Assembly (NCBI GenBank): GCA_021513695.1
Contig: CP084166.1
Coordinates: forward strand, 640,001 to 704,000
Reading direction: 5' to 3'
From: Candidatus Heimdallarchaeum aukensis
Lineage (GTDB): Archaea > Asgardarchaeota > Heimdallarchaeia > Heimdallarchaeales > Heimdallarchaeaceae
Length of the DNA: 64,000 nt
This document shows, one piece after another, positions 1 through 64,000 of this stretch (positions within the stretch are counted from its first letter, which is position 1; each line of letters starts with the position of its first letter). The notes under the pieces were generated by a model. It had not been told where the DNA came from, did no database searches, and was given only the letters and a program-made list of their open reading frames with translations. Made by a program: the position numbers and the translations under genes.

Positions 1-1
1 C

Positions 2-745
2 GATGAAGGAATTGAGAGCATAAAAAAACAAACTAGTAAATTTCAATCTAACATCACAAATAGAGCTTTCTCTCTTCTTCCATTTGTTAAAGAACAAGAT
101 ATTTCTGTTTTCATCACTGTTTTTGATATTGATGCAAGAGGAGTAAAAGGTAATAACATTGTAATTGACCCTGTTTTTTGTTCTCATACAGAAAGCTTTG
201 CAGCAATTTTAGCTCATGAATTACACCATGTTTACAGAAACAAACTTCTTTGCTTTGATTCATCAAAAATAAAAGATGAAGATAAAGAACTTATATGGTT
301 ATTGGATCAACTTCAAGGAGAAGGAGTAGCAGACCAAATAGACAAAGAATATTTTATTTTTTCAAAAGAAAAAACCGTTTTTCCTAATGAATATGTGACA
401 CAGTTTACACATGCTTTTAACTCAGCACGAGAAACAATTTCTTTAATCAATAATTATATCGAAAAAGTTTCTACAGCAGATAACTCTAACGAAAAGAGAG
501 AGATATTGAAAGAAATGCGTGGTAAAATTCCTTTAGGAGGACATCCTACAGGTTTTTACATGACAATGATTATTATTAAAGAAATGCTTTATGATAATCT
601 AATCAAAGATGTAGGTAACCCTTTTGCATTTATCAGGCTTTATAACCAAGCAGCTTCTAGAGATAGAGAACCTTTGCCTATTTTTTCTAACAAGTCTCTA
701 GAATACCTTAACAAGCTAGAAGAAGAATACTGCATAAAAACTTGA
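2..745 (+). CDS. Putative zinc-dependent peptidase-like protein with a HExxH motif, truncated at the 5' end (the frame is open from the window edge)
   Basis: The frame is open from nt 2 through the listed ORF 302..745. It contains the motif AHELHH (HExxH) upstream of the TTG at 302. No further homology could be established by eye. Confidence 0.45.
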   Translation, partial: DEGIESIKKQTSKFQSNITNRAFSLLPFVKEQDISVFITVFDIDARGVKGNNIVIDPVFCSHTESFAAILAHELHHVYRNKLLCFDSSKIKDEDKELIWLLDQLQGEGVADQIDKEYFIFSKEKTVFPNEYVTQFTHAFNSARETISLINNYIEKVSTADNSNEKREILKEMRGKIPLGGHPTGFYMTMIIIKEMLYDNLIKDVGNPFAFIRLYNQAASRDREPLPIFSNKSLEYLNKLEEEYCIKT

Positions 746-825
746 ACTATCGATATTTTCTTTTTTATTATACAATAAAGAGTAAAAAGAATAGGTTTTT
801 ATTTTGCTATTGTTTTTTATTTTCA

Positions 826-1389
826 ATGAGTTCTAAAGACACAAATGATGTTTTATCAAAGCTTGTTGATAATTTTTTAAGTAAAGTTGGAGATGAGAAT
901 CCACTTGATTTAGTAAACTATTTACTCAACAATGGTAAAAAAGAAGGTTCATTTAACTTAGATCTAGCAAGAAACTTCTTACATATACTAGAGAAACACT
1001 CTAAAAAAGATATGAATAGCGCTTGGAAATTGGCGCTAAAACTTGCCCAATTCCCTTTTGAAAAAATACCAGATGAGAGTAAAGATAATTATGATTTCAT
1101 CATTTTCTTGGGTACATGGAGTTTGGGTTTGATTGCAGGGTTAAATCCAGCTTACTTAGAATTGGCTACTCCTATAATTCAATCTCTAGCCAATGACCCA
1201 AAAACAAAAAAGGCAATCAAACAAGCAAAAAAGGGTATAAATCGTGCAATTGCTAATACAAAAGAAGAAAAAGAGAAAGTACTTCTGAAAACAAAAGAAA
1301 TTATTGACAAATTAAGTTTTCAGGAAAAAATAGAAGATAAAACAAATAAGTTTATTTCTAGATTTAAGAAAAAAGAAAAGAAAAAATAA
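826..1389 (+). CDS. Hypothetical lysine-rich protein
   Basis: ORF 742..1389. The first ATG is at 826 (MSSKDTNDV...). It has an amphipathic, K-rich C-terminus and no recognisable motif. Confidence 0.4.
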   Translation: MSSKDTNDVLSKLVDNFLSKVGDENPLDLVNYLLNNGKKEGSFNLDLARNFLHILEKHSKKDMNSAWKLALKLAQFPFEKIPDESKDNYDFIIFLGTWSLGLIAGLNPAYLELATPIIQSLANDPKTKKAIKQAKKGINRAIANTKEEKEKVLLKTKEIIDKLSFQEKIEDKTNKFISRFKKKEKKK

Positions 1390-1433
1390 TTGAGAATAGA
1401 TAATTGAATAACTTAAAAACTAGTTATACTATA

Positions 1434-4400
1434 TCATTTTTTTATTTCTAAATAGCCTAAATTGTAAAGAATTTGGAGATAAGATAGAGTTTTTCCTCTT
1501 TCTATGTCATCTTCAATTTTATTAATTAACTCTTCAATGAGGAAAAAGTCATTTTTATTCAGATATTTTTCTAGTTGTTTTTCTAAATACTTGCTTTGCT
1601 TAATTTTTTTAGAATCTCTAACTTTTATGGGGTTCTTCATCCATAAGTAAAGAAATGAGTTACATTTTTCTATAATTTCCTCCTTTTTACCATTAAATAC
1701 AGATGGATCCCCATTCCAACCTTCCGCATAGCTGTGAAAATTAGCTTCAAACCAAAGAATAATTGATTGAATGCTTAAATCTATGTCTAAAGTAATATCA
1801 GTTTCTGAAAACACATAAATCACAAAATGATCAGTTCGTGCGCTAGTCACTACAAAATTTTGATATTGAATCTTTCTTATATCTCCGGAACCTTTCTCTG
1901 TTAATTCATTTCCTATTGAAGAAATTGCTTGAAAGAAGCCTGATATAAGTGTTGAATCTCTTTGGAAGTCTGAACCCAAATCCACTTCAAAAATAGAAAT
2001 GGATGTTTCTTGATGGACAATTATTATCTTTTTTATTGAGTTAATCTTTAAATAATCATTATATGTAGAAATGTAAAATTCATTTGCTTTTCTTTTCCTA
2101 ATAACAAGCAAATAGAAAATTAGGAAAGCAATAGAAGAGGTTAGAATTGGTAAAATTATAAATAATAACATTTTTACTAAAAATAAATATGGATCTTTCC
2201 CATTTGGTGAATTAGGATTTGTAGGAGAGGGGGGAGATGTAGGAGTAACAGGATTAACAATTAGTTTAAAACCTAAAGTGATTTCAGAAGAGGAGGTATT
2301 AAGTTTAAAGTTTTCTTTTGTAATTTCTAAATCTAGAGAAAAGTTCCCTGATTGTATTCCTAATTTTGAGATATTTAAGGAAATATTTGTGTATTCATCA
2401 GTATTGATTACATTATAATATTCTGATAAGACTGTAATTCCATTCATTTTAATCTTTATATTTTCGCTAAATATAGGAATGATATTTTTATCATTGTCAG
2501 TTTCATTTGTAATCCTAAATGAAATATTTGCTATCAAATTCTGTTCTAATACAAACTCATTTTCTAAAGGATATAAGAGAGAGAAACCCATTTTGAAAAA
2601 GATTCTTAAGTAAATTGTCTTTGATTGATTATGATAATAAGAACTATTAAAAATAATGTCTATTGACTGAATTCCTACAGGAGAACTCAGAGAAACATTG
2701 GTGAAATAATAGTCTCCTAAATAAGAAAATTCTCCATTCGTCTTCCAGCTTGTATTAAACAGAATCTTTTCATTACTGATATATGTGAAAGAATAATTTG
2801 AATTCAGATTAGAAAGAGAGTAAATCCAACTTCTTATTGATAATTTCTCTCCACTAAATCGTTCCACAAGTGTTTCATTTGTCCAATTATCAGAAAAAGA
2901 TTCTACTTGCCATATAGTTTCAAGTCTTGCATAAGCTTTAACCTCTACACTTTTAGTTAGAAAACCAACTTCAGTCCCATTTTTCCAGTAAACAAAGATA
3001 GTCCATTCTCCAGGTGTATCAGAATTTTCAAATGAAGGATCGAGAGTAATATTTGTATAGAATTGATTATTCGATGAATCTAAACTACCAATAGTTGTAT
3101 AGCTAGAATTGTCAATATATTTTAATAAAGAAGAGATATTTGCTTTTATTGGGCTAATTTCTCCGTTTGGATTAAATAATGTAAAATTGATTATTCCAGA
3201 GCTTTCATTGTTTAACAAACTAGTGGAAAGATCTAGTTTAGAACCTTCATAACCATAAAAGTAATTATCTCCTTTTATCCAATATCCGAGATTGATTTCA
3301 TTTTGATCACTAGAAAAAACAGTAAGGCTGGTAACATAGTTAGGACTAGTTGTTTGTAAAGTAAAGTTACAAGCTTCTAAAGAATTATTAAGTTGAAGTC
3401 TATAGATATTATTTAATTTTAAGGTTGAGAGAGAGAAAGTTTTATTCATAACAGTTCGAGCATCATTAACAGACCAATCTTCTTGTGAAAAAATATCGAT
3501 TACTCTCTCGAATAGGAAGTAGGAAGTCACATTTGCTGAAGGCAGTTCCCAAAATATTTCCCAGTTAATTTCTCTTTCAGTAGTTTCATTACTTACACTA
3601 TAGAAAGAAATAGCATCCATGTCTCTGTAAAAAAGATAAGTGTTATTTATCTCTAAAATAATTGAAGTATTTGCTGTGACTACTTGAACACCAGAATTAG
3701 AAAGAGGGCTATTAAAAGATAAAATTTGTTCTCCATTAACTTGTAAATATAGTTCAAGAGGATTATTGAATAAAAGGTTATTTCCATTTTCGTCTGTTGG
3801 ACATATATCCACTATCAAAGACAAATCAAAAGAAGCTACAAATGGTTGCCAACCTCCGCTTTCTTCAAAATAAAAAGTTTTTCCATCATCAGAAGCCTTT
3901 CTTCCTCTCCAGATGAAAGAACTATCGCTACTATTGTCTATAATTGATAAATTAGCAACTAAAAAATATTGGCCTTTCTCTAATACTGTGGGGTTAAATT
4001 CATAATATGAAAAACTTCCTCCTAATAAGTTGTAATTTGATTCATTAAAAGGATTAGACAAAGCTTCAGTAAGAATATGATTCATATCAGGATATCCTGT
4101 CTGATTAGCCTTAACAACAAATAGATCAAGAGAATTATTTCCTAATCCTGTACCATAATCTACTTCTAAACTTATATTTATTCCATAAAACATTGCGTGA
4201 TCCCAAAAAATTTCAAATTCTTGAGCAAGCCCTATATAATCGAAATAAGAGATTGTACCATCAGTTTTCAAGTCGTCTCCCTCTATTACGTAGAAGTCTC
4301 TAATCCCTTCTATTTTTTCAATCATTAGTGTTAGGTCTTCATTAGGAAAATCGGATATTGGTTCGATAACAAAACTATTAGATCGTGAATTAGCTAAATC

Positions 4401-4667
4401 TAAAGTAAGATTCTCATATTGAGAAGTGATTATTGTGTCATAAACTGACAAATTTTTGCCTTTATCTGAAATAGAATTTATCTGAATATTATTTATAAAG
4501 ACAAGGTTTTCATCTATGTTTGTGGGTGAATAGTCTGTTTTGGGAGTAAAATTATTTTCTTTCATCTTTGAATTGAAAAAGTTTCCTTTTAAGGTAGAAA
4601 AAGGTAAAAGTATGGCAATAATAAAGAACACAATAAATAATACTTTTTTCCTTTTTACACCTTGCAA
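1434..4667 (-). CDS. Giant cell-surface glycoprotein (S-layer or adhesin-like). It has a signal peptide, an extracellular region of about 780 aa with more than 30 N-glycosylation sequons, a Pro/Thr/Ser linker, a transmembrane helix, and a cytoplasmic domain of about 250 aa that resembles Roadblock/LC7
   Basis: Signal/anchor: MQGVKRKKVLFIVFFIIAILLPFSTLKG. NxS/T sequons are dense throughout. Linker: PVTPTSPPSPTNPNSPNG. Transmembrane helix: LFLVKMLLFIILPILTSSIAFLIFYLLVIRKRK. The cytoplasmic segment KKIIIVHQETSISIFEVDLGSDFQRDSTLISGFFQAISSIGNELTEKGSGDIRKIQYQNFVVTSARTDHFVIYVFSE has a Roadblock/LC7-like alpha-beta pattern. Confidence 0.75.
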   Translation of the reverse strand: MQGVKRKKVLFIVFFIIAILLPFSTLKGNFFNSKMKENNFTPKTDYSPTNIDENLVFINNIQINSISDKGKNLSVYDTIITSQYENLTLDLANSRSNSFVIEPISDFPNEDLTLMIEKIEGIRDFYVIEGDDLKTDGTISYFDYIGLAQEFEIFWDHAMFYGINISLEVDYGTGLGNNSLDLFVVKANQTGYPDMNHILTEALSNPFNESNYNLLGGSFSYYEFNPTVLEKGQYFLVANLSIIDNSSDSSFIWRGRKASDDGKTFYFEESGGWQPFVASFDLSLIVDICPTDENGNNLLFNNPLELYLQVNGEQILSFNSPLSNSGVQVVTANTSIILEINNTYLFYRDMDAISFYSVSNETTEREINWEIFWELPSANVTSYFLFERVIDIFSQEDWSVNDARTVMNKTFSLSTLKLNNIYRLQLNNSLEACNFTLQTTSPNYVTSLTVFSSDQNEINLGYWIKGDNYFYGYEGSKLDLSTSLLNNESSGIINFTLFNPNGEISPIKANISSLLKYIDNSSYTTIGSLDSSNNQFYTNITLDPSFENSDTPGEWTIFVYWKNGTEVGFLTKSVEVKAYARLETIWQVESFSDNWTNETLVERFSGEKLSIRSWIYSLSNLNSNYSFTYISNEKILFNTSWKTNGEFSYLGDYYFTNVSLSSPVGIQSIDIIFNSSYYHNQSKTIYLRIFFKMGFSLLYPLENEFVLEQNLIANISFRITNETDNDKNIIPIFSENIKIKMNGITVLSEYYNVINTDEYTNISLNISKLGIQSGNFSLDLEITKENFKLNTSSSEITLGFKLIVNPVTPTSPPSPTNPNSPNGKDPYLFLVKMLLFIILPILTSSIAFLIFYLLVIRKRKANEFYISTYNDYLKINSIKKIIIVHQETSISIFEVDLGSDFQRDSTLISGFFQAISSIGNELTEKGSGDIRKIQYQNFVVTSARTDHFVIYVFSETDITLDIDLSIQSIILWFEANFHSYAEGWNGDPSVFNGKKEEIIEKCNSFLYLWMKNPIKVRDSKKIKQSKYLEKQLEKYLNKNDFFLIEELINKIEDDIERGKTLSYLQILYNLGYLEIKK

Positions 4668-4811
4668 TAAGAAGTCCTCTTTCTAATTTTATTGAGAGTT
4701 TTTTTTTCATTTTACTTAAATATTTTGTATAAATTAAAGTAATTAAAATTCTCTTTAAATAAAAAAAAGCAAAAAGAAAAAACATGATTAAGAAAGAAGT
4801 AAAAAATGAAT

Positions 4812-5975
4812 TCACAATAACCTTTCTTTTAATCTAAAAATAGCTTCTTCTAATGTCTCAATTTTTTGCGAGAAAGAAAATCTAACATAGTTACAGACTA
4901 TATTTTCATCATTTTCGGTGTGATAAAAACTTGAGCCTGGAACTACAGCAACACCTTTGTTTTTTACTAAGAAATCAGCAAAATCTGTGTCTCTCGTTTT
5001 AAAATTACTAATATCTGAAAACATATAATATGCGCCTTTAGGAATAATGGTTTTGAAACCTAGCTCATTTAATGATTTACTCAAGTAGTCTCTATTTTTT
5101 TGATATCTTTTTACTAGTTGGGAGAAATAGTCATCTTTAAGATCAAATGCTTTAATAGCAGCTTCTTGTAAAATTGAAGGAGCACAAACAGTCAGATAAT
5201 CGTGAACTTTTCTTATTCCTTTCATTAGTTTCTTTTCTGCAGCTACATAACCTATTCTCCATCCTGTAATTGAAAAAGTCTTACTAAAACCACTTATTGT
5301 TATTGTTCTTTCCTCCATCCCGGGAATACTTCCGAGACTTATGTGTTTTTCACCATCGTAGATGATATATTCGTAAATTTCATCTGTAATGGCGATAATA
5401 TCGTTATCTATACAAATGTCTGCAATAAGTTTCATTTCTTTAGAAGAAAATACTTTTCCTGAAGGATTATGGGGAGAATTGACAATTATAGCTTTAGTTT
5501 TTTTAGTTATTTCTTCTTTTAGTTTCTCTTCATCTATCGAAAAATCTTCTTGTTTCAATTGAACATATTTAGGTACTCCTTCTGCAATGTGTGTAATAGG
5601 AGTATAATTTTCGTACCAAGGTTCAAAAATAATCACTTCATCTGCAGGATTAAGAATAGAAAGAATACTACTACTTATTCCTTCACTAGCCCCACAACAA
5701 ACTGTTATTTCATCTTCGGGATCAACCTCTATTCCATTGTATCCTCTCAATTTTTCACTGATTTTCTCTCTTAAATTATAATTACCATAAGTTATAGAAT
5801 ACTGATGTTCTTTTTTTTCAATAGCTTCTATTATACCTTCAATAAGCTCTTGAGGGGGTTCAAAATCAGGCATGCCTTGAGAGAGGTTAATTGCTTGGTT
5901 GACTATAGCCTTTCTAGTCATTTCACGGATAGTGCTCTCTTCAAAACCTTCAAGTTTTTTGGCAAATTTAAGCAT
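4812..5975 (-). CDS. PLP-dependent aminotransferase, class I (aspartate/aromatic aminotransferase family)
   Basis: Motifs NSPHNPSGKVFS and SFSKTFSITGWRIGY (PLP-binding lysine). The protein is 387 aa. Confidence 0.9.
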   Translation of the reverse strand: MLKFAKKLEGFEESTIREMTRKAIVNQAINLSQGMPDFEPPQELIEGIIEAIEKKEHQYSITYGNYNLREKISEKLRGYNGIEVDPEDEITVCCGASEGISSSILSILNPADEVIIFEPWYENYTPITHIAEGVPKYVQLKQEDFSIDEEKLKEEITKKTKAIIVNSPHNPSGKVFSSKEMKLIADICIDNDIIAITDEIYEYIIYDGEKHISLGSIPGMEERTITISGFSKTFSITGWRIGYVAAEKKLMKGIRKVHDYLTVCAPSILQEAAIKAFDLKDDYFSQLVKRYQKNRDYLSKSLNELGFKTIIPKGAYYMFSDISNFKTRDTDFADFLVKNKGVAVVPGSSFYHTENDENIVCNYVRFSFSQKIETLEEAIFRLKERLL

Positions 5976-6047
5976 GAACTCTTTTAGTGCTAATTTATTA
6001 AAACTCTTTTCTTAGTTTTTAAAAAGTAATAGTAATAGTAAAAAAGT

Positions 6048-6953
6048 TCAGTCAGTAATGGTAATAAACTCAATTTTCTCAATATTTAGGAATCCAAGTT
6101 GAGATAATTCATTTACAATTGTGATAAAATCCTCAAAAGATATATTTTTTGCTAATTTCTGTTGATATACATCAAGTAAGGTTTTATGTTGATTACCAAT
6201 ACAATGAGTGATTATTTTTTCATAATTTGAAAAATTCTTAAAAGTTAATGTATCAATGATATTGTTCCATTGTCTTCTAAAAACAGAATAAAATTTCAGT
6301 GTTGAATGAGGATAAGCACTTTTAGCATGAAGTATTAAATCTAATTCTAAAATTTCATCAGTTGAAGGATTTTTTTCTAAATTGGGGTCTAAATATAAGA
6401 TTAGGTAAGAAAGCATTTCTTCATCTAGAAGAATAATTGCTTCCAAGATTGAAGCTAGTTTAGATAACCATTCTTTAGCTCTCTCTAATTCTATTTGTTT
6501 ATTTATTTGAGCTTTAATATCAATGTAACCAAGTTCTGAATTTGATTCTACTTCTACACCTTGACTTCCATCTAAAACAAATTTCGATTGTCTTAATCTA
6601 TCATTTATTTCAATTGTTTTTAGGTTCTTTCCTTTAAAACTCTTTAATTTAGAAATTTTTTTAGTAGAGAGATCAACTTTTTGTGGAGTTGGAATATTAA
6701 AAGAGGTTATTTGTTCAGTTCTTGCATCAGTGCCTAGTTTAACTGGAACTTGTGATCTTACAGTCAGACTTTTATCAACATATAAAATAATAGCATTTAA
6801 TTTTGAATCAGCACAGTTGTGCAAGTCTACATATTCTGTATATCCTTTAGAATCTACCTCAGAATGAAGAGTAGGATCAACGTAAATTACTCTTGTTTTT
6901 CGGCAGAGGTTGCACTCATATTCAATTTTTACTTTTTTATTATGAATAGTCAA
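6048..6953 (-). CDS. Hypothetical protein with an N-terminal Cys/His zinc-ribbon-like motif
   Basis: The motif CNLCRK...HNC lies near the N-terminus. No other recognisable domain was found. Confidence 0.55.
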   Translation of the reverse strand: MTIHNKKVKIEYECNLCRKTRVIYVDPTLHSEVDSKGYTEYVDLHNCADSKLNAIILYVDKSLTVRSQVPVKLGTDARTEQITSFNIPTPQKVDLSTKKISKLKSFKGKNLKTIEINDRLRQSKFVLDGSQGVEVESNSELGYIDIKAQINKQIELERAKEWLSKLASILEAIILLDEEMLSYLILYLDPNLEKNPSTDEILELDLILHAKSAYPHSTLKFYSVFRRQWNNIIDTLTFKNFSNYEKIITHCIGNQHKTLLDVYQQKLAKNISFEDFITIVNELSQLGFLNIEKIEFITITD

Positions 6954-7051
6954 ATATATCCAAACCCCAGTGTATATTAAATCTATCTTTCAAAAAGATT
7001 TTATAAATCTTACTAGAGATTCTGAAAGTCCTAACGTGTAACTTTTTTCAA

Positions 7052-7930
7052 CTATAATTTACGAACAGTATTTTTTGTTATCTTTTCTTCTATGAAATTT
7101 ACAAGCAATTTTTCTAACTCTTTTCTTTTTTTTGCCAAAACAAAAACTCCGTTTCCTAGCATTATCTGACCTACATATAATTCAGAATAATCTTTGGATT
7201 GTTCTACTATCTCTTTTACTTTTGCTGTTTCCAAACCACATTTTTCAGTAAAGAATTGTATGTTCTTGGCAAAGACTGAAACAGAAGGATTTGCATATAA
7301 TTTGGACAGAACTTTTTTTCCAGCATTGATAATATTTTTCTTTTTTTCAGCATTTCGTATTATATCTTTAGTTTTTAGAGGACCAAAAGCTTTAGTAGCA
7401 ATAATATATTTCTCATCTTCAATCAAAGGTTCTGTTATTCCTATTCCCGGAGCTCCTTCTTTTCTTCGTAGCTCCCACCCAGCTTGATAAAGACCTATTA
7501 TATCTCCCAACCCTCCTCCTTCTTCTACTTCTGCAATGTGAGCTATCTGGAATATTTTTTCTTTAGATAAACCTAGATCGAAGAAATCATTTAAACAAAA
7601 AGATAAACTTAAAGCTCCTGCTGCACTTGCTCCAAATCCAGAAGAAAGGGGAACTTCAAAGGTATGAAACACATTTATATCTAGAAACTGTTTTTCTACT
7701 TTTAATAACTTGGCGAACTGAGTAAGTACATTTTCACTTACTTTTGCATCTTTTTTTTCAACTTCATCAAAATAAACATGATTTCCATCTTCTGAATGCT
7801 CAACTTCAGTTATTATTCCACGATTTATTGAAAAACCTGCTCCCTTCGACCCTACATATAAAGGGTTAGTTTGTTCATCACATATTTCAAATATTCCCGT
7901 AATATGTCCAGCTACCCAGTATTTTACCAA
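7052..7930 (-). CDS. GHMP-family kinase, probably archaeal pantoate kinase (coenzyme A biosynthesis)
   Basis: GHMP ATP-binding motif PLSSGFGASAAGALSLS. N-terminal VAGHITGIF resembles the PGHITGFF start of archaeal pantoate kinases (COG1829). The protein is 292 aa and lies directly downstream of a ketopantoate reductase homolog. Confidence 0.7.
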   Translation of the reverse strand: MVKYWVAGHITGIFEICDEQTNPLYVGSKGAGFSINRGIITEVEHSEDGNHVYFDEVEKKDAKVSENVLTQFAKLLKVEKQFLDINVFHTFEVPLSSGFGASAAGALSLSFCLNDFFDLGLSKEKIFQIAHIAEVEEGGGLGDIIGLYQAGWELRRKEGAPGIGITEPLIEDEKYIIATKAFGPLKTKDIIRNAEKKKNIINAGKKVLSKLYANPSVSVFAKNIQFFTEKCGLETAKVKEIVEQSKDYSELYVGQIMLGNGVFVLAKKRKELEKLLVNFIEEKITKNTVRKL

Positions 7931-7969
7931 ATCCTATCAGTCCCTAATTATTGTATTTTCTTTAATTGC

Positions 7970-8977
7970 TTATAATTTTACTACCGATTGAATAGCCTTC
8001 AATTCTATAGTTGCTTGTTCTCTTGTTGTTTTCTTCGATTCCAGCTCAATTATTAAGTTTACTAAATAGTTATTCAGAGGTAAAGTTAATCCTAGATTTT
8101 GTCCTAAACGAATTATTGCCCCATTTATACTATCAATCTCTGTTTTTACCCCCTTATTGATATCTTGAAGCATACTGCAATAGTTTGCAGAAGTTACATT
8201 AATTACTTCAAGAACTTTCTTGTAAGCTTCTTCGAAAGATATTTCAACAAATTCTTGTGCGACAGGAAGAATCTCTTTTATTAACCCTTTAACAACCTTT
8301 AACAAAAATTCATTTTCTTTTATTTTTCCATTTCTAATTCCTAAAATTGCTCCAATGGGGTTTATACATGAATTAACAATAGCTTTCATCCATACATCTT
8401 TTTGGATATTTTTTGATATTTCACATTCTAACCCTGATTTGCTTAATATCTCTTTCCAAAGAAGTATATTTGTTTGATCAGAATGATTAACAGGTCCAAT
8501 AAAAGTTTGACCTTTGGCTGTTTCTTCAATTATATTACCATCTTTTCTGTTTGAACCTATAGAAGAAACGGCTCTAGTAATTTTCCATTTAGGATTAGCT
8601 TTAACGTAAAATTTTTCATTTTCTAGTCCATTTTGAAAAATAAGAATAGAAGCATTTTCTAACAATACTTCTGCTAAATATGGAGCAAGAATTTTATTAT
8701 TATAACTTTTTGTGGCTACAATACACTTTGAAATTTTTCCTTTAAACTTTTCAGGCAAATTAGAAAAAACAGTAGGATAATAACGTTTTGGTGCAATGTT
8801 TTCTGATAGTTTCACTGATATTCCTTTTTCTAGTGCAAGTTGAGTTCCTCTTTCTGAAGTTAGACTAATACATTTGAAAATACCTAAAGAATCAATCCGT
8901 ACATAAAGAACGCTTCCGATTGCTCCAAGTCCTGCAACTAAAAGTAAAGGTTTGTTACTCACAGATATATAATTCAA
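7970..8977 (-). CDS. panE: 2-dehydropantoate 2-reductase (ketopantoate reductase, ApbA/PanE family)
   Basis: N-terminal Rossmann motif LLVAGLGAIGSVL. ApbA C-terminal-like motif NSCINPIGAILG. The protein is 335 aa. Confidence 0.75.
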   Translation of the reverse strand: MNYISVSNKPLLLVAGLGAIGSVLYVRIDSLGIFKCISLTSERGTQLALEKGISVKLSENIAPKRYYPTVFSNLPEKFKGKISKCIVATKSYNNKILAPYLAEVLLENASILIFQNGLENEKFYVKANPKWKITRAVSSIGSNRKDGNIIEETAKGQTFIGPVNHSDQTNILLWKEILSKSGLECEISKNIQKDVWMKAIVNSCINPIGAILGIRNGKIKENEFLLKVVKGLIKEILPVAQEFVEISFEEAYKKVLEVINVTSANYCSMLQDINKGVKTEIDSINGAIIRLGQNLGLTLPLNNYLVNLIIELESKKTTREQATIELKAIQSVVKL

Positions 8978-9023
8978 TACATAATAAAAAATTTTTATTT
9001 AGATACTAAATATTAGTGAGAGA

Positions 9024-11123
9024 ATGAGTAATACTGACAAAAAAATAGAGATTTTTAATAATCTTTTTTTAAAAATCAAAAAACAGATAATAGATAACCA
9101 GAGCAGTTCTAAACTTAAATTTGATGAAAGAGAAGTATTACTCAACTCATTTATTGTCTCAATAAAAACTCTTCTTATCAAAGAAATGTTTCTTAAGGAA
9201 GAAAAAGTTGAGATAGAAAAAAAAATTAATTTGAATTACTTTTTCATAGAATTAGATAATATCTTTAGAGAAATATTTACCGATGGCTCTTTCCGAAAAG
9301 CTGATTTAGAAATCATTAGAGAAAAATCAATACAACAACTGATTTTACAATACTTAGAAAGCAAAGACTCGATAATTATTGATTTAGCAGGAAAGGATTT
9401 ATTCTCTCAAATATATGAAACTGCCCTCAACAAAAATGAAAAAGATCAACTAGGCTTATTTTATACTCCTGAAATTATCGTTAATTATATCCTAAATTTA
9501 GTAAATTATAAGACTGATTCAGAAATTGTAAACAAAAAGATACTTGATCCAAGCTGTGGTTCAGGAAGTTTTCTAGTCAAATCTGTAAATAGGTTATTAC
9601 AAGCGTTAAAGAAAGAAAATTTAGAAGAAAGTGAAATTCTATACAAGATAAGAAATGCTGTTTTTGGTATAGACATTGATCCTATAGCTGTTTTTCTTTC
9701 TAAAACTAATATCCTATTCCAGATTTTTCCTTTATTTATCACCCTCTACAAAAAAAGAACTTTGACACAATTTCCTCCTTTGCATGTTTATTGTTTTGAT
9801 TCTCTAAACAAAAAAAGTAGAAATAAAGATACAACTTCTTTTAAGATTATTAATAGAGAAAAAGAGTTTACCTCAGGTTTTGATTTTATTGTTGGAAATC
9901 CTCCTTATATTGAATCTAAAAAAATGGATATTGAAACAAAGAAAAAATGTATAGAGAACTTTCCTGAAATTTGTAAAGGAGCTTTTGATATATACATCTG
10001 TTTTATTCAACTTGGTTTAGACTTACTTAGTGTAAATGGAAAGTTAGGTTTTATTATTCCAAACAAATTTCTTTCTGCTAACTATTCTAAAGCACTAAGA
10101 AAGAAGATTATCTATGAATTTGACATTCTACATCTAGTAGACCTTTCTTCTTCAAATATTTTTAAAAATGCAAGTGTTTATCCTATAATTATTTCAATTA
10201 AAAAAAGGAAATCTAAATCCGAAGGCATAAAAAATAACTTTTTGATAAGTAAAGTAGAAGGACAAATTACGAATATTGAGGAAATCAAAGGAATACCAAT
10301 AAATCAATCTTTTTTCAAAAAAACTGTTAATAACTTTATTTTTTCTTTTCCAAATGATTTAGACGAAGCAGAACTTGTAAAACGTTTAATTATGACTAGC
10401 CCTTTTAAACTTGGAGAATTCCTTAAGATTAGCTGGTCAGTTTCTTTCCATAGAAAAGGATTAAGAGAACAATTTGTTTTTACTAAAAATGTTGATGGTA
10501 ACTTTAGAAAAATTTTAGGTGGAAAGAAGTTTGGAGGAAATTCTGAAGTCAAAAGATATTTGATACAATGGGATGGTCATTGGATTGACTACAATAGAGA
10601 AAAAGCAAAAAGACTGAATAATCCCTTTCCTCCATTAAGTTTATTTAACAATGAAAAAATAATCATCTGTCAAAATAGCAAAAGAATTCGAGCTGTTCTA
10701 GACAAAGAAGGTTTCATTTGCAAAGATATTTTCTTTGTAGCTAAAATTACTCCAAAGACGCTAAATACAAGTCTAAATTATGAAGTGATATTATCTGTAA
10801 TTAATAGTAAACTAATGAGCTATTTATACGATAGAATTTTTTCTAGTACTCACGTTTCAGGAAGATATTTACACTATTTACCAACTTATTTACATTCACT
10901 TCCTTTTCCTAAACTGTCTGAAATAGAAAAAAAACAGTTACATGAGCTCACGAAGAAAATAATGAAAAAAGAGATAACAGAAAAGGATTTTATTAAAATA
11001 GATAAAGAAATTGATAAGATAATTTACAATGCATTTGGATTAGAAAATCATGAAATAGAAATAGTAGAAAAATATGTTTCATCGTATATGTCTTTAAAAA
11101 AATTAAAGGATATAAGAAAATAA
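9024..11123 (+). CDS. Gamma-class N6-adenine DNA methyltransferase (Eco57I/TaqI-like, 699 aa, with a large C-terminal target-recognition region). It may be an orphan or type IIG/IIL-like enzyme without a recognisable nuclease domain
   Basis: Motif X/I: LFYTPEIIVNYI ... ILDPSCGSGSFLV. Motif IV: FDFIVGNPPYIESKK. There are about 400 aa after motif IV. Confidence 0.85.
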   Translation: MSNTDKKIEIFNNLFLKIKKQIIDNQSSSKLKFDEREVLLNSFIVSIKTLLIKEMFLKEEKVEIEKKINLNYFFIELDNIFREIFTDGSFRKADLEIIREKSIQQLILQYLESKDSIIIDLAGKDLFSQIYETALNKNEKDQLGLFYTPEIIVNYILNLVNYKTDSEIVNKKILDPSCGSGSFLVKSVNRLLQALKKENLEESEILYKIRNAVFGIDIDPIAVFLSKTNILFQIFPLFITLYKKRTLTQFPPLHVYCFDSLNKKSRNKDTTSFKIINREKEFTSGFDFIVGNPPYIESKKMDIETKKKCIENFPEICKGAFDIYICFIQLGLDLLSVNGKLGFIIPNKFLSANYSKALRKKIIYEFDILHLVDLSSSNIFKNASVYPIIISIKKRKSKSEGIKNNFLISKVEGQITNIEEIKGIPINQSFFKKTVNNFIFSFPNDLDEAELVKRLIMTSPFKLGEFLKISWSVSFHRKGLREQFVFTKNVDGNFRKILGGKKFGGNSEVKRYLIQWDGHWIDYNREKAKRLNNPFPPLSLFNNEKIIICQNSKRIRAVLDKEGFICKDIFFVAKITPKTLNTSLNYEVILSVINSKLMSYLYDRIFSSTHVSGRYLHYLPTYLHSLPFPKLSEIEKKQLHELTKKIMKKEITEKDFIKIDKEIDKIIYNAFGLENHEIEIVEKYVSSYMSLKKLKDIRK

Positions 11124-11321
11124 CAGTTAACTGTTGTATAAGCTAATTTCTGCTTATAATGCAAAAATTCTATCTGATTATTTTTCAATGTCCTATCGTT
11201 ACTTATAATTTAAAAAGGTAAAAAATTAAAGGATTAAATGATTATTTCTCAAAATTAAAAAAAAGAGAAATAAATTATAAAAGAGTATTAACTCATATCT
11301 TTGTTTACTTTCTCTGTAACT

Positions 11322-11817
11322 TTATCTAAAACTCCTACCTATTAGTTTATCTTTATTATATAGCTCTATTTCTTCTTTGACAGTAAGTGGGCTTTCTTGT
11401 GATAAATCTTGTTTATTTATAAGAATTAACAATGGTTTTCTGCTATCCACTATTAAAAACATGTAATCCAAAGAAAAAACGAGAAACTTCAAACGCATCA
11501 CTTTCAGATGAAGGTTTTATTGTTCCATCAATAACATAAATAACTGCATCGGCTTGAGTTACTCCTAAAGCCAACAGACTTTCCCGATAAAGTTCTTGTC
11601 CTCCTACATCGATAGCTGATAACTCCCAATCAGCAATTTTTATAGGTTGTTACCTAATATCTATCCCAAGAGTAGTACGTGGATCATCTAACACTGATTT
11701 TCCCGTCTCTAACTATCTAACAAGAGTAGTTTTTCCCGCACCAAAAGCTCATAATAATACAATATTTGCTTCTTTAGAAATATTTTTCTTTAAAAAAATG
11801 CTTCCTAACCAACTCAT
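11322..11817 (-). pseudogene. Small Ras-superfamily GTPase (Arf/Rab/Rag-like) disrupted by four in-frame stops and one frameshift
   Basis: Minus-strand conceptual translation: MSWLGSIFLKKNISKEANIVLL*AFGAGKTTLVR*LETGKSV...IDVGGQELYRESLLALGVTQADAVIYVIDG...NSG*, then a frame shift, then PLLILINKQDLSQ. The P-loop, DxxGQ and NKxD motifs are intact. TGA, TAG and TAA stops all occur. No ORF of 60 aa or more is listed in this region. Confidence 0.6.
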
Positions 11818-11939
11818 TAAGCTCAGCTAAAAATTTAATCACTATTTTAAAAACATTCTTTCTTTCCAAATCACTAGTTTATCTGTTGTTTCATTTATTT
11901 CGGAAAAAGTTAAAATCATAAAAATATAAATTGTAATTA

Positions 11940-13670
11940 ATGTCAAAAAACCAAAGTAACTTAGATACTAATCTTAAACAAAAGAAAGAGCTGAATAGCG
12001 AAAAAAAGAAATCTACAAAAAAGAATAGTAAAAACAAAGAAAAATGGTATATTAGATGGTCATTCAACATTTTATCAGTTTTTTTTGCAATTATCTCATT
12101 GATTGGTAGTTTTATTTTACTAATTTACGACATTTTTGTTCCTCGAACATTAAGAGAACTAGTTCCGATTTTGAATATGTTTAGAAAATATATCTTAATT
12201 GCAGCAGAACTTTTTTCGGGTAAAAAAAGCAAAGAAGTAGCAGAAGTTGTTTCAGAGCTAGAAGAGATAAAAATGAAAGAAGAAAAAATAATGAAGAACT
12301 ATCCTATTCGTCGAGGAATAGGAGAGGCTATTAACCTTGGTCTTCATCCCGTAATCATTTTTGCTATTCCAACAGCAATATGGGGAAAAAATCTTCATCA
12401 ATTGTTTGAAAGTTGGGGAATACCTGTTTCATTAGGCATATTATTGTTTGGAACAGGTCTATTATGTATTTCTTGGATAGCTACCATATTTGGGCCTATT
12501 TACGCATTATTTCATGAGTGCAGTATCTTTATGCTCAAAAGAGGGTCTTATCGTTGGGCAGAATTTTTTCAAGATTTAGAGAACCTTTTTGCTTTACCTT
12601 ATTACACTGCGAGGTCTAGTTTCAGCATTCTTGATGCTCCACCTATCTCTGCTGAAACTCTTGAAGAATTCAAGCTTGATATAATGGATGACATCGGACA
12701 AATAAAAAATAGAATTGCAGATATTCTTTCTCTTGATGCCACTCAAGTTCCAGAAAGATCAAAACAAATGTTACAAGAATTGCTAATCGAAACTCAACAA
12801 TCACTAGGTTCTATTAACATATCTGAAATAAAAGAAGTAACAGCAAGACAATTTGCACTCCTTATTTGGAATAAAGAAGGATCAATGTTCCCATGGAGGA
12901 GAAATGAAGCTCTAGAAGAATTTGCGAAGAAAAACAACATGTCTGTAAAGGAAGCAAAAAAAACTATTCAACTCATTGCAAAGAAAGCAGTTGAAGGATT
13001 TACTTCTAAAGACTTGTATTTTAGTATAATGATAACTGGAGCTTTAAAAGGAATTGCTGAACTAGAAGAAAAATATAAACAATTCATGAGTGATATAGAA
13101 TATACTTCTACTGCACTTTCACTTTCTTTAGGGGCACAACAATACATCATAGATACTTTTACAGAAAAACCATTCTACAAGAAATTACTTAAGGTTCTTG
13201 TAGATAGTTTTATAGCACTATTCTTACCTTATATAATGTTACTTGTTGTTATTTTCAAATACTTTAAACATGTAGTAGGCCAAACGATAAGAAATATTGT
13301 TAGCATTAAAGACTTAAAAAAGAAGAAAATATTTAGGAACAAGATAAAAGAAATTAAAGAAACACTTTACAGTTCTTATCATTCAATAGGAGATTCAAAA
13401 TTTAGCCTAAAAGAGACCTTTGACATAGATTTTGGAGAATTTTTCAAAAAACTCGGTAAATTTTTCGTAAAAGTTCTACTTTTAGTTCCTCTCCTATTTT
13501 GGAGTCTAATAAAGGCTATCTACATAAGAATACAAAAGTTGTTGAGAAGAAGAACGGAAGAGGAAAAGAACAAGAGAAAGTTTGAGAAAGAATTAGCAAC
13601 AAAAACTTTAGTAGCAATGTACGAAGAACTCTATGAAAAAATTGTTTTAAGCAACTTGTACTATACATAG
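11940..13670 (+). CDS. Hypothetical membrane protein (K-rich N-terminus, several transmembrane helices, charged C-terminal tail)
   Basis: A 576-aa ORF with multiple hydrophobic helices (ILSVFFAIISLIGSFILLIY, VIIFAIPTAIWG, and others). No recognisable catalytic motif. Confidence 0.6.
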   Translation: MSKNQSNLDTNLKQKKELNSEKKKSTKKNSKNKEKWYIRWSFNILSVFFAIISLIGSFILLIYDIFVPRTLRELVPILNMFRKYILIAAELFSGKKSKEVAEVVSELEEIKMKEEKIMKNYPIRRGIGEAINLGLHPVIIFAIPTAIWGKNLHQLFESWGIPVSLGILLFGTGLLCISWIATIFGPIYALFHECSIFMLKRGSYRWAEFFQDLENLFALPYYTARSSFSILDAPPISAETLEEFKLDIMDDIGQIKNRIADILSLDATQVPERSKQMLQELLIETQQSLGSINISEIKEVTARQFALLIWNKEGSMFPWRRNEALEEFAKKNNMSVKEAKKTIQLIAKKAVEGFTSKDLYFSIMITGALKGIAELEEKYKQFMSDIEYTSTALSLSLGAQQYIIDTFTEKPFYKKLLKVLVDSFIALFLPYIMLLVVIFKYFKHVVGQTIRNIVSIKDLKKKKIFRNKIKEIKETLYSSYHSIGDSKFSLKETFDIDFGEFFKKLGKFFVKVLLLVPLLFWSLIKAIYIRIQKLLRRRTEEEKNKRKFEKELATKTLVAMYEELYEKIVLSNLYYT

Positions 13671-13676
13671 GATTTA

Positions 13677-14645
13677 CTAATCTGGAAGAAAGTCAGGGTG
13701 ATAAACAAGTTTATCCAGATCTCTAGGTGGAGCGTGAGCTAAAAATCCATCTTGATAAGCCAGAGGGTAAAAAGTTCGTACTCTAGAATAAAGTGTAGGA
13801 TAATCAATTATCATTACAATTTTGTTCTCTTGTGTAAGTAATTTTAGCAATGAAGTAACTTCTTCAATCACATTTTTAGGTCGTTTGATATTATTTAGAA
13901 AATAGACATCTTCTCTACCTATCCCATCTATTGCTTGCCTGTATTCATCGCTTTCAAGCAGAACTTCACCATTTTGAGGAATAACTAAAAAGCTTGGTTT
14001 CTTTGATTTTGCGTATTTACTGATTGAAATAACAAAATCAATCATTTCTTCTTTAGCTGTTGGTCTTTCATCTTCATAATACTCAAAAGCGTCTATAATG
14101 TCTAAATAACAACCGTCAAAACCTGCTGCAATAATTCTATCTAAATAACTTTCATTTGTTCCAAAAATAATCCTCTGCCATTCAGGATTCCAATATTTAA
14201 CTTTATAATTGCCCTCCCAATCAGGATTCTCAACATCTAGCCATTCAGGAGCATTATCATCAGGTATTCCATCATTATCTACATCCCAGCTATTATCCCA
14301 ATAAAAACGGTATGTTTCAGCTTCTCCTATACTCATATAACTGAGAAGTATTTTCTTTTCATTTCCTTCTCTCATGTATGAAACTTGACTATTATTATAT
14401 TCTAGTTCTTCACTTCCGTCTGCAGAGTAATCAATGATAATAAGGTCGTACTTGGAATTTGAAATTTCTTCAATGTCAATATTTTGAAGCTGATAGGCAA
14501 AATCATTAACAATAAATCCATTAACATTAAATTGTGGGGGGTTTTGAGTTTCCATATTGGGAAAATAGAAGAAATAAAAGTACAAACTTGTAATTATTAA
14601 AGAAAAAACAATTAAAAATATTAAAAATATGAAACGTTTTTTCAC
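13677..14645 (-). CDS. Membrane-anchored putative extracellular polysaccharide hydrolase (GH114/TM1410-like family)
   Basis: N-terminal transmembrane anchor. Motif GFDGCYLDIIDAFEYY, typical of the TM1410/COG2342 endo-alpha-1,4-polygalactosaminidase-like family. Confidence 0.55.
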   Translation of the reverse strand: MKKRFIFLIFLIVFSLIITSLYFYFFYFPNMETQNPPQFNVNGFIVNDFAYQLQNIDIEEISNSKYDLIIIDYSADGSEELEYNNSQVSYMREGNEKKILLSYMSIGEAETYRFYWDNSWDVDNDGIPDDNAPEWLDVENPDWEGNYKVKYWNPEWQRIIFGTNESYLDRIIAAGFDGCYLDIIDAFEYYEDERPTAKEEMIDFVISISKYAKSKKPSFLVIPQNGEVLLESDEYRQAIDGIGREDVYFLNNIKRPKNVIEEVTSLLKLLTQENKIVMIIDYPTLYSRVRTFYPLAYQDGFLAHAPPRDLDKLVYHPDFLPD

Positions 14646-14720
14646 ATGTGTGATATAGCTATTATCCTTTATTAGTTTTGAGAATGATTTTTATAGATTA
14701 ATTAATCCTCCAGTTAAAAG

Positions 14721-16052
14721 CTACTCCTCCGTCCTCAGATTCTCAACTTCTTCTGTCTCATAATTTCCTTCTTTTATAAATAGAAGAAAGAATGTACCTA
14801 TAAAATAGATAGATCCTGTAATGTAAAAAGCTAATTGGAAATTGAAGGGTTTATCGTATTTGTTTAGAATAACTCCTCCAATAGGTTGACTAATACTGTT
14901 AAAGGCTGTAAAAGCTAAAGCGTCAATAGCACTAAAAGTTGCTCTTTGACTAGAAGGTAAGAGATCCATTACTATAGCATTAATTAAAGGCCACCCAGCA
15001 TTCATAAAAGCCTGTCTAAGAATGTAGATAACAAGTACAACAGAGAAGGGAGGAATAAAAGCAAATCCAAAAATAAGAACTACAGCAATAAACTCTAAAA
15101 AGAAAACTGCTTTAGCACGACCAAATTTCTTAGCAAATCTTAAAGCAATGGCTGAAAGAATAGCAGTTATTAATGGAGCTAAAGAGAATATAAGTGTAAG
15201 TTCAGAAATTGTTCGACCATAAATTGCTTCAAAAAAGCGTGGAAGAAAAGGAATAGATATACCAGCTCCAAAAGCAATTAGAAAATCTGCTAGTACGATT
15301 ATTAAAGGAGTTCTATAGAATGATAATTTTTCTCTAAAGGTTTTACAGTTTTTATATTTAGATAAAATTAAAGCGTCTTTTTTCTTTTCTTCCAATATCT
15401 CTTTAGTCTCAATTTGACCTTTAGAGTGAATAGACCTTTTATCGTGAATAAAGAAACCTAAAAATGCTGCAAAGATTATTACTGAAGCATAGATTTTAAT
15501 CACAGGAAGAATAACTTCTTCAGAATAAAGATCACCTAAATACCTGTAGATAAAGAAACCTACAACACCACCAATAGCTGTACATAACTGTTGAATAATA
15601 GACATAATCGTAAAAATCTTTGTTCGTGTACCTTTAGTTGTACAATCAGCAACTAAAGCTGACCCTGCAGGCATCATTAAAGAATTAGCTAAAGCAAAAA
15701 GGAATTGAATTACATATAGATAGGTCAAAGAATTAGCAAAAAAGTAGATTATCATCCCAGCTATGAAAAGAAAATTTGAAATCCAGATGAAGGCATCTCT
15801 TCTCCATCTATCAGAAAGAATACCAGAGACAATTAATCCTATAATTCCTACTAAACTAGTTGTTCCAAAAATCAATCCTACATCTATGTCTGTACCTCCC
15901 CATACATACACTAAAAAGAGCGTAGCTATATAGAAAGGAGTTTGAACTAATGAATAAATTGCAAATGCTCCAAAATATAGTTTCAAATTCAGGTTTAAGT
16001 TCTTTAATAATGAGATTTGTGCTCTGATATTCGCCCCTATCATAGTCTCCAA
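14721..16052 (-). CDS. MFS transporter
   Basis: Twelve predicted transmembrane helices in a 6+6 arrangement with a central loop. Typical MFS hydrophobicity pattern. Confidence 0.8.
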   Translation of the reverse strand: METMIGANIRAQISLLKNLNLNLKLYFGAFAIYSLVQTPFYIATLFLVYVWGGTDIDVGLIFGTTSLVGIIGLIVSGILSDRWRRDAFIWISNFLFIAGMIIYFFANSLTYLYVIQFLFALANSLMMPAGSALVADCTTKGTRTKIFTIMSIIQQLCTAIGGVVGFFIYRYLGDLYSEEVILPVIKIYASVIIFAAFLGFFIHDKRSIHSKGQIETKEILEEKKKDALILSKYKNCKTFREKLSFYRTPLIIVLADFLIAFGAGISIPFLPRFFEAIYGRTISELTLIFSLAPLITAILSAIALRFAKKFGRAKAVFFLEFIAVVLIFGFAFIPPFSVVLVIYILRQAFMNAGWPLINAIVMDLLPSSQRATFSAIDALAFTAFNSISQPIGGVILNKYDKPFNFQLAFYITGSIYFIGTFFLLFIKEGNYETEEVENLRTEE

Positions 16053-16170
16053 CTCTTCGTTTATATAAATTTTTTAATGAATATAAAAACGTGTGTTAAT
16101 ACGAATAGTTTGACTATTAAACCAATCAATTAAAGCTAACAATTAAAAATATACAAATTTCAAAAAAATT

Positions 16171-16329
16171 CTACCTCTCTAACCAAATTTCTAAAGCTTC
16201 ACGTATCGTATCAAGAGCATCCTCAATATTTTCTGCGACTAGATCTCTTCTTTCTAAAAATGGACTGCTAATAAATAGAATATTATCTTCATCTTTTGAT
16301 ATCAGAATTGGTAATTCTTTTAATTGCAT
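16171..16329 (-). CDS. Small HicB/UPF0150-family (antitoxin-like) protein of 52 aa that is absent from the ORF track
   Basis: Manual translation: MQLKELPILISKDEDNILFISSPFLERRDLVAENIEDALDTIREALEIWLER. This matches the UPF0150/HicB N-terminal pattern (..EKDEDG.Y.a.fP.L.gc.t.G.TlEEAl.n.kEAlel.LE). No HicA partner is seen nearby. Confidence 0.5.
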   Translation of the reverse strand: MQLKELPILISKDEDNILFISSPFLERRDLVAENIEDALDTIREALEIWLER

Positions 16330-16436
16330 AACATTTGTATTGTATGAAGATATTTAAACCTAAAACCAGTTACTCTTTTTCGGATAACCAAACTTAAATA
16401 TTGTTACCGTTTTTGCTGAATTGACGAGGAATTAAA

Positions 16437-17525
16437 ATGGATTCAAGAAAAGGAGATAAAATTTATGGACCTATAATTGTTTCTGCAGCAAATGCAGCAA
16501 GATCTTTTGATGCACCAGTAAGATATCCTCTATTGTTCAACTCTCCAGACGTCTTTGTAAAACCAATGGCTATGCCCAGAGCTTCTTCTTTCATTACTTT
16601 AATTGAGCATTTTCTAGGATTGTTAATTTTATTACCAATTCTTCTAATAAAAAGAGGAACAAAGCAAGTTTTTGGTGTTTTCAAGGAGTTTGATAGAAGA
16701 GACTGGATTTCTTTAATTTTCATTTCTGCTGGTGGTTCAGCTTTAGGGTTATTTTTCTTCCTAATTTCATTGGGATTAGGAAACCCTACAGTAGCGATAT
16801 TAATTCAAAAATCTCAACCACTCATAACACTGATTTTTGCAATTTTTATATTAAAAGAGAAACCAAGTCTACGTTTCTACGTTGTTCTTCTATTAGCAAT
16901 AACTGGTATTGGTCTGATAGCTTGGCCAGATATTTCAAAAAGTGTTCAAACTCTAGAGTTTACAGGACTAATTGCCATTCTTTGCTCACTTTTAGCAGCT
17001 GTTTTTTGGGGTGGTAGCACAGTTTTTGGAAGAATATTAACAAAAAAAGTTGATTATTGGAATTTAACCCTATTTAGGTATATTGGAGGATTTTTCTTTT
17101 TATTGGTCTTCAATATTTTTACTTTCACCTATAACTCAACCTATTTTGGGCTGCTTACACAAAAAATAAATGTTTTTGGACATTATGTGGATGGGTCATT
17201 TGTTCCTTTAGATTGGCAGTGGATAGGAATCCTTTGTATTCTCTACGCAGCTATACTTACTGGAGGAGTGCTTCCTTTAGCTCTCTATTATTTTGGTCTC
17301 ACAAGGTCCAAAGCTTCAGTAGCAGGGCTGGCAGAACTAGCTTTCCCTATTCTATCGATATTTATTAATTATTATTTCTTGGGATTTGGGTTAGAACCAA
17401 TACAAATTGTAGGAGCAATAATATTATTAGCAAGCGTTTCAACACTATCTTACATTAATGCTAAAGAGTTTGAACGAGATCAACAAATTCTTTTAGAAAA
17501 AGATAGAATGAAAGAAAAAAATTAA
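16437..17525 (+). CDS. EamA/DMT-superfamily transporter (10 transmembrane helices)
   Basis: Two internally repeated five-helix halves, typical of EamA domains. Confidence 0.75.
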   Translation: MDSRKGDKIYGPIIVSAANAARSFDAPVRYPLLFNSPDVFVKPMAMPRASSFITLIEHFLGLLILLPILLIKRGTKQVFGVFKEFDRRDWISLIFISAGGSALGLFFFLISLGLGNPTVAILIQKSQPLITLIFAIFILKEKPSLRFYVVLLLAITGIGLIAWPDISKSVQTLEFTGLIAILCSLLAAVFWGGSTVFGRILTKKVDYWNLTLFRYIGGFFFLLVFNIFTFTYNSTYFGLLTQKINVFGHYVDGSFVPLDWQWIGILCILYAAILTGGVLPLALYYFGLTRSKASVAGLAELAFPILSIFINYYFLGFGLEPIQIVGAIILLASVSTLSYINAKEFERDQQILLEKDRMKEKN

Positions 17526-17582
17526 ACTATTTCTTCTCTCTTTTTCCCTTAACTTTTTTTAGGAGAACATTATTGGAAAAGT

Positions 17583-18578
17583 ATGGAAATAATTCCGTTG
17601 GCATGTGAATCATTAGGAACTAGATCTTTTTCTCATTTAGTCATAACAGAAGATGTGAAAATATTAATTGACCCTTCAGTTTCTCTTGCACCTAGAAGAT
17701 TTAGACTCAACCCTCACCCTTTAGAGATAGCAGCATCGTGGATTTCGAGAGAAACAATCCTGAAAGCAGTATCTTTGAGTGAAATAATTATACAAACACA
17801 TTATCATGCAGATCATTTTACTCTACCAGAACGCAGAATCTATGAGTTTACTAACAAAAATGTTTTTGAAAAGATTTATTCTAAAGAAAAGACAATTTAT
17901 GCTAAAGATCCAGAAAATAATATTAATTATAATCAAAAAAGAAGAGCAAAATATCTTTGGAAAACAAAAAAGAGAAAATTGTTCGAAGCTGAAGGGATTT
18001 CTTTCCAAATCGGAAATACGAGAATAAAGTTTTCTGAAGCTGTTCCACATAATATTGATGAAAGATTAGGTTTTGTTTTTGAAACAGTAATTGACGATGG
18101 AAAAACAAAGTATCTCTACACTTCAGATGTTAGTGGGCCTGTTTCAGAAAAAGCAACAGAGTTTATATTAAACGAAGAACCAGATATTTTAGTTCTAGAT
18201 GGCCCCACATATTATCATCCTAGGGTTTCTAAAAAAGAAAAAGAGATAGCATTCAAAAACCTAAATATAATAGTAGAATCAATAGAAGAAATTTATATCG
18301 AACATCACTTTTTAAGGAAAAAAAATTGGAAAGAAAAACTAGAAAAAGAAGTTGAAACCAAGCTTCCTGCTTTTAGCCAAATAATCAATTTAGAACCAAT
18401 TATATTAGAAGCTATGAGAAAAGAACTTTTTAAAGAAATAGAAGTTCAAGAAGAATTTTATTCTTTACTTGAACAAGGATTAGTTAATACTGATTTTTAT
18501 CTTAAAATACTAAAAGAGAACAACATAGATACTTATTGGCAAAAAATTAGAAAAAAAATAGAGAAATATTGTTGTTAA
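17583..18578 (+). CDS. Metallo-beta-lactamase-fold hydrolase
   Basis: HxHxDH motif (THYHADHF) after an N-terminal beta-rich region. Confidence 0.7.
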   Translation: MEIIPLACESLGTRSFSHLVITEDVKILIDPSVSLAPRRFRLNPHPLEIAASWISRETILKAVSLSEIIIQTHYHADHFTLPERRIYEFTNKNVFEKIYSKEKTIYAKDPENNINYNQKRRAKYLWKTKKRKLFEAEGISFQIGNTRIKFSEAVPHNIDERLGFVFETVIDDGKTKYLYTSDVSGPVSEKATEFILNEEPDILVLDGPTYYHPRVSKKEKEIAFKNLNIIVESIEEIYIEHHFLRKKNWKEKLEKEVETKLPAFSQIINLEPIILEAMRKELFKEIEVQEEFYSLLEQGLVNTDFYLKILKENNIDTYWQKIRKKIEKYCC

Positions 18579-18583
18579 AAAGG

Positions 18584-20170
18584 TTAAATTTTAGGCTCTA
18601 ATATTTCTCCTTTCGGATATTTTATGATATAGGAAATATTGATCTTTTCTTCTTTTCCTGGTTCAATAGATATTTTCCACTCCAACACTCCTTGATTCTG
18701 CTTTCTAGGTTCTGGAGAGATTTCCTTAGTGATTACCTCAATATTTGGATCTTGGGGATATGGAATTCGCTCTATTACTTTTAGTTCAGCTTTTTCTTCA
18801 ATTTGATTCTTAATTTTTATTTGATAGTGGAAGTCTATTTGTTCTTTTCCTTTAGTAATTCCTGCTTTTGCTACTTCTCGTTTGAGCAACTTTCTTTCTA
18901 TCTTCAAATCATAGCTTTCAATTAAACCAACAGTAAATTCATCTTTAGGATGGATTAAATCCAAGTGACTCTGACTAATAAATTCTCCATCAATGAAAAC
19001 TTTAGCATCTCCTTCCAATAAAAATTGATCTTCATTCTTTAATTTGTGAGTTAGAATAAGCTTTTCATCGAGAGAGCTCCAATAATACTGCTTTTCTACT
19101 TTTACTTTAAAGCTATCCAAGTACAAAGTTTTAGGTGTTTTTCCTGAAGGAATGTCATGCTTTCCACTAAGTTCAAACCTTTGGTGTCCTACTACACTTG
19201 TACTCTTAGCAGTTTCAACATAAAGATCGTCTAATTCTGCTTCAGGTACAGGAGCTGGAGCTGGCTTCATCAATTCTTTTTCAGCAATAGCCATAGCTTT
19301 AGGTCTCATAGCTCTTTTAACGCCATAATCTTGTTTCTTTACTCTAGATGCACTTACAGGATATACAGGTTCATATAAATAGAGGTATAAAGGATCAACT
19401 TCTTCAATTGAGATGGGTTTCCGATTAGCAGTAGAAATTGTAACTTTGGTCTTATCCCAATCAATTCTAGTCCTATTATAGACTTTAGCTAATCGTTGTA
19501 TTAGTGCTTCACCTTTAGTTAGTTCAATCATGTAAACAGGAGTCCATGAAGCTTGAGACACAGTATAGCTTAATTCTAATTCTATTTCACAATCTTCTTG
19601 AGCATCTAAAATAATATTTATCTCGTAAAACTCATTTTCAAGATATTGCATCTGATTCTTTTTTTCTTTTAGAGAATTAAGCAACTTATTTAATTCTATA
19701 ATTTCGTGCTCTAATTGAATTTTTTTAGCATTCTCAGCCTCTATTTGACTTTGATAGAAAGAATAATACTCTCGAAAATCATCAACAGTTTTATTCTTAA
19801 TCATTCCATAGCGACCAAATCCTTCTGCAATACTCTTAATGGTAGTTGTAAGGGCGTTAATTGAAACCTTCAAAGATTCTAACCTTAAGTTCCTCTGTTC
19901 GATTTCTTTTTCTGTCTTCAAGATTTCTTTCTCAATTTCAATTAAATTTTCTTCATCTCTATAGATGTGCTGGAGAACAGGAGAAATATCAACAAGTTTA
20001 ACTTTACCAGTCCCTCTAACTTTTATAGAATCCTCATCTAAAAACTCAGATAATTCAGTAACAGTTAAAGTTTGCTCGCCTTTTACTAATTTAACCTTTT
20101 TCTGTCTTGTAATTAAAGCTCCATCAGTTAAAACAGTTACTTCTTTGATTGGAAGAGTTATTTTCTTCAT
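18584..20170 (-). CDS. Conserved hypothetical protein of the DUF4140/DUF4139 family (central coiled coil)
   Basis: The N-terminus (LPIKEVTVLTDGALITRQKKVKL..GEQTLTV..LSEFLDEDSIKVRG) resembles DUF4140. It also has a long central coiled coil and a beta-rich C-terminus. Confidence 0.55.
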   Translation of the reverse strand: MKKITLPIKEVTVLTDGALITRQKKVKLVKGEQTLTVTELSEFLDEDSIKVRGTGKVKLVDISPVLQHIYRDEENLIEIEKEILKTEKEIEQRNLRLESLKVSINALTTTIKSIAEGFGRYGMIKNKTVDDFREYYSFYQSQIEAENAKKIQLEHEIIELNKLLNSLKEKKNQMQYLENEFYEINIILDAQEDCEIELELSYTVSQASWTPVYMIELTKGEALIQRLAKVYNRTRIDWDKTKVTISTANRKPISIEEVDPLYLYLYEPVYPVSASRVKKQDYGVKRAMRPKAMAIAEKELMKPAPAPVPEAELDDLYVETAKSTSVVGHQRFELSGKHDIPSGKTPKTLYLDSFKVKVEKQYYWSSLDEKLILTHKLKNEDQFLLEGDAKVFIDGEFISQSHLDLIHPKDEFTVGLIESYDLKIERKLLKREVAKAGITKGKEQIDFHYQIKIKNQIEEKAELKVIERIPYPQDPNIEVITKEISPEPRKQNQGVLEWKISIEPGKEEKINISYIIKYPKGEILEPKI

Positions 20171-20246
20171 AAATTAAACTTTAATTCAAAGTAAATAAAA
20201 GTATTGTAGAGAGAAAGAAAAAATCAATTAATTCTTTCTTTAATTC

Positions 20247-21026
20247 CTATTCTTCTGTTGTTGAAAGACCACCTAAGAAAGTAGAAATAAACTGAATAAA
20301 TCTTTCTTCTTCAGGAACACCCTCTTCATCCATCTCTTTCAAGAACTCTTTTTGTAGTTCTGTAACTTTCCTGTAAAAGTCTCTAACTGTTTCTGCTAAT
20401 TTTATTACATGTGCAAATTTAGATAGTTTAATTGTTCTAACAATCAAAGATGTCTCTGAACGTGGATATTTGAAATGCTCTTTCAAGTAATCCAACCCTT
20501 TTTTCTCTAGAGTTTCTTTTACTTTGAATTCAATATCAATTAGTTCATTTGCTATAGATGTCTCAATATTATGAATAAAAGAAAGATATTGCTTAAACGA
20601 TTGTGAAAATGATTTTTCTCCTTCACTTTTTAACAACTTTTCCAATATTTCTTTTTCTATTTCTCTTTCAGATAATTCTTTGTATTTTTTCAATTTCTTG
20701 TCAAAATCACTTTCTTCTTTTACATAATCTTCAATATTCTTTCGATATAAAGAAGCAATGTTTTCTTCTAATCTGTAAAATTTGCCCCATGATGAAGCAG
20801 TTTTTTCAGCATCTACTTCAACCATATTATCATCAAGTAACTGTTTTAAATACCTTAATGTAGTCGTTTCAGGTTTTCCTATCAAAGTGCTTAACTTCTT
20901 TAGATTCAAAGATCCATACCAACTTAAAGCTGTAATTATCGCAAATTTGTTTGGATCATCGACCCACAATTTTTCGTATTTTTCTTCAATTTCCTTGATT
21001 TTTTCTTCTTCAGCCATTCTTTTCAA
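20247..21026 (-). CDS. Hypothetical protein with an N-terminal winged-helix-like segment and a coiled-coil region
   Basis: FAIITALSWYGSLNLKKLSTLIGKPETTTLRYLKQLLDDNMVEV looks like a winged HTH. The rest is helical and charged. Confidence 0.5.
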   Translation of the reverse strand: MKRMAEEEKIKEIEEKYEKLWVDDPNKFAIITALSWYGSLNLKKLSTLIGKPETTTLRYLKQLLDDNMVEVDAEKTASSWGKFYRLEENIASLYRKNIEDYVKEESDFDKKLKKYKELSEREIEKEILEKLLKSEGEKSFSQSFKQYLSFIHNIETSIANELIDIEFKVKETLEKKGLDYLKEHFKYPRSETSLIVRTIKLSKFAHVIKLAETVRDFYRKVTELQKEFLKEMDEEGVPEEERFIQFISTFLGGLSTTEE

Positions 21027-21297
21027 TTAAATGTTTGTTCAAACATATATAATTTTTTCCATTGTGAAATTATTTCCATTATAACAATATATTTATATAC
21101 CAGTTTGGCATAATTATCACAACAGAAAAAATTCCAATTTGGAATTAATTCATAGGTGGTGAGAAAAAAATGAAAGAAAGAAGGAAAAGAGAAAACAGAA
21201 TTAGAGAGACAAATAACACAATATGGACATTTAATGGTCACTTTTGTTCAGTAAGTTCTTCAAGAGTGAACAATCAAAGAATAAATAGGGATCAACG

Positions 21298-22710
21298 ATG
21301 AGTCTAGAGGAAGAAAATATAACTAAAAAACCTAGAGCAATATCATTGCTGAAAAGTTGGGACTTTTCAGCTCTCTTTTTTGGTGGCTTTATAAATAATG
21401 TTGGGTCATATTTTACTTTCATTGGAATAGTCTTCTTTGCATTGGAATTAACAAAAGATCTTCCAAAAGAAGTAGCTACACAGGAAGTAGCACTCATATC
21501 TACTTTTACCTTGATTCCGATGCTTTTACTTGGCCCTATTGGCGGAGCAATAGCTGACAGAATTGATAGAAAGAAAATATTGTATTTAGCTGATTTACTT
21601 GGAGGATTGGCAGCATTTAGTCTATTTTTTTCAAATAAGATATGGCATCTCTATATCTTTAGTATAGTTAATGCTGCAGTAAGGCAATTTTTCTACCCTG
21701 CTAAACAAGCTTCATTGCCAAAAATCGTGAAACGAGAACAATTACTGAGTGCAAATGGCTTTATACAGTCTACTCAACAATTATCGAGAATTATAGGGCC
21801 ATTAGCTGCAGGATTTACAGTAGCTGCTTTTGGGCTAAAGATCGCCTTCCTTGTTGATGGAGTTTCTTATCTGATTTCAAGTATAATGATTATGACAATC
21901 CGTACTGACTTAAGACCTAAAAAGAATGGAGAAAGTATTACTATCAGCAACGTTTTCACTGACCTTAAAGACGGTTTTAAAATGGTAATAACCGACAATA
22001 TTCTTCGATTTATAATAATAATATTCTTCTTCACAATACTAGCAATTGGGTTCTTGGATCCATTATTTGTTCCTTATATTGACTTTGAATTTGGATTGGG
22101 TGAAAGAGACTTTGGTATATTAATGAGTTTTTCAGCAGTAAGTGGAATAATATCAGCTTTGCTTATTTCAGCCAAAAAACAGATGAAACGAAAGATTATG
22201 TTTATGCTTGTTACAATCGTGATACTTGGAACAATGACGACAATTATTGGTATAGCACCTTATATACCTGGAAGCATAATATGGCTATTTGCAGGATTTT
22301 CATTAATTGGGATGATTAATGTAGGTTTCAATGTTCCTTTCAGCACTTTACTTCAAAAAATCGTAAGAAATGAACATTTAGGAAAAATAAGCGGAATCAT
22401 CGACACTGTACTAACTATTGCATCACTACTAGCGAGTGTTTTTGCAGTCATTCTAGCTAGATATATTTCGATAAGTACAATATTTATGATTGTTTCTGCA
22501 GTAATAATCGCTGCAGGAATTCTAGGATTGTTCCTTAATAAGGTAAATCAATATGACAAAATTGCAATGAAGAGAGAAAAACAGATGACTGAAGAATTAG
22601 CTAAAGAAGAAAGAGAAATTTCAGATAGTCAAATAACCAATAAGATAGAAGAAGGTTATTCAGATAATGTTAATCCTTATCCAATAACAGAGCCAGCTCA
22701 TTATGATTGA
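21298..22710 (+). CDS. MFS transporter with an acidic C-terminal tail
   Basis: Twelve transmembrane helices. Motif GPIGGAIADRIDRKK (MFS loop 2-3 signature, D-R-x-G-R-[KR]-like). Confidence 0.8.
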   Translation: MSLEEENITKKPRAISLLKSWDFSALFFGGFINNVGSYFTFIGIVFFALELTKDLPKEVATQEVALISTFTLIPMLLLGPIGGAIADRIDRKKILYLADLLGGLAAFSLFFSNKIWHLYIFSIVNAAVRQFFYPAKQASLPKIVKREQLLSANGFIQSTQQLSRIIGPLAAGFTVAAFGLKIAFLVDGVSYLISSIMIMTIRTDLRPKKNGESITISNVFTDLKDGFKMVITDNILRFIIIIFFFTILAIGFLDPLFVPYIDFEFGLGERDFGILMSFSAVSGIISALLISAKKQMKRKIMFMLVTIVILGTMTTIIGIAPYIPGSIIWLFAGFSLIGMINVGFNVPFSTLLQKIVRNEHLGKISGIIDTVLTIASLLASVFAVILARYISISTIFMIVSAVIIAAGILGLFLNKVNQYDKIAMKREKQMTEELAKEEREISDSQITNKIEEGYSDNVNPYPITEPAHYD

Positions 22711-22749
22711 GAATTCTTCATTAAATTTTTTACCCTTTTTTTGCTCTTT

Positions 22750-23980
22750 ATATAGTACTTCCGCAATAACTTAGACTCTCTCACCTCCATACAAACTTGA
22801 ACGTAAACACCTCAAGGTGAAATAGAGAGTAACAGGTCTTGAGCGTTTCAAGAGCGGTTTGTCAGACGGGGGAGTGAAAAAAGGAGGGATAACAGAAGAG
22901 CGAAAACAGACATATAAAGCGAGGACGAGAAGAGAAAAACAAAGATACAAGAACCTGACGGTGGCATTATTCGTAGTTGTAGAAACACTAATACTCTTGA
23001 GAAGACGGTAGGACGTCTCTATACCCCACCGATGACAATAATCGTAGATCTGTTGCTCTGAAGAGATATGCCAACTGATACAAACAAACCAGTCTTTCCG
23101 CTTTGGGAGCCAATAAGCATGCAACATAACTTCTGTAGTTAGTTTCACCTTGTCCACTTTTCATAGTGTAAGGAACAGAAGTTATTTTACCTGTTTTAGG
23201 AAAGGTTTCCAGGTATGACCTAATCTTCTTATTTTTCCGTGCCCCAATGACGAAAGGAATAGTGTATTCTTGTAGTAGTTTCACTACTTCAACAGAATAA
23301 AAACCTCTATCTGCATACAACACCTTTATGCTCCTGTTTTTAAGACTAAACTTGTTGAAGAGCGATTCTAATAGTCCCTCTTTAGAATCAAAAGTTGACA
23401 CGGTAAATGCACCTAAAGGAAGAGCACCATAAGATGATTTAACTGTTGACACCGTGATATATCGATAAAATCATTCATTTTTATACTGGTGAATATACTC
23501 ATCTCTTCTTTTCCCATAATATCGTATGTCCATCGTGTCTACTGCTAGTATTAATGGACTCTTTATTTTCTTCTTTCTTTTCAATAGTTCCCCACACTGC
23601 TGAAATGAAGAGATGAAAACCTCTGATATGCCGTTTATATCCAATTTGTTCAAGTGATAACGTATTGTATCTCCGTCTTTAGTCGAAAATTGTTCAGCTG
23701 ACTGCTCGATAGATGTTTGTTCCACCACTGCTCCCAAGACGGTCTTCTTAACCTCTTCTTTTGTTTCCCCTCTTTTCCTCTGTCCTTTGTGTGGAAAATC
23801 CATCTTTCTTATCCAGTGACAAACTTTTATACTTGTTTTCCTATCTTCTCTTGTGGGTTGAAAGCGTTTTTCTAAAAAACTTTTGACCGATTTTAATAAG
23901 CTGAAGTTAGAATTGTTCATATTATTATTGTCGGGCTTTCAACCCATAACTTTTACGATAATTCGGAAGTACTATTATAT
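22750..23980 (-). mobile_element. Degenerate IS4/ISH3-like insertion sequence of about 1.23 kb with GC content well above its surroundings and 11-bp perfect terminal inverted repeats
   Basis: Inverted repeat tagtacttccg at 22753..22763, matched by cggaagtacta at 23964..23974. The internal DDE transposase is broken into three frames. Local GC is about 42%, compared with about 30% in the flanks. Confidence 0.7.
22771..23920 (-). pseudogene. DDE transposase (IS4/IS5-superfamily) with two frameshifts
   Basis: Three overlapping minus-strand ORFs at 23471..23920, 22988..23452 and 22771..23157. They contain LILAVDTMD (first D), YADRGFYS (second D), and the WGIETSYRLLK signature (E...YxxR...K). Confidence 0.7.
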
Positions 23981-24019
23981 AAAAAAAATTTAAATATTAA
24001 ATATTTAAAATATTGTAGA

Positions 24020-25513
24020 TTGCTTTCGCCATATACTAAAGAATTCCTGAAACAGTTTAGAGATTCTCCAAAAAAAACTATTAACAAATTAAAGTCTAAA
24101 TTATCAAAAACAGAAAATGCAATAGATAAAATAAATATTCTCTTAACTTTATCCTTTTTTTGTATATCACAGGGTAATTTTCTCGAATCTTTAGAATATG
24201 CTAAAAAAGCTTTAGATCTCTCAAGGAAAGAGAAGGATGTATTTTTAGAAATACAATCTTTTTTGTTAATTGCAGAAGCTTATTTCTTCCTTGGTAAGCT
24301 AGATATAGCTTCTCAAAATATTGAATTAATTGAAATCTTACTGCATGAAGATGCCTTTAAAGACGAGAAAAACCTTTATACTGAACTTCTTGCTCATTTA
24401 TGTAAAATTAAGGGGAACATTTCTTTTAGCAAGAGAGAATATAGTAATGCACTTGATTTGTATAAAAAATGTAGTAAATTGTACAAAAAAATAGATAATA
24501 AAGAAGCTGAAGCAAAAATACTTTCTAATCTAGGTGTAGTAAACCAAAATATAGGGAAATATGATCAAGCAATCAGCTATCTTAACCAAGCAAAAGAAAT
24601 TTATGAAGAAGTTGATGATCATAGAGGAATTGGAATCTGTTTAAACAACATTGCAGAAGTTTATAGAATTCAACATAAATATAAAAAAGCTATTGAATAC
24701 TATAAACAATCTTTAGAAATTGGTACAAATAGAAATAGCAATTTTATTAGTTTTCTTGCTTATTTTAACCTAGGTTTAACTTACATGACTATACAAGATT
24801 ACAATAAAGCAAAAATGTATTTTGAAAATAGTGTGAAATTGTGTAATGAAATAGGAAATACTAGTTATCTAGCAATGTCATATTTTTATTTAGGAAGAAT
24901 AATGGTTAATCTATTAGATTCAAAAAATGTATCTAACTTCATTTTAGAATTAGAGGAACAAGTGTCTATCCACAATTCATCTGAACTAAAATATGTTCAT
25001 AAGATTTTACTAGCTTTACTCAAATTAAATTCTGGAAAGAGGATAGAAAGATGTAAAGCAATAAAAATATTTGATGACTTACTCAATACTGAAACAAATA
25101 TCCAAGAATTCTATTTCTACACAGGAATACAACTTTGTAATTTTTTCTTTGATGAATTATATGCTTTTGAAAAAGAAGAAATATTGGATGAGTTAAACAG
25201 TTTCTTCAATCAAATTTTAGAAAAAATTAATGAACATGAGGATTTCATTCTGGGATTACAAATTGTCCTATTATACATCCATTTTCTAGCTTTGGTAGAT
25301 GAGAGAACAACGATGAATAATTATTACAATAGGACAAGAAAGATGCTTAATAATAAGAATTTAACAAATTTCGAGAAAATAATGGAAGAATATTGGAAAA
25401 TTATTCAAGAAGCAATTGAAGATATAAATTGGAGAGATTACACAATTAAAGAGAGAATGGAATTACTTGGTATTAAAGAACTATTAGAAAACATAATAGA
25501 AAGATTTGTTTAG
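24020..25513 (+). CDS. TPR-repeat protein
   Basis: Multiple 34-aa TPR units (for example GIGICLNNIAEVYRIQHKYKKAIEYYKQSLEI). The only possible in-frame start near the 5' end is the TTG at 24020, and the frame stays open back into the IS right end. Confidence 0.7.
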   Translation: MLSPYTKEFLKQFRDSPKKTINKLKSKLSKTENAIDKINILLTLSFFCISQGNFLESLEYAKKALDLSRKEKDVFLEIQSFLLIAEAYFFLGKLDIASQNIELIEILLHEDAFKDEKNLYTELLAHLCKIKGNISFSKREYSNALDLYKKCSKLYKKIDNKEAEAKILSNLGVVNQNIGKYDQAISYLNQAKEIYEEVDDHRGIGICLNNIAEVYRIQHKYKKAIEYYKQSLEIGTNRNSNFISFLAYFNLGLTYMTIQDYNKAKMYFENSVKLCNEIGNTSYLAMSYFYLGRIMVNLLDSKNVSNFILELEEQVSIHNSSELKYVHKILLALLKLNSGKRIERCKAIKIFDDLLNTETNIQEFYFYTGIQLCNFFFDELYAFEKEEILDELNSFFNQILEKINEHEDFILGLQIVLLYIHFLALVDERTTMNNYYNRTRKMLNNKNLTNFEKIMEEYWKIIQEAIEDINWRDYTIKERMELLGIKELLENIIERFV

Positions 25514-25564
25514 CTTATCTACTATTTTTTGGCAAATATATTAATGAAAAAGAATTTATCTTTA

Positions 25565-26395
25565 TTATTTGAGTTTTTTGCTCAATAGCCAGTAATTATT
25601 CAGTAATTGAATCAGTTCTTCATAAACTTCCTGCATTTCTTTATTAGCTCCAATAATAGGTAATTCAATATTTAGTTGATGCTTATCTGAAAAATAGTTA
25701 AAGTATAAATCGTCAAATATTGAAATATCCATTCTAAAATACTCAAAATCTATTAAAGAAACTTGATTTCCATTCACAATTATATTCAAAGGCACTAAGT
25801 CCCCGTGTATATAACTAACTTTCAATCCTTCAATCTGTAAATTCTCATATAAATTCTTCAATTTATTTTCTAATTTTGGAATTTTTGCAGACATATACTC
25901 AGGAACATTTAGATTCATTTTTTCATAATTATCAAAAACTCTAAAATAAAAGGATTGTAACTTTGAAAATTGTTTTTTAGCTTTCTTAATTTTTTTGTTA
26001 GTATAACCATGAATAAAATCAATAGTCTTTCGAAGTTCTTCTTCTATGTTCTTTCTTTCTTCATTTGTTAGGTTTGTTATTTCCTTTCCTATAATGTAAT
26101 TATAACAAAGAATTTTAGAATTATCAGTCCAAATTAATTTTGGAGCAATTTTTCCTCCAAAGAGCTCTAAAGCTCTTTTTTCGTTTTGAAGTCTTTTTTC
26201 AGCAGGAATAGCTTGATCTTTTTCATAAATCTTACAAACTGCAATGGGAGAATTATCTTTTGATTCTATCAAAAACTTTGTATTAGATAGACCTTTTTCC
26301 ATTTTCTGCCATTTTAGCTTTACTGAAGAACTGAGATGAAAATAATTTCTGATTCTTTTATTTATTTTTTCTATTTGTTTTTCTGATAAAATCAT
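25565..26395 (-). CDS. APH/choline-kinase-family small-molecule kinase (ThiK-like)
   Basis: Brenner motif IHGDLVPLNIIV and the SLIDFEYF (DFG-equivalent) motif. Its ATG overlaps the stop codon of the upstream ABC ATPase gene (ATGA). Confidence 0.7.
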   Translation of the reverse strand: MILSEKQIEKINKRIRNYFHLSSSVKLKWQKMEKGLSNTKFLIESKDNSPIAVCKIYEKDQAIPAEKRLQNEKRALELFGGKIAPKLIWTDNSKILCYNYIIGKEITNLTNEERKNIEEELRKTIDFIHGYTNKKIKKAKKQFSKLQSFYFRVFDNYEKMNLNVPEYMSAKIPKLENKLKNLYENLQIEGLKVSYIHGDLVPLNIIVNGNQVSLIDFEYFRMDISIFDDLYFNYFSDKHQLNIELPIIGANKEMQEVYEELIQLLNNYWLLSKKLK

Positions 26396-27489
26396 AGCAA
26401 AACCACTTTTTCTGAAGCAATTTCAAGGGTTACATTTTGATTCGTTTTTAGATAGTTAACAAGTTCTTTATTTTCTGTGTCTACTTTTAGATATTCTATA
26501 TTTTCTCCTTGTATTTCAACCACTATTCTAAAAAGACTTTTTCCTATTTCAATTACTGATTTTATTATTCCTTTCTTAATTACACTTTCTTTTTCTTCAC
26601 TTAACTTCTTTTCTATTGTTGATATTTTAATTTCAGTGGGAGGAATTTTTATTCCAGTAATCTTTTTCCTTCTCTGCGTATCTGATAACGGTATTTTCAT
26701 TTGCCCAATTGTTGTATCTACTATAACAAAATTATCATTCTCTTTATTAATAGAATAGAATGAAACAGGAAATACGTTTAGACTCCCCATTATTTTTGCA
26801 GTGAGATAATTTAATGGCTTTCTATCTACTTCTATTATTTTTCCTATTTGTTGTACTTTTCCATCATACATTATCGCTACTCTATCTCCAATTAATCTTG
26901 CTTCTTCTTGGTTATGGGTAACATACAGTGTAGTAGTTTCTGTTTCTTTCTGGATTCTTCTAATTGTTAAAGCAAGAGCTTCTCTTCCTGAAGCATCGAT
27001 ACTCGAGAGGGGTTCATCTAAAAGAAGTATTTTGGGGTTAGTTACCATGCTTCTTGCTAAAGCCACTCTTTGTTTCTGCCCTCCACTTATTTCATGGGGA
27101 TATCGATCTAGTAAATCTTTAATTTCTGTAAGGTTCACTATCCACTCTAATTTCTCTTTAATCTGTTCTCTAGGTAGCTTTTTTGCTTTTAAACCAAAAA
27201 TAACATTATCTTTTACTTTCATATGAGGAAAGAGTATTTGTCCTTGAGGAACATAACCGATATTTCTTTTCTGAGGTGAAAGGTTTGAAATATCAACACC
27301 ATCAACAAAAATGCGCCCTGTTTCATGTTCTAAGATTCCAGCTATAACTTTCAACAATGATGTTTTTCCACAGCCAGATTCACCTAAAATGACTACTAAT
27401 TCTCCTGATTCTACTTCGAGACATAGATTGTCCAATATGTATTTTCTCTGATATCGCATTGAAAGATCTTTGATTTCTAACTTTGTCAT
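26392..27489 (-). CDS. ABC importer ATP-binding protein with a C-terminal TOBE-like domain (FbpC/PotA-like)
   Basis: Walker A GESGCGKTS, signature ISGGQKQRVALAR, Walker B LLLDEPLSSID, and a C-terminal extension of about 120 aa. Confidence 0.9.
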   Translation of the reverse strand: MTKLEIKDLSMRYQRKYILDNLCLEVESGELVVILGESGCGKTSLLKVIAGILEHETGRIFVDGVDISNLSPQKRNIGYVPQGQILFPHMKVKDNVIFGLKAKKLPREQIKEKLEWIVNLTEIKDLLDRYPHEISGGQKQRVALARSMVTNPKILLLDEPLSSIDASGREALALTIRRIQKETETTTLYVTHNQEEARLIGDRVAIMYDGKVQQIGKIIEVDRKPLNYLTAKIMGSLNVFPVSFYSINKENDNFVIVDTTIGQMKIPLSDTQRRKKITGIKIPPTEIKISTIEKKLSEEKESVIKKGIIKSVIEIGKSLFRIVVEIQGENIEYLKVDTENKELVNYLKTNQNVTLEIASEKVVLL

Positions 27490-27495
27490 TTATTT

Positions 27496-29265
27496 CTACA
27501 CCTTCAACTCTATATCACCAAGTTTCTGAATTATGAGAAACGATAGCACAGTAAGAATTATCAATATAGTTGCCATTGTAGCAGGGAGTTGTATCGTCTG
27601 TGATATAATAAGCTTGTAAATTGCAATAGACAATGTACCAAAACTTCCACGAACTAAAAAGTTTGTTGCTCCAAATTCTCCTAAACTTATAGCAAAAGAG
27701 AATATTCCTCCAACAATTAAACTCTTCCCAATTAGAGGAAATTCAATTTTTTTGAAAATGAAGAATCTTGAAGCTCCTAAAGTAGAAGCAACGTTTAACA
27801 TTTCCACATCGATTCTATTATAAGCTGCAAGAATAGAACGAGTGGCAAAGGGTATGCTAATTAACACATGAGAGAGTATAATCAAAATCCATACATAGTT
27901 TAGATAAACTTCTGTTGTCCTATACTTCAAAAATAGCCCTAAAGCTAGTGTGATTGAAGAAGTGGCCATAGGTAAAATTATCAAGTAAGAAATGAAGTTT
28001 TCAACTATTGATTGTTTATAATTTCTCAATTTATTATATCGAATTCGCAGAATTAGAACTATCAATAACGAAAAGAATAGAGTTATTATTGTTGCTGAAA
28101 AAGAAAAGATAATCGTATTAATAAACATTCTAAATGGAGAATTTCCGAGAATGGCCATATATTCTGAAGAAAGAAGAGTAAGATATCCCCATAGAGGAGA
28201 AATACCTTTAGTGTATGGAATGAAAGATTCAATGATTACTGCGATCATTGGAGAAAAACTAAAAAGCATTACAAATAGTGTAATTAAACTCAAAAAAATA
28301 AAACTAATTTTTTCCTTTAAGGGGGTGTTTTTTAATTTAATAGGTTTAGGTTTTATTCCTTTTTCTTTTCCTCTAGCCATTTGTCTTGTTTTATTTTCAA
28401 AAAATAGGTAAATAATTATTATCAGGGTATTGATTAATAGTTGTATTATAGCTAGCGAAGAACCTTCTGTGAATTTTAGAGAATTCTTTATCAGTTTATA
28501 GATTCTTACTTCAAGAGTTTGGTATTTTACTTCTCCCAGATATAATACTATAGCAAAACTATTGAAACAATATATAAAAACTAGTAGAGCAGCAGAAACA
28601 ATAAAATTGATTAGTTGAGGAAAAACTATTTTTCTAAAGATTGTAAAGTTTTTTACACCTAAAGTCTTAGAAACTTCAACTTGTTCATAATCTAGGTTCA
28701 TCCAAGCAGGAATCATTAATCTAATTATTACTGATAAGTTATAGAAAACATGAGCTGCAATAATTCCTTCTACTGTTCCAAAAATTTTAAACAATGATCT
28801 ATCAGTCTGAAAGACTGTCTTCCATACACTATTCAACCAGCCGTTTTCTCCATAGGTTATTATAAAACCCAAAAGAACAACTATTGGTGGTAAAACAAAA
28901 GGAACTGTTAATAAGTTTATAACTAGATCTTTTCCTTTAAACTTATATTGTGCAAAAAAATAGCTCACTGGAAGTCCAAAAACTAAACAAATAATTGTTG
29001 AAATTAATGCTTGATTAAAACTAAAAGATAAAAATCTGATATTACTTGATTGAGTAACTGTGCTCCAAAAAACAGAAAAAACACTTTCGTCTCCTATTTC
29101 TCCATTTTTTTGAAAAGCATAAGAAAGAATTTTAAATAAAGGTAAATAAAAGAAAGAAAGAAGAAAAGAGAACAAAGCAATAAGAGCTAGTACCATGACC
29201 GCTCTTTCAACTTGTTTGTCAATATTTCTTTCCATTCTTCTTCTAAATGACAGTAAAATAATCAC
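27496..29265 (-). CDS. Fused double ABC permease (COG1178 FbpB/ThiP-like)
   Basis: A 589-aa protein with two tandem six-helix permease modules, each carrying an EAA-like loop. Confidence 0.8.
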   Translation of the reverse strand: MIILLSFRRRMERNIDKQVERAVMVLALIALFSFLLSFFYLPLFKILSYAFQKNGEIGDESVFSVFWSTVTQSSNIRFLSFSFNQALISTIICLVFGLPVSYFFAQYKFKGKDLVINLLTVPFVLPPIVVLLGFIITYGENGWLNSVWKTVFQTDRSLFKIFGTVEGIIAAHVFYNLSVIIRLMIPAWMNLDYEQVEVSKTLGVKNFTIFRKIVFPQLINFIVSAALLVFIYCFNSFAIVLYLGEVKYQTLEVRIYKLIKNSLKFTEGSSLAIIQLLINTLIIIIYLFFENKTRQMARGKEKGIKPKPIKLKNTPLKEKISFIFLSLITLFVMLFSFSPMIAVIIESFIPYTKGISPLWGYLTLLSSEYMAILGNSPFRMFINTIIFSFSATIITLFFSLLIVLILRIRYNKLRNYKQSIVENFISYLIILPMATSSITLALGLFLKYRTTEVYLNYVWILIILSHVLISIPFATRSILAAYNRIDVEMLNVASTLGASRFFIFKKIEFPLIGKSLIVGGIFSFAISLGEFGATNFLVRGSFGTLSIAIYKLIISQTIQLPATMATILIILTVLSFLIIQKLGDIELKV

Positions 29266-29266
29266 C

Positions 29267-30514
29267 TTATCTATTTTTCTTCTTTGTGATAATGTATGCT
29301 AGTGAAACGAAGCTCAAAGACAATATAATGAAACTAAATGTAGTGTAATCAGTTTTCTTCGTGCCTTCGATTATCACTGTTTCCCAATCAGTTTTCCACA
29401 TATCTAAGTTGTCATGCATAACAGTGGGTGAGATTATATCATTCAGTATATCCACATCATCAGGGTTTATAGCTGCATTTAGGAAACATTCAGGAACATT
29501 AGCATTTTTATTCGCAGGATACATCCATTGATTAAGAGGAATTTGATCTTGTAATTCTGTACTTAAAAACCAATCTATGAACTTCTTAGCGTTTTCTTCA
29601 TGAGGAGCATTATTAACAAGCCCTATCCCCTCAATTTGTAACCATGCGTTATTCTTTCCTTGTTCATGTGTAACAATAGCCTTAGAAGGTTGCTCTACTC
29701 CTGGTCCTACTCCCCATTGAGGGTGACAAACATCATAAGCAGGACTTGTTCCATAGCTTATCATAATCGGCCTATCCTCTGATTCAGAATAATAGATGTC
29801 AAAAGCTGCCCCCCAACTAGGAGCAATTCGAAGATCATCAGAAGTCATTCTCCACCAATCTCTCCAATCTTGATCTAACAAACCATTTAGATTTATTTTT
29901 GGGTCTCCATAAACAGCTATCGTCCATAGAAGAAAACCTAACCCAGGAGAGCTTAGTGTTGGATCCTCAACTACAAGTTTCTTATCCAAGTCATTTTCAA
30001 TTATTCCTTCTAATGTTAAGTCTTCAAGAGCAGGTGTAGAAGTTGTGTTTATTCTACTTCTGTCATACCATAAAGCAATAATTCCGTAATCATAAGGTAA
30101 AACATATTTTTCTGGATCTAAATTTTGAACGAGTTCAGAAGATATATTTACTAAAGTAGGTGATTCATAAGATTGCAATATTCCTTCATCTTTTGCAGTG
30201 TGAATTAGTACATTGTCGATTCCTATTAAAACATCAGCAACAGGATTCTCTTTTTCGAGAGAAGCTTGAGTTACAATTGTATTTGCATCCTCCAATAAAA
30301 CTAGCTTTATCTTCTCTTTTGGGATACCACTATAATTTGCAAAAGCTCCTATATAGTCAAAACCAGGGTCAGCAAGCAAGGACTCGTAAGTATAAATGAT
30401 CAGATCATAATCTTCAGCATTAATATTAGTATGTCCATCAACTAAACTACCGTTATAAAACAAAGTAAAAACTAACATTATACAAATTACCAAATTCTTA
30501 TTTTTTAGTTTCAT
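29267..30514 (-). CDS. Extracellular substrate-binding protein of the Fe3+/thiamine (AfuA/TbpA) cluster with a C-terminal transmembrane anchor
   Basis: N-terminal signal peptide, an alpha/beta solute-binding protein pattern, and a C-terminal FSFIILSLSFVSLAYIITKKKNR anchor (archaeal style). It sits directly upstream of the permease. Confidence 0.7.
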   Translation of the reverse strand: MKLKNKNLVICIMLVFTLFYNGSLVDGHTNINAEDYDLIIYTYESLLADPGFDYIGAFANYSGIPKEKIKLVLLEDANTIVTQASLEKENPVADVLIGIDNVLIHTAKDEGILQSYESPTLVNISSELVQNLDPEKYVLPYDYGIIALWYDRSRINTTSTPALEDLTLEGIIENDLDKKLVVEDPTLSSPGLGFLLWTIAVYGDPKINLNGLLDQDWRDWWRMTSDDLRIAPSWGAAFDIYYSESEDRPIMISYGTSPAYDVCHPQWGVGPGVEQPSKAIVTHEQGKNNAWLQIEGIGLVNNAPHEENAKKFIDWFLSTELQDQIPLNQWMYPANKNANVPECFLNAAINPDDVDILNDIISPTVMHDNLDMWKTDWETVIIEGTKKTDYTTFSFIILSLSFVSLAYIITKKKNR

Positions 30515-30630
30515 GTTTTAACCTTCTGATCTCTATTTAAAAAATATATGCTCCCTCTATATATCCCCTATATGAGATTGTTCGACAAAAAGCGGAAAAA
30601 TATAAATAATTAGTCAAAGAATAAAAATCT

Positions 30631-30921
30631 ATGTCAAAATCGTTTAAACTTCCTCCATATAAAAAAGAAGCAAGTTGTACGCAATTTTGCCTAGTAAGAC
30701 CAATAATGAATATTGTATACGGTATAGTTGCATTTTTCGTTTTGGCCATTTATGGGATAATAATAGGAATCACTTCTTTCATAAACTGTTTCACAGTAGT
30801 ATGTACAAAATCGAGATGGGAAACTCATTACAACGTTGTGGCTAAATTAGCTTATTGGTCAGCTCACTTTAGTATGTATTTATCAAACGCTACAGATGAT
30901 ACTCCACCTTTATGCCCATAA
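30631..30921 (+). CDS. Possible small membrane protein
   Basis: A 96-aa ORF with two hydrophobic helices, called on weak evidence. Confidence 0.3.
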   Translation: MSKSFKLPPYKKEASCTQFCLVRPIMNIVYGIVAFFVLAIYGIIIGITSFINCFTVVCTKSRWETHYNVVAKLAYWSAHFSMYLSNATDDTPPLCP

Positions 30922-30964
30922 ACCTTTTTTTATTTTTTCTAAATATTTAAAATAGATAGTTATA

Positions 30965-31666
30965 GTGTATCTTATGCGAGATTTAATCAAAGAAGAAATT
31001 GAAAGCCCCTATCTTGATGATGAAATTCATTTAAACAAACTCACTCCTTTACATGTATATTGGGAGCTAATTAAAATTTCAGCTTGGAAAAACTTTGCTC
31101 ATCATCCGACTTGTAGTGTATATAAAAATCATTATTTTAATATTGGGGGTTTAAAACTCTGCGTTGGTTGTACAAGTCTATACTCTGCTTTAATAATAGA
31201 AATAATTCTTTATTTTGTTTATAGTAGCTTTTTTGTCAACTACATTGTTTATGTAACAATCATTGGCTTAATTGGATTTAGTGTTGCAGTAATTCAATAT
31301 TTCATTAAACCAGAAAATAAATGGATAAAAGCGATGTTTAGGTTTATTTTGGGAATAGGAATAGGTAGTTATTTAATAATTGTTCTTATAACACCAAGAT
31401 GGTGGTTACAACTAATTCTGGGTTCAATTCTTATTTTAAGTGGAGCATTATATAACATTATGAGAGGAAAAGCAAATGTTCAATACTGTGACATATGTCC
31501 TTTACACAATGCAGAGCCTTACTGTGATCCATTTGAAAATACCAGGATAAAAGCAGAAAAAATACATAAAATTGTTGACGATCAAATCAGAATAATTCAA
31601 GAAAAAAAGGCAGAAAAGTGGCGAATGAAACAGGAAAAAAAGATTGAAAAAGATAAAGAAGAATAA
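30965..31666 (+). CDS. Membrane protein with N- and C-terminal Cys-rich motifs
   Basis: CVGCTS and VQYCDICPLHNAEPYCDPF motifs, four transmembrane helices, and a K/E-rich C-terminal tail. Confidence 0.55.
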   Translation: MYLMRDLIKEEIESPYLDDEIHLNKLTPLHVYWELIKISAWKNFAHHPTCSVYKNHYFNIGGLKLCVGCTSLYSALIIEIILYFVYSSFFVNYIVYVTIIGLIGFSVAVIQYFIKPENKWIKAMFRFILGIGIGSYLIIVLITPRWWLQLILGSILILSGALYNIMRGKANVQYCDICPLHNAEPYCDPFENTRIKAEKIHKIVDDQIRIIQEKKAEKWRMKQEKKIEKDKEE

Positions 31667-31687
31667 ATTTACTTATTTCACTTTTTC

Positions 31688-32887
31688 CTAATCACTCATT
31701 CGATCTTTAACTGTTATCAATGCTAATACAAAGAAAATTATTATCATTCCTGTTAGGATAACAAAATCTAACCATAGCTCTTTAAATCCCCAACCTTTCA
31801 GCATTATTCCCTTTATGATATTTACTCCATAAGTTAGAGGAAAGACGAATGAAAGGGGTTCAAGCCAATCAGGAAGACTGTAAATGGGTATTAACATTCC
31901 ACTAACTGCCATTCCAGGAATGACAATAATAGGCGTAAATTGAATTGCTTGGAACTCATTTTCTGCATAGTTAGAGAGAAATAGAGATAAAAAGATATGA
32001 ACCATTCCAAATAAAATAAAGCTAATAAATAGGAGTAAGATACTCCCTCTCACTTCAATACCAAAAACAAATATTCCAAAAATCATTATCGCAAAAATCA
32101 TTAGCAAACCAATTATAGTTAAACCAAAAACATACCCTAGCATTCTCTCTGTTGCAGTTAAAGGTGTAGAGTATAATCTCGATTCTGTACCACTTATTTT
32201 TTCTCTAATTAAAGTAACTAAAGAGATAAGAAGAAGCAGAAAAGATAGCACATAAGCCATTGAAGCAGACATCCCAACCTCTAAACCAGTATATTCTGAT
32301 CCACCATGAGCTATAATTTGGTTAATTTGTATTCCTTGGCTACCCCTAATTTCTGCTAAAGCATCATAAAGAGAGTTTAAAACACTTGCTCTTACATTTG
32401 GTTCAGTTGCATCAATATACACTATAATTTCAATAACAGTATTATAACCCATCGACAATCTGTATATACCCTCCGAGAAATTCGAAGGAATTAATATTGC
32501 AGCTATATATTTTCCTTCTTCTACTTGTTGAATATTATCTTCATATGAACCCAAATATACATCTACTCTAGTATCATTAATTAGAAAATCAGTGATATTT
32601 GTTCCAATGTCAAGTGAGATAGGACCAATATCAAAACCTTCATCTTGATTATCTATAATTATTGGAACATCTTTAACTTCACCACTAAAAGCCAAACCAA
32701 AAACAATCATTATGATAGATGGTACAACAATAAGAAGACCTAAAGTCCTAGGATCTCTCTTAAATGAATTAAGAATTCTTATTGTAACAGCTAGAACTCT
32801 TTTCCAAGAAAAAGTCTTTAATTCTTGATTTCCCTTTGTTTTCTTTTGTTCTTTGTTTATATTTTTATTTTTATCTTCTACCTTCAT
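31688..32887 (-). CDS. ABC-2 family transporter permease
   Basis: N-terminal transmembrane helix, a large extracytoplasmic loop, then five C-terminal transmembrane helices. It overlaps the upstream ATPase stop. Confidence 0.8.
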   Translation of the reverse strand: MKVEDKNKNINKEQKKTKGNQELKTFSWKRVLAVTIRILNSFKRDPRTLGLLIVVPSIIMIVFGLAFSGEVKDVPIIIDNQDEGFDIGPISLDIGTNITDFLINDTRVDVYLGSYEDNIQQVEEGKYIAAILIPSNFSEGIYRLSMGYNTVIEIIVYIDATEPNVRASVLNSLYDALAEIRGSQGIQINQIIAHGGSEYTGLEVGMSASMAYVLSFLLLLISLVTLIREKISGTESRLYSTPLTATERMLGYVFGLTIIGLLMIFAIMIFGIFVFGIEVRGSILLLFISFILFGMVHIFLSLFLSNYAENEFQAIQFTPIIVIPGMAVSGMLIPIYSLPDWLEPLSFVFPLTYGVNIIKGIMLKGWGFKELWLDFVILTGMIIIFFVLALITVKDRMSD

Positions 32888-33630
32888 TCGCTTTCCCCCA
32901 CATCGCTCAATTTTATGAATATCTCCTCTATTGTACTTGTATGATACTTTTCTTTCAGTTCTGACGGAATTCCTTCCTCAATTAACTTTCCTTTTCTCAT
33001 TAACCCTATTCTATCAGCTCTCTCTGCTTCATCCATAACATGCGAGGTTAGAATTATTGTCTTTTCTTGTTCTTTAACCAAGGACCTAAAATAATCCCAA
33101 AAGAACTTACGTTGAACTGGATCTATGCCTACAGTAGCCTCATCAAAAAACAACAAAACAGGATCGTGAATAAGAGCACAAGCAATACTTACTCTTCTCT
33201 TCATCCCTCCTGACAAATTTTTAACAACTGTCTTTCTTTTTTCATGTAAAGAGAGTATAGTTAGTAAATGATCTAATCTTTCTCTAAATTCAGATTTAGA
33301 CTGCCCATAAAGAAGTGAAAAGAAACGAACATTTTCTTCTAATGTGAGTTCATTATAAAGAGAATATTCTTGGGGGGCAATACCTATGAAATTGGCTGTT
33401 TTTTTTCTATCTTTTGGAATAGCATAATCAAGAATTCTAACTTTTCCTGAAGTTGGATAAAGAGCACCTGTTAAAACATTTATTGTTGTAGTTTTTCCAG
33501 AACCGTTTGCTCCTATTAAAGCGTAAATCTCTCCTCTTTTAATTTGTAAATTGAGGTTATCTACAGCTTTGATATTCCCCGTTTTATAGACTTTTACGAG
33601 ATCTTTGACCTCTATAATATAATTATCCAT
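32884..33630 (-). CDS. ABC-2 type transporter ATP-binding protein
   Basis: Walker A GANGSGKTT, signature LSGGMKRRVSIA, Walker B LLFFDEAT. The true start is probably the internal ATG (MDNYIIEVKDL) at 33630 rather than the track start at 33726. Confidence 0.85.
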   Translation of the reverse strand: MDNYIIEVKDLVKVYKTGNIKAVDNLNLQIKRGEIYALIGANGSGKTTTINVLTGALYPTSGKVRILDYAIPKDRKKTANFIGIAPQEYSLYNELTLEENVRFFSLLYGQSKSEFRERLDHLLTILSLHEKRKTVVKNLSGGMKRRVSIACALIHDPVLLFFDEATVGIDPVQRKFFWDYFRSLVKEQEKTIILTSHVMDEAERADRIGLMRKGKLIEEGIPSELKEKYHTSTIEEIFIKLSDVGESE

Positions 33631-33783
33631 ATTGCGTTTTTTTAGAAAATAAATATATAAAACTATTTGAGAAAAATGAAATTTTAGAAATAAATTTTGA
33701 AAAACAAAAAAATAAAGATATACCACAATAAATTAACAAAATAAAGTTAAGAAACTAAAGTAGATTATAAAAAAATGGTAGGA

Positions 33784-34248
33784 TTACCTTTTTTTTACAT
33801 AAATACCGTTAGGAAAAACAGAATAAAAAGCTTGTTTATATTTTTTAGACCTAAAAAAGCCCATAATTCTTCCACTACTATGATAAAAATGAGCATAGAA
33901 TCTAGAAACATCACGCCTTAATAAAAGGTGGAACATTAAAAAACCTATAGAAGGAGCAAGTATAATTAATCCTAACAGTTCAGGACCATCACTAAAGAAA
34001 CCTAAAGTCCAGAGGAAACTTAAAAGTGATAATATCGAGAGTATAGCTACAGAAAAAATAAATCTCATTTTGCCAATATTATAACAATATTTACAAATAT
34101 AGGTTGTAACATTGAGTTTTACAGACTGATTTTGAGTATATCCTTGATACTGTGTTTGACTTAAAAGCTGCGACCATGTATATTGCTGTTTAATTAGATG
34201 ATTCTCATTCTCATTTCCACATCGTACACACATAACAGGCCAAGACAT
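33784..34248 (-). CDS. Membrane protein with an N-terminal zinc-ribbon motif
   Basis: CVRCGNEN...CKYCYN motif followed by two transmembrane helices. Confidence 0.5.
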   Translation of the reverse strand: MSWPVMCVRCGNENENHLIKQQYTWSQLLSQTQYQGYTQNQSVKLNVTTYICKYCYNIGKMRFIFSVAILSILSLLSFLWTLGFFSDGPELLGLIILAPSIGFLMFHLLLRRDVSRFYAHFYHSSGRIMGFFRSKKYKQAFYSVFPNGIYVKKR

Positions 34249-34621
34249 AAAAAAAGAGATTCACAGCTTTATAAAAAGGTTGTTAGATTTTTTTATATTC
34301 AACTAATATCTGCAAATTATCAACTTTTTAATGGTTATATACTTCTTAAATGCTAATATTGAAATTTCAGAAAAAAATTACTTTAGGATATAACAATACT
34401 TGAAGACAAATCTGAACTAAGAAAGAAACAGTTTGGATAAAGGTTACTCCAAAAAGAAAAATTGCTATTTATGGTGTAGGAATAAAACTTTTAGAAATGA
34501 GAAAAACAGGAAAACTGGAAATATTGTAGAATTAACATAGCTTTTTTCTTTTTATTAAACTAGTTCTTAATGTACGGATAATATTTACTCTTATAAATAA
34601 ACTTGAAAAAGTTGTACTATC

Positions 34622-35350
34622 TTGCGAATTTCTAAGAACACAATAAAATTAAGAGAATACTCTATTCCGTATAGTATTGAACTTAGAGATGTAAAATACG
34701 CAAGAATTGAAATATTACCAACAAAAAAAATACGATTAATTTTCCCAAAAGGATTAGAAAACATTGATAATAAGAAGATATTAAATGAACATAAAGAATG
34801 GTTAAAAAAAAGAATTCAAAGAATTGACGAATCATTAAAAAAAATAGGCTTTAGTTGGAATAAGATAGGAGAGCATGAAATAGTTTTTGGAAAGAGATAC
34901 CAACTAAGAATTTACAGAAGCTACTACGATTCTGTTTTCTTTGAAGGTTCAATAATTTCAGTATCTGTTCGAGATATTGATAATGCTTTAAACTACCTAA
35001 GATCAATAATATATGCTGAATTTTCTAAAAAGGTTGAAACTTTCACAAATTTCTTTGCAAGAAAAATGAATGTAGAAGTAAAAAAGATTTCAATTAAAAA
35101 ACAAAAAAATATCTGGGGGAGCTGCTCAACTAAAGGAAATATAAATATCAATTTTCGTGCAGCTATATTGAGTGATGAACTATTGATGTTCTTAATTGCT
35201 CACGAAGTGGCACATCTTCAACATCCTAACCATGGACCTGGCTTTAAACAACTTCTTTCTTCCTTTTTTGAGGATATTAAAGAAAAAAATGATTTATTGG
35301 AAGCTTTTTGGTTTATTTCTCATAGTTCCAAAATTTTTTCTTTTGAATAA
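34622..35350 (+). CDS. YgjP/DUF45-family metal-dependent hydrolase (SprT/WLM-like HExxH)
   Basis: WGSCSTKGNININFRAAILSDELLMFLIAHEVAHLQHPNHGPGF is the characteristic DUF45 motif. Confidence 0.75.
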   Translation: MRISKNTIKLREYSIPYSIELRDVKYARIEILPTKKIRLIFPKGLENIDNKKILNEHKEWLKKRIQRIDESLKKIGFSWNKIGEHEIVFGKRYQLRIYRSYYDSVFFEGSIISVSVRDIDNALNYLRSIIYAEFSKKVETFTNFFARKMNVEVKKISIKKQKNIWGSCSTKGNININFRAAILSDELLMFLIAHEVAHLQHPNHGPGFKQLLSSFFEDIKEKNDLLEAFWFISHSSKIFSFE

Positions 35351-35439
35351 TCAAATCTCAACTTCTAATCATTTTTAAACGATAAACCGACAAGTTTAAA
35401 TAGTTTATAGGGGGCATATATTTACTCAATATAAAGTGA

Positions 35440-36678
35440 ATGAAAATGAGTCCATTTGAGATAAAGATTGATGAGGAGAAAAAGAAATTAGTGAAAGAGC
35501 TAATAAAGAAATTGCACCAAGGAGAAAATATACAAGAAGTGAGAAAGCAGTTTAAAGAAGTATTAAGAGATATGAATGCTTTAGAGATCACACAAGTAGA
35601 ACAGGAATTAATTAAAGAGGGAATGGATCCAAGAGAGATTTTTTCTATGTGTGACATACATTTAGAAGTGTTTAAAGAAAACCTAAGTACAAATTTGGAT
35701 TTAGCTCCACCAGGACATCCTATTCATACGTTAATGCATGAGCATGTAAAACTAGTCGAATTTGGAGAAAAGTTGTTCCAAACGACCAAGGATTTAAGAA
35801 AAGTGAAAGATTTTCCTTTTGCAGGAAACATTTTAGGAGCTATTCAAGATATTGTTAACCATTTTAAAGAAGCAGAAAAGCATTACTTAAGAGAAGAGAA
35901 TATTCTATTTCCATACTTGGAAAAACACGGAATTACGCAACCACCCAAGATTATGTGGATGGATCATGATCGTATTAGAGAATTAAAGAAGGAGATTTTT
36001 GAACTAGTAGAAGGACGAAAAATAACGGACTATTCTGAGTTTGTTGATAGACTTGAAAAGGCAAGTTTAGCATTAGCTGAATACCAAAGTGGTCATTTTG
36101 AGAAAGAAAACAAAATTCTATTTCCAACTGCTATGAAAGTTATTTCTGAAGAGGAATGGAAAGATATAACAAAGGAATTTAATGACATTGGTTATTGCTG
36201 TTTCTCACCTAAAGAAGCTGTTGAAGCAGTAGAAGAAGAACAAACTCAAAAAGCTACACTCGACTCAGGAATAATCGAATTTGAAACTGGAAAAATAGAT
36301 GTTAAAACATTAGAAGCAGTCCTAGATACACTTCCTTTTGATATCACGTTTGTTGATAAAAATGATAGAGTAGCCTATTATAGTAATTCTAGCGAGAGAC
36401 TGTTTGTTAGAACTAAAGCTATTATTGGAAGAACAGTGCAAAATTGCCATCCTAATAAAAGCATTCATATAGTAAACAAAATCATCAATGATTTTCGTGA
36501 AGGAAAGAAAGACAAGGCTGAATTTTGGTTCAGATTAGGAGACAAATACGTTTACATTCGCTACTATGCAGTTAGAAGTAGAGAAGGAGAATATTTAGGA
36601 ACTTTAGAAGTCAGCCAAGATATAGCACAAATAAAACAAATCGAAGGTGATAAGAAGCTTTTAGATTGGGAAGATTAA
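35440..36678 (+). CDS. DUF438/hemerythrin-like/PAS-domain sensor protein (COG2461-like)
   Basis: An N-terminal DUF438-like helical region, a central H/E-rich hemerythrin-like segment (HTLMHEHVKLVEF...HFKEAEKHYLREEN), and a C-terminal PAS-like segment (FDITFVDKNDRVAYYS...). Confidence 0.65.
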   Translation: MKMSPFEIKIDEEKKKLVKELIKKLHQGENIQEVRKQFKEVLRDMNALEITQVEQELIKEGMDPREIFSMCDIHLEVFKENLSTNLDLAPPGHPIHTLMHEHVKLVEFGEKLFQTTKDLRKVKDFPFAGNILGAIQDIVNHFKEAEKHYLREENILFPYLEKHGITQPPKIMWMDHDRIRELKKEIFELVEGRKITDYSEFVDRLEKASLALAEYQSGHFEKENKILFPTAMKVISEEEWKDITKEFNDIGYCCFSPKEAVEAVEEEQTQKATLDSGIIEFETGKIDVKTLEAVLDTLPFDITFVDKNDRVAYYSNSSERLFVRTKAIIGRTVQNCHPNKSIHIVNKIINDFREGKKDKAEFWFRLGDKYVYIRYYAVRSREGEYLGTLEVSQDIAQIKQIEGDKKLLDWED

Positions 36679-36693
36679 AAGGAGGAAATAAAA

Positions 36694-36924
36694 ATGGTAA
36701 AATATAAAATAACTATTAATCGAGATGAATGTATAGCTTGTGGATTATGTTATTCAGACGACCCTGAACATTTTAAAGCTGATGATTCAGATATTTCAAT
36801 GGTTGTTGGAGGAGAAACAACCGACGACTTATCAGAAGGACACTTTGATGATGACGAGATTGAAAATGTTAGAGATATAGCTTCTGAATGTCCAGCAGAG
36901 ATTATACATGTAACCGAAGAGTAA
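36694..36924 (+). CDS. Ferredoxin (single 4Fe-4S cluster, CxxCxxC...CP type)
   Basis: CIACGLCYSD ... ECPAEII. The protein is 76 aa and acidic. Confidence 0.8.
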   Translation: MVKYKITINRDECIACGLCYSDDPEHFKADDSDISMVVGGETTDDLSEGHFDDDEIENVRDIASECPAEIIHVTEE

Positions 36925-36952
36925 ATCTCTTCTTTTTTTTTGGTGATTAAAG

Positions 36953-37870
36953 TTGAGATTTCCTTGTGAATATGTTACTTCTGAATTTTTACCTGGTTTA
37001 AGGATCAGAGTCAGTCATTTGTTACGTGAAGCAGGATATTCTCAAAATGAAATTGCTGAAAAACTCGGTGTTAAGCAACCTGTTGTAGTAAGTTATCTTA
37101 AAGCATATGAAAAGAGAATTATAAAAGAAAAAGAGGACAATTTTCATTTGGATAACTTAGCTAACGAAATAACTAATGCTATTTTGGAGGGTAAATCTAC
37201 AGCTTTTTTGATTCGAACAGTTTGTACTCGATGTAAGTCTTTAAGAGTAGATAGTTTCATCTGCACTCAACACAAAAAACTTATTCCAGAGTTAAGTAAC
37301 ATAAAAAACTGCGACTTGTGTATGGGCTTTCCAGATAAAATGCCTACAATAGAAGAACGTAAACATATTAAAGATGAAATGATTGAGATGTTCAATTTAC
37401 TTACTTCGTATAAAGAATTCATTAATTGGATACCTGAAATTGGTGGACAAATTGCTCATTGTGATGATAAAGCTCTAGAATTAGATGATGTTGCCAGTTT
37501 TCCAGGAAGAATAGTGAAAGTTAAAAACGAAATTCGAAGATTAAGTGACCCTGAATTCGGTGAATCAAAAACAATGGCTCATTTATTAATCTGGGTTAGA
37601 AAATTTCAATCTAATATTAAGTGGATTTTAAGCATTAAAAACAAACCTGTTCTTCAAAAGAAACTGAAAAATCTAAATTTACCTATTTTAGAAACTCAAG
37701 AAATTGACACAAAATGGAAAAAAACTTTAGACAAACTTTCAAAAAATCCAGATATTTTCCAGTTTAGATTTTTGTTAGATAGTGGCGGAAAAGGATATGA
37801 GCCTATCACATATATCTTTGCAGAAAACAAAAACGAACTTGAAGAACTTTTGAAAAAAGTTTTTGCTTAA
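36953..37870 (+). CDS. HTH-domain putative transcriptional regulator with a CxxC-x8-C-x16-CxxC cluster and a C-terminal ligand-binding-like domain (possibly ThiN/ThiR-like)
   Basis: N-terminal HTH (SQNEIAEKLGVKQPVVVSYLK). Cys cluster CTRCKSLRVDSFICTQHKK...CDLC. The C-terminal segment IPEIGGQIAHCD..VASFPGRIVKV..FGESK..FLLDSGGKGYEPITYIF resembles ThiN, but the likeness is tentative. Confidence 0.5.
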   Translation: MRFPCEYVTSEFLPGLRIRVSHLLREAGYSQNEIAEKLGVKQPVVVSYLKAYEKRIIKEKEDNFHLDNLANEITNAILEGKSTAFLIRTVCTRCKSLRVDSFICTQHKKLIPELSNIKNCDLCMGFPDKMPTIEERKHIKDEMIEMFNLLTSYKEFINWIPEIGGQIAHCDDKALELDDVASFPGRIVKVKNEIRRLSDPEFGESKTMAHLLIWVRKFQSNIKWILSIKNKPVLQKKLKNLNLPILETQEIDTKWKKTLDKLSKNPDIFQFRFLLDSGGKGYEPITYIFAENKNELEELLKKVFA

Positions 37871-38057
37871 GTAACAAATATGTTAAGGAGGTAATTCTTC
37901 TGTTTCATCTTTTTCCTTGTTAGCTAGTTGAAACATCAGGTAAACGCTAGTTACAATTATTACTACGATGAGAAGAAACAAGAAACTCCATAGTAATGCC
38001 GAAATCATTAAATCAATTTTACTATTCTGTTTATAAAGATTCTTAAAAAACGTTATA

Positions 38058-38729
38058 ATGTCTAAAGATGCTATTCTTTTGCATATGGAAGTTGAGATTA
38101 TTAAAGTATCAGCAAAGCTTGCAGAAGATGAACTAACTAAAGTAATCAAATATCTTGAAGAAGAAAAAACAGTTATTTTTCCTACTGATACTGTATATGG
38201 TATAGGCTCTGATCTCTTCAAAGAAAAAGCTGTAAAAAGGTTGTTCGAGATCAAAAGACGACCACTAGATAAACCAATTAATGCTTTAGTATCTTCAATG
38301 AAGCAAGTACAAATGATTGTAGAAGATATTCCTGATTTAGCCGTAAAATTAATGGAAGAATTCTGGCCAGGTGGATTAACTATTATCTTAAAGAAAAAAG
38401 AAATTGTTCCAGATATAGTTACAGCAGGGAAAAAAACAATTGGAGTAAGAAAACCTAACAATAAGATTATTCTTCAGATACTTAATAAATTTGGAAAACC
38501 TCTTGCAGCTACTAGCGCTAATATTTCAGGCTTACCAAGTCCAATTACTGCAAACGAAGCTATACAACAACTAGGAAAGGAAGGTTATTTGGTTATTGAT
38601 GGAGGGAAGACATTTGAGCAACAACCATCTACAATTATTGATTTATCCTCAAAAAATCCTCTAATTCTTCGTAAAGGAAGTGTAAATGTAGAAGAACTAA
38701 AGAAAATAGTACCTTCAATTATTGAATGA
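38058..38729 (+). CDS. tsaC: L-threonylcarbamoyladenylate synthase TsaC (YrdC/Sua5 family, short form)
   Basis: VIFPTDTVYGIGSD motif, a 223-aa YrdC domain, and AATSANISG. Confidence 0.85.
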   Translation: MSKDAILLHMEVEIIKVSAKLAEDELTKVIKYLEEEKTVIFPTDTVYGIGSDLFKEKAVKRLFEIKRRPLDKPINALVSSMKQVQMIVEDIPDLAVKLMEEFWPGGLTIILKKKEIVPDIVTAGKKTIGVRKPNNKIILQILNKFGKPLAATSANISGLPSPITANEAIQQLGKEGYLVIDGGKTFEQQPSTIIDLSSKNPLILRKGSVNVEELKKIVPSIIE

Positions 38730-38769
38730 ATTTATAAATGAAAAAGATAATAATATAGCTTGAATTAAG

Positions 38770-39438
38770 ATGACCTCGAGTAAAAAAGAGAAAGTTACAA
38801 CTATTTTTTGGGACGTCGACACACAGCGAGACTTTATTGAGCCAAACGGAAAACTATATGTAAAGAATGCTGAATTGATTAAACCTAATTTAGAAAAACT
38901 TACTCAATATGCAAGAATGGCAGGAATTAGAATTCTGGGTTCCGTAGACTGGCATGTTATTGGAGATGAAGAGATAGTTGAAAAACCTGAAGAAGCAGAT
39001 TTTGATAAACATTATCCCCCACATTGTTTGAAAGGTGATCCTGGCTCAGAAAAGATAATGGAAACTCGTTCAGATACTGCAATTTTTGTAGACTATATTC
39101 CATATAATGAAGAAAGAATCAACGAAATAGTAAATAGTAATGCACCTATTTATTTCAGAAAAAAAGAGTTTGATGTCTTTACAAACCCTAACGTTTTACC
39201 TATATTAAACAAGATTAACCCCTCAAAAATTGTGATTTATGGTGTTGCTGCAGATGTATGTGTCAAATATGCTATTGATGGTTTAGCGATGAGAGGAAAT
39301 GCAGAAATTTATCTAGTAATCGATGCTATTGAAGGAATAAATGAAATAGAAACCAAAAGATTAGTCCATGCATGGCAAGTTGTAGGGATTATTCCCATCA
39401 CAACAGAGCAGGTCCTCAAAGGAAATTGGATTAAATAA
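38770..39438 (+). CDS. Isochorismatase/nicotinamidase-family cysteine hydrolase
   Basis: Catalytic D (DWHVIGDEE), K, and C (VIYGVAADVCVKYAIDGL) in the typical arrangement. Confidence 0.8.
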   Translation: MTSSKKEKVTTIFWDVDTQRDFIEPNGKLYVKNAELIKPNLEKLTQYARMAGIRILGSVDWHVIGDEEIVEKPEEADFDKHYPPHCLKGDPGSEKIMETRSDTAIFVDYIPYNEERINEIVNSNAPIYFRKKEFDVFTNPNVLPILNKINPSKIVIYGVAADVCVKYAIDGLAMRGNAEIYLVIDAIEGINEIETKRLVHAWQVVGIIPITTEQVLKGNWIK

Positions 39439-39528
39439 TTAAAAACAGTTTTCTTTTTTCAAATTTCTTTTTTAGATTAGAAAAAAAAATAAAAAAATGA
39501 CTGGAGAAATTACTGAGTTATTGAATAT

Positions 39529-41352
39529 TCAATAATGTTTTTTTTCTCTTCTTTTGTTGATTATTGAAACTGAAATTACGATGAACATAAGAATTGAAAT
39601 GGTGCTCTCAAGGTTATAACTTACTGAGTTTGTGTTAGTCGTATCATCACCAGGTAAAGTAGTGTTGTATTTTATATCATAACCAGCAAACTCCATATAT
39701 TGTCTAGCAAGATAAATATCATAAATATACGGTTCAAGATCGCTATCAAAACCAATACATCCTTCTGGCATGGGTGATACACCAGGTGCTCCTTGTCCTT
39801 CTAAAATTTCGTTTACTATCATTTCACGTGGAACAGAATGGCTTATGGCTTTTCTAATGAACTTCGCTGCTTCTGCAGTTCCTAAAGGAGTAAGTTCTCC
39901 TGTCCCAAGGATAGGATGACGCATGTTGATTGCCATTTCTTGTGTAGATGTGATTTTTGTAAGGGCAAGATTAGTATCGATTCCCTCAAAATCTGAAAAA
40001 TGTAAACCATATTGAGAATCTACAATGTCAACTATCCCTTCTGTAAAAGCATCAATGGCCTTACTTTTACTAGGAACAAAGGTAAATATCAAACTATCTA
40101 GCAAATCATCATCTGTTAAGTTCCAATAAGGATTAGGATAAAGTATGACTGTACTTGAAGTAACATTAAAATCACTTACATTAAGCATAAATGGCCCACA
40201 ACTAGTTACAAAAGCTTGATCTAGAACATCCATGCTATAGCCATTTAAATTGATGTAATTTTGGACAAGATTCTTGTTAATTATACCATAGCTCAATAGA
40301 CTTAAACTAAAAGCATATCGTTTTTTGAAAGTAAACTGAATAGTGTCTTCATCTAAAGCTTTGATAGATTCGTTATTTTCAAAGTAAGTAGTTAAGGGGT
40401 CATATAATACGGAATCAACAGCAGGTGTCATGTATAACTCATAAGTGTAGTCAACATCATAAGCAGTTACAGGTTCTCCATTACTGAAGTAAGCATTAGG
40501 ATTAATATCCACTGTAATGGTTAATTTATCTTCTGATACACTGTAATTCTTTGCTATTACTGGCTCCATTAAACGCTTATTTTGACTTCGTTCAAAAAGT
40601 CCATAATAAACACAACTCATCCATAGAGCATCATAATACCATTCTTGAACAAAGATGTTATATTCTCTAAATTCTGCAGGTTGAGCATAAGTAATATTGT
40701 TCTTTAATGAATTTCTCCAATTTTCAGCTCGATGAGCACTATCACTTAACAATTGTGTATCAATTCCGCTAATTGACTTATTCAACGCATAGATCTCTCT
40801 TGGATACAATATTGTTATAGCTGGTAAATCATCATAAAGGATAGCTTGCAGTTCCTTTCCTTTAGCGATACGTTTAGTACCATCAAGTTCAGTAGTATAT
40901 TCTACTAGTTTTTCATCAAATTCTGGATTACTGTACTGGTAAACATTGTCTCCCGCGGGAACAATGCTTTCTGTATCAAAAAGACCTGTTGGATCCCAGT
41001 CTAATCCCCAGCTCCAACCTACAAAGAGTATATCATATCCTCCTTTATCATATGTAGGGATATAATCATAATAGCCTTCTTTACCAACAGGATAGAGCCA
41101 TGTTCTAGGAGCAATATTTCCCCAACCTGTTGTTTCATGGAAAGCTATACCTATACCTATTTTTGGTAACTCTTCTTCCATCAGGAATGCCCATTGATAT
41201 CTATAAGTACAACTAATTGGTGAAAGTAAATTAAGATAAAAGAGAGGAAGAGGATTTTCTTCTTCATCTGCATGTAGAGGAAGAACACTAGTTACGAAAA
41301 AAAAACAAATAACTAATGAGAGAAAAATCGTTTTTCTCTTTTTCATATTCAT
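39529..41352 (-). CDS. Extracellular solute-binding protein, family 5-like (peptide/nickel type), with a C-terminal transmembrane anchor and no adjacent permease genes
   Basis: Signal peptide, YQYSNPEFDEKL...AKGKELQAILYDDLPAITILYP (SBP_bac_5-like), many NxS/T sequons, and a C-terminal ISILMFIVISVSIINKRREKK anchor. Confidence 0.6.
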   Translation of the reverse strand: MNMKKRKTIFLSLVICFFFVTSVLPLHADEEENPLPLFYLNLLSPISCTYRYQWAFLMEEELPKIGIGIAFHETTGWGNIAPRTWLYPVGKEGYYDYIPTYDKGGYDILFVGWSWGLDWDPTGLFDTESIVPAGDNVYQYSNPEFDEKLVEYTTELDGTKRIAKGKELQAILYDDLPAITILYPREIYALNKSISGIDTQLLSDSAHRAENWRNSLKNNITYAQPAEFREYNIFVQEWYYDALWMSCVYYGLFERSQNKRLMEPVIAKNYSVSEDKLTITVDINPNAYFSNGEPVTAYDVDYTYELYMTPAVDSVLYDPLTTYFENNESIKALDEDTIQFTFKKRYAFSLSLLSYGIINKNLVQNYINLNGYSMDVLDQAFVTSCGPFMLNVSDFNVTSSTVILYPNPYWNLTDDDLLDSLIFTFVPSKSKAIDAFTEGIVDIVDSQYGLHFSDFEGIDTNLALTKITSTQEMAINMRHPILGTGELTPLGTAEAAKFIRKAISHSVPREMIVNEILEGQGAPGVSPMPEGCIGFDSDLEPYIYDIYLARQYMEFAGYDIKYNTTLPGDDTTNTNSVSYNLESTISILMFIVISVSIINKRREKKHY

Positions 41353-41505
41353 CTCCTTACTAGTAAAAATTAGTATAAAAAAGATATAAATGTTCCTTTT
41401 CTTTGAGATTTAGGTTTAGATTTTCTCATTTTCAGATATAGACCTAAAGATAATGTTTTTTCGTTTCCGAAATCTTTTAAATGTGTATGACCCTTTCTTT
41501 ACAGA

Positions 41506-42948
41506 ATGGAAGATATAATAAATTTAGCTCTAAAAGAAGCAGAATCAAAGAATGTTAACTTTGCAGAAGTTAGAATCTTTGGTTATGATAGCGAAGTAAT
41601 CGCTTTAAGGAATGCTGAAATTGATCAAATAGGAAGGGCTTACAATATAGGTTATGGAGTTAGAGTGATTAAGAACGGTGCATGGGGCTTTGCTAGTTCA
41701 GCAGATATTAGTAAAGAAAGGGTAAAAGAAGTAGTAAATAACGCAATAAAAGAAGCTGATGCCACAAGTAAAGTAATTAAAAGGCCAGTAGAATTATCAG
41801 AAGAACCAATAATTAAAGACACCTACAAAACTCCCTTTAAAATCGACCCTTTTGATGTTGATATTGAAGAGAAACTGGAGATTTTGAAAAAAGCTGATGG
41901 AATTATAGCAGAAAAAGGAGATGCAATTAAAGTAAGACAAACTGAAATGGGTTTTTACAAAGTATACCTGAATTATGGGAACACAGAGGGAACTAGAATA
42001 AAACAAGAAGAGCTTTTCACTGGAGCAAAAGCATCAGCCACTGCAATTGCTAACGATAATCAGAGAAGAGCGATTGGACTCTATGAAATGAGAGGATTTG
42101 AATATATTGATATGTATAATTTTGAGGAGAAATCAGAACAAGTAGCTCAAGAAGCTATTGTTCTTGCAACTGAAGCTGTAGCTCCTAAACAACAAAAAAC
42201 TGCTTTTATCTTGGAACCTTTTCAACTAGGATTAACTATTCATGAGAGTTGTGGACATCCTACAGAATTAGACAGAGTACTTGGTTGGGAAGCTGATTTT
42301 GCTGGAACAAGTTTTCTTACTTTGGATAAACTGGGTAAGAATTATCAATATGGTTCTGAAAAAGTTAACCTTGTTAATGATCCTACTATTCCTTATGTTC
42401 TCGGACATGAGAAATATGACCATGAAGGAGTAGAAACTAAACGATTCTATGTTGTCAAGAACGGTATTTTTAACGATTACCAAACTGATAGACAAACAGC
42501 TAAAATTATTGGTAAAGAACACAGCAACGGTAACGCTAGAATTGCTAGATATAACAGAGTTCCTTTAGTAAGAATGAGTAACTTGTATTTAGAAGCCGAC
42601 CCTGAAGGACCAAAAGATATTGATGAATTAATAGCAGAAACTAAAGAAGGAATCTATGGAATCGGTTGGAAGAGCCATTCTATCGATGATAAAAGAACTA
42701 ATTTTCAGTTTAGTGTTCAACTAGCTTATGAAATAAAAAATGGGGAATTAGCTATACCTCTAAAGAACACTATTTATCAAGCAGTTACCCCTGAATTCTG
42801 GGGAGGACTTGACTTAATGACTAAAGAGTGGAGAATCGACGGTCTTGGACCAAGTTGTGGTAAAGGAGCACCTCATACACAAACTATGTGGGTAAGCCAT
42901 GGAGGGCCTTATGCTCGTTTCCAAGGGGTGAATATCTTTTCAGGATAA
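41506..42948 (+). CDS. tldD: TldD family metallopeptidase
   Basis: HESCGHPTELDR metal-binding motif. The protein is 480 aa and is followed by its PmbA paralog. Confidence 0.9.
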   Translation: MEDIINLALKEAESKNVNFAEVRIFGYDSEVIALRNAEIDQIGRAYNIGYGVRVIKNGAWGFASSADISKERVKEVVNNAIKEADATSKVIKRPVELSEEPIIKDTYKTPFKIDPFDVDIEEKLEILKKADGIIAEKGDAIKVRQTEMGFYKVYLNYGNTEGTRIKQEELFTGAKASATAIANDNQRRAIGLYEMRGFEYIDMYNFEEKSEQVAQEAIVLATEAVAPKQQKTAFILEPFQLGLTIHESCGHPTELDRVLGWEADFAGTSFLTLDKLGKNYQYGSEKVNLVNDPTIPYVLGHEKYDHEGVETKRFYVVKNGIFNDYQTDRQTAKIIGKEHSNGNARIARYNRVPLVRMSNLYLEADPEGPKDIDELIAETKEGIYGIGWKSHSIDDKRTNFQFSVQLAYEIKNGELAIPLKNTIYQAVTPEFWGGLDLMTKEWRIDGLGPSCGKGAPHTQTMWVSHGGPYARFQGVNIFSG

Positions 42949-42949
42949 G

Positions 42950-44332
42950 GTGAAAAAAATGAGTCTAGAAGAACAAAAAAATCAAGTTTTGGAACTCACA
43001 GATTTAGCTCTTGAAAAAGCAAGAGCACTGAATTGTGATGCTTCTATAAATGTAAGTGTAGGAAAAGAGTATGCTACTCGTTTCTCTAACAGCGAGATAT
43101 TACAGAATTATGTAGATTTAAGAAGATTAATTGAGATAACAGTAGTTTATAAAGATAAACAACGTGCTTCTTCCACTACAAATACTTTTACTAAAGAAAA
43201 TATAATTAATCTGGTAGAATTTTTAGCTAAAGTTGCTAAAACTGTTTCTCCTGACCCTTCTTATCCTGGAATTGTAAAAGAAAAACACAGCTATCCTAGC
43301 TTAAAGTTAAACGATACTAAAGCTTCTCGAGTTAACCCTGATTATATTGCGGATAGAATTGCTGCAACTATTGACGCTGGTGAATCAATTGATAAGAGGA
43401 TAGGAGGAGTATCTGGAAACTTACTTTTCTCTAATGGTTTTGAATATCACAAATCTACTACAGGAAACGAGCTTTTCTATCCTTCTACGGTAATTGAATC
43501 AACCATCAATATCAACGCTCTCAGTGGTGGAGAAGAAAGTAGATCAAACAGTATTTTTGGAAGCAGGTTCTTTGATAAATTGCCACTAGAAAAAGAAGCA
43601 GAAGAAGTTGCAGAAAGAGCTTTAAGAGGATTAAATGCCAAATCTATTGAACCAGGTAATTATGAAGTAATACTTGACCACCAAGCAGTGAGTACAATAC
43701 TATTTTTTGTAGGGTATGCAACTTCTTCAAGATTGATAATTAACAGAGCAAGTTTCCTTAATGATAGAATTGGACAACAAGTTTTCGATGATGATCTATC
43801 TCTCATTAATGACCCACATAACCCTGAACATCTATCAGCTAGACCAATCGACGACGAGGGATTACCTACAACTAGGTTTCCAGTGATAGAAGAAGGAATT
43901 CTTAAGAATTACTCATATTCGAGACTAGACGCTGCAAGATTAGGAGCAAAAGCACAAGGAACTGGTTTTTCATTTATGGGTAATGCAATAGGATTTCCAT
44001 TTGCTGAAACAATCCAACCTGGAGACATGAAGGTAGAAGAGATGGTCGCTGATATAAAAGACGGATTACTAATAACAAACCTACATTATACTAACTTTGT
44101 AAATCCTCCTGTTGGAAGTATAACTGGAATGAGTAAAGATGGTTTATTTATAATTAAAAATGGAGAAATAGTTGGTTCTGCAAAGAACATGCGTTTCACA
44201 GATACAATTCCAAACATACTCAAAGATATTGATGTAGGAAAAGAACTTAAACAACCTGGAGGAAGGTTTGCAAATATAGTTGCTCCTATCAGAACAAAGA
44301 ACTTCAGATTTACAAGTAAAACAACTCACTAA
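42950..44332 (+). CDS. pmbA: PmbA/TldE family protein (TldD partner)
   Basis: A TldD/PmbA-fold paralog 1 bp downstream of tldD, with a Gly-rich C-terminal beta region. Confidence 0.85.
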   Translation: MKKMSLEEQKNQVLELTDLALEKARALNCDASINVSVGKEYATRFSNSEILQNYVDLRRLIEITVVYKDKQRASSTTNTFTKENIINLVEFLAKVAKTVSPDPSYPGIVKEKHSYPSLKLNDTKASRVNPDYIADRIAATIDAGESIDKRIGGVSGNLLFSNGFEYHKSTTGNELFYPSTVIESTININALSGGEESRSNSIFGSRFFDKLPLEKEAEEVAERALRGLNAKSIEPGNYEVILDHQAVSTILFFVGYATSSRLIINRASFLNDRIGQQVFDDDLSLINDPHNPEHLSARPIDDEGLPTTRFPVIEEGILKNYSYSRLDAARLGAKAQGTGFSFMGNAIGFPFAETIQPGDMKVEEMVADIKDGLLITNLHYTNFVNPPVGSITGMSKDGLFIIKNGEIVGSAKNMRFTDTIPNILKDIDVGKELKQPGGRFANIVAPIRTKNFRFTSKTTH

Positions 44333-44477
44333 CTTCTACTTTTTTTCAATTTTTAACAGTAAAAATGCTGTGCGTATCATTTCTTTCTTTGAAAAACTTT
44401 TGAATTCAAGAACAACTAAGAAAAATCAGTCCAAAATAATCAACATTGTTTTATATTGAAATAATTTTTTTGTTTTA

Positions 44478-45563
44478 ATGAAAATTAATCGTATTTACAA
44501 GAGAGATTGTATTGAAGGATTAAAGCAACTTCAAGAAAATTCAGTGGATTTAATATTTGCAGATCCACCTTATAATCTACAATTGCGTAACGAACTTTAT
44601 CGCCCTGATCAATCCAAAGTAGATGCGGTTAATGACAAATGGGATAGATTCTATTCTTTTGAAGAATATGACAATTTCTCTTTAAAATGGCTGAAAGAAT
44701 GCAGACGTGTATTGAAACCCACAGGCTCTATATGGGTAATAGGGACTTATCATAATATTTTCAGGATAGGTAAAATTATGCAAGATTTAGGTTTTTGGAT
44801 ACTAAACGACATAATTTGGGTAAAAACAAATCCTATGCCCAATTTTAAAGGAACAAGGTTCAATAACGCACATGAGACACTTATTTGGGCTGCTAAAGAA
44901 AAAAATGCAAAACAAACTTTTCATTACAAATCAATGAAGATTATGAATGATAATAAACAAATGCGAAGCGATTGGTATTTACCTATTTGTATTGGTAATG
45001 AAAGGTTAAAAAATAATGGAAAGAAGGTTCATTCTACTCAGAAACCTGAATCTCTCCTCTACCGTATAATTTTATCTTCTTCCAATGTTGGAGATCTAGT
45101 TTTAGACCCTTTTATGGGTACAGGAACAACTGCTGCTGTTGCTAAAAAACTGCGAAGGAATTACATCGGATTTGAGATTGATGATTATTACATTAGTGAA
45201 GCAGAAAAAAGAATTGCTAAAGTTTTACCTTTATCCGAAGATCTTTTAGATTACAAAATTGAAAAAAAACCTCCTAAAGTATCCTTTGGTATGCTAATTG
45301 AGAACAAATACATCAATCCGGGGGATTTTCTTTATTCCAGAGATTTAAAACACAAAGCAATTATTAAGGCTAATGCTTCAATTGAATATGAAGGGAAAGT
45401 GGGTTCTATTCATTCTATTAGTGCTTTTATTTTAGGAAAAAAAGCAAATAACGGTTGGGAATTCTGGTACTTAAAGAATAGCTCTGGTGAATTGGTATCT
45501 ATTGATTCACTAAGAAAAAAATTCGCAGTGAATGAATGGGGTGAAGAATGGAATGTCATCTAA
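44478..45563 (+). CDS. Beta-class N6-adenine (or N4-cytosine) DNA methyltransferase, CcrM/M.HinfI-like, with a C-terminal non-catalytic extension of about 120 aa
   Basis: Motif IV FADPPYNLQL near the N-terminus. Motif I VLDPFMGTGTTAAVA near residue 210. This is the permuted beta-class order, and there is a CcrM-like C-terminal domain. Confidence 0.85.
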   Translation: MKINRIYKRDCIEGLKQLQENSVDLIFADPPYNLQLRNELYRPDQSKVDAVNDKWDRFYSFEEYDNFSLKWLKECRRVLKPTGSIWVIGTYHNIFRIGKIMQDLGFWILNDIIWVKTNPMPNFKGTRFNNAHETLIWAAKEKNAKQTFHYKSMKIMNDNKQMRSDWYLPICIGNERLKNNGKKVHSTQKPESLLYRIILSSSNVGDLVLDPFMGTGTTAAVAKKLRRNYIGFEIDDYYISEAEKRIAKVLPLSEDLLDYKIEKKPPKVSFGMLIENKYINPGDFLYSRDLKHKAIIKANASIEYEGKVGSIHSISAFILGKKANNGWEFWYLKNSSGELVSIDSLRKKFAVNEWGEEWNVI

Positions 45564-45627
45564 AAAGAATAACCTTCAACTCACATTAAATGGAAAAGGT
45601 TATCATAGATAAGATCCATTTAGCTTT

Positions 45628-46938
45628 ATGAAGTTATCCAAGGACAAAGTCAACTATCTTATTTTTGAAGGTGGTGGAGGAAAAGGAGTTACTTATATTG
45701 GGGCTTTAGAAGCTCTTGAAGAATTAGGTATTCTCAGATTTACTGAAAAAAATATAGGAGAAAAGGTTGTTACTCATCTTGCTCCAAATTGCTTGAAAGG
45801 AGTAGCTGGAACTTCAGTTGGTTCACTTTTTGCTTTACTTGTATCTTTGGGCTACAACTCACAAGAAATAAGAGAATTATTAAAAAGCAACTTAACTGAC
45901 GAGTTTCTAGATACTATCGAATTTGGTTTGATTCAATCAATTTATAGCCAGCTTACTGAACAATCTTTTGTTAAAGACCCTCAACTAGAAATATCTACAA
46001 ATTTCGTTGAGAATAAATGGTCTTCTTTTCTTCAAAAACAAGAGAAATCTTTCAAAGATTTGTTTGCTTACCCTCTTAAAATGATCAAGCAAGCAAATTA
46101 TTATATCCTCTCAATGTTCATCAAATTTCTTCTTTATTATGAATCAAGAAAAATAAAGAATGAAAAACCATCTAACGAAACAGAAACTACATTTATCCCT
46201 ACATTACGAGACTTTGCGCAGTCAAAAACTCTAAAAAATGCTGTAGATAAAATTTTGGATAAACCAGCCGATGCTCTTAATAGTCTTAAATATGAATTTG
46301 GTTTTTTCCTTGGCAATGGGGCAAGAGAAGTTATAGATAGGTTAATTGAAGAAAGAACAGGAGTGAAAAACTGTACTTTCAATCAATTTTATGAAATTTT
46401 AGGAATTGATCTTGTTATTACTTCTTTTGATTTACAGACAAAACAAGTTGAATACTTAAGAAAAGATTCTAAATGGAAAAACCTTTGTGTGGCAGATGCA
46501 GTAAGAATGTCAATTTCTATTCCATTAGTCTTCAAACCTGTTGTTATTAACATGAAAGACGAGTTCATTCTTCCAATTACAGATGATGTTTCTTATGCTC
46601 ATTATTTCATTGATGGTGGAGCAGCAAACAATTTTCCCCTTCATGTTTTTGATGATAGAGAAGACAAACTAAATCCCTACGTTCTAGGATTTACTCTATC
46701 GTATAAAAGACAATATAATCCTTTTATTGAAGAAATTACTTTCTTTGAATATTTAGAAGATGTCTTCCTTTCAGTTCTTAAACAGACAACAAATTTACAA
46801 TTCAAAAAGAAAGAAGAACAAGAACAAGTGATAGAACTTGACCCAGAGTACATAAAAGTACTTGACTTTTCTTTTGATGAGATACCAGAAAAAACAATAC
46901 AAAAAGCAAAGAAGAAAACACTAGAATATTTCAAATGA
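45628..46938 (+). CDS. Patatin-like phospholipase (PNPLA) family protein
   Basis: Oxyanion hole GGGGKG, nucleophile elbow GTSVGS, and catalytic Asp motif DGGAANNFP. Confidence 0.85.
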   Translation: MKLSKDKVNYLIFEGGGGKGVTYIGALEALEELGILRFTEKNIGEKVVTHLAPNCLKGVAGTSVGSLFALLVSLGYNSQEIRELLKSNLTDEFLDTIEFGLIQSIYSQLTEQSFVKDPQLEISTNFVENKWSSFLQKQEKSFKDLFAYPLKMIKQANYYILSMFIKFLLYYESRKIKNEKPSNETETTFIPTLRDFAQSKTLKNAVDKILDKPADALNSLKYEFGFFLGNGAREVIDRLIEERTGVKNCTFNQFYEILGIDLVITSFDLQTKQVEYLRKDSKWKNLCVADAVRMSISIPLVFKPVVINMKDEFILPITDDVSYAHYFIDGGAANNFPLHVFDDREDKLNPYVLGFTLSYKRQYNPFIEEITFFEYLEDVFLSVLKQTTNLQFKKKEEQEQVIELDPEYIKVLDFSFDEIPEKTIQKAKKKTLEYFK

Positions 46939-47032
46939 TAATAATTTATTTGTTTCATCCAATGCAAAAATTTAGTAATCATTAAGAAAACTAACAGAAA
47001 TGTTTTTTTATCTTAAATAGATTTTTTTTTGA

Positions 47033-48100
47033 ATGATTAGAGAATTAAACGTTGAGAACTTCAAATCAATAGAAAATCTTTATCTTAAATGCTCAAAAAT
47101 TAACATCTTTATTGGAGAACCAAACGTAGGAAAATCAAATATTATTGAGTCTTTAGGATTGTTTTCATCTATTTTATTTCATGAAAATTCTTCAAATAGA
47201 AATGAAGCTATTAACAAAGAGTTTATACGTTATAACAATTTTATTGACCTATTTCATAACAGTAATCTAAGAAAAAAAATCAAAGTATCTACAGATAAAT
47301 ACCAAATTGAAATTAGAGCGGAAGAAAATAATTTCTATATTTCTGTTTATCGAATTCAACTAAGTTCAGAAGAAAAAGATAAAAACTTTAGTAAAAGAAT
47401 CATTAGATCAGAAAATATCTTACAAGTAGAAGCAATAGCAAATTCACCTGGAATATATTCTTGGAACTTTAAGACTAATTTTAACGATTTTAAGAAAGAA
47501 AAGAATTTCCCAAAGATAATGTATTATAAAAATATGGAAACAGAAAAATTCGTTTCTCTAAACTTTGATTTTTTGAATCCTCCATCAGGAAATAACCTTC
47601 TAACTATATTGCAAACAAATACAGATCTTTACAAAAAAATCAATGAGATACTTTTTTCTTTCAATCTCAAATTAATGCTGAGAGAAGTAGAAAAGACTAT
47701 CGAACTTGTAAGAGATATAGAAGGAAAATTAATTGCTATTCCCTTTAAGCTAGTTGCTGAATCTTTCCATCAACTTTTCCTTTTACTAAGTGCGATGAAT
47801 ACATGTAAAGATTCTATTATCTGTTTGGAAGAACCAGAGACACATCTATTCCCAAAATATACAAAGTTAATAGCTGAACTCATAGCTAAAAATAAAAACA
47901 ATAATCAGTATTTTATTTCAACACACAACCCCTATTTTTTGATTTCATTAATAGAAAAAGCAAAAAAAGAAGATTTAAGTATTTTTGCAGTAAGTTTTCA
48001 GAATAATCATACAAAAGTTTCAAAAATACAAGAAAATGAGATAAGAGAACTCTTAGAAGGAGAAGATCCATTTTTTAACATCAATAAGTACTTCGAGTAG
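47033..48100 (+). CDS. AAA_21/ABC-type ATPase (OLD/abortive-infection-like ATP-binding protein)
   Basis: Walker A GEPNVGKSN, Walker B/D-loop ICLEEPETHLFP, and C-terminal ISTHNPYFL (H-loop), typical of the AAA_21 defence ATPase architecture. Confidence 0.75.
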   Translation: MIRELNVENFKSIENLYLKCSKINIFIGEPNVGKSNIIESLGLFSSILFHENSSNRNEAINKEFIRYNNFIDLFHNSNLRKKIKVSTDKYQIEIRAEENNFYISVYRIQLSSEEKDKNFSKRIIRSENILQVEAIANSPGIYSWNFKTNFNDFKKEKNFPKIMYYKNMETEKFVSLNFDFLNPPSGNNLLTILQTNTDLYKKINEILFSFNLKLMLREVEKTIELVRDIEGKLIAIPFKLVAESFHQLFLLLSAMNTCKDSIICLEEPETHLFPKYTKLIAELIAKNKNNNQYFISTHNPYFLISLIEKAKKEDLSIFAVSFQNNHTKVSKIQENEIRELLEGEDPFFNINKYFE

Positions 48101-48597
48101 ATGTCAATGATACTAGTTGAATGTTATGCTGATGAAAGATTAGTGAGAACACTTCTACCAGAATTATCTAAAAAAGAATATTCTCATGCAGGTAACAAAA
48201 CAGGGGTAATCAAAAGGTTAATTAAAATAAAAAATGGAAAAAAATACATTGGATTAGTTGATAGAGATCCCCACTCTAATCCTCCTGGTTTTTTCCACAA
48301 CTTTACTCTTCTGGAAAATCATGAAGAATCAAAAATATCTATTTACTTTTTCAAAAAAAAAACAATGCTAAACTTGTCGTTATTGAACCTGAACTTGAAG
48401 GATGGATTGTAAACATCGCTCATTCGATTCACTTTAAACTCAGAGATTATGGTTTACCTGAAGATCCAGATAAATTGCATGAGGTTATCAACGAAAAAAG
48501 AAACCTAGATAATTTCTCAAAGCTTGTTTCAGACTTACTACAAAAAAGTGTTCACCTTTCTAAATTAAAAAAAATTTTATCAAAAAGTATAGATTAA
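48101..48597 (+). pseudogene. DUF4276-like partner gene of the AAA_21 ATPase, split by a frameshift inside an A10 homopolymer
   Basis: ORF 48101..48412 (MSMILVECYADERLV...IGLVDRD) continues in another frame (NNAKLVVIEPELEGWIVNIAHS...SKSID) after the A10 run at 48353..48362. An A11 run would join the two into a protein of about 165 aa. The start overlaps the ATPase stop. Confidence 0.45.
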
Positions 48598-48613
48598 AAA
48601 AGAAAAAATTCAT

Positions 48614-49099
48614 TTAATCTATAACAGCTTTCTTGTTTTTCTTACCACTCATATATGAAATATTGATCTTTCCTATTTTTACATTTATTATTGATTTTTC
48701 AGTGAGATACTCCTTGTTCTTTTTTTCTGGTTCTTTTTCAAACTTCTCAATTAAAAGCTCTAAAGCTTTCTTTTTTTCTTCAAATTCCTCAATAAAGGTT
48801 ACGTTACTTTGGAAATGTACTGAAGCGTAATTATGGTCACATTCTCCTTCTAGGTAGCCAAAGTCAAGCATTGCTTCTCCCCAGATTAAATTGTTTTTTT
48901 CTAAAATTTCTATCTTTTTTCCTTTTTTAGCACAATGGAAGTAAATACACTTTTGATCATTATCAAGAACAAAGTTTAGGGTTACTAAATAGGGAATATT
49001 ATTGTTACACATCGCAATTGTAACATAGAGAGCTCTGTTTAAAATTCTCAATTGTTCTTCTTCATCTATAGCTTTTTCCTTTCTTCTTATTTCTCTCAA
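48614..49099 (-). CDS. PNPOx-like FMN-binding split-barrel protein (COG3467-like)
   Basis: Pattern ..EE..ILN.A.YVTIAM.NNNIPYLVTLNFV.D.....IYFHCAKKGKK...L, typical of pyridoxamine-phosphate-oxidase-related flavin proteins. Confidence 0.65.
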   Translation of the reverse strand: MREIRRKEKAIDEEEQLRILNRALYVTIAMCNNNIPYLVTLNFVLDNDQKCIYFHCAKKGKKIEILEKNNLIWGEAMLDFGYLEGECDHNYASVHFQSNVTFIEEFEEKKKALELLIEKFEKEPEKKNKEYLTEKSIINVKIGKINISYMSGKKNKKAVID

Positions 49100-49170
49100 A
49101 ATATTCAGCTCCTACAATAGAAATAGACTAAATACCCTTAAAAGTATTTATTAGGTGAAAAAAGGAAAAA

Positions 49171-50133
49171 TTAGAAGATTATACCTAGCAACCAGAGTAA
49201 AAAGGCCATTACCATAAACATAGATGCAAGTTTAAAAATCAGCCATGTGGTTTTTTCACTGGGCCTAATAAGATTCTTTATGGATAGAAAAATAAAAAAT
49301 AAAGCTGTTAAACAAGCGAGGATATGGATTACAATATTTACTTTTAGTGAAAGGCTGATTAAAATTGTAATGATTGCACTAATTATTGATGAAAGAGTTA
49401 TAACTATTATAGTTCTATCTTTTCCTTTCACTACAGGCCACATAGGAACACCAGCGAGTTGATATCCTTCTAGGTTTTTGGGTATCAAAGCTAATGTTAG
49501 AATGTGCATTGGTATCCAGGCTAGTATAAACACTCCAAACATTATTGCCAAAGAATCAATTTTGTTTATTGCTGCTGTTCTACCAGCAATAGCCGGTAAA
49601 GCTCCTGCTATTCCTCCAAAAAGAATTGAAAATCTTGTTCTTCTTTTTAACCAGTAAGAGTAGATAATCACATCAAAAAAAGCCCCCAATAAGATTACAA
49701 GTCCTGTAAGGGCATTTAGGAACACTACTGCACTCATAATTCCGCTAATTGTGAATACTATCCCATGTCCAACTACTGTTTCTTCTGCTATTTTTCCAGA
49801 TGCTAGAGCTCGATTTTTTGTTCTTTCCATTATCTTGTCGATATCTTGGTCAATGTACATATTTAGTAACGTTGATCCAGAGATAGAAAAAAAGAGGGCG
49901 ATTATTAACCAACTTAGGGTGAATAAACTAAAATCTTTCCACGAGCTTATTAAATAGGTGAGCACTCCAGTATATACAAGTAAAAAAGTCTGCTTTGTTT
50001 TGATTAGTTCAAAATAAACCTTAATAGGAAGAAAAAAAGGAATGATGTTCTCATTTTTACTTGTTCCAATGTTCACGTAGGCTTCTACATTTGAATTGTT
50101 AGTGTTGTATATATTTGGAGTTTCTTCAGTCAA
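49171..50133 (-). CDS. ctaB: Protoheme IX farnesyltransferase (heme O synthase, UbiA family)
   Basis: NMYIDQDIDKIMERTKNRALASG matches the CtaB/CyoE motif NxYxDRDIDxxMxRTxxRPL. The protein has nine transmembrane helices. Confidence 0.85.
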   Translation of the reverse strand: MTEETPNIYNTNNSNVEAYVNIGTSKNENIIPFFLPIKVYFELIKTKQTFLLVYTGVLTYLISSWKDFSLFTLSWLIIALFFSISGSTLLNMYIDQDIDKIMERTKNRALASGKIAEETVVGHGIVFTISGIMSAVVFLNALTGLVILLGAFFDVIIYSYWLKRRTRFSILFGGIAGALPAIAGRTAAINKIDSLAIMFGVFILAWIPMHILTLALIPKNLEGYQLAGVPMWPVVKGKDRTIIVITLSSIISAIITILISLSLKVNIVIHILACLTALFFIFLSIKNLIRPSEKTTWLIFKLASMFMVMAFLLWLLGIIF

Positions 50134-50150
50134 TTAATTCACCAATTAAA

Positions 50151-51623
50151 TTATTCTTCTAGATCTATGGATATCTTTTCTTTGTAAACCTTGCTTTGGA
50201 TTATTTTAACTAATTGATATACACAGAATATACCGATTGCAGTTAAAATTAGAACGATTCCAACATCTGTAAGATACATATACCATGCTGACATATCTGG
50301 CCATTTAAGCATATAGAACATAACAAATCCGAAAGCAAAGGTGCTTCCAATAGTTATTCCCCAACCTAATATTTCTCTTATCCACTTCTTTTTTATCCTA
50401 ATTGAATCAATGTACATCAATAAAATCATCATTGCAGATAAAGTTGCTAAAACGTGCCAATGACCAACATTATAAGCATATTCTAGTTCAAAAGGTCCAG
50501 CTCTCACTTCATCAAGATTCAAGGCAATGTATATTCCAGGAACAGTAACAACTAGATTAACCCATATGAATAAGAAATACAATCCTGAAAGCACAGAATC
50601 TTTGAAGATTGCGAGAAATTTCTTGTAAAAGGGAGCTTCATCATACTTTTCTCCTAGAACTTTTTTAGACACTTTTCTAAAACCATCAACAATCAACACA
50701 ATAGAAGCTAAAATTAAAATCGATACTCCAACATTTATTATCATGTGTGCAGATTCAACATCAGCTGGAACTAACCACCCACCAGCATCAGTAATAAGTA
50801 TACCTGGTATTATAGCTATTTGAGCAACAAGATACCATTTTCCTTTTGTTTTTGTAAATTTAAAGGCTATAAGTAAAATAGCAGCATCAATTAAAGCCAA
50901 CATAATATGCAAGTGTGCAACTATCATTCTAACATACACTGCTTCAGGAGTAAAACCACTATGATCGATTCTCACTCTTGCTTCAGCTATAAATGCTTCA
51001 AAATTGAGTGCTGAATCTGGATTTCCAAAATTAGCACCCACAATAGCACCAAGTGTAGCTGTAACTATTAAAGATAAACCTACAAGAACTAAATTCAAAT
51101 TTTCTAGATTAATCTTTCCAATTATTGGCCCTTCTTTACTCTCAGGAAAACTCTTTGTAGGCCATACTCCAACAACAAAAGCCATTCCTGAGTACCACAC
51201 TAAGCTTAATCCTACCACAAAAAGACCATGTAAAATCATATTTTCTTGGAAAATATATGCATAAGTTAATCCGCTAACACTTGTAAGCATCGAACCGTAA
51301 AAAAGAGGCCATTTTACATGTGATTCAGCTCTTTTTCTTATTGGAAACAAGTCTAGAATAAAGAATACAACAGCTGCAAGGAAAGGCATAGCTATAGAAT
51401 GGTAAAGCATAATTATTCTTCCTACTCTTGTTTCTTCAGATAGATCAATATTAATTAAGGAAAAACCTAATATTTTCTCAACAGGTTCAGAAAAGGAACC
51501 CAAGAAAAGTATTACTAAAATCAGGTAAGCAATTATAAACGTTATAAGACCAGTATATGTTCCAAACCCATAATTGAAAATATTTTTTATTCTTAATGAC
51601 AGATTTTCTTTTGTCTCTGACAT
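50151..51623 (-). CDS. Polytopic membrane protein (about 14 transmembrane helices) with two intramembrane HxH motifs and unknown function
   Basis: VAHLHIMLAL and VGHWHVLATL in predicted helices, plus several other conserved-looking His residues. It lies immediately downstream of ctaB. Confidence 0.6.
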   Translation of the reverse strand: MSETKENLSLRIKNIFNYGFGTYTGLITFIIAYLILVILFLGSFSEPVEKILGFSLINIDLSEETRVGRIIMLYHSIAMPFLAAVVFFILDLFPIRKRAESHVKWPLFYGSMLTSVSGLTYAYIFQENMILHGLFVVGLSLVWYSGMAFVVGVWPTKSFPESKEGPIIGKINLENLNLVLVGLSLIVTATLGAIVGANFGNPDSALNFEAFIAEARVRIDHSGFTPEAVYVRMIVAHLHIMLALIDAAILLIAFKFTKTKGKWYLVAQIAIIPGILITDAGGWLVPADVESAHMIINVGVSILILASIVLIVDGFRKVSKKVLGEKYDEAPFYKKFLAIFKDSVLSGLYFLFIWVNLVVTVPGIYIALNLDEVRAGPFELEYAYNVGHWHVLATLSAMMILLMYIDSIRIKKKWIREILGWGITIGSTFAFGFVMFYMLKWPDMSAWYMYLTDVGIVLILTAIGIFCVYQLVKIIQSKVYKEKISIDLEE

Positions 51624-51852
51624 ACATTTTTTTCAATTCAACAGTTTTAAAATATTTTGCATAAAAGAAGACAAAAAATATAGTTTAGAAATTAAAAATT
51701 AGGAATCAAATATTGTTATTTTTTATTCTAAGAGTTAATTTAAGAATAAAACCTTATCAATAAATCGCCAATCAAATTCAAAATAATACGCCTAGTTCTT
51801 ACTATGAAAAAATTTATTTTTGATAATATGATTCTTTAGAAGTGATTATTTA

Positions 51853-52698
51853 ATGAAAAAAGAAAATCTTGATTTACAACTAACTAATCTTTTTTTAGAA
51901 CTAGAAAAGAAAGTAGATGAGTTTAATAAAGAAACAATAGATAGTAAAGAGATTTTAACATATTTTAAAAAATATTATTTCGAATTTTACACTTCTTTCT
52001 CTTCTAAATTTTCTTACAAAAAACTCAAAGCCAAGAAAGAAAAATTGAGAATGAATACTACTTTCACAAGAGGAGAAAAGAAGTATCTTGACTCGTTATC
52101 AATGTTAAATCAATGTCTTATTAAAATAATTTCAAAAAACCAACAAAAAATTGTCACTTTACAATATTTTGACCCAAAAATAGAATCATTAGAAAAACTA
52201 ACAGAGAACTTTGCCACGCAGAAAGAAGAATCAAATGAGGTAATATCTGTTTTAAGAACTATAACGGATTGGTTTCTCAAAAATAGAGAATATTTCAATT
52301 CATTAAATTCAGAAAAAACAGAGCTAATAATTAGGAAATTACTCTCGACATCCAATATTCTTTCAAAAGTAAGTACCCAGATAGACCTCCAATTAGAGAG
52401 AATAAAATTCCAAGACTATTTAGAGAACCTTAAAAGCAGAAGAGAAGAAATACTGAAAAAAATCATTTATGAGCGAGAGAAAATTCCTCTGCAAGAACTT
52501 TCTCCTCTTTTAGAATTCAATGATGTATTAGAACTTGAAAGATGGATATTGCATTTACCTACTAAACTTTTCAAAATTGATGATGAAATAGTTATTATCA
52601 ATAAAGATGAGCAAGATTCTGACATTGTCTCTGCTATTTCAATGTTACTTGATAAATTCCAAGAGTATGAAGAATTAGGATTAGGTAAGAAGATTTAG
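51853..52698 (+). CDS. Hypothetical helical protein that shares a C-terminal module with the downstream LRR protein
   Basis: The C-terminus ...LLEFNDVLELERWILHLPTKLFKIDDEIVIINKD aligns with ...FLGFDELIDLENWILGLNLNNVTIKGNYLLIDQS of the next gene. Confidence 0.55.
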   Translation: MKKENLDLQLTNLFLELEKKVDEFNKETIDSKEILTYFKKYYFEFYTSFSSKFSYKKLKAKKEKLRMNTTFTRGEKKYLDSLSMLNQCLIKIISKNQQKIVTLQYFDPKIESLEKLTENFATQKEESNEVISVLRTITDWFLKNREYFNSLNSEKTELIIRKLLSTSNILSKVSTQIDLQLERIKFQDYLENLKSRREEILKKIIYEREKIPLQELSPLLEFNDVLELERWILHLPTKLFKIDDEIVIINKDEQDSDIVSAISMLLDKFQEYEELGLGKKI

Positions 52699-52707
52699 GT
52701 GATAGAG

Positions 52708-53637
52708 ATGAAAATCAAACTTAACACTATAAAAGGAGAAAAAGAAATATCTCTGAAAAAAAATCAGCATATAATTGATCTTTCGAATATGAATCTTTTA
52801 ACTATAAATTTAGATTTTTTGGAAGAATTACCAAATGTTGAAGCAATAAACCTGTCAAATAACAGTTTATCCAGGTTAGATTTAACCCCAATAGAAAACT
52901 GTTCTAACTTATCTTCTCTACGTTTATCTAATAATAATTTAGTCAAAATTAGACTAGAACCGCTAAGAAATTGTCCCAATCTCGAGATATTAGATTTATC
53001 AAACAATCAGCTTACAGAAATCGATTTATCTCCTATTATATCTTGTACTATGATCAAATCTCTTAATCTATCTTTCAATAAGTTAGAGTCTATAGATCTT
53101 TCTCCTCTTTCTCTTTTCCCTAATCTACGAACGCTTAATATTTCCAATAATAGACTTACCTTCGTCAACTTAAAAAAGATAGTTTTCTGCATTGCACTCA
53201 AAGAGCTAGATATTTCAAACAATAATTTCAGAACTTTAGATTTAACTCCAATTTTTGGTTTTAGAAATTTGGTTCGTTTATACTTATCTGAAAATGAAAA
53301 AAAAGTAGCTGACTGGGATGTTTCCTACTTAAAATATCAACAATTGTCAAGTGGTTTAAGATATTATTTTCAAGAGATTAAAAAACAAAACCTGAAAGTT
53401 CAAAGAAATGATATTTTCAAGAAAGTACTAGAAAAATACATATCAATCAGGCTTTCAAAACTAGCCATATTTCTCGGATTCGATGAATTAATAGATTTAG
53501 AAAATTGGATTTTGGGTTTAAATTTGAATAATGTCACCATAAAAGGGAATTATTTGCTGATAGATCAATCAGTTTATGTTGACATAGATAAGGAAATGAA
53601 TAAATTAATGCAAAGTTTTGACGGGTTAAATAGATAA
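52708..53637 (+). CDS. Leucine-rich repeat (LRR) protein
   Basis: Eight or more tandem 22-24-aa LRRs (LxxLxLSNNxLxxIDLSPIxxC). The C-terminal module is described above. The ATG at 52708 is preferred over the GTG at 52699. Confidence 0.8.
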   Translation: MKIKLNTIKGEKEISLKKNQHIIDLSNMNLLTINLDFLEELPNVEAINLSNNSLSRLDLTPIENCSNLSSLRLSNNNLVKIRLEPLRNCPNLEILDLSNNQLTEIDLSPIISCTMIKSLNLSFNKLESIDLSPLSLFPNLRTLNISNNRLTFVNLKKIVFCIALKELDISNNNFRTLDLTPIFGFRNLVRLYLSENEKKVADWDVSYLKYQQLSSGLRYYFQEIKKQNLKVQRNDIFKKVLEKYISIRLSKLAIFLGFDELIDLENWILGLNLNNVTIKGNYLLIDQSVYVDIDKEMNKLMQSFDGLNR

Positions 53638-53700
53638 CAGATAAACTATTTAGTGAATGAAAATTTTTATTTGGAGTTTGAAAGAAAAGTAAAGATTTTC

Positions 53701-53952
53701 TTAATTTTCTTTTAAAGAATAAATTAACTTTAATTTTTCCATAGCTTCTTGAATAGGCAATTCTCTGAGTTTTGAAGCTTGCTCTAAATGTTCATTACAA
53801 AACCATTCTGCATTTATTGGATGACCAACCTTTCCTTCTCTTTCCATTTTTTTATTCCATTCTTTAACTTCCTCAGTTTCTTTGAAATAGATTATATCTC
53901 CAGTTCCTGGTGAAAATCTCTTTCCACAGATAACACAAATTGGGGGTTTCAT
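53701..53952 (-). CDS. Small zinc-ribbon-like protein
   Basis: MKPPICVICGKRF...WFCNEHL gives CxxC...CxxH. The protein is 83 aa. Confidence 0.4.
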   Translation of the reverse strand: MKPPICVICGKRFSPGTGDIIYFKETEEVKEWNKKMEREGKVGHPINAEWFCNEHLEQASKLRELPIQEAMEKLKLIYSLKEN

Positions 53953-54126
53953 TAGAAATAAACAATTATCGTTCTTTAAAAAATTATCTTATTTTTTAGA
54001 TAATCAAAACAAATTTTCTTCTTTTTTTTCACAGACACTAGTTTTTAATTATAATATATCTAATTAGCATCTCCTAATACGGTTATGTTTAAATAATTTA
54101 GACTAACCTTATTTTTTTAGATAAAA

Positions 54127-54372
54127 ATGGAAAATATTATCGAAGCAAAGGATATTACAAAAACTTACAACGGAAAAACAATTCTGAATAAACTTTCATT
54201 TCAAGTCAAAAAAGGAGAATTATTCACATTAATTGGCCATAACGGTGCAGGAAAAACAACTCTTTTCAAGATTCTTACAGGACAAATTAAACAAGATAGT
54301 GGTACAGCAAGAATCTTTGATACTAATGTTGAATCGCAATTAAAGAGTAAGTATAAATTACGTATCAGCTAT
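54127..54372 (+). pseudogene. ABC transporter ATP-binding protein, N-terminal fragment interrupted by an IS insertion
   Basis: Walker A GHNGAGKTT ... RISY, then sequence unrelated to ABC ATPases. The conserved continuation VPQADLLWDNLTIKEN reappears at 56217. Confidence 0.8.
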
Positions 54373-56216
54373 GATTTACTTTTTTACGTAAAGTTTTTCG
54401 CACTCTGTCTTGCAAGAGAGAAAACTAAAGGAAGTTTAATCTCTTGAACTCAACCAAGCCATACAATGCCATGAAGGGGTTGAGACAGACATCATACACG
54501 AAACGTGGGAATCATAAAGAAGAATAGAAAGTTTTTCTTTCTTTTCTTCACTCCACGAGAGACAAAAAAAAGAATTACTCCTATAATAGAGAAGGAGTTA
54601 CTTTCCTTTTTGTCTACTGGGACTGCAACCAATGGCTGAGCCCTCGGCAAACAGTGAAATGGGAAGAACTGAACCTTTGACCAGTGAGGTAATCAGTGAT
54701 AGTTGTTCCTCGAGGACGAAAAAGATCTCCAAGGAACTTACGAGCGATATTCATTGCTCCTGTGAGGTCAGAGTGGAAAGTGTAATTGCAAGAGGAGCAA
54801 TGAACTAAACCTCTTACTGGACGGATAACTTTCCTTCCACAACGAGCACAGTGAGAAGATGTCCCTCTTTCATTCATTGTTAATATTCGGTGAGGTTCAA
54901 AACCTCGAAGTATCAATGCCCGACGGAGAAGAGCAAGAATAAGAGAAAAGTTCCACCGATGAAGTTTCCTGCGAAACTTACGAGTACTTTTACCTTTTCC
55001 TTTCTCCTCACGAACATGTTTAGGATAACCTACAACGACGAAAAGGTCATATATTCGCGCATAAGTCTCTATCGTCTGCACGATGTCGCTTACAAATTGG
55101 TAAATATAGGCTCGTTTAACGTTTCTATATCTTCTTCGGAGGAGACTAAGAAAACGATAAACTTGGTGTTTTTTACCCGACTGGTCATTTAAAGCCGCTT
55201 TCCTCTGAAGACGGGAAAGTTTGAGTTTATATCGATGATTGACTCTATTCCACTGTTTGGTATACCAGAACTTTATCTCTTTGTTTGTTAATTTCTTTTT
55301 AGGGGTCAGTAACACTCCTGTAGCAGGAATGTTTATCCCTATATCTATTCCCAGCACAGCTGGGGGAAGAGAAGAAGAACTTTTTTCTTCAGGAGGATAA
55401 AAAGAAGAAGGAAGAACTTTTAATTGGAAATACACCCACCACTCACGTGTAGAACGTTTATATCTTAGTTCTAGACTTTTTATTCTTCCTTTCTTTAACT
55501 CCTTCTGGTGGAAATCACTCATCTCTAAAGGTAACCATATTTTCTGATGATAAGGGGTGTTTCTTTTCCACGTATCTAACGAGTCTCTTATCCCCACCCA
55601 CCAACGAGTGAGAGTGTTATTCTTCTCTTTTGGTAGATGAACGAGAATGAACCTCTTTGCATTAATTAGTTGTTTTCTAGCTCTCTTTATTGGAGGACGA
55701 GTATTGTTAGGCCTATACCCTTGTTCATATAGTTGCACGCCTATATCTCTACATTCTTGGAATTCATTGTGAGAACAATAAAGGAACATTTTCTTAAGAT
55801 CGTGAGGAACAGTCTTTCTTCTCTCTTCTTCTTTAACTTTTGAAGTAGTTAGCGTCAGTTCATCTAGTTTTCCTCTATGTACTCTTATTTTCCCTCTCTT
55901 AGTTTTAGTACATATTTTTCCTCTGTTATGATGTATTATTCTCACATACTTCTCTATTATCCTCGTGTCTCTCCCCGTTATTCTCCTTAACTTTTCCTTC
56001 TTCCTCGTCGTCAATACCTCATTCTTTATTCTCACTTTCAAGGTTTTGACGACGTCCTCCATCTTTCTCTTTTCTCCTTCTTTCCTCTTTTTTTGTTTCT
56101 TCTTCTCTTTTTTATTCTACTTTTTTTCCCTATAAAAACCCCTCCCCTTCTTCTCTTCCCTTTTTTCTCTCTACATCTTCCTCAACAATTATAAATTACG
56201 CAAAAAATAGACGCAT
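54373..56216 (-). mobile_element. IS200/IS605-family element carrying only tnpB (IS1341-like) inserted into an ABC ATPase gene. It is GC-rich relative to the host
   Basis: Joining 54372 to 56217 restores a perfect ABC ATPase reading frame (..RISY|VPQADLLW..). The 1844-bp insert carries only tnpB. GC content is clearly higher than the flanks. Confidence 0.8.
54614..56062 (-). CDS. tnpB: TnpB (OMEGA) RuvC-like RNA-guided endonuclease
   Basis: RuvC-I AVLGIDIGINIPATGV. RuvC-III plus zinc finger NERGTSSHCARCG...HCSSCNYTFHSDLTGAMNIARKF. The protein is 482 aa. Confidence 0.85.
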   Translation of the reverse strand: MEDVVKTLKVRIKNEVLTTRKKEKLRRITGRDTRIIEKYVRIIHHNRGKICTKTKRGKIRVHRGKLDELTLTTSKVKEEERRKTVPHDLKKMFLYCSHNEFQECRDIGVQLYEQGYRPNNTRPPIKRARKQLINAKRFILVHLPKEKNNTLTRWWVGIRDSLDTWKRNTPYHQKIWLPLEMSDFHQKELKKGRIKSLELRYKRSTREWWVYFQLKVLPSSFYPPEEKSSSSLPPAVLGIDIGINIPATGVLLTPKKKLTNKEIKFWYTKQWNRVNHRYKLKLSRLQRKAALNDQSGKKHQVYRFLSLLRRRYRNVKRAYIYQFVSDIVQTIETYARIYDLFVVVGYPKHVREEKGKGKSTRKFRRKLHRWNFSLILALLRRALILRGFEPHRILTMNERGTSSHCARCGRKVIRPVRGLVHCSSCNYTFHSDLTGAMNIARKFLGDLFRPRGTTITDYLTGQRFSSSHFTVCRGLSHWLQSQ

Positions 56217-56951
56217 GTTCCACAAGCAGATCTTCTTTGGGATAATCTAACTATAAAAGAAAACATCTCTCTAATGGGTAATCTTTATGGATTAAAGAAA
56301 GCACAAATTGAAGAAAAAGCAAACAAATTTCTTACTGATTTTAATTTGGTTGAACATCAAAAAAAACTTGCTGATAAACTGTCTGGAGGTATGAAAAAGA
56401 AATTATCAATTGCTATGTCTTTGATGAATGATCCATTACTTCTATTTTTAGATGAACCAACTACAGGACTTGATGTTGAAGCAAGAACTTTGTTAATTGA
56501 AGATTTGAAAAGGCTGAAAGAAGAAGGAATAACCATTATTCTTACTACCCATTTAATGGAAGTAGCAGAATCACTAGCGTCAAAAGTTTTAATCATCGAC
56601 AAAGGACAAGTAGTTGCATTTGGAACAGTAGAGAATATAATTAATGAATCTATAGGTGATAAAATCCTCCAAGTAGGATTAATCAAAAGAAATAATGAAT
56701 TTGAAGATTTTATTGAAAAAGAAATCAAACATTCAAAAGAAGTCGATTATATTCAAATCAAACAAACATTTTTCTTCAAGGGAGAAAAGTTACCAGAACT
56801 TATACAAGTAATTTCTTCTTCTGAATTTATTAAAGACATCTATGAAATTAACATTAAAAAAAGTTCTCTAAAGGAAGCTTTTCTCTTTATTACTCATAAA
56901 ATTTACAAGAATGGGAATAACTTTAATTCTTTACTGGAGGTTCAAAAATGA
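56217..56951 (+). pseudogene. ABC transporter ATP-binding protein, C-terminal fragment separated from its N-terminal part by the tnpB element
   Basis: VPQADLLWDNLTIKEN..., signature LSGGMKKKLSIA, Walker B LLFLDEPTTGLD, H-loop TTHLMEV. The annotated ATG at 56274 is internal. Confidence 0.8.
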
Positions 56952-58354
56952 TCTTATACCTTACTCTTATTCGAATAAAACAGATAATCAGAGAAAAGGA
57001 ATTTTACTTTTATGTAATAGTTTTTCCATTATTCTTCTTAATTCTATTTGGTTTTCTTAGTTCAAGCTGGGTACAAACAACAACAACTATTCCTATTGGA
57101 TACATTTCTGAAGATTTAGGAATTAGTGATGATATCCTTAACGAAACAATAATGTTTGATGAAGCATTCTACAATTTCTTGAACAAACACCACTTAGAAA
57201 ATAATATCAAAACTTTCGAGATACATAATTATACAGAAGTAAATTCTTTGGAAAATGATATCAACAATAGAATTATCGATGGAGGAATAGTAATTCCTTT
57301 CGATTTTTCAGAACAAATGCTTAACATATCAAGGTTTTACAGTTCTCTTATTCTAGTTAATTTCCTTGGGAGTCAATTTAATACTTATGCTTCAGAATCT
57401 GCTAATATTTCTGCAGCTATTAACTCTCTTTCATCTCATCTTCAAGGAACAGCTAATTTATCTTTACTTTTCTATGGTGATATAACAATCGACACAGCTA
57501 TGACTTCTTATTCTGTTCTTTGGCAAGTGATAAACGACTATGTTCAAAACACAACTCTTTCTTACACTGAAAAGATTTGGAAGGTTATTAAGAATGAATT
57601 CGATCTATCTTTCAATTTCTCTTCTACAAGTAATGATTCTTCGCAAAACTCTATAACCTATAGTATTATCGTAGTTGATTCTGGAACAGGAGAATTAGTT
57701 ACCAACTTCAGAAAAGAATATATTTCCAATATCCTTCCAGGTCAAATTATACAAAGCATCCTAATGTCTTCAATCTCTGTAATATGGTTGACTGAAATGG
57801 AAGAACGAAAAGAAATTTTAAAACGATTAAAATTGACTAAACTTACTGCTGGAGGATATATAGGAAGTATAATTCTCGCATGGGGAACTATTGCTTTACT
57901 TCAAGGTTTATTTTTGATTACTGTTTCTGCTGTGCTTGGATTCTTCAGTTTTTCTGTTGGTCCATTAGCTTGGTTGATGACTATTTTGACCTTAGTTTTT
58001 CTAGGTTTCATTACTGCAACTATTTCTTTACTTGTGACAAGTTTCATTAAACCTCGAACGGCAACTCCAATATTAGTTCTTTCTAGTACTGTTCTGGCTA
58101 TGTTTGTAGGAGAATATTTCTTTCAAGTTAAACCTGCTTTTACTTTTGCAAAGAAAAACTTTACTTGGTTAGACATATTTCCTGTTCGACCAGCTTTCCT
58201 TGTTATGAAGAATGCTCTATTATTAGGAAAAAATGGAGACATCACTATTTTGCTTTTTGACTTTGCTCTTGTTGTTTTATGGACAATTTTAATATTTGCC
58301 ATAAGTAGTTTCGCTTTTAGCAAACTAAAACTCAAATATATAGAAAAAGAATGA
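56948..58354 (+). CDS. ABC-2 family transporter permease (partner of the disrupted ATPase)
   Basis: N-terminal transmembrane helix, large external domain, five C-terminal transmembrane helices. The start overlaps the ATPase stop (ATGA). Confidence 0.75.
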   Translation: MILYLTLIRIKQIIREKEFYFYVIVFPLFFLILFGFLSSSWVQTTTTIPIGYISEDLGISDDILNETIMFDEAFYNFLNKHHLENNIKTFEIHNYTEVNSLENDINNRIIDGGIVIPFDFSEQMLNISRFYSSLILVNFLGSQFNTYASESANISAAINSLSSHLQGTANLSLLFYGDITIDTAMTSYSVLWQVINDYVQNTTLSYTEKIWKVIKNEFDLSFNFSSTSNDSSQNSITYSIIVVDSGTGELVTNFRKEYISNILPGQIIQSILMSSISVIWLTEMEERKEILKRLKLTKLTAGGYIGSIILAWGTIALLQGLFLITVSAVLGFFSFSVGPLAWLMTILTLVFLGFITATISLLVTSFIKPRTATPILVLSSTVLAMFVGEYFFQVKPAFTFAKKNFTWLDIFPVRPAFLVMKNALLLGKNGDITILLFDFALVVLWTILIFAISSFAFSKLKLKYIEKE

Positions 58355-58368
58355 GAAATTCTTTTCTA

Positions 58369-59277
58369 TTATATCTTTTTTTGACTTTTTTCTTTTGAAA
58401 CAATTAATAACAAAATTCCAAGAACAATTAGCATTAGAGAAAAACTTAAACCCATTTTATTTGCAAACGACATTGTTTCCCACTCTCTTAAAAACAGAAC
58501 TGCATAAATTGTAGGAAATATGAGAACTGAAGAGTGGTAAATTGGAACTATTACAATCGCTTTAGCTTTTTGGTAAGAAATTTGCATTAGAATTGTTGCT
58601 ATGTTTGCTAGTAACATATTTAGTCCTCCTAAAAGCCAGAATTTAAAATCTGTTACATCGATTGAAATTGGTATAGAAAAGTATATACTCCAACCTTTCA
58701 TGTTAATTATTGCAAGCGACATTAATATCCCAGCAGTTAATGTGTTTGGTACTCCACTATATACAGAACTGAATTTGACTACAATTTCAAAAACAAGCAG
58801 TATTGTAGCAATAAAAAAGAGAATTAATTGAAAAATAACAGAAGGTTGATAAACATAAAGATTCCAAAACTCATCTATTGATGATTGAGTATAAGTTTGA
58901 GAAGAAAAAAAGCTAGATACAACTACTCCAACTATAATTAAAAGAAAGCTTACGATCTCTTTTACATTCATTTTCTCTTTTAGGATTAAATAAGAGAAAA
59001 TTGATAAAAAAACTAAACCAGAACCATTAATACTAGCTATTAACAAAATGTTTCCGTAAGAGTATGCAAATATTGCTGCAGGTACAGAAAAGGTAGTAAA
59101 CAGTAGTCCTAATAACCATACAGGGTTAGTGAAAAAGTTCTTTATTGTTTTCCTAATTCTCGTCTTTTCAATTGGCTCCATTGTCTCAGTAGCTTTTTTT
59201 TGTAAAACATAACCTAGCATAACAGAAGCGTTTCCAGCTAAAGCTATTGGGATTGCCAAGAGCGAAACATTAATCAC
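58369..59277 (-). CDS. EamA/DMT-like membrane protein
   Basis: About 10 transmembrane helices in two repeated halves. Confidence 0.55.
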   Translation of the reverse strand: MINVSLLAIPIALAGNASVMLGYVLQKKATETMEPIEKTRIRKTIKNFFTNPVWLLGLLFTTFSVPAAIFAYSYGNILLIASINGSGLVFLSIFSYLILKEKMNVKEIVSFLLIIVGVVVSSFFSSQTYTQSSIDEFWNLYVYQPSVIFQLILFFIATILLVFEIVVKFSSVYSGVPNTLTAGILMSLAIINMKGWSIYFSIPISIDVTDFKFWLLGGLNMLLANIATILMQISYQKAKAIVIVPIYHSSVLIFPTIYAVLFLREWETMSFANKMGLSFSLMLIVLGILLLIVSKEKSQKKI

Positions 59278-59336
59278 AAAGAAATTATAGGTTTTAAAGA
59301 ATAAAAATTTTTGTAAAGTTCAAGACTCTTTCAAAA

Positions 59337-59609
59337 TTAAGATAATGCTTTTTTCATAATCGCTACAAGCGTTGACCAACCAAATGATTTTGCTCTTATT
59401 CTATCACCTGTATAAGGATTATAGAATTCTTTAATACCACTTTTCTTTACTAAATCCAAAGTCTTTGTTGCTAGTTTGTTAGCTAAATCCAATTCATTTT
59501 GTTCTTTCAAACCCAACCAAATTAGAAAATTTGTATTGACCCATGCATTTCTACAATCCTTCATTTCCTTCAAATATGGCGGCAAAGCGAGAGTTAATCT
59601 TAGGGGCAC
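59337..59609 (-). pseudogene. C-terminal remnant of an (alpha/alpha)6-barrel glycoside hydrolase (GH63/GH15/GH37-like)
   Basis: The 90-aa ORF ends in KEFYNPYTGDRIRAKSFGWSTLVAIM, the typical C-terminal motif of debranching/glucosidase-type hydrolases. There is a stop three codons upstream of its GTG and no N-terminal catalytic region. Confidence 0.45.
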
Positions 59610-59948
59610 GTAATTCTTTTATCTTATCGATAATTTTTATCAAATAATCATATTTTAAGCCATTTTATCATTGCTCTAGTTGTTTTTGTCCCTTAAATGT
59701 TTTTACAATCAAATTAAGTTTTAATTAACATGTTGGCAAAATTAGTTAATGCTTAAGCAATATAGTATCAGACAAAAAGAAGTTTAAGAGTAAAAAATTT
59801 GGTTGATATAGGTTGTTTAGAATGTTTTTTACTTAATACACAAGGAGCAAGATAACTTCATATTTTTGTATAAAAATTAATCTAATGAAACTAAGAAGCA
59901 TTTTTTAAATTAAGAAATAAATTTTTATTTAGTGAAGAGAACGTTAGT

Positions 59949-61124
59949 TTGACCAAATTGATTTCATTAAGAGTGATAAAAACTTTCACTTGTATTTCAT
60001 TTTTCTTTCTTAATCTACTACTTATTTCTGATTTTTCAAACGCAAATATGAAAAAACAAAGCCAGTACACGTTTAAAGTTGGTATCTATGACAACGAACC
60101 TTTAGTTTTCAAATCAAAAGAAGGAGATTATAAAGGAATATACATAGATATTCTAACATATATCGCAGAAATTGAAAATTGGGAACTAGAATTTGTTGAA
60201 GGTACTTGGAACGAAACTTACAATGCCTTACTTAACAATGAAATTGATATAATGACTGGAATTGCATATTCTATAGAAAGAACAGAATATATTGATTTTA
60301 CTAATGAAACTTTATTATTAAACTGGGGAACGGTTATCACTCGAAAGAACCTAAAAATTAAATATTTTTTTGATTTAGAAGGATTGAAAGTTGGAGTGCT
60401 TTCCAATGATATTTATTTTGATTATCCTGGTGGAATTAAGGCAATATTAAACAAATTTCAAATAAATTGTACATATCAAGAATATAACGACTATAAAGAA
60501 ATAACTAAAGATATCCAGAATAAGCTAATAGATGCAGGGGTAGTAAACAGAATTTTTTATCAAAGTTTAGTGGATAAAAGAGATTTAAAAGAAACAAATT
60601 TGATTTTCCAACCTGTACAACTTCATTATGCTTTCAATAAGAATAATTCCTACAAGTCATATTTAATTGAACGAATAGATCATCATTTATCGGAACTCAA
60701 AAAAGACAAACAGTCAATTTATTATAGTATTTTAGATGAATATCTAAACCCTAAAATTAAACTGCAAATTTCATGGTGGGGCATTCTAATTATTATCTTT
60801 TCAGTAGGAGTTAGTGTAATTTCAATTTCTGCATTTATTTTCTTTAGATATAAAAATAAAGTTGAACTCAAAAAATCAAAGATTAAACAAAAAAAACTAG
60901 TTTCAATTCTTCTTGAAAGTTATGAACAACTAGAAAGTCTTATTGATAAACTAAGGAATCAACTTCAGTTGATTTCAGGAAAGCTAGAATTTTTTGAATC
61001 AGAAGATATAAAATTTATAAAAGAGTTAGAAAGGTTAAAGCTGACGTTGGATGATCTAGATTCCATCTTTTACACTTATGTAAAAGAAAAAAAACAAGCA
61101 CTAAAAGAGGAGGAAAAAACTTAA
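59949..61124 (+). CDS. Membrane-anchored extracellular SBP_bac_3-like sensor domain protein with a cytoplasmic coiled-coil tail and no kinase core
   Basis: Signal peptide, an amino-acid-binding-like periplasmic domain (FKVGIYDNEPLVF...IDIMTGIAYSIERTEYIDF), a transmembrane helix ISWWGILIIIFSVGVSVISISAFIFF, and an 85-aa coiled coil. The start is a TTG. Confidence 0.65.
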   Translation: MTKLISLRVIKTFTCISFFFLNLLLISDFSNANMKKQSQYTFKVGIYDNEPLVFKSKEGDYKGIYIDILTYIAEIENWELEFVEGTWNETYNALLNNEIDIMTGIAYSIERTEYIDFTNETLLLNWGTVITRKNLKIKYFFDLEGLKVGVLSNDIYFDYPGGIKAILNKFQINCTYQEYNDYKEITKDIQNKLIDAGVVNRIFYQSLVDKRDLKETNLIFQPVQLHYAFNKNNSYKSYLIERIDHHLSELKKDKQSIYYSILDEYLNPKIKLQISWWGILIIIFSVGVSVISISAFIFFRYKNKVELKKSKIKQKKLVSILLESYEQLESLIDKLRNQLQLISGKLEFFESEDIKFIKELERLKLTLDDLDSIFYTYVKEKKQALKEEEKT

Positions 61125-61148
61125 GTTAATAAAAACAAAGAGAGATAG

Positions 61149-61531
61149 AAGATTGATGAGGAAGTAGAATCTAGAGTAGAAAATATCAAAAAATTACTTA
61201 TCGTAGATAATGATGAAGATATAGTTTTCCTTTTTAAAAAATAACTAGAGCGAGAATTTTTTGTAACTACAGCAATAAACGGTATTGAAGCTTTAATAGC
61301 AGCAAAAAATCAAAAACCAAATATTATACTAATGGACATTTGCATGCCAGTAATGGATTGAATAAAGCAGCAAAGCTCATTAAAGAAAAAAATAAAGAAA
61401 TAATCATCATTGCTGTAACTGCGTATAGCGAAGTAGAAGAAAAACACTTAGATAGTAATCCTTTCGATTTTTATGTGAGAAAACCTGTTTCAATGAAAAA
61501 TCTTTTACTAATAATAAAAGATATTGATTAA
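61149..61531 (+). pseudogene. CheY-like response-regulator receiver domain with one nonsense codon, one frameshift, and no canonical start
   Basis: KKLLIVDNDEDIVFLFKK*LEREFFVTTAINGIEALIAAKNQKPNIILMDICMPVMD, then a shift, then GLNKAAKLIKEKNKEIIIIAVTAYSEVEEKHLDSNPFDFYVRKPV. A TAA sits where an aromatic residue is expected, and about 4 nt are missing at MDG. Confidence 0.6.
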
Positions 61532-61783
61532 AATAACAATAATCTTTTTTACTTTTTTACAGTTCGATTTCTCAGGAAAAAACTCCTTTGGAATAATCTA
61601 TGCTTTTAATGCGAATTTACAATAACTATTCTAAATAAAGATTTTTTGTAAATTAATTATTCTGCTATAAATAAAAATCTATTCACACTTACGAACATTG
61701 ACATATTTATTTTTTAACATAATTTTTTAACAAGTAATATCTTTTCTTGGATTTTGCTATTTTAAAATATAAGAATGAAAAAA

Positions 61784-63217
61784 TTATTTTTTATTATTAG
61801 GGCACTTTGGTACTTCAATTTCAAAGGTAACGTTTCCTTCTTCATTTGAAACTAATGTAATTTTTCCGCCTAGTAACGAAATAAGTTTATTAGAGATAAA
61901 TAACCCCATACTTGTTCGATCTCCTTTTTGTATAGTTTCTACAAATAACGAATTTACAATTTCTTCTTTTATTTTTAATCCGTTATTAGAAATCCTGATA
62001 ATACATGTTTTATTTCTTGAAAGAATTTTCAATCTAACTAAAGTTGCAGAACCATGAGTAACTCCATTTAGAATAATGTTGTAAATAACTGAAATAAGTG
62101 TTTTATTTGCTCTTGCTTTACAATCTCCTTCTTTAACTATTTTTACATTAAATTTCTTTATAATATCATCTAATTCTTTTCCAATATCTAAAACATAAAC
62201 AATATCTGTTAATTCTTCGGTAAGTATAGAGCTAATGTTTTCCATTTCAACTAGAGCCAATTCTAAATTCTCCATCCCTTTCTGAAAATAGGGGTCTATT
62301 TTTTCTTCATTATATATTTCAAAGAATCCAATTGCCGCACTTAATCTATTCCTTAAGTCATGCTTGATTAAACTGTAGATTATTTTATGAGTTCTATTCA
62401 TTAATTTTATTTTCTCATTTTTTTCGATTAACTCTTTGAATATTAAATTGTAAGGGTTTTGAATTCCTTCTTTAACAAAGACAACAAATAGAAAACCCAT
62501 AGAGACAAACAACGAAAGATGCCCGAAAACATTAGATATTCCATAAACACTGACATAAAAAGTGAAAAAGATTTCTCCTATTGTATTAAAAATTAGTGAA
62601 AAAATTATAAGCCTACGAATTTTAGGGGTAAAAAGTCTAAATTTATAAATTAAAAAACATGTAACAATAAACAGGAACGAAATAATGTACTCGCTTATAA
62701 TTTTAAATAATGTTAATCCTTCACCTTCAATATAACAAGTTGGAAAAATCCTTGCAAATATTAAAAAAATCATAGTTCCTGTTACTATCGAATACCCGAT
62801 CATAATGTGCAAAAGTTTTATTTTCTTTTTAGTAAAAGCAAAAATCATAACAAAAGTCAAGGCATCTAGATATCTTGCTAGAATCCACAAAGAAGTTGGT
62901 AAATTAGCATCATATCCATAAATGATGTTCATTCCTTTATAGCTAACTACATGTAGAAACTCAACCAATGCAACAAATATTTTAGAAATACCAAGAATAA
63001 GTAAAAAGTCTGTACTAAGAAACTTTCTACCATACCAGCTAATAATAGATATAAAGATTATACTTATTATTATAGAAATTTCAACGAAAATATGAAAAAG
63101 GAGAAAATTAAAATTGCTCAAAAAAAACAATCCGGTGATAACAGAAACTGATGCGGTAAAAATAAGTAGATATTTAACATAATCTTTCTTATATAAATTT
63201 AATATAGATTGCAACAT
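61784..63217 (-). CDS. Sensor histidine kinase with a polytopic N-terminal membrane domain
   Basis: Six or seven N-terminal transmembrane helices, H-box IKHDLRNRLSAAIGF, N/G boxes including GLFISNKLISLLGGKI. Confidence 0.8.
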   Translation of the reverse strand: MLQSILNLYKKDYVKYLLIFTASVSVITGLFFLSNFNFLLFHIFVEISIIISIIFISIISWYGRKFLSTDFLLILGISKIFVALVEFLHVVSYKGMNIIYGYDANLPTSLWILARYLDALTFVMIFAFTKKKIKLLHIMIGYSIVTGTMIFLIFARIFPTCYIEGEGLTLFKIISEYIISFLFIVTCFLIYKFRLFTPKIRRLIIFSLIFNTIGEIFFTFYVSVYGISNVFGHLSLFVSMGFLFVVFVKEGIQNPYNLIFKELIEKNEKIKLMNRTHKIIYSLIKHDLRNRLSAAIGFFEIYNEEKIDPYFQKGMENLELALVEMENISSILTEELTDIVYVLDIGKELDDIIKKFNVKIVKEGDCKARANKTLISVIYNIILNGVTHGSATLVRLKILSRNKTCIIRISNNGLKIKEEIVNSLFVETIQKGDRTSMGLFISNKLISLLGGKITLVSNEEGNVTFEIEVPKCPNNKK

Positions 63218-63472
63218 AGGAATTTTGACAGAAGAATTAAAAATTTTTCTGTAAACAAATCCTTTTTAAAATGAAAATTGATTTTAAGAAAAATCTCTTA
63301 TACTTACTTTGACACCTATTTTTCAATAAGATACCCCCTTTTTTCTAATAATCTAGCTTATTAGATAGGAGACATTATTAGAAAACAACTATTTAGGTCT
63401 CTTCAAACTATGAGTTTACTTGTAATCAGTAAAAAAAATAGTTCAAAGAAAGAAATGATAATTTGAGAGTAT

Positions 63473-64000
63473 TTATTCTGAAATTTGTCTGTGATTCATT
63501 TTCCCATTTTTGTCATCCCATAGTGGAATAAGCAACGAAACTATTAATCCTGTAGGCTTATTATCTGATAAATTCAGTTTTCCTCCTAAAGATTCTATTG
63601 TTCTTTTTGCTAAAGATAATCCTACTCCACCTGAATTTGTTGTAGGAAGATCAGCCTGCAATATTTTTTCTTTTTCTTCATCAGTCATTCCTTTTCCATT
63701 ATCTTTTATTTGGATTTCAGCATAACTGTCTTTTATAAAGCATTCAATTTTGACATTAGTTGTTTTTTCACCGTGAATAAACGCATTCGAAATTATATTG
63801 TAAAGAATTAAATTTAATAACTTATTTCCTCTCACAAAAACATTCTTTTTTGGTAATTTAACTGAAACGTTTTGGAAAAGATAAGAAATATTAGAAGCAA
63901 ATGAGAGAGGGATTTTCTGTATCTCTAGATTCGACAGTATATCCTTTGTTGATATTTGTTTATTTATTCTACTTTCAACTTCCTTTATTCTGTTATCCAA
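63473..64000 (-). CDS. Histidine kinase, C-terminal HATPase_c portion. The gene continues beyond the window end
   Basis: NAFIHGEK (N box), IKDNGKGM (G1), GGVGLSLAKRTIESLGGKL (G2). The frame is open to nt 64000. Confidence 0.7.
   Translation of the reverse strand: MDNRIKEVESRINKQISTKDILSNLEIQKIPLSFASNISYLFQNVSVKLPKKNVFVRGNKLLNLILYNIISNAFIHGEKTTNVKIECFIKDSYAEIQIKDNGKGMTDEEKEKILQADLPTTNSGGVGLSLAKRTIESLGGKLNLSDNKPTGLIVSLLIPLWDDKNGKMNHRQISE

Follow-up and report, generated by a model that had tools for sequence, protein, structure and literature searches.

The closest described relatives of the gene considered here are the Asgard small GTPases called ArfR by Vargova et al. (bioRxiv 10.1101/2024.02.28.582541) and AArf by Zhu et al. 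(PMC11914678), with HodArfR1 and GerdArfR1 (PDB 8OUK-8OUN) as their structural representatives. According to both papers, some of these proteins bind membranes in a way that depends on GTP, via an N-terminal amphipathic helix, and the interswitch toggle of Arf proteins is shared by them, while the native regulators of Asgard Arfs were stated to be unknown (PMC11914678). We analysed a 64-kb stretch of contig CP084166.1 of Candidatus Heimdallarchaeum aukensis (the window; GC content 30%), and there is little doubt in our minds that it holds a non-functional, decaying unitary pseudogene, at its ancestral locus, of an Asgard Arf-family small GTPase of the ArfR type.

The relic lies on the minus strand, in an 816-bp stretch without a long open reading frame (11124-11939), flanked on one side by the gene for a 699-aa methyltransferase and on the other by that for a 576-aa membrane protein (Table 1). 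An Rfam search and a tRNA scan found no Rfam family in this gap, and no tRNA in the gap or anywhere in the window. The surroundings are shared with Ca. H. endolithica, whose average nucleotide identity to H. aukensis is 88% (Wu et al., PMC8813620); the window and its endolithica counterpart are syntenic gene for gene at ~85-89% identity, and the order common to the window and to CP084167.1 runs from an MFS transporter through GH114, the 576-aa gene, the Arf gene, a partner gene (a ~300-aa ORF) and the 699-aa methyltransferase gene to ApbA.

Table 1. Coordinates in the window of the relic, its lesions and motifs, and its neighbours. L001, in Ca. Heimdallarchaeum endolithica PR6 (CP084167.1), is the locus syntenic with the window.
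Feature	Position	Strand	Evidence or remark
Methyltransferase gene, 699 aa, Eco57I/N6_Mtase/TaqI_C type	9024-11123	+	Flanks the gap
Remnant of partner gene (predicted longin + pseudo-GTPase family), last ~16 codons and stop	11288-11337	-	Ends ...GVLDKVTEKVNKDMS, in a third frame
Very probable Arf-family (ArfR-type) small GTPase pseudogene	11322-11817	-	Translation, Pfam Arf, identity to P0001
Junction of ~1.1-kb deletion	11327-11337	-	Window 11876-11327 aligns with L001 5924-6471 (79% identity); 11337-11268 aligns with L001 7573-7643 (82%)
G4 motif NKQD	11406-11417	-	Kept, out of frame with the start codon
Second TAG	11443-11445	-	First stop in the wrong frame after the +1 T; not an independent lesion
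Frameshift lesion, T6 run (T5 in both relatives)	11474-11479	-	+1 T between ...SRF and SFDYM...
G3/switch II motif DVGGQE	11593-11610	-	Untouched
Nonsense lesion 3, TAA, codon 56	11650-11652	-	Gln (CAA) in relatives
Nonsense lesion 2, TAG, codon 35	11713-11715	-	Tyr (TAC or TAT) in relatives
P-loop remainder GAGKTT	11725-11742	-	Preceded by Ser25 -> Phe at an invariant position
Nonsense lesion 1, TGA, codon 23	11749-11751	-	First Gly of P-loop GxxxxGK[ST]
Upstream intergenic region shared with divergent 576-aa gene	11818-11939	-	Three-way alignment
Membrane protein gene, 576 aa, no family match	11940-13670	+	Flanks the gap on the other side

From the original ATG at 11817 to a TAA made at a deletion junction, the relic keeps 163 codons of an ancestral ~188-191. 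Its translation reads MSWLGSIFLKKNISKEANIVLL, a stop, AFGAGKTTLVR, a second stop, LETGKSVLDDPRTTLGIDIR, a third stop and QPIKIADWELSAIDVGGQELYRESLLALGVTQADAVIYVIDGTIKPSSESDAFEVSRF; after a shift of +1 it continues as SLDYMFLIVDSRKPLLILINKQDLSQESPLTVKEEIELYNKDKLIGRSFR to the terminal stop. With the stops masked, the conceptual protein matched the Pfam Arf profile with an E value of 9.2e-13 and 48.5 bits (cut-off 22.3). The scores for SRPRB (29.4 bits) and Roc were below that for Arf, and Ras, at 21.0 bits, fell short of its own cut-off of 21.6; for the intact ortholog the corresponding values were 86.1 bits for Arf, 39.4 for Ras and 22.3 for Gtr1_RagA. A search of 5.8 billion proteins returned 170 homologs, with a best E value of 3.4e-78, and the family was confined to Heimdallarchaeia. 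Where the source supplied a name, it was "ADP-ribosylation factor-like protein" or "GTP-binding protein", assigned to Heimdallarchaeota, Hodarchaeota or the Asgard group, and nearly all homologs among the matches listed were 186-198 aa long, a typical intact relative having ~191 aa. The best of them, P0001, is intact, has 188 aa and is 81% identical to the relic. These results bear out much of what a preliminary description had claimed from the letters alone: a minus-strand small GTPase of about 165 aa, a decaying eukaryote-like GTPase gene in an Asgard genome that carries multiple lesions, and a gap of about 800 bp next to a restriction-modification-type methyltransferase.

Searches of the PDB placed the family more closely. 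HodArfR1 (8oul_A) came first both with the family profile (E 1.2e-25, over the full length) and with the single sequence of the intact ortholog (E 3e-18), and the best 60 matches of the family profile were all Arf, Arl or Asgard ArfR proteins, Arl1 and Arl3 following close behind HodArfR1. Membership of the Rab/Ras, Rag/Gtr and MglA groups was considered and rejected, since Ras and Gtr1_RagA scored far below Arf and no Rab, Rag or MglA chain occurred among those 60 matches. Since only Arf-family chains were matched, with HodArfR1 at their head, the relic's family can be assigned, on sequence grounds, specifically to the ArfR-type subfamily of the Arf family rather than to Rab, Rag or MglA, and is thus ArfR in the sense of Vargova et al. 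and AArf in that of Zhu et al. The identity to HodArfR1 is only moderate, so the family forms a distinct ArfR subfamily.

Like the described Asgard proteins, with their GxxxAGKTT, DVGGQ, NKQD and SAK motifs, the intact members of the family have ~190 aa and Arf-type motifs (GASGAGKTT, DVGGQE, NKQD and SAK), preceded by a short hydrophobic-basic N-terminal extension, MSWLSRIFGRKK. The extension follows the pattern MSWL(S/G)(R/S)IF(G/L)(R/K)K, and its amphipathicity is weaker than that of Arf1, the hydrophobic moment being 0.43 for the family and 0.38 for the relic vs 0.70 for Arf1. By analogy with other ArfRs, the ancestral role of the gene would have been nucleotide-dependent association with membranes. 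Eukaryotic Arl1, Arl3 and Arf1 (PF00025) are likewise close, in that the Pfam Arf match lies above the gathering score and the Arl1 and Arl3 structures score nearly as well as those of Asgard ArfRs; the relic's family differs from them in being archaeal, in having no Gly2 for myristoylation, and in forming, in related genomes, an operon-like pair with a gene of the predicted longin/pseudo-GTPase type. The relic itself differs from the described Asgard proteins in being a non-working copy, in which stops and a frameshift have arisen, the G5 and C-terminus are gone, and five invariant residues have been exchanged.

By tblastn, the window yielded neither a second copy nor a paralog of the relic, the other matches being weak P-loop matches with E values of at least 0.29. 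A scan of genome contigs with the family alignment gave 10 loci, of which the pseudogene locus was the only one in H. endolithica, and a scan of metagenome contigs with P0001 returned the contig already known, two distant GTPases and nothing else. The supplements of the two ArfR papers gave nothing usable on ArfR counts or pseudogenes in Heimdallarchaeum.

Lesions and the deletion junction

The lesions were mapped codon by codon against two relatives, the endolithica copy and an intact third lineage represented by metagenome contig L002, and the conservation of each position was read from an alignment of 113 intact homologs of 185-200 aa, in which positions conserved to at least 98% were taken as invariant. 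Codon 23, now TGA, is GGC in L002 and GGG in endolithica, and the Gly is invariant in the 113 homologs. Two residues further on, the replacement of Ser25 strikes the same motif a second time, so that GASGAGKTT has become a stop followed by AFGAGKTT, and the G1 P-loop cannot be called intact. Downstream of DVGGQE the switch-II Trp82, invariant in the 113 homologs, is Leu in the relic (11574-11572). The extra T in the T6 run is visible as a gap in the DNA alignment, and the frame is restored once one T is taken from the run; the TAG further on is there because of this frameshift. The relic ends at about position 163 of the family alignment, and the G5 SAK motif and the C-terminal helix of the intact homologs (..NI(I/L)PSSAK(F/Y)G.G(I/V)E.A..WL..KI..) are missing.

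In all, 5 of the 47 family-invariant positions were replaced in the relic (Gly23 by a stop, Ser25Phe, Trp82Leu, Phe116Leu and Leu120Phe); intact homologs had changes at 0 of 53. Only DVGGQE of G3 and the GAGKTT core were left untouched. The first reading of the locus, according to which all motifs were intact, therefore fails on the P-loop Gly that is now TGA, on Ser25Phe, on Trp82Leu, and on the absence of the G5 SAK and ~25 C-terminal residues. In its list of lesions the TGA, the first TAG, the TAA and the frameshift are right, but the second TAG that it counted is a mere consequence of the frameshift, and a deletion of ~1.1 kb had escaped it. Against the 113 intact homologs, then, stands a copy that three nonsense codons, a frameshift and a truncating deletion have disabled. 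It cannot yield a functional GTPase, since translation from the original ATG ends after 22 residues, before the P-loop lysine.

The deletion became apparent from the alignment with the endolithica locus, in which the window sequence joins the equivalents of L001 6471 and L001 7573. The breakpoints share a microhomology of ~10 bp, which reads AGGAGTTTTA in the window and AGAATTTTT at either end in L001; a deletion mediated by slippage or microhomology would be expected to leave such a trace. It took away the final ~25 codons of the GTPase, with its C-terminal helix and G5 SAK, as well as the spacer between the genes and ~333 codons of the partner, and it gave the relic its terminal TAA (11324-11322). 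What remains of the partner gene ends in ...GVLDKVTEKVNKDMS and a stop, and its counterpart in endolithica in ..LLEFLDKITEKVKKEMG and a stop, with 82% nucleotide identity between this remnant and the 3' end of that counterpart. The event was a deletion in the window lineage rather than an insertion in endolithica, because the missing C-terminus of the GTPase is invariant in the family and the downstream gene is equally placed in distant Heimdallarchaeota MAGs.

The gene lost alongside

The deletion drew attention to the gene that once followed the GTPase. At seven loci of other Heimdallarchaeota, a gene for a ~349-aa protein begins 15-50 bp downstream of an ArfR of the relic's subfamily and on its strand, and at several of these the pair belongs to a cluster made up of an ArfR, three unknown genes, an ArfR and the partner. 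An intact pair is present in GCA_011364945.1 (the ArfR at L006 9229-9804 and P0121), with Arg86, Arg114 and Gly58-Pro59 as invariant residues. Of the partner family 32 members were found, every one of them in Heimdallarchaeota or unnamed metagenomes, and neither Pfam nor NCBIfam gave a match. An AlphaFold2 model of the protein (pLDDT 87) has three parts, including a long helix, and its fold is predicted to combine a longin domain with an Arf-like G domain that has no P-loop, i.e., a pseudo-GTPase.

In eukaryotes, longin proteins of the FLCN/Lst4/NPRL2/SMCR8 type act as GAPs on Rag and Arf GTPases. The longin GAP subunits (FLCN/FNIP-Lst4, NPRL2/3 and C9orf72-SMCR8) serve as comparators for the lost gene, together with the Asgard longins (PMC12290439; the Lokiarchaeota Roadblock-Longin protein, 8YQG), and heimdallarchaeial longins have been proposed as possible partners of ArfRs (PMC12290439). 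Our hypothesis is that the partner protein is a reasonable candidate for a partner or regulator of ArfR, because the two genes are co-located and decay jointly in two species. A further step, to which we would commit ourselves only tentatively and at somewhat less than even chances, is that the ArfR and the ~349-aa gene form a functional two-gene module, in which the product of the second gene is native to Asgard archaea and serves an Arf-family GTPase as its regulator or obligate partner. Such a partner could act as a GAP or GEF in the manner of FLCN/Lst4 longins, or as one half of a Rag-like heterodimer, and, if this were true, the decay of the two genes together, in two species of Heimdallarchaeum, would be a signature of functional coupling.

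Timing of the loss and alternative readings

The orthologous locus of H. endolithica is broken as well. P0100 (CP084167.1) is syntenic with the relic, 79% identical to it in nucleotides, and annotated as "50S ribosome-binding GTPase", a generic mislabel of what is a 123-aa pseudogene fragment. Its lesions are two stops, Gly5 -> TGA and Glu148 -> TAA, and the loss of 1 nt near codon 127; none of them is shared with the window, and its changes at conserved sites are Gly26Val, Gly72Asp and Ser162Ile. Unlike the relic, it has kept the region of the G5 SAK, and its partner gene can still be recognised despite several frameshifts, the homology to the intact family being spread over three frames. A third lineage, known from two metagenome contigs (L002 and L003), carries the intact P0001, and its neighbour is again the 576-aa gene, at 91% amino-acid identity. 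On the downstream side of the intact ArfR, L003 has DNA that resembles neither that of the window nor that of endolithica; synteny is broken at this point, and no partner gene follows immediately.

The three lineages are roughly equidistant (nucleotide identities of 85-88% for the flanking gene and of 79-81% for the ArfR gene) and unrooted. The case for a parallel loss is therefore built on lesions that are not shared and on low pairwise omega rather than on a tree. Nei-Gojobori omega for the ArfR gene was 0.076 between the window and the intact lineage and 0.139 between the window and endolithica, and for the flanking gene it was 0.04-0.07; dS was 0.6-1.2 in all comparisons, near saturation, which makes any estimate of timing rough. 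Since omega is far below 1, most of the divergence of the ArfR gene must have built up under purifying selection. Relaxed constraint is nevertheless visible in the changes unique to each lineage, for which the ratio of nonsynonymous (including stop) to synonymous changes was 23/26 in the window, 22/20 in endolithica and 9/30 in the intact lineage (Fisher test against the intact lineage, p = 0.026 and p = 0.011, respectively; ratio expected under neutrality, 3.45), i.e., raised about three-fold. On a crude reading of these ratios, the window copy may have been drifting for about a fifth of its terminal branch. Taken together, the lesions and the ratios indicate that inactivation probably occurred independently in the two species, after their split, as a parallel and fairly recent loss. 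The proposal that inactivation was recent, made when only the sequence had been read, thus holds relative to species divergence, with pairwise omega of 0.08-0.14 and no lesion in common with the sister species. We conclude that the loss is recent on that scale, yet old enough for five disabling lesions.

It is conceivable, although unlikely, that inactivation happened once, ahead of the split between the Heimdallarchaeum species, for example through a regulatory change or because a required interactor was lost, and that the visible lesions were added later in each lineage. Such a history would account for two sister genomes that are broken at the same locus, with the partner lost or broken in both, and would sit well with the lack of a partner immediately downstream of the intact ArfR in L003. 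It is disfavoured by the absence of any shared lesion, by the omega of 0.14 between window and endolithica, where about 1 would be expected if both copies had drifted since before the split, and by the third, roughly equidistant lineage, which is intact with 0 of 53 invariant positions changed; in addition, a promoter-like block upstream of the gene is conserved in all three lineages.

This block (TTTGGAA...AATGTTTTTAAAA, at about 11870-11845) is AT-rich and may be an archaeal promoter of the TATA type; a further ~30 bp upstream, present in the two relatives, are missing from the window. Given its conservation, the relic locus may still be transcribed, and the conserved block might be taken to mean that a small protein, or a regulatory or antisense RNA, made from the relic is functional in its own right. 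One candidate would be a 59-aa ORF (11322-11501), where the Logan annotation also calls a gene of 58 aa. We consider this very improbable, as the ORF is the out-of-frame tail of the GTPase with its NKQD segment and ends at the stop made by the deletion, the region has no Rfam match, and in endolithica it is disrupted in a different way.

An independent assembly bears on whether the lesions are real. In the Logan assembly of SRR15988954, which probably derives from the same sequencing project and stands here as a proxy for per-base read support, a 25-kb contig encodes the exact 576-aa neighbour protein and is 100% identical to the window, without gaps, over 7,731 bp (8940-16670), every lesion included. 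The lesions are therefore not assembly artefacts. That the gene is intact in the organism, its stops and frameshift being errors of sequencing or assembly (e.g., long-read homopolymer errors), might have been suspected from the T6 vs T5 run, a change in homopolymer length, and from the Nanopore data used in the assembly or scaffolding of the published Heimdallarchaeum genomes (PMC8813620). Besides the identical assembly, three base substitutions and a 1.1-kb deletion are atypical as errors, invariant residues have been replaced, the N/S ratio is raised, and the sister species has decayed at the same locus, all of which leaves this explanation with hardly any credit.

Weakest of all, with a negligible chance of being right, is the idea that a functional GTPase is made by read-through of the stops (selenocysteine, pyrrolysine or suppressor tRNAs) and a programmed frameshift: archaea are able to use TGA for selenocysteine and TAG for pyrrolysine, and the frameshift does lie within a slippery T-run, but stops of all three types are present, where the 113 homologs have Gly, Tyr and Gln and never Cys or Lys, the neighbours are long standard-code ORFs, the window has no tRNA gene and the gap no Rfam element, and the G5 and C-terminal helix have been physically deleted, by which recoding is effectively refuted. 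A code-25-style reading of TGA as Gly, which the TGA at a Gly site might suggest, was likewise rejected, since TAG and TAA also break the frame and the neighbours use the standard code.

Decay of an ArfR gene in Heimdallarchaeum

On the preferred reading, that of a unitary pseudogene decaying in place, the ancestral gene would have encoded a GTP/GDP switch of ~190 aa with a short hydrophobic-basic N-terminal extension, and in the common ancestor with Ca. H. endolithica it would have been followed, 15-50 bp downstream on the same strand, by the ~349-aa partner gene. In the window lineage it would have suffered the nonsense changes Gly23 -> TGA, Tyr35 -> TAG and Gln56 -> TAA, the slippage of +1 T in the T-run, and the microhomology-flanked deletion of ~1.1 kb, fusing the GTPase at about codon 163 to the last 16 codons of its partner. 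In H. endolithica the same two genes would have decayed independently, and such independent decay of both genes in a sister species suggests that the module is dispensable in the genus. The functional link between ArfR and partner, like the cause of the dispensability, is something that we infer.

Pseudogenes are common, and the distribution of ArfRs among Asgard archaea is patchy, which implies frequent loss. By itself, then, the relic is an instance of ordinary gene loss in an evolutionarily interesting but known family, and of modest significance. What lends it some weight is that two close relatives, both with genomes that are complete or nearly so, appear to show the loss of an ArfR side by side and while it is under way, which indicates that they can do without this ArfR subfamily under their conditions. 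There is a warning here, too, for reconstructions of gene content in which fragments are counted, such as the "50S ribosome-binding GTPase" of endolithica. The most valuable by-product is the pointer to a conserved ArfR-adjacent partner family: the deletion directs attention to a co-lost, conserved neighbour, predicted to be a longin and pseudo-GTPase protein, which would be a testable candidate for a native partner of Asgard Arf GTPases.

The candidate partner family of ArfR and its fate in Ca. H. endolithica

Downstream of the Arf-family GTPase gene ArfR lies a member of an uncharacterised family of ~349 aa that is restricted to Heimdallarchaeota, and in seven MAG loci this partner gene follows ArfR directly. 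The AF2 model of the family (pLDDT 87) combined a longin domain with a long helix and a G-domain fold that resembles Arf but lacks a P-loop, and invariant residues across its members were Gly58-Pro59-Leu60-Pro61, Arg86 and Arg114. The family is a candidate for the native partner or regulator of ArfR. In the window only a remnant of the partner gene accompanies the ArfR relic, and in Ca. H. endolithica multiple lesions were found in both the ArfR ortholog and the partner gene, making both of them pseudogenes; their fragments appear in the public annotation as a 123-aa "50S ribosome-binding GTPase" (ArfR) and a 300-aa hypothetical protein (partner).

ArfR loci and their neighbours

The Heimdallarchaeum locus has a single ArfR with its partner gene, whereas the clusters in other Heimdallarchaeota MAGs (L006, L007 and L008) have two ArfR paralogs, in the order ArfR, three unknown genes (229, 283 and 298 aa), second ArfR and then the partner gene. 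Heimdallarchaeum ArfR was 73-74% identical to the first of these paralogs and 67-71% to the second.

The ArfR locus and the gene for a 576-aa protein, which had no match in Pfam or NCBIfam, are divergently transcribed, an arrangement kept in each of the three Heimdallarchaeum-like lineages. The 576-aa gene is intact and strongly constrained (omega 0.04-0.07), and a homolog (52% identical) was found ~5 kb from ArfR in L004, an ArfR locus of another MAG. ArfR and a DUF4140/DUF4139 protein, found near one another in both the window and L004, may form a recurrent neighbourhood.

Features of the window and of the ArfR loci compared with it
Feature	Location	Strand	Remarks
Partner-gene remnant	window 11337-11288	-	
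576-aa predicted membrane protein	window 11940-13670	+	
DUF4140/DUF4139 protein	window 18584-20170	-	~7 kb from relic
ABC-transporter ATPase, N-terminal piece	window 54127-54447	+	ABC_tran profile positions 1-63
TnpB-like gene, 482 aa	window 54614-56062	-	Cas12f1-like TNB domain
ABC-transporter ATPase, C-terminal piece	window 56274-56951	+	ABC_tran profile positions 81-137
Cognate ABC-2 permease	window 56948-58354		after C-terminal ATPase piece
ArfR ortholog pseudogene, endolithica	L001 (CP084167.1) 5983-6548		
Partner-gene pseudogene, endolithica	L001 (CP084167.1) 6572-7610		
Protein with DUF4140/DUF4139	L004 6724-8349		immediately downstream of intact ArfR homolog P0002
Six-gene cluster with two ArfR paralogs	L006 6001-10868		also L007, L008
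Partner family member P0121	L006 9819-10865		homologs P0122-P0152

An ABC-transporter locus with a TnpB-like gene

Elsewhere in the window, two pieces of an ABC-transporter ATPase lie ~1.8 kb apart with a TnpB-like gene between them on the opposite strand, and it appears that this gene was inserted into the ATPase gene, splitting it. Adjoining the locus is a leucine-rich-repeat protein of 312 aa (LRR_8/LRR_4, E 3e-23; 52699-53637, plus strand). The split ATPase, if true, would be the second disrupted gene in the window.

Follow-up and report, generated by a model that had tools for sequence, protein, structure and literature searches.

A split OLD-like ATPase/predicted Toprim nuclease pair with a variable A-run, adjoining a methyltransferase and a patatin-like lipase in Candidatus Heimdallarchaeum aukensis

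Do four neighbouring genes of the Asgard archaeon Candidatus Heimdallarchaeum aukensis, coding for a DNA methyltransferase, a patatin-like phospholipase, an ABC-type ATPase and a small protein with an interrupted reading frame, form a single defence system, or are they separate units that merely adjoin? The four co-oriented, tightly spaced open reading frames of a preliminary description are indeed present, on the + strand, in the window (the whole 64-kb stretch of DNA that was analysed), with gaps of 64-145 bp, and this shared orientation and spacing make co-transcription of all four genes possible. Neither tRNA genes nor Rfam matches were found within the window. In our reading, the locus probably comprises three independent units lying side by side: an orphan methyltransferase, an Asgard lipase and a two-gene ATPase/Toprim module.

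The last gene of the string lies at 48101-48597 (+ strand). Its open reading frame starts at 48101 and stops at 48412 after 103 codons, while another frame continues to a stop at 48597; the conserved start of the gene (MILVEC) corresponds to the ATG at 48107. The start had been described as overlapping the ATPase stop, and the two genes instead abut (TAG followed directly by ATG). Intact orthologues have 161-163 residues. The structural model (pLDDT 95.5) shows an OLD-type Toprim fold, with the OLD, GajA and AriB nucleases as best structural matches, and the acidic pattern E-x3-D...DxD...E is invariant or nearly so in the family, Glu5, Asp52, Asp54 and Glu97 being strictly invariant. Fold and conserved Glu and DxD acidic metal site together place the protein in the Toprim superfamily; the same E-x3-D/DxD core has been described for OLD-like proteins (bioRxiv 10.64898/2026.08.18.745644). 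A kinship with DUF4276, proposed earlier, finds no support in Pfam: the repaired protein has no Pfam match even at E<=10, and none of 76 family members matches DUF4276 (PF14103) at E<=0.01. DUF4435 is approached but stays sub-threshold (21.7 bits against a cut-off of 27, for both the small ORF before the frameshift and the intact orthologue P0001), with one weak match among the 76 members in which the N-terminal ~55 residues alone align. The gene itself has weak PADLOC matches to AriB and mad4, and within the family AbiLii (3e-4, weak) and mad4 (about 1e-4) are each matched by two of the 76 members; Pfam RloB is matched by none, and sequence comparison with the PDB returned noise only. The family is large (684 representatives at 50% identity) and mostly archaeal, and it escapes Pfam, PADLOC, NCBIfam and PHROGs.

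The frameshift was confirmed and lies within a run of ten A (A10, 48353-48362, + strand); a protein of 164-165 residues is recovered on insertion of one A or loss of two. In an alignment of near-identical assemblies (99.5-100% identity; one SRA run, three JGI samples and the window, five in total) the run is found as A10, A9 or A8, with A8 alone in frame. A10 is the longest homopolymer in the 64 kb, and of the nine long runs in the shared region it is the only one that varies, the other eight (A/T runs of 8-9 nt, none as long as A10) being constant. A repeat inside the ORF, length polymorphism among near-clonal genomes and a switch of frame, the features of a phase-variable gene, thus coincide at this site, and the exceptional length and variability of the run point to inactivation or on/off switching driven by slippage, which may have produced A10 here and A9 and in-frame A8 in sibling strains. 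It could be objected that the A-run is not biological and that sequencing or assembly error conceals a nuclease gene intact in vivo: errors are frequent in homopolymers of 8-10 nt, a single sample may have given both the window and the locus L001, and the genes are intact in relatives. Part of the length differences could indeed arise in this way, but we regard error as an unlikely explanation of the whole, since the five assemblies show three lengths between them, the eight other A/T runs of 8-9 nt in this region do not vary, exactly A10 recurs in an independent Logan assembly, and the partner gene is independently disrupted at non-homopolymer sites in other loci. A programmed frameshift conserved in the family was also considered and rejected: in relatives the position holds no A-run (YRENNAKL in P0001), and the breaks in other split loci fall at sites unrelated to it and stem from a 7-nt duplication or a deletion. 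With its nuclease gene out of frame, the module would currently be off, unless transcriptional or ribosomal slippage lets it leak; in this genome it is either decaying or toggling on and off.

The ATPase gene immediately upstream (47033-48100, + strand, 355 residues) was correctly assigned to the OLD/AAA_21 type at the superfamily level, as both Pfam (AAA_15, 1.2e-14; AAA_21, 8.6e-13) and PADLOC indicate. The best PADLOC match is AbiLi (2.6e-20, 71 bits, full length), and NsnB, HEC-01A, AriA, GajA and Old are also matched. It has 838 homologues, mostly archaeal. The Walker A motif G28xPNxGKSN36, E266EPE269 and T297HNP300 are invariant; with intact Walker A, Walker B and H-loop in an AAA_15/AAA_21 domain, the protein belongs, at superfamily level, to the OLD-like ABC ATPases.

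These two genes travel together. An intact partner of ~155 residues follows the ATPase in 61 of 80 metagenomic loci, at a spacing of -13 to +29 nt, and a partner of 148-163 residues accompanied the ATPase in every context looked up, although the partner gene is split or shortened in roughly one tenth of the loci. No third gene recurs near the pair above 4 of the 150 flanking ORFs of these 80 loci. On sequence comparison, the pair is the sole conserved unit of the four-gene string, and the Toprim fold and invariant Glu5, Asp52, Asp54 and Glu97 of the small partner identify it, as far as models and sequences go, as a compact, mostly archaeal, split OLD-like ATPase/predicted nuclease module. Its role is probably defensive or toxin-like: the flanks are often of toxin-antitoxin, defence or mobile character (WYL, HmaC, AbiEi, Cmr4/5, methyltransferases, HepT/NTP_transf_2, and further CcdA, HNH, DUF4145 and a Piwi-domain gene), and the association of AAA15/21 ATPases with Toprim domains is an established defence architecture, known from OLD, Gabija, retrons, PARIS, AbiL and MADS3-4 (PMC11464382; PMC10568477). 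Repeats that might have marked mobile-element borders around the pair were AT-rich, of low complexity and attributable to chance.

Some loci in which the pair stands among housekeeping genes, for instance the Pyrococcus abyssi-type L093 and L094, count against a defensive role, and they are one reason to consider a housekeeping module of DNA repair or recombination, a RecF/RecR-like mediator or an SMC-like accessory. In the same direction, the ATPase N-terminus matches the recF model (6e-6) and SMC_N, one homologue was deposited as 'recombination protein F', RecR too has a Toprim domain (PMC10568477), and genes for Y-family polymerases (IMS) belong to the commoner neighbours, at 4 of 150. Such a function nevertheless seems to us decidedly improbable, given that the named matches are scattered over archaeal groups in variable contexts, that one contig carries two homologues, that about one partner in ten is split or truncated, that the complete catalytic acidic set is invariant in the partner, and that the top structural matches are OLD, GajA and AriB, with no RecR among the 60 listed.

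Under the defensive or toxin-like reading, the ATPase would be the sensor or regulator half of the module, its gene presumably translationally coupled to that of the ~160-aa Toprim nuclease. If OLD, Gabija and PARIS are a guide, it may hold and regulate the nuclease until a trigger such as infection releases or activates it; the nuclease would then cut nucleic acid through a two-metal site formed by Glu5/Asp9 and Asp52/Asp54 (with Glu97), and in so doing would halt either the invader or the cell.

At the other end of the string, the methyltransferase gene (44478-45563, + strand, 361 residues) encodes a catalytic domain followed by a C-terminal RAMA-like DNA-binding domain (Pfam N6_N4_Mtase, 7.1e-70, 235.8 bits against a cut-off of 26.7; RAMA, 1.7e-14). 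The translation shows the catalytic DPPY motif as FADPPY and the FxGxG SAM-binding motif as DPFMGTGTT, and identity to Caulobacter crescentus CcrM (6pbd) is 56% over 342 aligned residues, which span the full length and with it the C-terminal domain; profile, motifs and identity agree in placing it among the beta-class N6/N4 DNA methyltransferases of CcrM/HinfI type. The earlier description of a CcrM-like enzyme without cognate restriction endonuclease stands for the immediate neighbourhood: no endonuclease gene adjoins it, as a type II restriction-modification system would have, its neighbours being PmbA/TldD-like genes and the patatin gene, although a distant one may lie elsewhere in the genome. 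Upstream of the methyltransferase gene in the sister species Ca. Heimdallarchaeum endolithica PR6 lie an IS-like gene and unknown ORFs. It is a stand-alone (orphan) CcrM/M.HinfI-type N6-adenine DNA methyltransferase, presumably directed at GANTC and probably acquired from bacteria. The likeness to CcrM and M.HinfI (DPPY motif, 56% identity across the full length) is nonetheless found in an Asgard archaeon and at a score beneath that of the NCBIfam CcrM equivalog NF050803 (545.9 bits against 830), and it does not imply a cell-cycle role. We found no specific avoidance of GANTC in the window (observed/expected 0.68 with a first-order and 0.89 with a maximal-order model); the ratio equals that of TCNGA and is unremarkable among the 16 XYNY'X' palindromes, so that an apparent depletion in dinucleotide shuffles (z ~ -5), which might have betrayed a restriction partner, vanishes with the higher-order model and the palindrome comparison. 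A viral origin of the enzyme was discarded, phage methyltransferases being further away (37%) than Caulobacter CcrM.

The patatin-like phospholipase gene (45628-46938, + strand, 436 residues) was rightly recognised, with a match to Pfam Patatin (PF01734) of 2.9e-22 and 80.3 bits (cut-off 27.7) and intact catalytic motifs, GGGxKG, GTSVG and DGG being invariant in 36 orthologues, as expected of a PF01734 member. Proteins of this Asgard-wide family have ~430 residues; ~70 full-length orthologues, 40-58% identical, come from Heimdallarchaeaceae, Lokiarchaeota and Promethearchaeota. The model has a generic patatin fold, with a helical insert of ~100 residues at low confidence (about residues 130-230), and matches CapV, VipD, CapE and PlpD at 12-16% identity. 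An assignment to CBASS is not supported. The protein shares with CapV and CapE of CBASS, both among the top Foldseek matches, a patatin fold with a Ser-Asp dyad, but it is only 12-16% identical to them and belongs to a family conserved across Asgard genomes near metabolic genes; it scores 22.4 bits with the CBASS lipase model, for which the cut-off is 200, and no CD-NTase cyclase gene lies beside it in the window or among the neighbours in 28 orthologous loci. In 27 other Heimdall/Asgard loci, neither the methyltransferase nor the ATPase pair occurs within 8 kb of the patatin gene, whose orthologues elsewhere neighbour metabolic genes, peptidases, TetR, PAP2 and radical-SAM genes. The lipase probably does not belong to the ATPase module; as part of the three-unit reading, we take it to be a lipase typical of Asgard archaea that owes its position to local genome history and not to a role as defence effector. 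Neither it nor the small protein has a PHROG match, and no BFVD structural match was obtained, so viral origin was set aside.

Is there nevertheless a bond between all four genes? The four-gene order holds only within the genus, being intact in near-identical strains, and the patatin-ATPase-small part is retained in a lineage whose DNA is 92-95% identical; the 27 patatin loci outside the genus lack it. In PR6, the patatin gene is parted from the ATPase pair by the breakpoint of an inversion (within the 17 kb examined, the inversion perhaps placing the pair just beyond), whereas the methyltransferase and patatin genes, with 95% and 90% amino acid identity to those of the window, stay adjacent, which may have a functional basis and not just a recent origin. 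Neither patatin nor a CcrM-type methyltransferase is among the recurrent families of the 150 ORFs flanking the 80 pair loci outside the genus. The absence of the pair from 27 patatin loci, and of patatin from the recurrent families of these 150 ORFs, leaves the suggestion that the ATPase module licenses the phospholipase as an abortive-infection effector without comparative support; the conserved partner of the ATPase is the small Toprim protein. Of the two alternatives first offered, one multigene system or two stacked ones, stacking is thus nearer the truth. An integrated system, with the methyltransferase marking self DNA, the ATPase/Toprim pair as infection sensor and patatin as the executor of abortive infection, would accord with the compact co-oriented layout, the order kept in close strains, the patatin effectors of CBASS and the joining of a methylase to the Mad3/Mad4 ATPase-Toprim pair in MADS (PMC11464382), but it is highly improbable, as the association ends at genus level, patatin orthologues keep other company and the MADS and CBASS equivalog scores lie far under their cut-offs.

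If this is right, a false lead is removed, the patatin lipase and the CcrM-like methylase probably standing outside any new four-gene system. More speculatively, an ABC ATPase of ~330 residues with a mini-Toprim protein of ~155 residues may represent an undescribed class of OLD-like modules, mainly archaeal and serving immunity or as toxins, the smallest split form known and absent from Pfam and PADLOC, whose nuclease is switched here by slipped-strand mutation at the A8-A10 tract; taken as a whole, we hold this proposal to be possible but rather doubtful. Were it true, an Asgard archaeon would here control an immune nuclease through a contingency locus. On/off gene switching by homopolymers is common in bacterial pathogens, and we know of no documented archaeal case for such genes. 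Immunity of Asgard archaea is poorly charted, and OLD-like ATPase/Toprim systems are now being traced into eukaryotes (bioRxiv 10.64898/2026.08.18.745644). A minimal split pair would be convenient for learning how a Toprim nuclease is gated by its ABC ATPase.

Among known systems, PARIS, the 'class 4' OLD-like system, is found on phages or satellites, whereas the present family is mostly archaeal. AriB (~35 kDa, ~300 residues) carries DUF4435 above threshold, in contrast to the partner of 148-165 residues described here, which stays below that threshold, and AriA has ~53-55 kDa, against an ATPase of ~320-355 residues that scores better to AbiLi and NsnB. Gabija possesses a GajB/UvrD partner, which this module lacks, UvrD-type helicase domains not being among the recurrent flanking families listed. 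Membership of MADS is not supported by the scores (NCBIfam MAD3, 42.5 bits against 420; MAD4, 14.9 against 160), and other mad genes are absent from the locus; Mad3/Mad4 and AbiLi/AbiLii are nonetheless alike to the pair as two-gene units of an ATPase and a Toprim-superfamily protein (RloB, DUF4276), and the full-length AbiLi match of the ATPase (71 bits) is found with a partner devoid of a Pfam RloB match. In OLD class 1 (P2 Old, Thermus OLD) and class 2 (GajA), ATPase and Toprim are fused, whereas here they are separate polypeptides, encoded by separate genes in all loci examined, and compared with OLD and GajA the Toprim unit is a minimal one whose C-terminal helical bundle is short.

Four co-oriented ORFs on the + strand occupy positions 44478-48597, namely a CcrM-like methyltransferase (MTase; 44478-45563, 361 aa), a patatin-like protein (45628-46938, 436 aa), an ATPase (47033-48100, 355 aa) and a small gene (48101-48597), whose first frame ends at 48412 after 103 codons, the remainder being readable in another frame up to 48597. 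The first ATG of the small gene (48101) directly abuts the TAG stop codon of the ATPase gene, and the conserved start of the small protein, MILVEC, corresponds to the ATG at 48107. The preliminary description proposed a string of defence genes forming either one multigene system or two stacked ones; its observation largely holds, as to the four co-oriented ORFs and the frameshift, which we located in a run of ten adenines (A10, 48353-48362), but the new four-gene system is not confirmed, the gene order being limited to the genus. The G+C content is ~30% across the window, in which neither tRNAs nor Rfam matches were found. With TldD/PmbA-like, PNPOx-like and UbiA genes on its flanks, the region does not qualify as a classical defence island.

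The locus is present in four other public assemblies: the Logan assembly of SRR15988954 (L001), 100% identical to the window over 13.5 kb, and three JGI metagenome contigs (L002, L003 and L004), with 99.5-99.9% identity, the JGI samples concerned being 3300033141, 3300033148 and 3300033156. The complete MTase-patatin-ATPase-small gene order was observed only in these near-identical strains, and its patatin-ATPase-small portion is also kept in the next lineage (L005/L006), at 92-95% DNA identity. In the closest species-representative genome, that of Ca. Heimdallarchaeum endolithica PR6 (87-92% DNA identity), MTase and patatin are still adjacent (95% and 90% amino acid identity, respectively) and are preceded by a 3.2-kb insertion between PmbA and MTase (L012, the PR6 patatin locus, 3600-6800), containing an IS-like 232-aa gene and ORFs of 216 and 474 aa. 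The stretch corresponding to ~46956-58709 is inverted in PR6, with one breakpoint 17 nt past the patatin stop (L012 9328-10258), and therefore the ATPase/small gene pair no longer adjoins patatin there; it may be located past the PR6 segment compared. Positions 51853-53637 of the window encode a leucine-rich-repeat protein of 312 aa, preceded by an ORF of 281 aa, and the two are kept at 80-87% in PR6. The paper on Heimdallarchaeum genomes, which mentions neither the methylase nor the patatin, notes LRR 'internalin-like' genes in connection with the HeimM2 mobile element (PMC8813620).

Outside the genus we found no association of the four genes, whether starting from patatin or from the pair. 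No homologue of the MTase, ATPase or small gene was detected by tblastn within 8 kb of patatin in 27 other Asgard loci, and the 150 ORFs flanking the pair fall into 120 Pfam families, none counted more than four times; the recurrent families listed do not include patatin or a CcrM-type methylase. Since the four-gene order is limited to near-identical strains and absent outside the genus, we conclude from gene order that the region probably comprises three stacked, independent units, of which only the last, the ATPase and the small gene, is a plausible defence module.

The MTase matches the Pfam families N6_N4_Mtase (7e-70) and RAMA (1.7e-14), and shares 56% identity with Caulobacter CcrM (6pbd) across 342 residues, C-terminal domain included, phage methylases being much farther (37%); on the NCBI CcrM equivalog model it scores 546 bits, under the 830-bit cut-off. 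No nuclease gene adjoins it, in agreement with the initial suggestion of a CcrM-like MTase devoid of a cognate restriction endonuclease. We regard it as an orphan methylase of the CcrM/HinfI type, which probably came from bacteria and would share the specificity of that type. Dinucleotide shuffles pointed to a depletion of GANTC in the window (160 observed versus 233 ± 15 expected), which was ruled out by a maximal-order Markov model (observed/expected of 0.89) and by the similar behaviour of comparable palindromes, so that there is no signal of GANTC avoidance. The most depleted XYNY'X' palindrome of the whole window is CTNAG (81 observed; observed/expected of 0.33 at first order and 0.50 at maximal order), far more strongly depleted than GANTC.

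The patatin gene product (Pfam Patatin, 2.9e-22) has ~70 full-length orthologues of ~430 aa, with 40-58% identity, in Heimdallarchaeaceae, Lokiarchaeota and Promethearchaeota, and two or three paralogues in several genomes (e.g. L022, L030 and L037 in CSMAG_1088). Three motifs do not vary among orthologues: GGGGKG of the oxyanion loop, GTSVG with the serine, and DGG with the aspartate. In the AF2 model (pLDDT 78) the fold is that of a generic patatin, and a helical insert at ~130-230 is modelled poorly. When flanking ORFs were clustered, synteny groups were small (at most five loci each), the neighbours including M28/M20/M14 peptidases, APH kinase, 5'-nucleotidase, glyoxalase, TetR, PAP2 phosphatase and a radical-SAM protein; one paralogue group adjoins TetR, PAP2 lipid phosphatase and radical-SAM/SPASM genes. 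This profile seems to be that of a lineage-typical lipid hydrolase rather than of a defence effector. Mollusc EF-hand-patatin proteins, 35-50% identical over ~18-35% of the query, rank low among the matches listed, after many unnamed metagenomic sequences and some bacterial ones. We also noticed ORF-breaking internal deletions of 38, 44 and 85 bp in the patatin gene (L002 1423-2634; L005 2-795), mapping to 46098-46135, 46694-46737 and 46721-46805 of the window, which could reflect either decay at the strain level or artefacts of assembly.

An exhaustive HMMER search gathered 684 cluster representatives of the small protein, nearly all listed ones having 150-165 aa. Residues E5, D52, D54 and E97 are invariant in 76 members, and C6, D9, H27, G49, P55, P94, L96, W99 and L116 nearly so. 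None of the 76 members reaches any Pfam family, a single one scoring 21.7 bits on DUF4435 (27-bit cut-off), and the DUF4276 label first attached to the small gene is unsupported by HMMs. PADLOC matches are all weak (AbiLii and mad4 in two members each, AriB in one), NCBIfam gives MADS4 at an E value of 0.021, and PHROGs, PDB (by sequence) and BFVD give no match. The AF2 model is very confident (pLDDT 95.5), and the E-x3-D ... DxD layout is that of the catalytic core of OLD-like Toprim domains (PMC10568477). Given these invariant acidic residues, the model and the core layout, the small protein is predicted to be a minimal OLD-type Toprim nuclease, at the superfamily level.

Its partner is an AAA_15/AAA_21 ABC ATPase (Pfam) with 838 homologues, the named ones being mostly archaeal (Heimdallarchaeota, Bathyarchaeia, Aenigmatarchaeota, Syntrophoarchaeum and Pyrococcus abyssi), and with invariant GxPNxGKSN (Walker A), EEPE and THNP motifs. 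A gene of 148-163 aa lies 3' of the ATPase in all contexts looked up. When metagenome contigs with 80 ATPase loci at 30-40% identity were scanned with the small-family HMM, an intact partner was present in 61, its start lying between -13 and +29 nt relative to the ATPase stop; in three it is split across frames and in ~9 partial (contig end accounting for four), three have no partner, and another four no room for one. Pairing, tight coupling and intact motifs in both proteins characterize the pair, together with the predicted fold of the small protein, and it seems to behave as a self-contained accessory cassette. Its flanks include WYL regulators, HmaC, other AAA_21 ATPases, MTases, AbiEi, Cmr4/5 and toxin-antitoxin genes (HepT/nucleotidyltransferase, CcdA), with a Piwi-domain gene, nSTAND3/TPR, DUF4145, HNH and YaaC at single loci. 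The most frequent flanking families (L097-L175, metagenome loci of the pair) are Y-family DNA polymerase (IMS), WYL/WCX/PafC-type regulators and radical SAM (4/150 each); the IMS and WYL-type flanks may hint at a link to DNA damage, or merely reflect related contigs. On L009, an unassigned metagenome contig, a 54% identical pair (725-3617) adjoins a protein of 494 aa that weakly matches a Piwi domain, and the 478-aa partner of that protein; this may constitute a prokaryotic Argonaute module.

The small gene is identical in the five assemblies apart from the length of the A-run, A10 in the window and L001, A9 in L002 and L004, and A8 in L003, whose allele is in frame and intact; addition of one A to A10, or removal of two, gives a product of 164-165 aa. 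The A10 run is the longest homopolymer of the 64-kb window, and the other eight of the nine homopolymers of at least 8 nt in the shared region, including a T9, are constant in each assembly where they could be located. Small genes are also broken elsewhere. At a second Heimdallarchaeaceae ATPase/Toprim locus of the same enrichment samples (ATPase 43% identical), the Toprim gene is split into 37 + 122 aa in two samples: in L091 (3730-4208) the frame shifts by a single base at a short A-run, and L092 (2550-3028) has the same gene calls; L091 also carries a patatin paralogue 6.6 kb away. A deletion (L114), a 7-nt duplication (L149) and another frameshift (L162) were found as well. At L094 (10017-10984) no gene is called 3' of the ATPase, yet a full-length Toprim-family frame (KDDIVECKPD...) exists, with no in-frame ATG, the cause being either a frameshift close to the start or a start of a non-canonical kind. 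The most economical explanation is that slippage at the A-run inactivates a potentially toxic nuclease, reversible on/off toggling of the gene through the A-run being a viable alternative. With A10, some product might also be rescued if transcription slips or ribosomes shift by -1 on A_AAA_AAA. Conserved recoding is ruled out, since the next lineage (L005/L006; 92% DNA identity, small protein 84% identical) lacks an A-run at this site and its 162-aa gene is intact. The remaining interest of the region lies in what appears to be a compact, mostly archaeal, uncatalogued family of split OLD-like ATPase/mini-Toprim proteins, and in the hypervariable A-tract that the nuclease gene of this family carries in an Asgard archaeon.

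The patatin fold matches CapV, VipD, CapE, PlpD and ExoU at 12-16% identity, and the protein scores 22 bits on the CBASS lipase equivalog, far short of the 200-bit cut-off. For the pair, PARIS, Gabija and OLD suggest by analogy that an ABC ATPase oligomer would hold or regulate the nuclease, that a trigger would alter the nucleotide state of the ATPase, and that the Toprim protein, freed or activated, could then use a two-metal site to cut DNA or RNA. The best PADLOC matches of the ATPase are AbiLi, NsnB, HEC-01A, AriA, GajA and Old, and DUF4276, RloB and DUF4435 are Toprim-superfamily domains that partner AAA15/21 ATPases, such combinations occurring in MADS, AbiL/Menshen and PARIS (PMC11464382; PMC12065111).

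Follow-up and report, generated by a model that had tools for sequence, protein, structure and literature searches.

In the proteasome lid, the COP9 signalosome (CSN) and eIF3, the winged helices of the PCI subunits pack side by side, their C-terminal helices form a bundle, and through these contacts the subunits oligomerize. In canonical PCI domains, the winged helix is preceded by a helical-repeat (TPR-like) subdomain. In a 2016 survey, >2,200 prokaryotic genomes yielded no CSN subunits, and lid subunits were stated to be unknown in prokaryotes or archaea (PMC4860701). Makarova et al. (2024), who also summarize the lateral association of PCI winged helices and the bundling of helices, reported that membrane Ser/Thr kinases encoded in archaeal ESCRT loci have C-terminal domains with HHpred-level similarity to PCI, recorded HTH/PCI domains among Asgard ESCRT-I-like multidomain proteins, and proposed oligomerization or wH-wH contacts for those PCI-like domains (PMC10936438).

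Here we describe two adjacent genes, A and B, in a 64,000-nucleotide stretch of the Candidatus Heimdallarchaeum aukensis genome (hereafter the window), whose products end in a common module that should be filed as PCI-like. Judging from profile matches and a predicted structure, the module appears to be a PCI winged helix of a divergent, archaeal branch and neither a new fold nor a new kind of domain. Literature searches returned no description of the module family, of its GxGKK tail or of a cassette that combines a helical protein with a leucine-rich repeat (LRR) protein.

Two adjacent genes with homologous C-terminal modules

Gene A (51853..52698, plus strand) encodes an all-helical protein of 281 aa and gene B (52708..53637, plus strand, as read from its ATG) an LRR protein of 309 aa, each with the module at its C-terminus. 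Checking the open reading frames recovered both genes as they had been noted from the sequence alone, and the peptides quoted for them were found in their translations. The sequence-only reading had combined a gap of 9 nt between stop and start with a length of 312 aa for B. The gap holds for the ATG start, which gives 309 aa, whereas 312 aa results from an alternative GTG start at 52699 that directly abuts the stop codon of A. The orthologs of B are called from the ATG, with a length of 309 aa and a gap of 9 nt to the A-like gene. A Shine-Dalgarno-like AGGTGA (52697..52702, plus strand), read from the sequence, overlaps the stop codon of A and lies 5 nt before the ATG of B; it is presumably the ribosome-binding site of B, and the two genes are probably co-transcribed. 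Scanning for sigma-70 promoters and terminators gave match counts equal to those of shuffled sequences, and these bacterial-type signals are uninformative for an archaeon. The window has a G+C content of ~30%, and over 51808-54373 it aligns collinearly with the complete Ca. Heimdallarchaeum endolithica PR6 genome, the nucleotide identity being 85%. Upstream of the pair, at 47033-48100, lies an ATPase that matches the AbiLi and AriA models of PADLOC-DB.

Protein A has a 100% identical counterpart in a Ca. Heimdallarchaeaceae MAG and could not be assigned to any Pfam, NCBIfam or PADLOC family. Its N-terminal helical region (aa 1-181; 51853..52395, plus strand), which forms long helices in the AF2 model, could be aligned only with the A-like proteins P0005, P0006 and P0008. 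A profile of full-length A-like proteins detected nothing meaningful in the PDB, only coiled-coil noise, and the A-like alignment found nothing among JGI metagenome contigs. The AF2 model of the whole protein, calculated from a three-sequence alignment, was all-helical and of low confidence (pLDDT 59), and it was left out of the fold search.

Protein B contains about eight leucine-rich repeats of 22-23 aa with the pattern LxxLxLSxNxLxxIDLxPLxxC (52765..53289, plus strand). The Pfam models LRR_8 (3.3e-23, 81.6 bits) and LRR_4 (1.6e-19, 69.9 bits) both scored above their gathering cut-offs of 27, bearing out the earlier assignment of B as an LRR protein. Its NCBIfam matches were internalin-like, and every internalin model stayed far under its cut-off. 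The earlier comment on the rarity of standalone LRR proteins outside Asgard or Roco contexts adds nothing here, because the host is itself an Asgard archaeon and B is not a standalone LRR protein. Neither A nor B matched any PADLOC-DB model at E<=0.01, and because of this absence of matches the reading of the pair as a defense system was rejected.

The module occupies aa 182-281 of A (52396..52695, plus strand), where the AF2 model and the family HMM delimit a winged helix (H1-b1-H2-H3-b2-b3), a C-terminal helix and the tail LGLGKKI. In B it covers aa 220-312 in the numbering from GTG (53356..53634, plus strand), as supported by BLASTP, Smith-Waterman alignment and the family HMM; here the winged helix and the C-terminal helix are those of A, and the GxGKK tail is missing. 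BLASTP with compositional adjustment aligned A191-235 with B230-274 without gaps at 40% identity (E=4e-7), and the Smith-Waterman match was longer (A182-269 / B220-307). None of 5000 shuffles of the C-terminus of B reached the Smith-Waterman score (Gumbel p ~2e-7). An HMM of the family built without either window sequence still scored 86 bits for A and 60 bits for B, and when the nearest A-like relatives were removed as well the scores were 83-86 and 60 bits. The homology proposed for the two C-termini is thus confirmed by the composition-adjusted alignment, the shuffles and the leave-out profile. The sequence-only reading had itself named an insignificant composition-corrected alignment and a fruitless profile search as signs against it; the alignment was significant, and the search described below returned 103 members.

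The resemblance might in principle arise by chance from composition, both proteins being rich in Leu, Lys and Glu and encoded in an AT-rich genome, or from a very recent local duplication without function. The low G+C content of the genome (~30%) and the weaker result of whole-protein shuffling, in which 2/2000 shuffles reached the score (p ~8e-4), are in keeping with such an origin. Chance similarity is, however, ruled out by the BLASTP, C-terminus shuffle, profile search and leave-out results taken together, and recent duplication is at odds with a divergence between A and B that is older than the cassettes described below and with the retention of both copies in four lineages. We therefore regard the probability of this explanation as practically negligible.

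The module turned out to be longer than the ~60 aa first given for it. It measures ~90 aa (88-95), because a helix upstream and another downstream had not been counted: it begins ~25-30 residues before the peptides quoted at first, at helix H1 (RREEILKKII in A and QRNDIFKKVL in B), and runs on through the C-terminal helix (DIVSAISMLLDKFQ in A and DIDKEMNKLMQSF in B).

The module family and its domain partners

A profile of 95 columns, based on the A and B modules and those of two close relatives, was searched against 1.84 billion representative proteins and found 103 at E<=1e-3, 14 of them at E<=1e-10. Word-indexed searches gave little by comparison, namely a 63-aa fragment of B for its C-terminus and five short proteins for the family profile, which reflects the limits of the index and not a lack of members. 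The 100 representatives outside the window's own clusters were analyzed. The source organism was named in 10 clusters of the 30 representatives that were looked up, and eight of these 10 were Heimdallarchaeota, Heimdallarchaeaceae or "Asgard group" archaea; one MAG contributed four module paralogs. The non-Asgard exception consisted of a pair of neighboring genes, located on a contig of 3 kb that was binned as Paceibacterota. Since the same two proteins also occur on 23-kb contigs, this assignment may be a case of mis-binning.

In 85 of the 100 representatives the module ended no more than six residues from the C-terminus, behind very different N-terminal parts. Transmembrane segments were predicted upstream of it in 40, and several of these membrane members carry large, presumably extracellular domains. 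The N-terminal partners include LRRs (eight members), TPR and HEAT repeats, LVIVD and FG-GAP propellers, a parallel beta-helix and zinc ribbons, and in a subset of the family an 85-residue zinc-ribbon/RING tail follows the module. In 13 representatives the module stands practically alone, and three contain two modules. The G-x-G-K-K tail at the extreme C-terminus is conserved in half of the family; counted by the last residues, half of the family ends in GK followed by no more than two residues.

Module genes were also found side by side. Locus L005 holds four of them within 4.5 kb, one with two tandem modules; L009 contains a tandem pair; and P0043 and P0111, both module genes, have adjacent locus tags. 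A decayed remnant of an LRR and a module is present in L004. The members in L010 and L011 are solitary, however, and many others have no module-bearing neighbor, showing that pairing with a neighbor is no general rule of the family.

One possible interpretation of this distribution is that the module is a shared address tag: each paralog would dock alone on one common hub, such as a membrane-proximal scaffold, the ESCRT/ubiquitin machinery or the proteasome, through its winged helix and GxGKK tail, and A and B would be neighbors only because they serve a shared process. Consistent with this interpretation are the strictly C-terminal position behind LRR, TPR, HEAT, LVIVD-propeller, beta-helix and zinc-ribbon/RING parts, the many membrane-bound and the many solitary members, the recurrent GK ending, and the PCI-like winged helices previously described on ESCRT-locus membrane kinases together with the HTH/PCI domains of Asgard ESCRT-I-like proteins (PMC10936438). 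We consider it clearly less probable than even, for reasons that appear when the gene pair is followed across lineages (see below).

PCI-like fold of the module

Neither the full-length proteins A and B (E<=0.1) nor their isolated modules (E<=10) matched the Pfam PCI model. In the family, PCI (PF01399) matched 36 of 100 full-length members and 33 of 50 module-only sequences, with a best E-value of 3.9e-7, and P0013 (32.0 bits), P0023 (28.0) and P0016 (27.2) exceeded the PCI gathering score of 22 bits. The match spans positions ~12-63 of 84 in the profile, which correspond to the winged-helix core. CSN8_PSD8_EIF3K matched 17/50 and Paf67/eIF3L 11/50 of the module-only sequences; each of the other winged-helix families in Pfam matched two of the 50 at most. 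When the family profile was compared with PDB sequences, the best matches were eIF3a (E 0.06), a plant Rpn12-type "PCI domain-containing protein" and CSN3, which are weak but consistent. A profile made from the cassette modules only found no PCI protein among the PDB sequences, and its top match was the MJECL15 domain (E 0.08). Because A and B have no direct PCI match and the cassette profile yielded none, the link of the pair to PCI is transitive and structural.

With a 50-sequence family alignment, AF2 modeled the module of A at a pLDDT of 85.8. The model has the topology H1(2-21)-b1-H2-H3-b2-b3-H4(69-88), that is, a canonical winged helix followed by a C-terminal helix, and it agrees with the earlier suggestion of a winged helix with a beta-hairpin wing. 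The top Foldseek list consisted mostly of CSN3, Rpn12, Rpn5/PSMD12, eIF3 and CSN8, at E-values of only 0.04-0.6, and the solved structures nearest to the model were Rpn12, CSN7, CSN8, CSN3, Rpn5, GANP/Sac3 and eIF3k. The module had at first been called novel. This description does not stand, because the module belongs to a large archaeal family in which two-thirds of the module-only sequences match Pfam PCI, its model is nearest to PCI subunits of the proteasome lid, CSN, eIF3 and TREX-2, and proteins of archaea and of Asgard lineages had already been reported to carry PCI-like winged helices at the C-terminus (PMC10936438).

A winged helix may also suggest a DNA-binding winged helix-turn-helix, in which case A and B would act in transcription regulation or as nucleoid-associated proteins. 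In addition to the predicted fold, the weak matches of single family members to HTH_11, Fe_dep_repress and TFIIE_beta and the basic character of the tail point in this direction. The surface expected to contact DNA does not: the position of the recognition helix is acidic or hydrophobic, with the consensus eLE.WLL, and the wing is acidic. The mean net charge in the family is -0.5 for H3, -0.8 for the wing and -3.2 for the whole module, and the module of A reaches -8. Regulator families of the MarR/ArsR/IscR-like kind matched at most one of 50 members (E ~0.02-0.04), and H3 and the wing lacked the basic or polar character looked for. Moreover, 40% of the members are membrane proteins, several of which have large domains that presumably lie outside the cell, and the PCI-clan models were the only recurrent Pfam matches. 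An acidic or neutral H3 and wing, together with the mean charge of the module, fit protein binding better than DNA binding, and we consider a DNA-binding role improbable.

A conserved cassette of a helical and an LRR protein

The A-like subfamily, defined by a helical N-terminus, the module and the ending LG[LI]GKK[IE], comprises four lineages: the clade of the window and those of P0005, P0006 and P0008. Wherever the gene context was fetched, the next gene after the A-like gene lay 9-15 nt downstream in the same orientation and encoded an LRR protein with the module at its end. In the clade of the window this arrangement was seen in the window itself, in L001-L003 and in L004. It recurs on one strand in L005 (400-1251 then 1262-2188), in L006 (5509-6279 then 6289-7083), which is a second, paralogous cassette of the H. 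endolithica genome, and in L007 (146-955 then 971-1738), where the second gene is cut by the contig end.

Between cassettes, the A proteins are 28-33% and the B proteins 30-38% identical. The pair is therefore an old two-gene cassette, shared by four lineages although their identity is just 28-38%. The A-type modules are 38-43% identical to one another and 26-35% identical to any B-type module, and because they are nearer to each other than to the B-type, the split between the two types of module predates the cassettes. The tail follows the same division: GxGKK is kept in every A-type module and missing in all B-type modules that are complete at that end, an asymmetry that has thus been maintained. 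The recurrence of the helical and LRR pair in four divergent lineages, always with a gap of 9-15 nt, strengthens the original idea of a link between the two gene products through the module.

These observations bear on the interpretation in which every paralog docks singly on one hub. B-type modules without GxGKK whose A partners always have it look like a complementary pair rather than like equivalent tags, and the cassette is conserved in four lineages. In addition, no hub candidate is encoded beside the pair within the window.

We lean slightly toward the alternative, the best supported of the readings, in which the module of A binds that of B and so joins the LRR surface of B to the long-helix domain of A. 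A and B are the products of a conserved cassette of Heimdallarchaeia, each ending in a divergent PCI-type winged helix and an amphipathic C-terminal helix. According to this model, the two modules would contact each other as eukaryotic PCI subunits do, and the contact would tether a ligand-binding LRR solenoid to the long-helix protein; possibly, the modules also dock further module-bearing paralogs. Docking fits the PCI-like signal and fold, the acidic H3 and wing, the C-terminal placement behind varied binding domains and the old, asymmetric cassette. The analysis itself shows that the two modules are homologous, that they belong to a large family with a PCI-like signal in sequence and fold, and that the gene pair is conserved; the contact between the modules, its geometry and the biological process that it serves are what we infer from this combination.

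Discussion

PCI scaffolds are usually regarded as eukaryotic, and the module family described here is a sizeable and diversified PCI-like family in Heimdallarchaeia, the archaea closest to eukaryotes. Because PCI is held to be eukaryote-specific and this expansion lies in the archaeal lineage nearest to eukaryotes, we consider the finding of moderate interest. Since the module is borne by receptor-like, repeat and RING proteins, often in adjacent genes, the family is a testable candidate for the origin of PCI-mediated assembly. The cassette of A and the LRR protein offers a small two-protein system for a biochemical test of PCI-PCI pairing, and the module gives a domain assignment to proteins that are now labeled "hypothetical".

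A wider reading, which we put forward as a speculation with a rather low chance of being right, is that Heimdallarchaeia have a large, combinatorial network whose proteins assemble with one another by means of a stand-alone PCI-type winged helix and its C-terminal helix. Such a network would be an archaeal forerunner of the eukaryotic PCI scaffold, with the A/B cassette as its minimal heterodimeric unit. If true, the network would take in membrane receptors with extracellular propellers or beta-helices as well as LRR, TPR, HEAT and RING proteins, and eukaryotes would later have fixed the PCI scaffold in the proteasome lid, the CSN and eIF3.

Among bacterial LRR proteins, those of the internalin and Roco types are similar to B in having short LRRs of 22-23 residues. 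B differs from them in that no signal peptide, cell-wall anchor or Roc-COR GTPase is evident, and in that its C-terminal end is the PCI-like module. The PCI-like winged helices of DDRGK1 and UFL1 in the UFM1 E3 ligase resemble the module in structure only, with a Z lower than those of Rpn12 and CSN7, and they share no sequence signal with it.

By description, the domains reported by Makarova et al. (PMC10936438) are likewise small C-terminal PCI-like winged helices on archaeal multidomain proteins that are often membrane-anchored, and like the module family they occur in Asgard lineages. LRR partners such as that of B are unmentioned there, and those domains are tied to ESCRT, whereas ESCRT genes are absent from the module loci studied here.

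The module differs from the PCI domain itself in being found in Asgard archaea and not in eukaryotes, and A and B of the window are too divergent for a direct Pfam match. No MPN/JAB partner was seen in the vicinity. The helical-repeat subdomain was not detected: the part of A upstream of the module is helical (model pLDDT 59) and has no detectable similarity to the PCI helical repeat, B lacks the subdomain and has LRRs at this position, and in other members transmembrane segments with coiled coil, TPR, HEAT or propellers take its place. The module family also has the conserved GxGKK tail at its extreme C-terminus, for which we know of no counterpart in eukaryotic PCI proteins. On the other hand, the module shares with the PCI domain the winged-helix core H1-b1-H2-H3-b2-b3 and, after it, a C-terminal helix, and the Pfam PCI-clan models recur as its sequence matches. 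As with PCI subunits, there are several module proteins per genome, often encoded by adjacent genes, as would be expected of subunits that assemble with each other.

C-terminal extensions of the module

The module of gene A, a PCI-like winged helix with a C-terminal helix, ends in LGLGKKI (window 52675-52695). This kind of ending is widespread in the family: half of the 100 representatives terminate in GK plus at most two residues, with the consensus G-x-G-K-K placed directly behind the C-terminal helix, and the LRR partners carry no such tail in any cassette that is complete at that end.

The module is not terminal in nine family members (P0029, P0031, P0034, P0055, P0056, P0062, P0075, P0082 and P0085). 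It is followed there by a Cys/His-rich tail of about 85 residues, composed of a double zinc ribbon and a RING-like part, and six of these proteins match zf-RING_16. The tail ties the PCI-like module to possible E3-ligase domains.

Unusual copies of the module

P0003, a 159-aa protein on a 652-bp ENA contig, has an A-type module with 90% identity to that of the window behind an unrelated N-terminus of 70 residues, for which no Pfam match was found; the fusion arose either from a recent shuffling of domains or as a chimera of the assembly. At the L004 locus of Ca. H. endolithica, a 280-aa LRR protein (1628-2470) precedes, by about 90 nt, an ORF that lacks a start and encodes a module remnant (2559-2777; 40 bits). 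The two look like a decayed third LRR and module gene, and the A/B cassette lies 3.2 kb downstream of them. Two adjoining module-bearing genes (P0043 and P0111; HUS51622.1 and HUS51623.1) lie on a 3-kb MAG contig labelled Candidatus Paceibacterota, a CPR bacterium. The same proteins are also present on 23-kb contigs bearing no taxon name, and the label may reflect mis-binning or a rare occurrence outside Asgard archaea.

Genes flanking the cassette

The cassette is immediately followed by a gene for an 83-aa CxxC...CxxH protein without a family match (window 53701-53952, minus strand), an arrangement conserved in L001, L002 and L004, all loci of the window clade. The gene is missing at the divergent cassettes L005, L006 and L007 and is therefore probably a mere neighbour.

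Further downstream, an ABC-transporter ATPase gene (flanks at 54127-54447 and 56274-56951) is interrupted by a 1.84-kb insertion (54374-56214), whose junction was mapped by blastn to 54373|56215 and which contains a TnpB-like ORF of 482 aa on the minus strand (54614-56062; Pfam Cas12f1-like_TNB). The G+C content of the insertion is raised (0.36 vs ~0.29). In L001, and at 8274-9254 of L004 from Ca. H. endolithica, the ATPase gene is unbroken and encodes 326 aa.

Upstream, the block from the patatin gene to gene A in the window is unlike the syntenic position of L001 and L002. An AAA_15/AAA_21 ATPase (47033-48100; PADLOC AbiLi 2.6e-20, AriA 7e-15) is directly followed by a 103-aa ORF (48101-48412), which matches DUF4435/AriB only over the start of the 236-long profile. 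The pair (47033-48412) looks like a degenerate ATPase and Toprim defence pair resembling AbiL or PARIS.

Follow-up and report, generated by a model that had tools for sequence, protein, structure and literature searches.

The window analysed here, a 64,000-nucleotide stretch of Candidatus Heimdallarchaeum aukensis DNA, carries an ABC ATPase gene that is interrupted by a 1844 bp insert. This insert is an intact copy of a multicopy insertion sequence that occurs in Heimdallarchaeia and has no transposase gene. It encodes a TnpB protein, and a candidate guide RNA extends from the end of this gene to the right end of the element. The AT junctions agree better with IS607-like core recombination, or with duplication of 2 bp, than with single-strand transposition by a Y1 enzyme, since the ends are inverted repeats, the left end is free of hairpins, and AT is present on both sides of the element with a single AT when the site is empty.

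The interrupted ABC ATPase gene

The initial annotation proposed that joining 54372 to 56217 restores an ABC ATPase. The joined segments, 54127..54372 and 56217..56951, indeed form one 981-nt ORF encoding a 326-aa protein. The insert divides the match to the Pfam ABC_tran profile, with positions 1-63 before it and 64-137 after it. An uninterrupted ortholog (P0091, locus L013) is present in Ca. Heimdallarchaeum endolithica. It is also 326 aa long and 87% identical, and over the junction, CGTATCAGCTAT/GTTCCACAAGC, its DNA matches the joined sequence of the window at every position. This uninterrupted allele has a single AT at the insertion point, and there are two ATs once the site is filled.

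The insert lies antisense to the gene and splits it between Walker A and the Q-loop. The ORF of the 5' fragment extends 24 codons into the element and then stops. No group I or group II intron was found in the insert with Rfam, so the ATPase is not rescued by splicing. The exporter had been presumed inactivated; the ATPase gene is disrupted and the permease gene is intact, with the same ATPase/permease arrangement as at the H. endolithica locus. Both halves of the ATPase are still intact, hence the insertion at this locus is recent. Insertion of such an element into a gene is an ordinary kind of event. The coordinates of all features are given in Table 1.

Table 1. Features of the element and of the interrupted locus (positions in the window)
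Feature	Position	Strand	Basis
ABC ATPase 5' fragment, codons 1-82, with Walker A	54127..54372	+	ORF list; Pfam ABC_tran 1-63; colinear with L013
Predicted guide template, 20 nt after right end and AT (AGCTGATACGTAATTTATAC, element strand)	54351..54370	-	Analogy
AT dinucleotide adjoining right end	54371..54372		Junction alignments of 13 copies; empty site in L013
Right-end terminal inverted repeat (reverse complement GATTTACTTTTTTACGTAA...)	54373..54394	-	Left end versus reverse-complemented right end
Omega-RNA scaffold candidate, about 280 nt	54373..54652	-	Conserved blocks with variable hairpins; RNAalifold
tnpB, 482 aa	54614..56062	-	Pfam PF07282; 41-sequence alignment; profile versus PDB; AF2; Foldseek; regex
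Purine-rich leader	56063..56186	-	Composition; conserved block in copies
Left-end terminal inverted repeat (GCGTCTATTTTTTGCGTAA...)	56193..56214	-	Left end versus reverse-complemented right end
AT dinucleotide adjoining left end	56215..56216		Junction alignments; empty site
ABC ATPase 3' fragment: Q-loop VPQ, signature motif, Walker B, C-terminal domain	56217..56951	+	ABC_tran 64-137; colinear with L013
ABC-2 permease gene, intact, overlaps ATPase stop codon	56948..58354	+	Pfam ABC2_membrane_3, 5.9e-18

Copies, ends and insertion site

A search for other copies found at least 12 in H. endolithica, belonging to two subfamilies and located at unrelated loci, and these gave both ends of the element and its insertion-site motif. 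At least 7 of the 12 are inside ORFs, in both orientations, and several have a decayed tnpB. Similarity between the window element and 12 other copies ends no more than 2-3 nt from 54373 and 56216. Because 3 nt (ATG on the plus strand) are common to both junctions, the boundaries are ambiguous by 2-3 nt; the symmetric reading places the element at 54373..56214 with an AT on either side. The sharp copy boundaries, the junction and the empty allele together bear out the precise insertion of a tnpB-only mobile element.

The GC content of the insert is 38.2% and that of the flanks is 28.7%. The higher value had been correctly noted and was taken as a sign of recent horizontal arrival, which does not hold. 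All 12 full-length copies measured, from two species, have 35-39% GC and the relatives are almost entirely Asgard where named; the higher GC is thus a family trait and no evidence of recent arrival.

The ends, with the tip sequence CATGMTTTACTTTTT..., are imperfect terminal inverted repeats; the left end of subfamily 1 has a variant tip. Among the six copies of subfamily 2, five have 26-28 matches over 34 positions and the sixth (L004) has 22, and none of 20000 random window pairs matched as well as the subfamily 2 repeats. In subfamily 1 and the window copy 17-20 of 34 positions match. Each repeat contains two subterminal TTTTKCGWA motifs. No hairpin forms in the left 70 nt, whose minimum free energy is 0 kcal/mol on either strand (z = +0.9 to +1.3), and as DNA the right end is no more stably folded than its shuffled versions.

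The junctions read C/AT/G ... C/AT/G(A) in all 12 full copies. A third subfamily (three copies, TnpB 42% identical, differing repeat sequence) has the same junction at five of six ends, the left end of copy L142 being ambiguous. The insertion site is 5'-V-C-AT-R-3'. All 18 junctions have a purine directly after the right end, G in 15 of them and A in the others. Position -2 is never T, either in 12 of 12 flanks or in the extra copies L080, L015 and L143, and is C in all six copies of subfamily 2. The right end itself reads TCAT, with T at the very position where it is absent from the targets. The element ends are inverted repeats in register with the palindromic CATG. The AT core is palindromic and therefore carries no orientation information, and the junctions are equally readable as a 2-nt crossover, a 2-bp duplication, or insertion 3' of VCAT.

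Three features considered at the insertion site were rejected. Four copies seemed to abut long ORFs of their own orientation at the ATG within CATG, suggesting start-codon targeting, but direct translation leaves only L010. An 11-nt direct repeat, TATAAATTACG (54352-54362 and 56190-56200), has as its host copy the native ABC coding sequence; that copy is nearly the same in the empty allele, and AT-rich DNA of 2.6 kb should contain repeats of this length by chance. A CATG target-adjacent motif (TAM) with a Y1-type boundary after the G predicts the empty site GGAACATGGCT, but the sister allele reads GGAACATAGCT.

The TnpB protein

The protein has a TnpB/Cas12f fold with a relocated RuvC-II glutamate, the "Ealt" or RIIr type. 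In an alignment of 41 sequences the catalytic RuvC residues D240, E398 (relocated) and D432 are invariant. The canonical RuvC-II glutamate site holds G345, and E398 stands six residues before the first CxxC of the zinc finger. The finger is of the C4 type (C405, C408, C422, C425), with the first three cysteines invariant and C425 nearly so. It belongs to a zinc-ribbon (TNB) domain located between RuvC-II and RuvC-III (Pfam PF07282, 1.2e-8, above the cut-off). RuvC-III reads HSDLT in the window protein and NADxN in the family consensus. The nuclease is apparently active. RuvC-II, with its glycine for the canonical glutamate and the relocated E398, did not figure in the initial annotation.

A profile of the TnpB matched Cas12f (4.8e-20) and Fanzor2 (7.2e-10) in the PDB, and Fanzor1 was absent from the list of matches at E <= 0.1. 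An AF2 model (pLDDT 82.6) gave Foldseek matches to AsCas12f, OsCas12f and the ISFba1 and ISDra2 TnpBs over 460-490 columns, with E values down to 3e-14; the matches are of the Cas12f/TnpB/Fanzor2 group. Pfam, alignment and structure matches thus agree with the earlier reading of a 482-aa TnpB with intact RuvC-I, RuvC-III and zinc finger. The NCBIfam guided_TnpB model scored 77.5 bits (E 1.1e-21), below its curated cut-off of 100, and the IS200_TnpB and IS607_TnpB models were not reached. The protein lies outside the named NCBIfam TnpB subfamilies and also misses Pfam OrfB_IS605.

TnpBs with a rearranged RuvC-II have been described as "Ealt" with D-Phi-G (PMC10711439) and as "RIIr" (PMC10691335). 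As in the window protein, they have glycine at the canonical site and the relocated glutamate six residues ahead of the zinc finger's first CxxC, and the NADxN of the family consensus is a further shared feature. Residues 240-432 fit the regex published for the D{P}G plus Ealt class, and the DPG plus Ealt regex has no match. Fanzors and pro-Fanzors share the relocated glutamate, but their RuvC-I fingerprint is DPG whereas the window TnpB reads DIG; its profile is also far nearer Cas12f than Fanzor2 and its host is prokaryotic. Inverted repeats and short duplications occur in the transposons that carry some Fanzors (PMC10711439).

The family is narrow: a cut-off of E <= 1e-30 leaves about 105 representatives out of 1.84 billion. 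Of the relatives down to 30% identity in the protein search, nearly all that have a source name are Asgard (Heimdall, Thor). The N-termini of long relatives are of HTH or MazE-like type and are not transposase domains. Viral contigs gave only TnpB relatives of 21-30% identity, and the conserved 22-mer of the RNA was absent from them.

The 3' RNA and the leader

The structured RNA of about 280 nt at the 3' end is an omega-RNA-like guide RNA candidate. It takes in the tnpB stop codon with the 36 coding nt before it, and extends to the tip of the right end. RNAalifold gave 77 pairs, 8 of them with compensatory double changes, a covariation that rests mostly on one split between two subfamilies. 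In this fold 98.7% of the cells are paired, versus 40-51% with slid partners. No Rfam family reaches its gathering score anywhere in the window, and relaxing the cut-off to E <= 10 for the insert brings up nothing but noise. An omega-RNA encoded at the tnpB 3' end and right end had been predicted, and the conserved structure and compensatory changes bear this out computationally. We infer that the guide would be read from the flank after the right end; the template was placed by analogy with IS607/IS605 TnpB systems (bioRxiv 10.1101/2023.11.20.567912; PMC10711439).

The 5' region of the element was correctly singled out as an unusual polypyrimidine tract. The plus strand is 89.5% C+T over the leader (89.5% purine on the element strand), and the 124 nt from 56055, at 90.3% C+T, are the highest such segment in the entire window. 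An archaeal TATA-like box, TTTTTATA, is conserved at 56131-56138, 69 nt upstream of the tnpB ATG. A conserved GGGGTTTTTATAGG block with purine runs of varying length is found in 11 of 12 copies. By its sequence the leader is probably a promoter plus 5' UTR.

Search for a mobilizing enzyme

The initial annotation reported no tnpA, and none is present in the 64-kb window. A Y1 gene was found neither in the window nor adjoining any relative examined, and a DDE gene was not found nearby. No recombinase gene adjoins TnpB in seven distinct distant genomic contexts, and 264 ORFs, taken from the window and the Asgard loci, are free of a serine-recombinase motif (YxRVSxxxQ-type). The distant TnpB representatives include no transposase fusion, and the eleven ORFs flanking distant family members have no mutual similarity. 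A metagenome scan for an autonomous partner with the repeat tip CATGMTTTACTTTTTN{0,1}RCG gave, among the matches listed, only chance matches and L044, L075 and L080, each of which is either this tnpB element or the tip of its right end.

Mechanism of movement

The explanation that we favor, with confidence a little better than even, is a solo-TnpB element moved by a recombinase acting in trans at the AT core, with its copies restored by a TnpB-driven process. The element would move as double-stranded DNA. The trans enzyme would exchange strands at the AT core, or duplicate it, most like the matching-dinucleotide crossover of the IS607 serine transposase. Site-specific excision would give a circular junction of right end, AT and left end, ...AAAGTAAATC-AT-GCGTCTATTTT. 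TnpB with the 3' RNA would then cut the empty site, recognized by a TAM of about VCAT plus the flank, and homologous recombination would restore the element copy, while the TCAT of the right end would spare the occupied locus from cutting. The guide and TAM are drawn from 13-18 junctions. Such cutting and restoring has been shown for IS605 and IS607 TnpBs.

A core dinucleotide, a fixed nucleotide in the right flank, a TAM that equals the target, and self-avoidance by the right end all have a precedent in IS607 (bioRxiv 10.1101/2023.11.20.567912; PMC10711439). In CboIStron and ISXfa1, as in the window element, the target has one copy of a dinucleotide that recurs at each junction, the nucleotides immediately following the right end are fixed, and tnpB is followed by structured RNA up to the right end. 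The left flank and the right-end tip differ at one position, VCAT/TCAT here and TGGG/TCGG in CboIStron. However, the core is AT instead of GG, no serine recombinase was found in cis or in trans (the 264 ORFs searched), and IS607 elements are described as being without terminal inverted repeats (PMC6188088), which the window element has. It also differs from the CboIStron/ISXfa1 type in lying antisense to its host gene and in having no group I intron.

The inverted repeats also suit a non-autonomous cut-and-paste element, mobilized by an unlinked DDE transposase with a 2-bp AT duplication in CATG-like sites. The two TTTTKCGWA motifs per end and the change from one AT to two upon insertion are in its favor, but we consider it unlikely. 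IS630/Tc1-mariner, the 2-bp-duplicating family considered, has inverted repeats as here but duplicates TA, not AT. The target C-AT-G copies the joined ends of the element (..TC-AT-G..), which is typical of site-specific recombination; the flank preference at position -2 is asymmetric, and no DDE gene was found nearby. A TnpB census lends this reading some weight, as it saw inverted repeats only around DDE-associated TnpBs, and solo TnpBs sharing their ends with autonomous elements (PMC10691335).

The initial annotation assigned the insert to the IS1341 type of IS200/IS605, in which a Y1 (HUH) TnpA would act in trans on single-stranded DNA, inserting 3' of VCAT with TCAT as the right end. The tnpB-only content stands, and at about 1.8 kb and multicopy the element resembles the IS1341 group; some relatives are labelled "IS605 OrfB family transposase" by their sources. 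Insertion 3' of VCAT with nothing duplicated is one way to read the junctions, the right-end tetranucleotide then resembling that of the target, as in IS608 (TTAC/TCAA). The assignment itself fares worse and is very doubtful. In IS200/IS605 elements each end has a subterminal hairpin and terminal inverted repeats are absent, whereas here the left end forms no hairpin, the right end is no better folded than shuffled DNA, and the two ends are inverted repeats. The register of the repeats with CATG, the AT flanking every copy, and the invariable G or A after the right end, which Y1 insertion does not predict, are also against it, as are the missing Y1 neighbor and the unreached IS200_TnpB model.

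Domestication, with an immobile TnpB serving a host function at the ABC locus, would agree with the absence of a transposase in cis and the intact tnpB ORF. It is extremely improbable. The element is present in at least 12 copies with sharp common boundaries, tnpB is decayed in several of them, and the conserved gene destroyed here is intact in the sister species. The domesticated OMEGA nuclease of the initial annotation is excluded by these copies at unrelated loci, most of which interrupt ORFs. Quite improbable, in our view, is a distinct IS family with inverted-repeat ends and a strict C-AT-G core, either using a recombinase new to TnpB or spreading only by TnpB-driven copying.

Significance

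TnpB-only elements are common, and their mode of movement is usually assumed, not shown. The ends should be checked before a "TnpB alone" is filed under IS605. The narrow family described here, Asgard where named, keeps sharp ends, a strict C-AT-G site and a relocated-glutamate nuclease, with no transposase gene neighboring the members examined. It offers a compact archaeal nuclease, RNA-guided by prediction, with a short predicted TAM of about VCAT and a definable guide RNA, and the empty allele of the sister species is a ready-made natural test target. A serine recombinase as partner would extend IS607-type core-dinucleotide transposition to elements with an AT core and inverted repeats at their ends; any other partner would be a new pairing for TnpB. 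If the family is truly distinct, the archaeal lineage closest to eukaryotes would have elements that join an IS607-like core junction to inverted-repeat ends.

The interrupted ABC ATPase gene

Joining position 54372 of the window to 56217 restores a single ORF of 326 aa. In Pfam ABC_tran the left ATPase piece covers positions 1-63 and the right piece positions 64-137, so they are exact complements of one domain. Candidatus Heimdallarchaeum endolithica has an uninterrupted ortholog of the joined ATPase (P0091; 326 aa, 87% identity) in the same gene context, flanked upstream by a gene for an LRR protein and downstream by one for an ABC-2 permease. Over the junction the DNA of this empty allele reads CGTATCAGCTAT followed by GTTCCACAAGC, exactly as in the joined window sequence. 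Thus the initial annotation was right that a TnpB-only element is precisely inserted in an ABC ATPase gene, and that the two ABC fragments belong to one gene. A JGI metagenome contig 98.7% identical to the window (L014) carries the same insertion.

The break point lies between Walker A and the Q-loop (ISY/VPQ). The left piece continues for 24 codons inside the element and then stops, and the most that the right piece could encode is a 225-aa product lacking Walker A. Since the element is antisense to the ATPase gene and an Rfam search found no intron in the insert, the gene cannot be rescued by splicing. The presumed inactivation of the exporter is borne out for its split ATPase; the permease gene itself is intact. 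Neither ATPase half has any further lesion, and their DNA is still 85-87% identical to that of the sister species, so the insertion is younger than the species split.

In H. endolithica the ABC-2 operon is followed by a patatin-like gene; in the window genome this gene is inverted and lies on the other side, at a distance of about 10 kb, so the two species differ by a rearrangement.

Coordinates of the element, its surroundings and selected copies
Feature	Sequence	Coordinates	Strand	Remark
106-codon ORF	window	54127..54447	+	ORF list
482-codon ORF	window	54614..56062	minus	ORF list
225-codon ORF	window	56274..56951	+	ORF list; overlaps 468-codon ORF
Purine-rich leader	window	56063..56186		purine-rich on element strand
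11-nt repeat, host gene	window	54352-54362
11-nt repeat, element left end	window	56190-56200
Patatin-like gene	window	45643-46955
Patatin-like gene	L013 (H. endolithica, empty allele)	7669-8981
Mosaic copy	L002 (CP084167.1 3317853-3326783)	3840-5694
Second right-end fragment	L007 (H. endolithica)	131-203		inverted

Copies and host range

Full-length relatives of the TnpB with 81-91% identity occur in Ca. H. endolithica, Ca. H. aukensis and Heimdallarchaeaceae MAGs; one protein cluster holds 31 member sequences and another 18. A genome scan found at least 12 element loci on the H. endolithica chromosome. Nucleotide similarity of the copies to the window copy begins and ends within 2-3 nt of 54373 and 56216. 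The close copies, 1787-1871 bp long, form two subfamilies (1 and 2), whose identity to the window copy is about 90% in one and about 80% in the other; one further copy is a mosaic. The tnpB frame is intact in the window copy and the subfamily 1 copies and broken in several others. At least 7 of the 12 copies lie inside ORFs, in both orientations. With copies at so many loci, many of them inside ORFs, the element is an active or recently active insertion sequence and not a domesticated nuclease gene, one of the two options first put forward. The markedly higher GC of the insert is real (38.2% against 28.7% in the flanks), but GC is 35-39% in all copies measured; it is a family trait and not the sign of recent horizontal arrival for which it was taken.

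The mosaic copy, L002, has a subfamily 1 left end and a subfamily 2 right end and is about 85% identical to either, which suggests recombination or gene conversion between them. In decaying H. endolithica copies the longest tnpB-strand frame is 193 (L010), 397 (L011), 414 (L008) or 470 codons (L007), and L007 has a second right-end fragment 3.6 kb upstream of the full copy.

The TnpB family is narrow: of 1.84 billion cluster representatives, 105 match at E <= 1e-30. The element family is so far known almost only from Asgard archaea. The sole named non-Asgard match is a fragment 83% identical to the TnpB (P0017), whose Candidatus Aenigmatarchaeota label may reflect a binning error or transfer.

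The TnpB nuclease

The only Pfam domain found in the window TnpB is the Cas12f1-like TNB zinc ribbon. The NCBIfam guided_TnpB model scores 77.5 bits, under its cut-off of 100, and neither IS200_TnpB nor IS607_TnpB is reached. Against solved chains, a profile of 41 family sequences finds Cas12f and TnpB at 4.8e-20 to 1e-17, Fanzor2 at 7.2e-10, and ISDra2 TnpB only at 0.03. The AlphaFold model (mean pLDDT 82.6) resembles AsCas12f, OsCas12f, ISFba1 TnpB, ISDra2 TnpB and mimivirus Fanzor2 across most of its length.

As first annotated, RuvC-I, RuvC-III and the zinc finger are intact. D240 (LGIDIG), E398 (NERGTS) and D432 (HSDLTGAMNIA) are invariant in the 41-sequence alignment. Of the four zinc-finger cysteines, three are likewise invariant and the fourth nearly so. 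The canonical RuvC-II glutamate position is a nearly invariant glycine, G345, and E398 lies six residues ahead of the first CxxC. Of the published regular expressions (PMC10711439), the TnpB matches the D{P}G + Ealt class and not the DPG + Ealt 'pro-Fanzor' fingerprint. Judged by these residues, it is of the rearranged RuvC-II type, described also in PMC10691335. Two distant family representatives, P0217 (852 aa) and P0226 (736 aa), have N-terminal MazE/MraZ-like or MarR/HTH_20 domains and may be exapted regulatory forms.

Leader and 3' RNA

The unusual polypyrimidine tract noted at the 5' region is, on the element strand, an 89.5% purine leader; a 124-nt stretch from 56055 reaches 90.3%, the most extreme in the 64-kb window. 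In other copies the composition is kept but the length varies; common to them is a GGGGTTTTTATAGG block some 70 nt ahead of the ATG, a putative archaeal TATA box that would be followed by a purine-rich 5' UTR. The decaying copy L008 lacks this block.

Conserved blocks alternate with variable hairpins over the final ~45 nt of tnpB and the 241-nt stretch from its stop codon to the right end. RNAalifold of 13 copies gives 77 pairs, 8 with compensatory double changes, including a long-range helix of GUUUGC inside the tnpB 3' end with GUAAAU at the right-end tip. Of the cells in this predicted structure 98.7% are paired; sliding the partners by 1-3 columns lowers this to 40-51%. The slid controls reach a covariation score of at most 0.06, compared with 0.156 for the structure itself, although most of the changes go back to one split between the two subfamilies. 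The distant subfamily, with 42% TnpB identity, has a different 3' region, equally conserved and stable (consensus energy -71 kcal/mol). No Rfam family matches the element's 3' RNA. We take it to be the probable omega RNA, at the tnpB 3' end as proposed, with guide and exact ends predicted.

Ends and insertion site

On the element strand every copy reads flank-C-AT-G, element, C-AT-G-flank, with A in place of the first G in L008 and in place of the last G in L005 and the window copy. The empty allele reads GGAAC-AT-AGCT, with a single AT. From CATG, the left end aligns in register with the reverse complement of the right end. In subfamily 2 these ends are CATGCTTTACTTTTTGCGTAATTTTGCGAAC and CATGATTTACTTTTTGCGAAGTTTGTCGAAC, matching at 26-28 of 34 positions in five of six copies and at 22 in L004; none of 20000 random window pairs equalled this match. 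The repeats are weaker in subfamily 1 and the window copy (17-20/34). In the 42%-identity subfamily the repeats are unrelated in sequence, yet five of six ends have C-AT-G junctions, and the right end finishes in CTC-AT. The base before C-AT in the flank is never T: subfamily 1 has A or G there, and 6/6 subfamily 2 copies have C. The equivalent position of the right end is T.

Folded as single-stranded DNA, neither strand of the left end yields a hairpin (0 kcal/mol each), and the right end is no more stable than shuffled sequence. Together with the inverted repeats, this means that the defining end features of IS200/IS605 are absent, and the IS605-family assignment is not upheld.

The 11-nt direct repeat TATAAATTACG was dismissed as a feature: its host copy is native coding sequence and its size is at chance level. 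Distant TnpBs lie co-oriented and directly upstream of a ribosomal protein operon (L139, L140; 295 nt from TnpB stop to rpl3 start, recurring in two samples) and of an Sm-like (LSM) gene (L141; 486 nt). For the close copies, targeting of start codons was rejected, so these sites may reflect selection for harmless sites.

Mobilization

The element resembles IS607 in that one dinucleotide is common to the target and both junctions, the nucleotide after the right end is fixed, and the target mimics the joined ends. IS607 moves through a double-stranded circle, with a serine recombinase making the crossover at matching GG dinucleotides; the TnpB TAM (TGGG) is the target, and the right end, TCGG, is one position off the TAM, so self-cleavage is avoided (bioRxiv 10.1101/2023.11.20.567912; PMC10711439). 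By analogy, the omega RNA scaffold would end in ...GUAAAUCAU, the TAM would be approximately VCAT, and the guide of the window copy would be AGCUGAUACGUAAUUUAUAC, which matches the H. endolithica empty allele at 19/20 positions. Unlike IS607, said to be without inverted repeats (PMC6188088), the element has them. A simple IS607 assignment is also opposed by the failure to find a serine recombinase: 264 ORFs of the window and the Asgard loci contain no such motif. Because a TnpB census found that inverted repeats accompany DDE transposases (PMC10691335), movement by a DDE enzyme with a 2-bp AT duplication is a serious rival. Of the three enzyme types, Y1 is the least likely mover.

No transposase gene adjoins TnpB in seven distinct distant contexts, where the neighbouring ORFs show no similarity to one another, and long TnpB relatives carry HTH or MazE-like extensions and no transposase domains. 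Viral contigs gave no close relative, and chance matches dominate among the matches listed in a metagenome scan for the repeat tip. We found no literature naming both Heimdallarchaeum and TnpB; the Heimdallarchaeum genome paper merely counts transposase families (PMC8813620).

All in all, the element is best seen as an insertion sequence that carries TnpB alone, with inverted repeats at its ends, AT as its core and a rearranged RuvC site.
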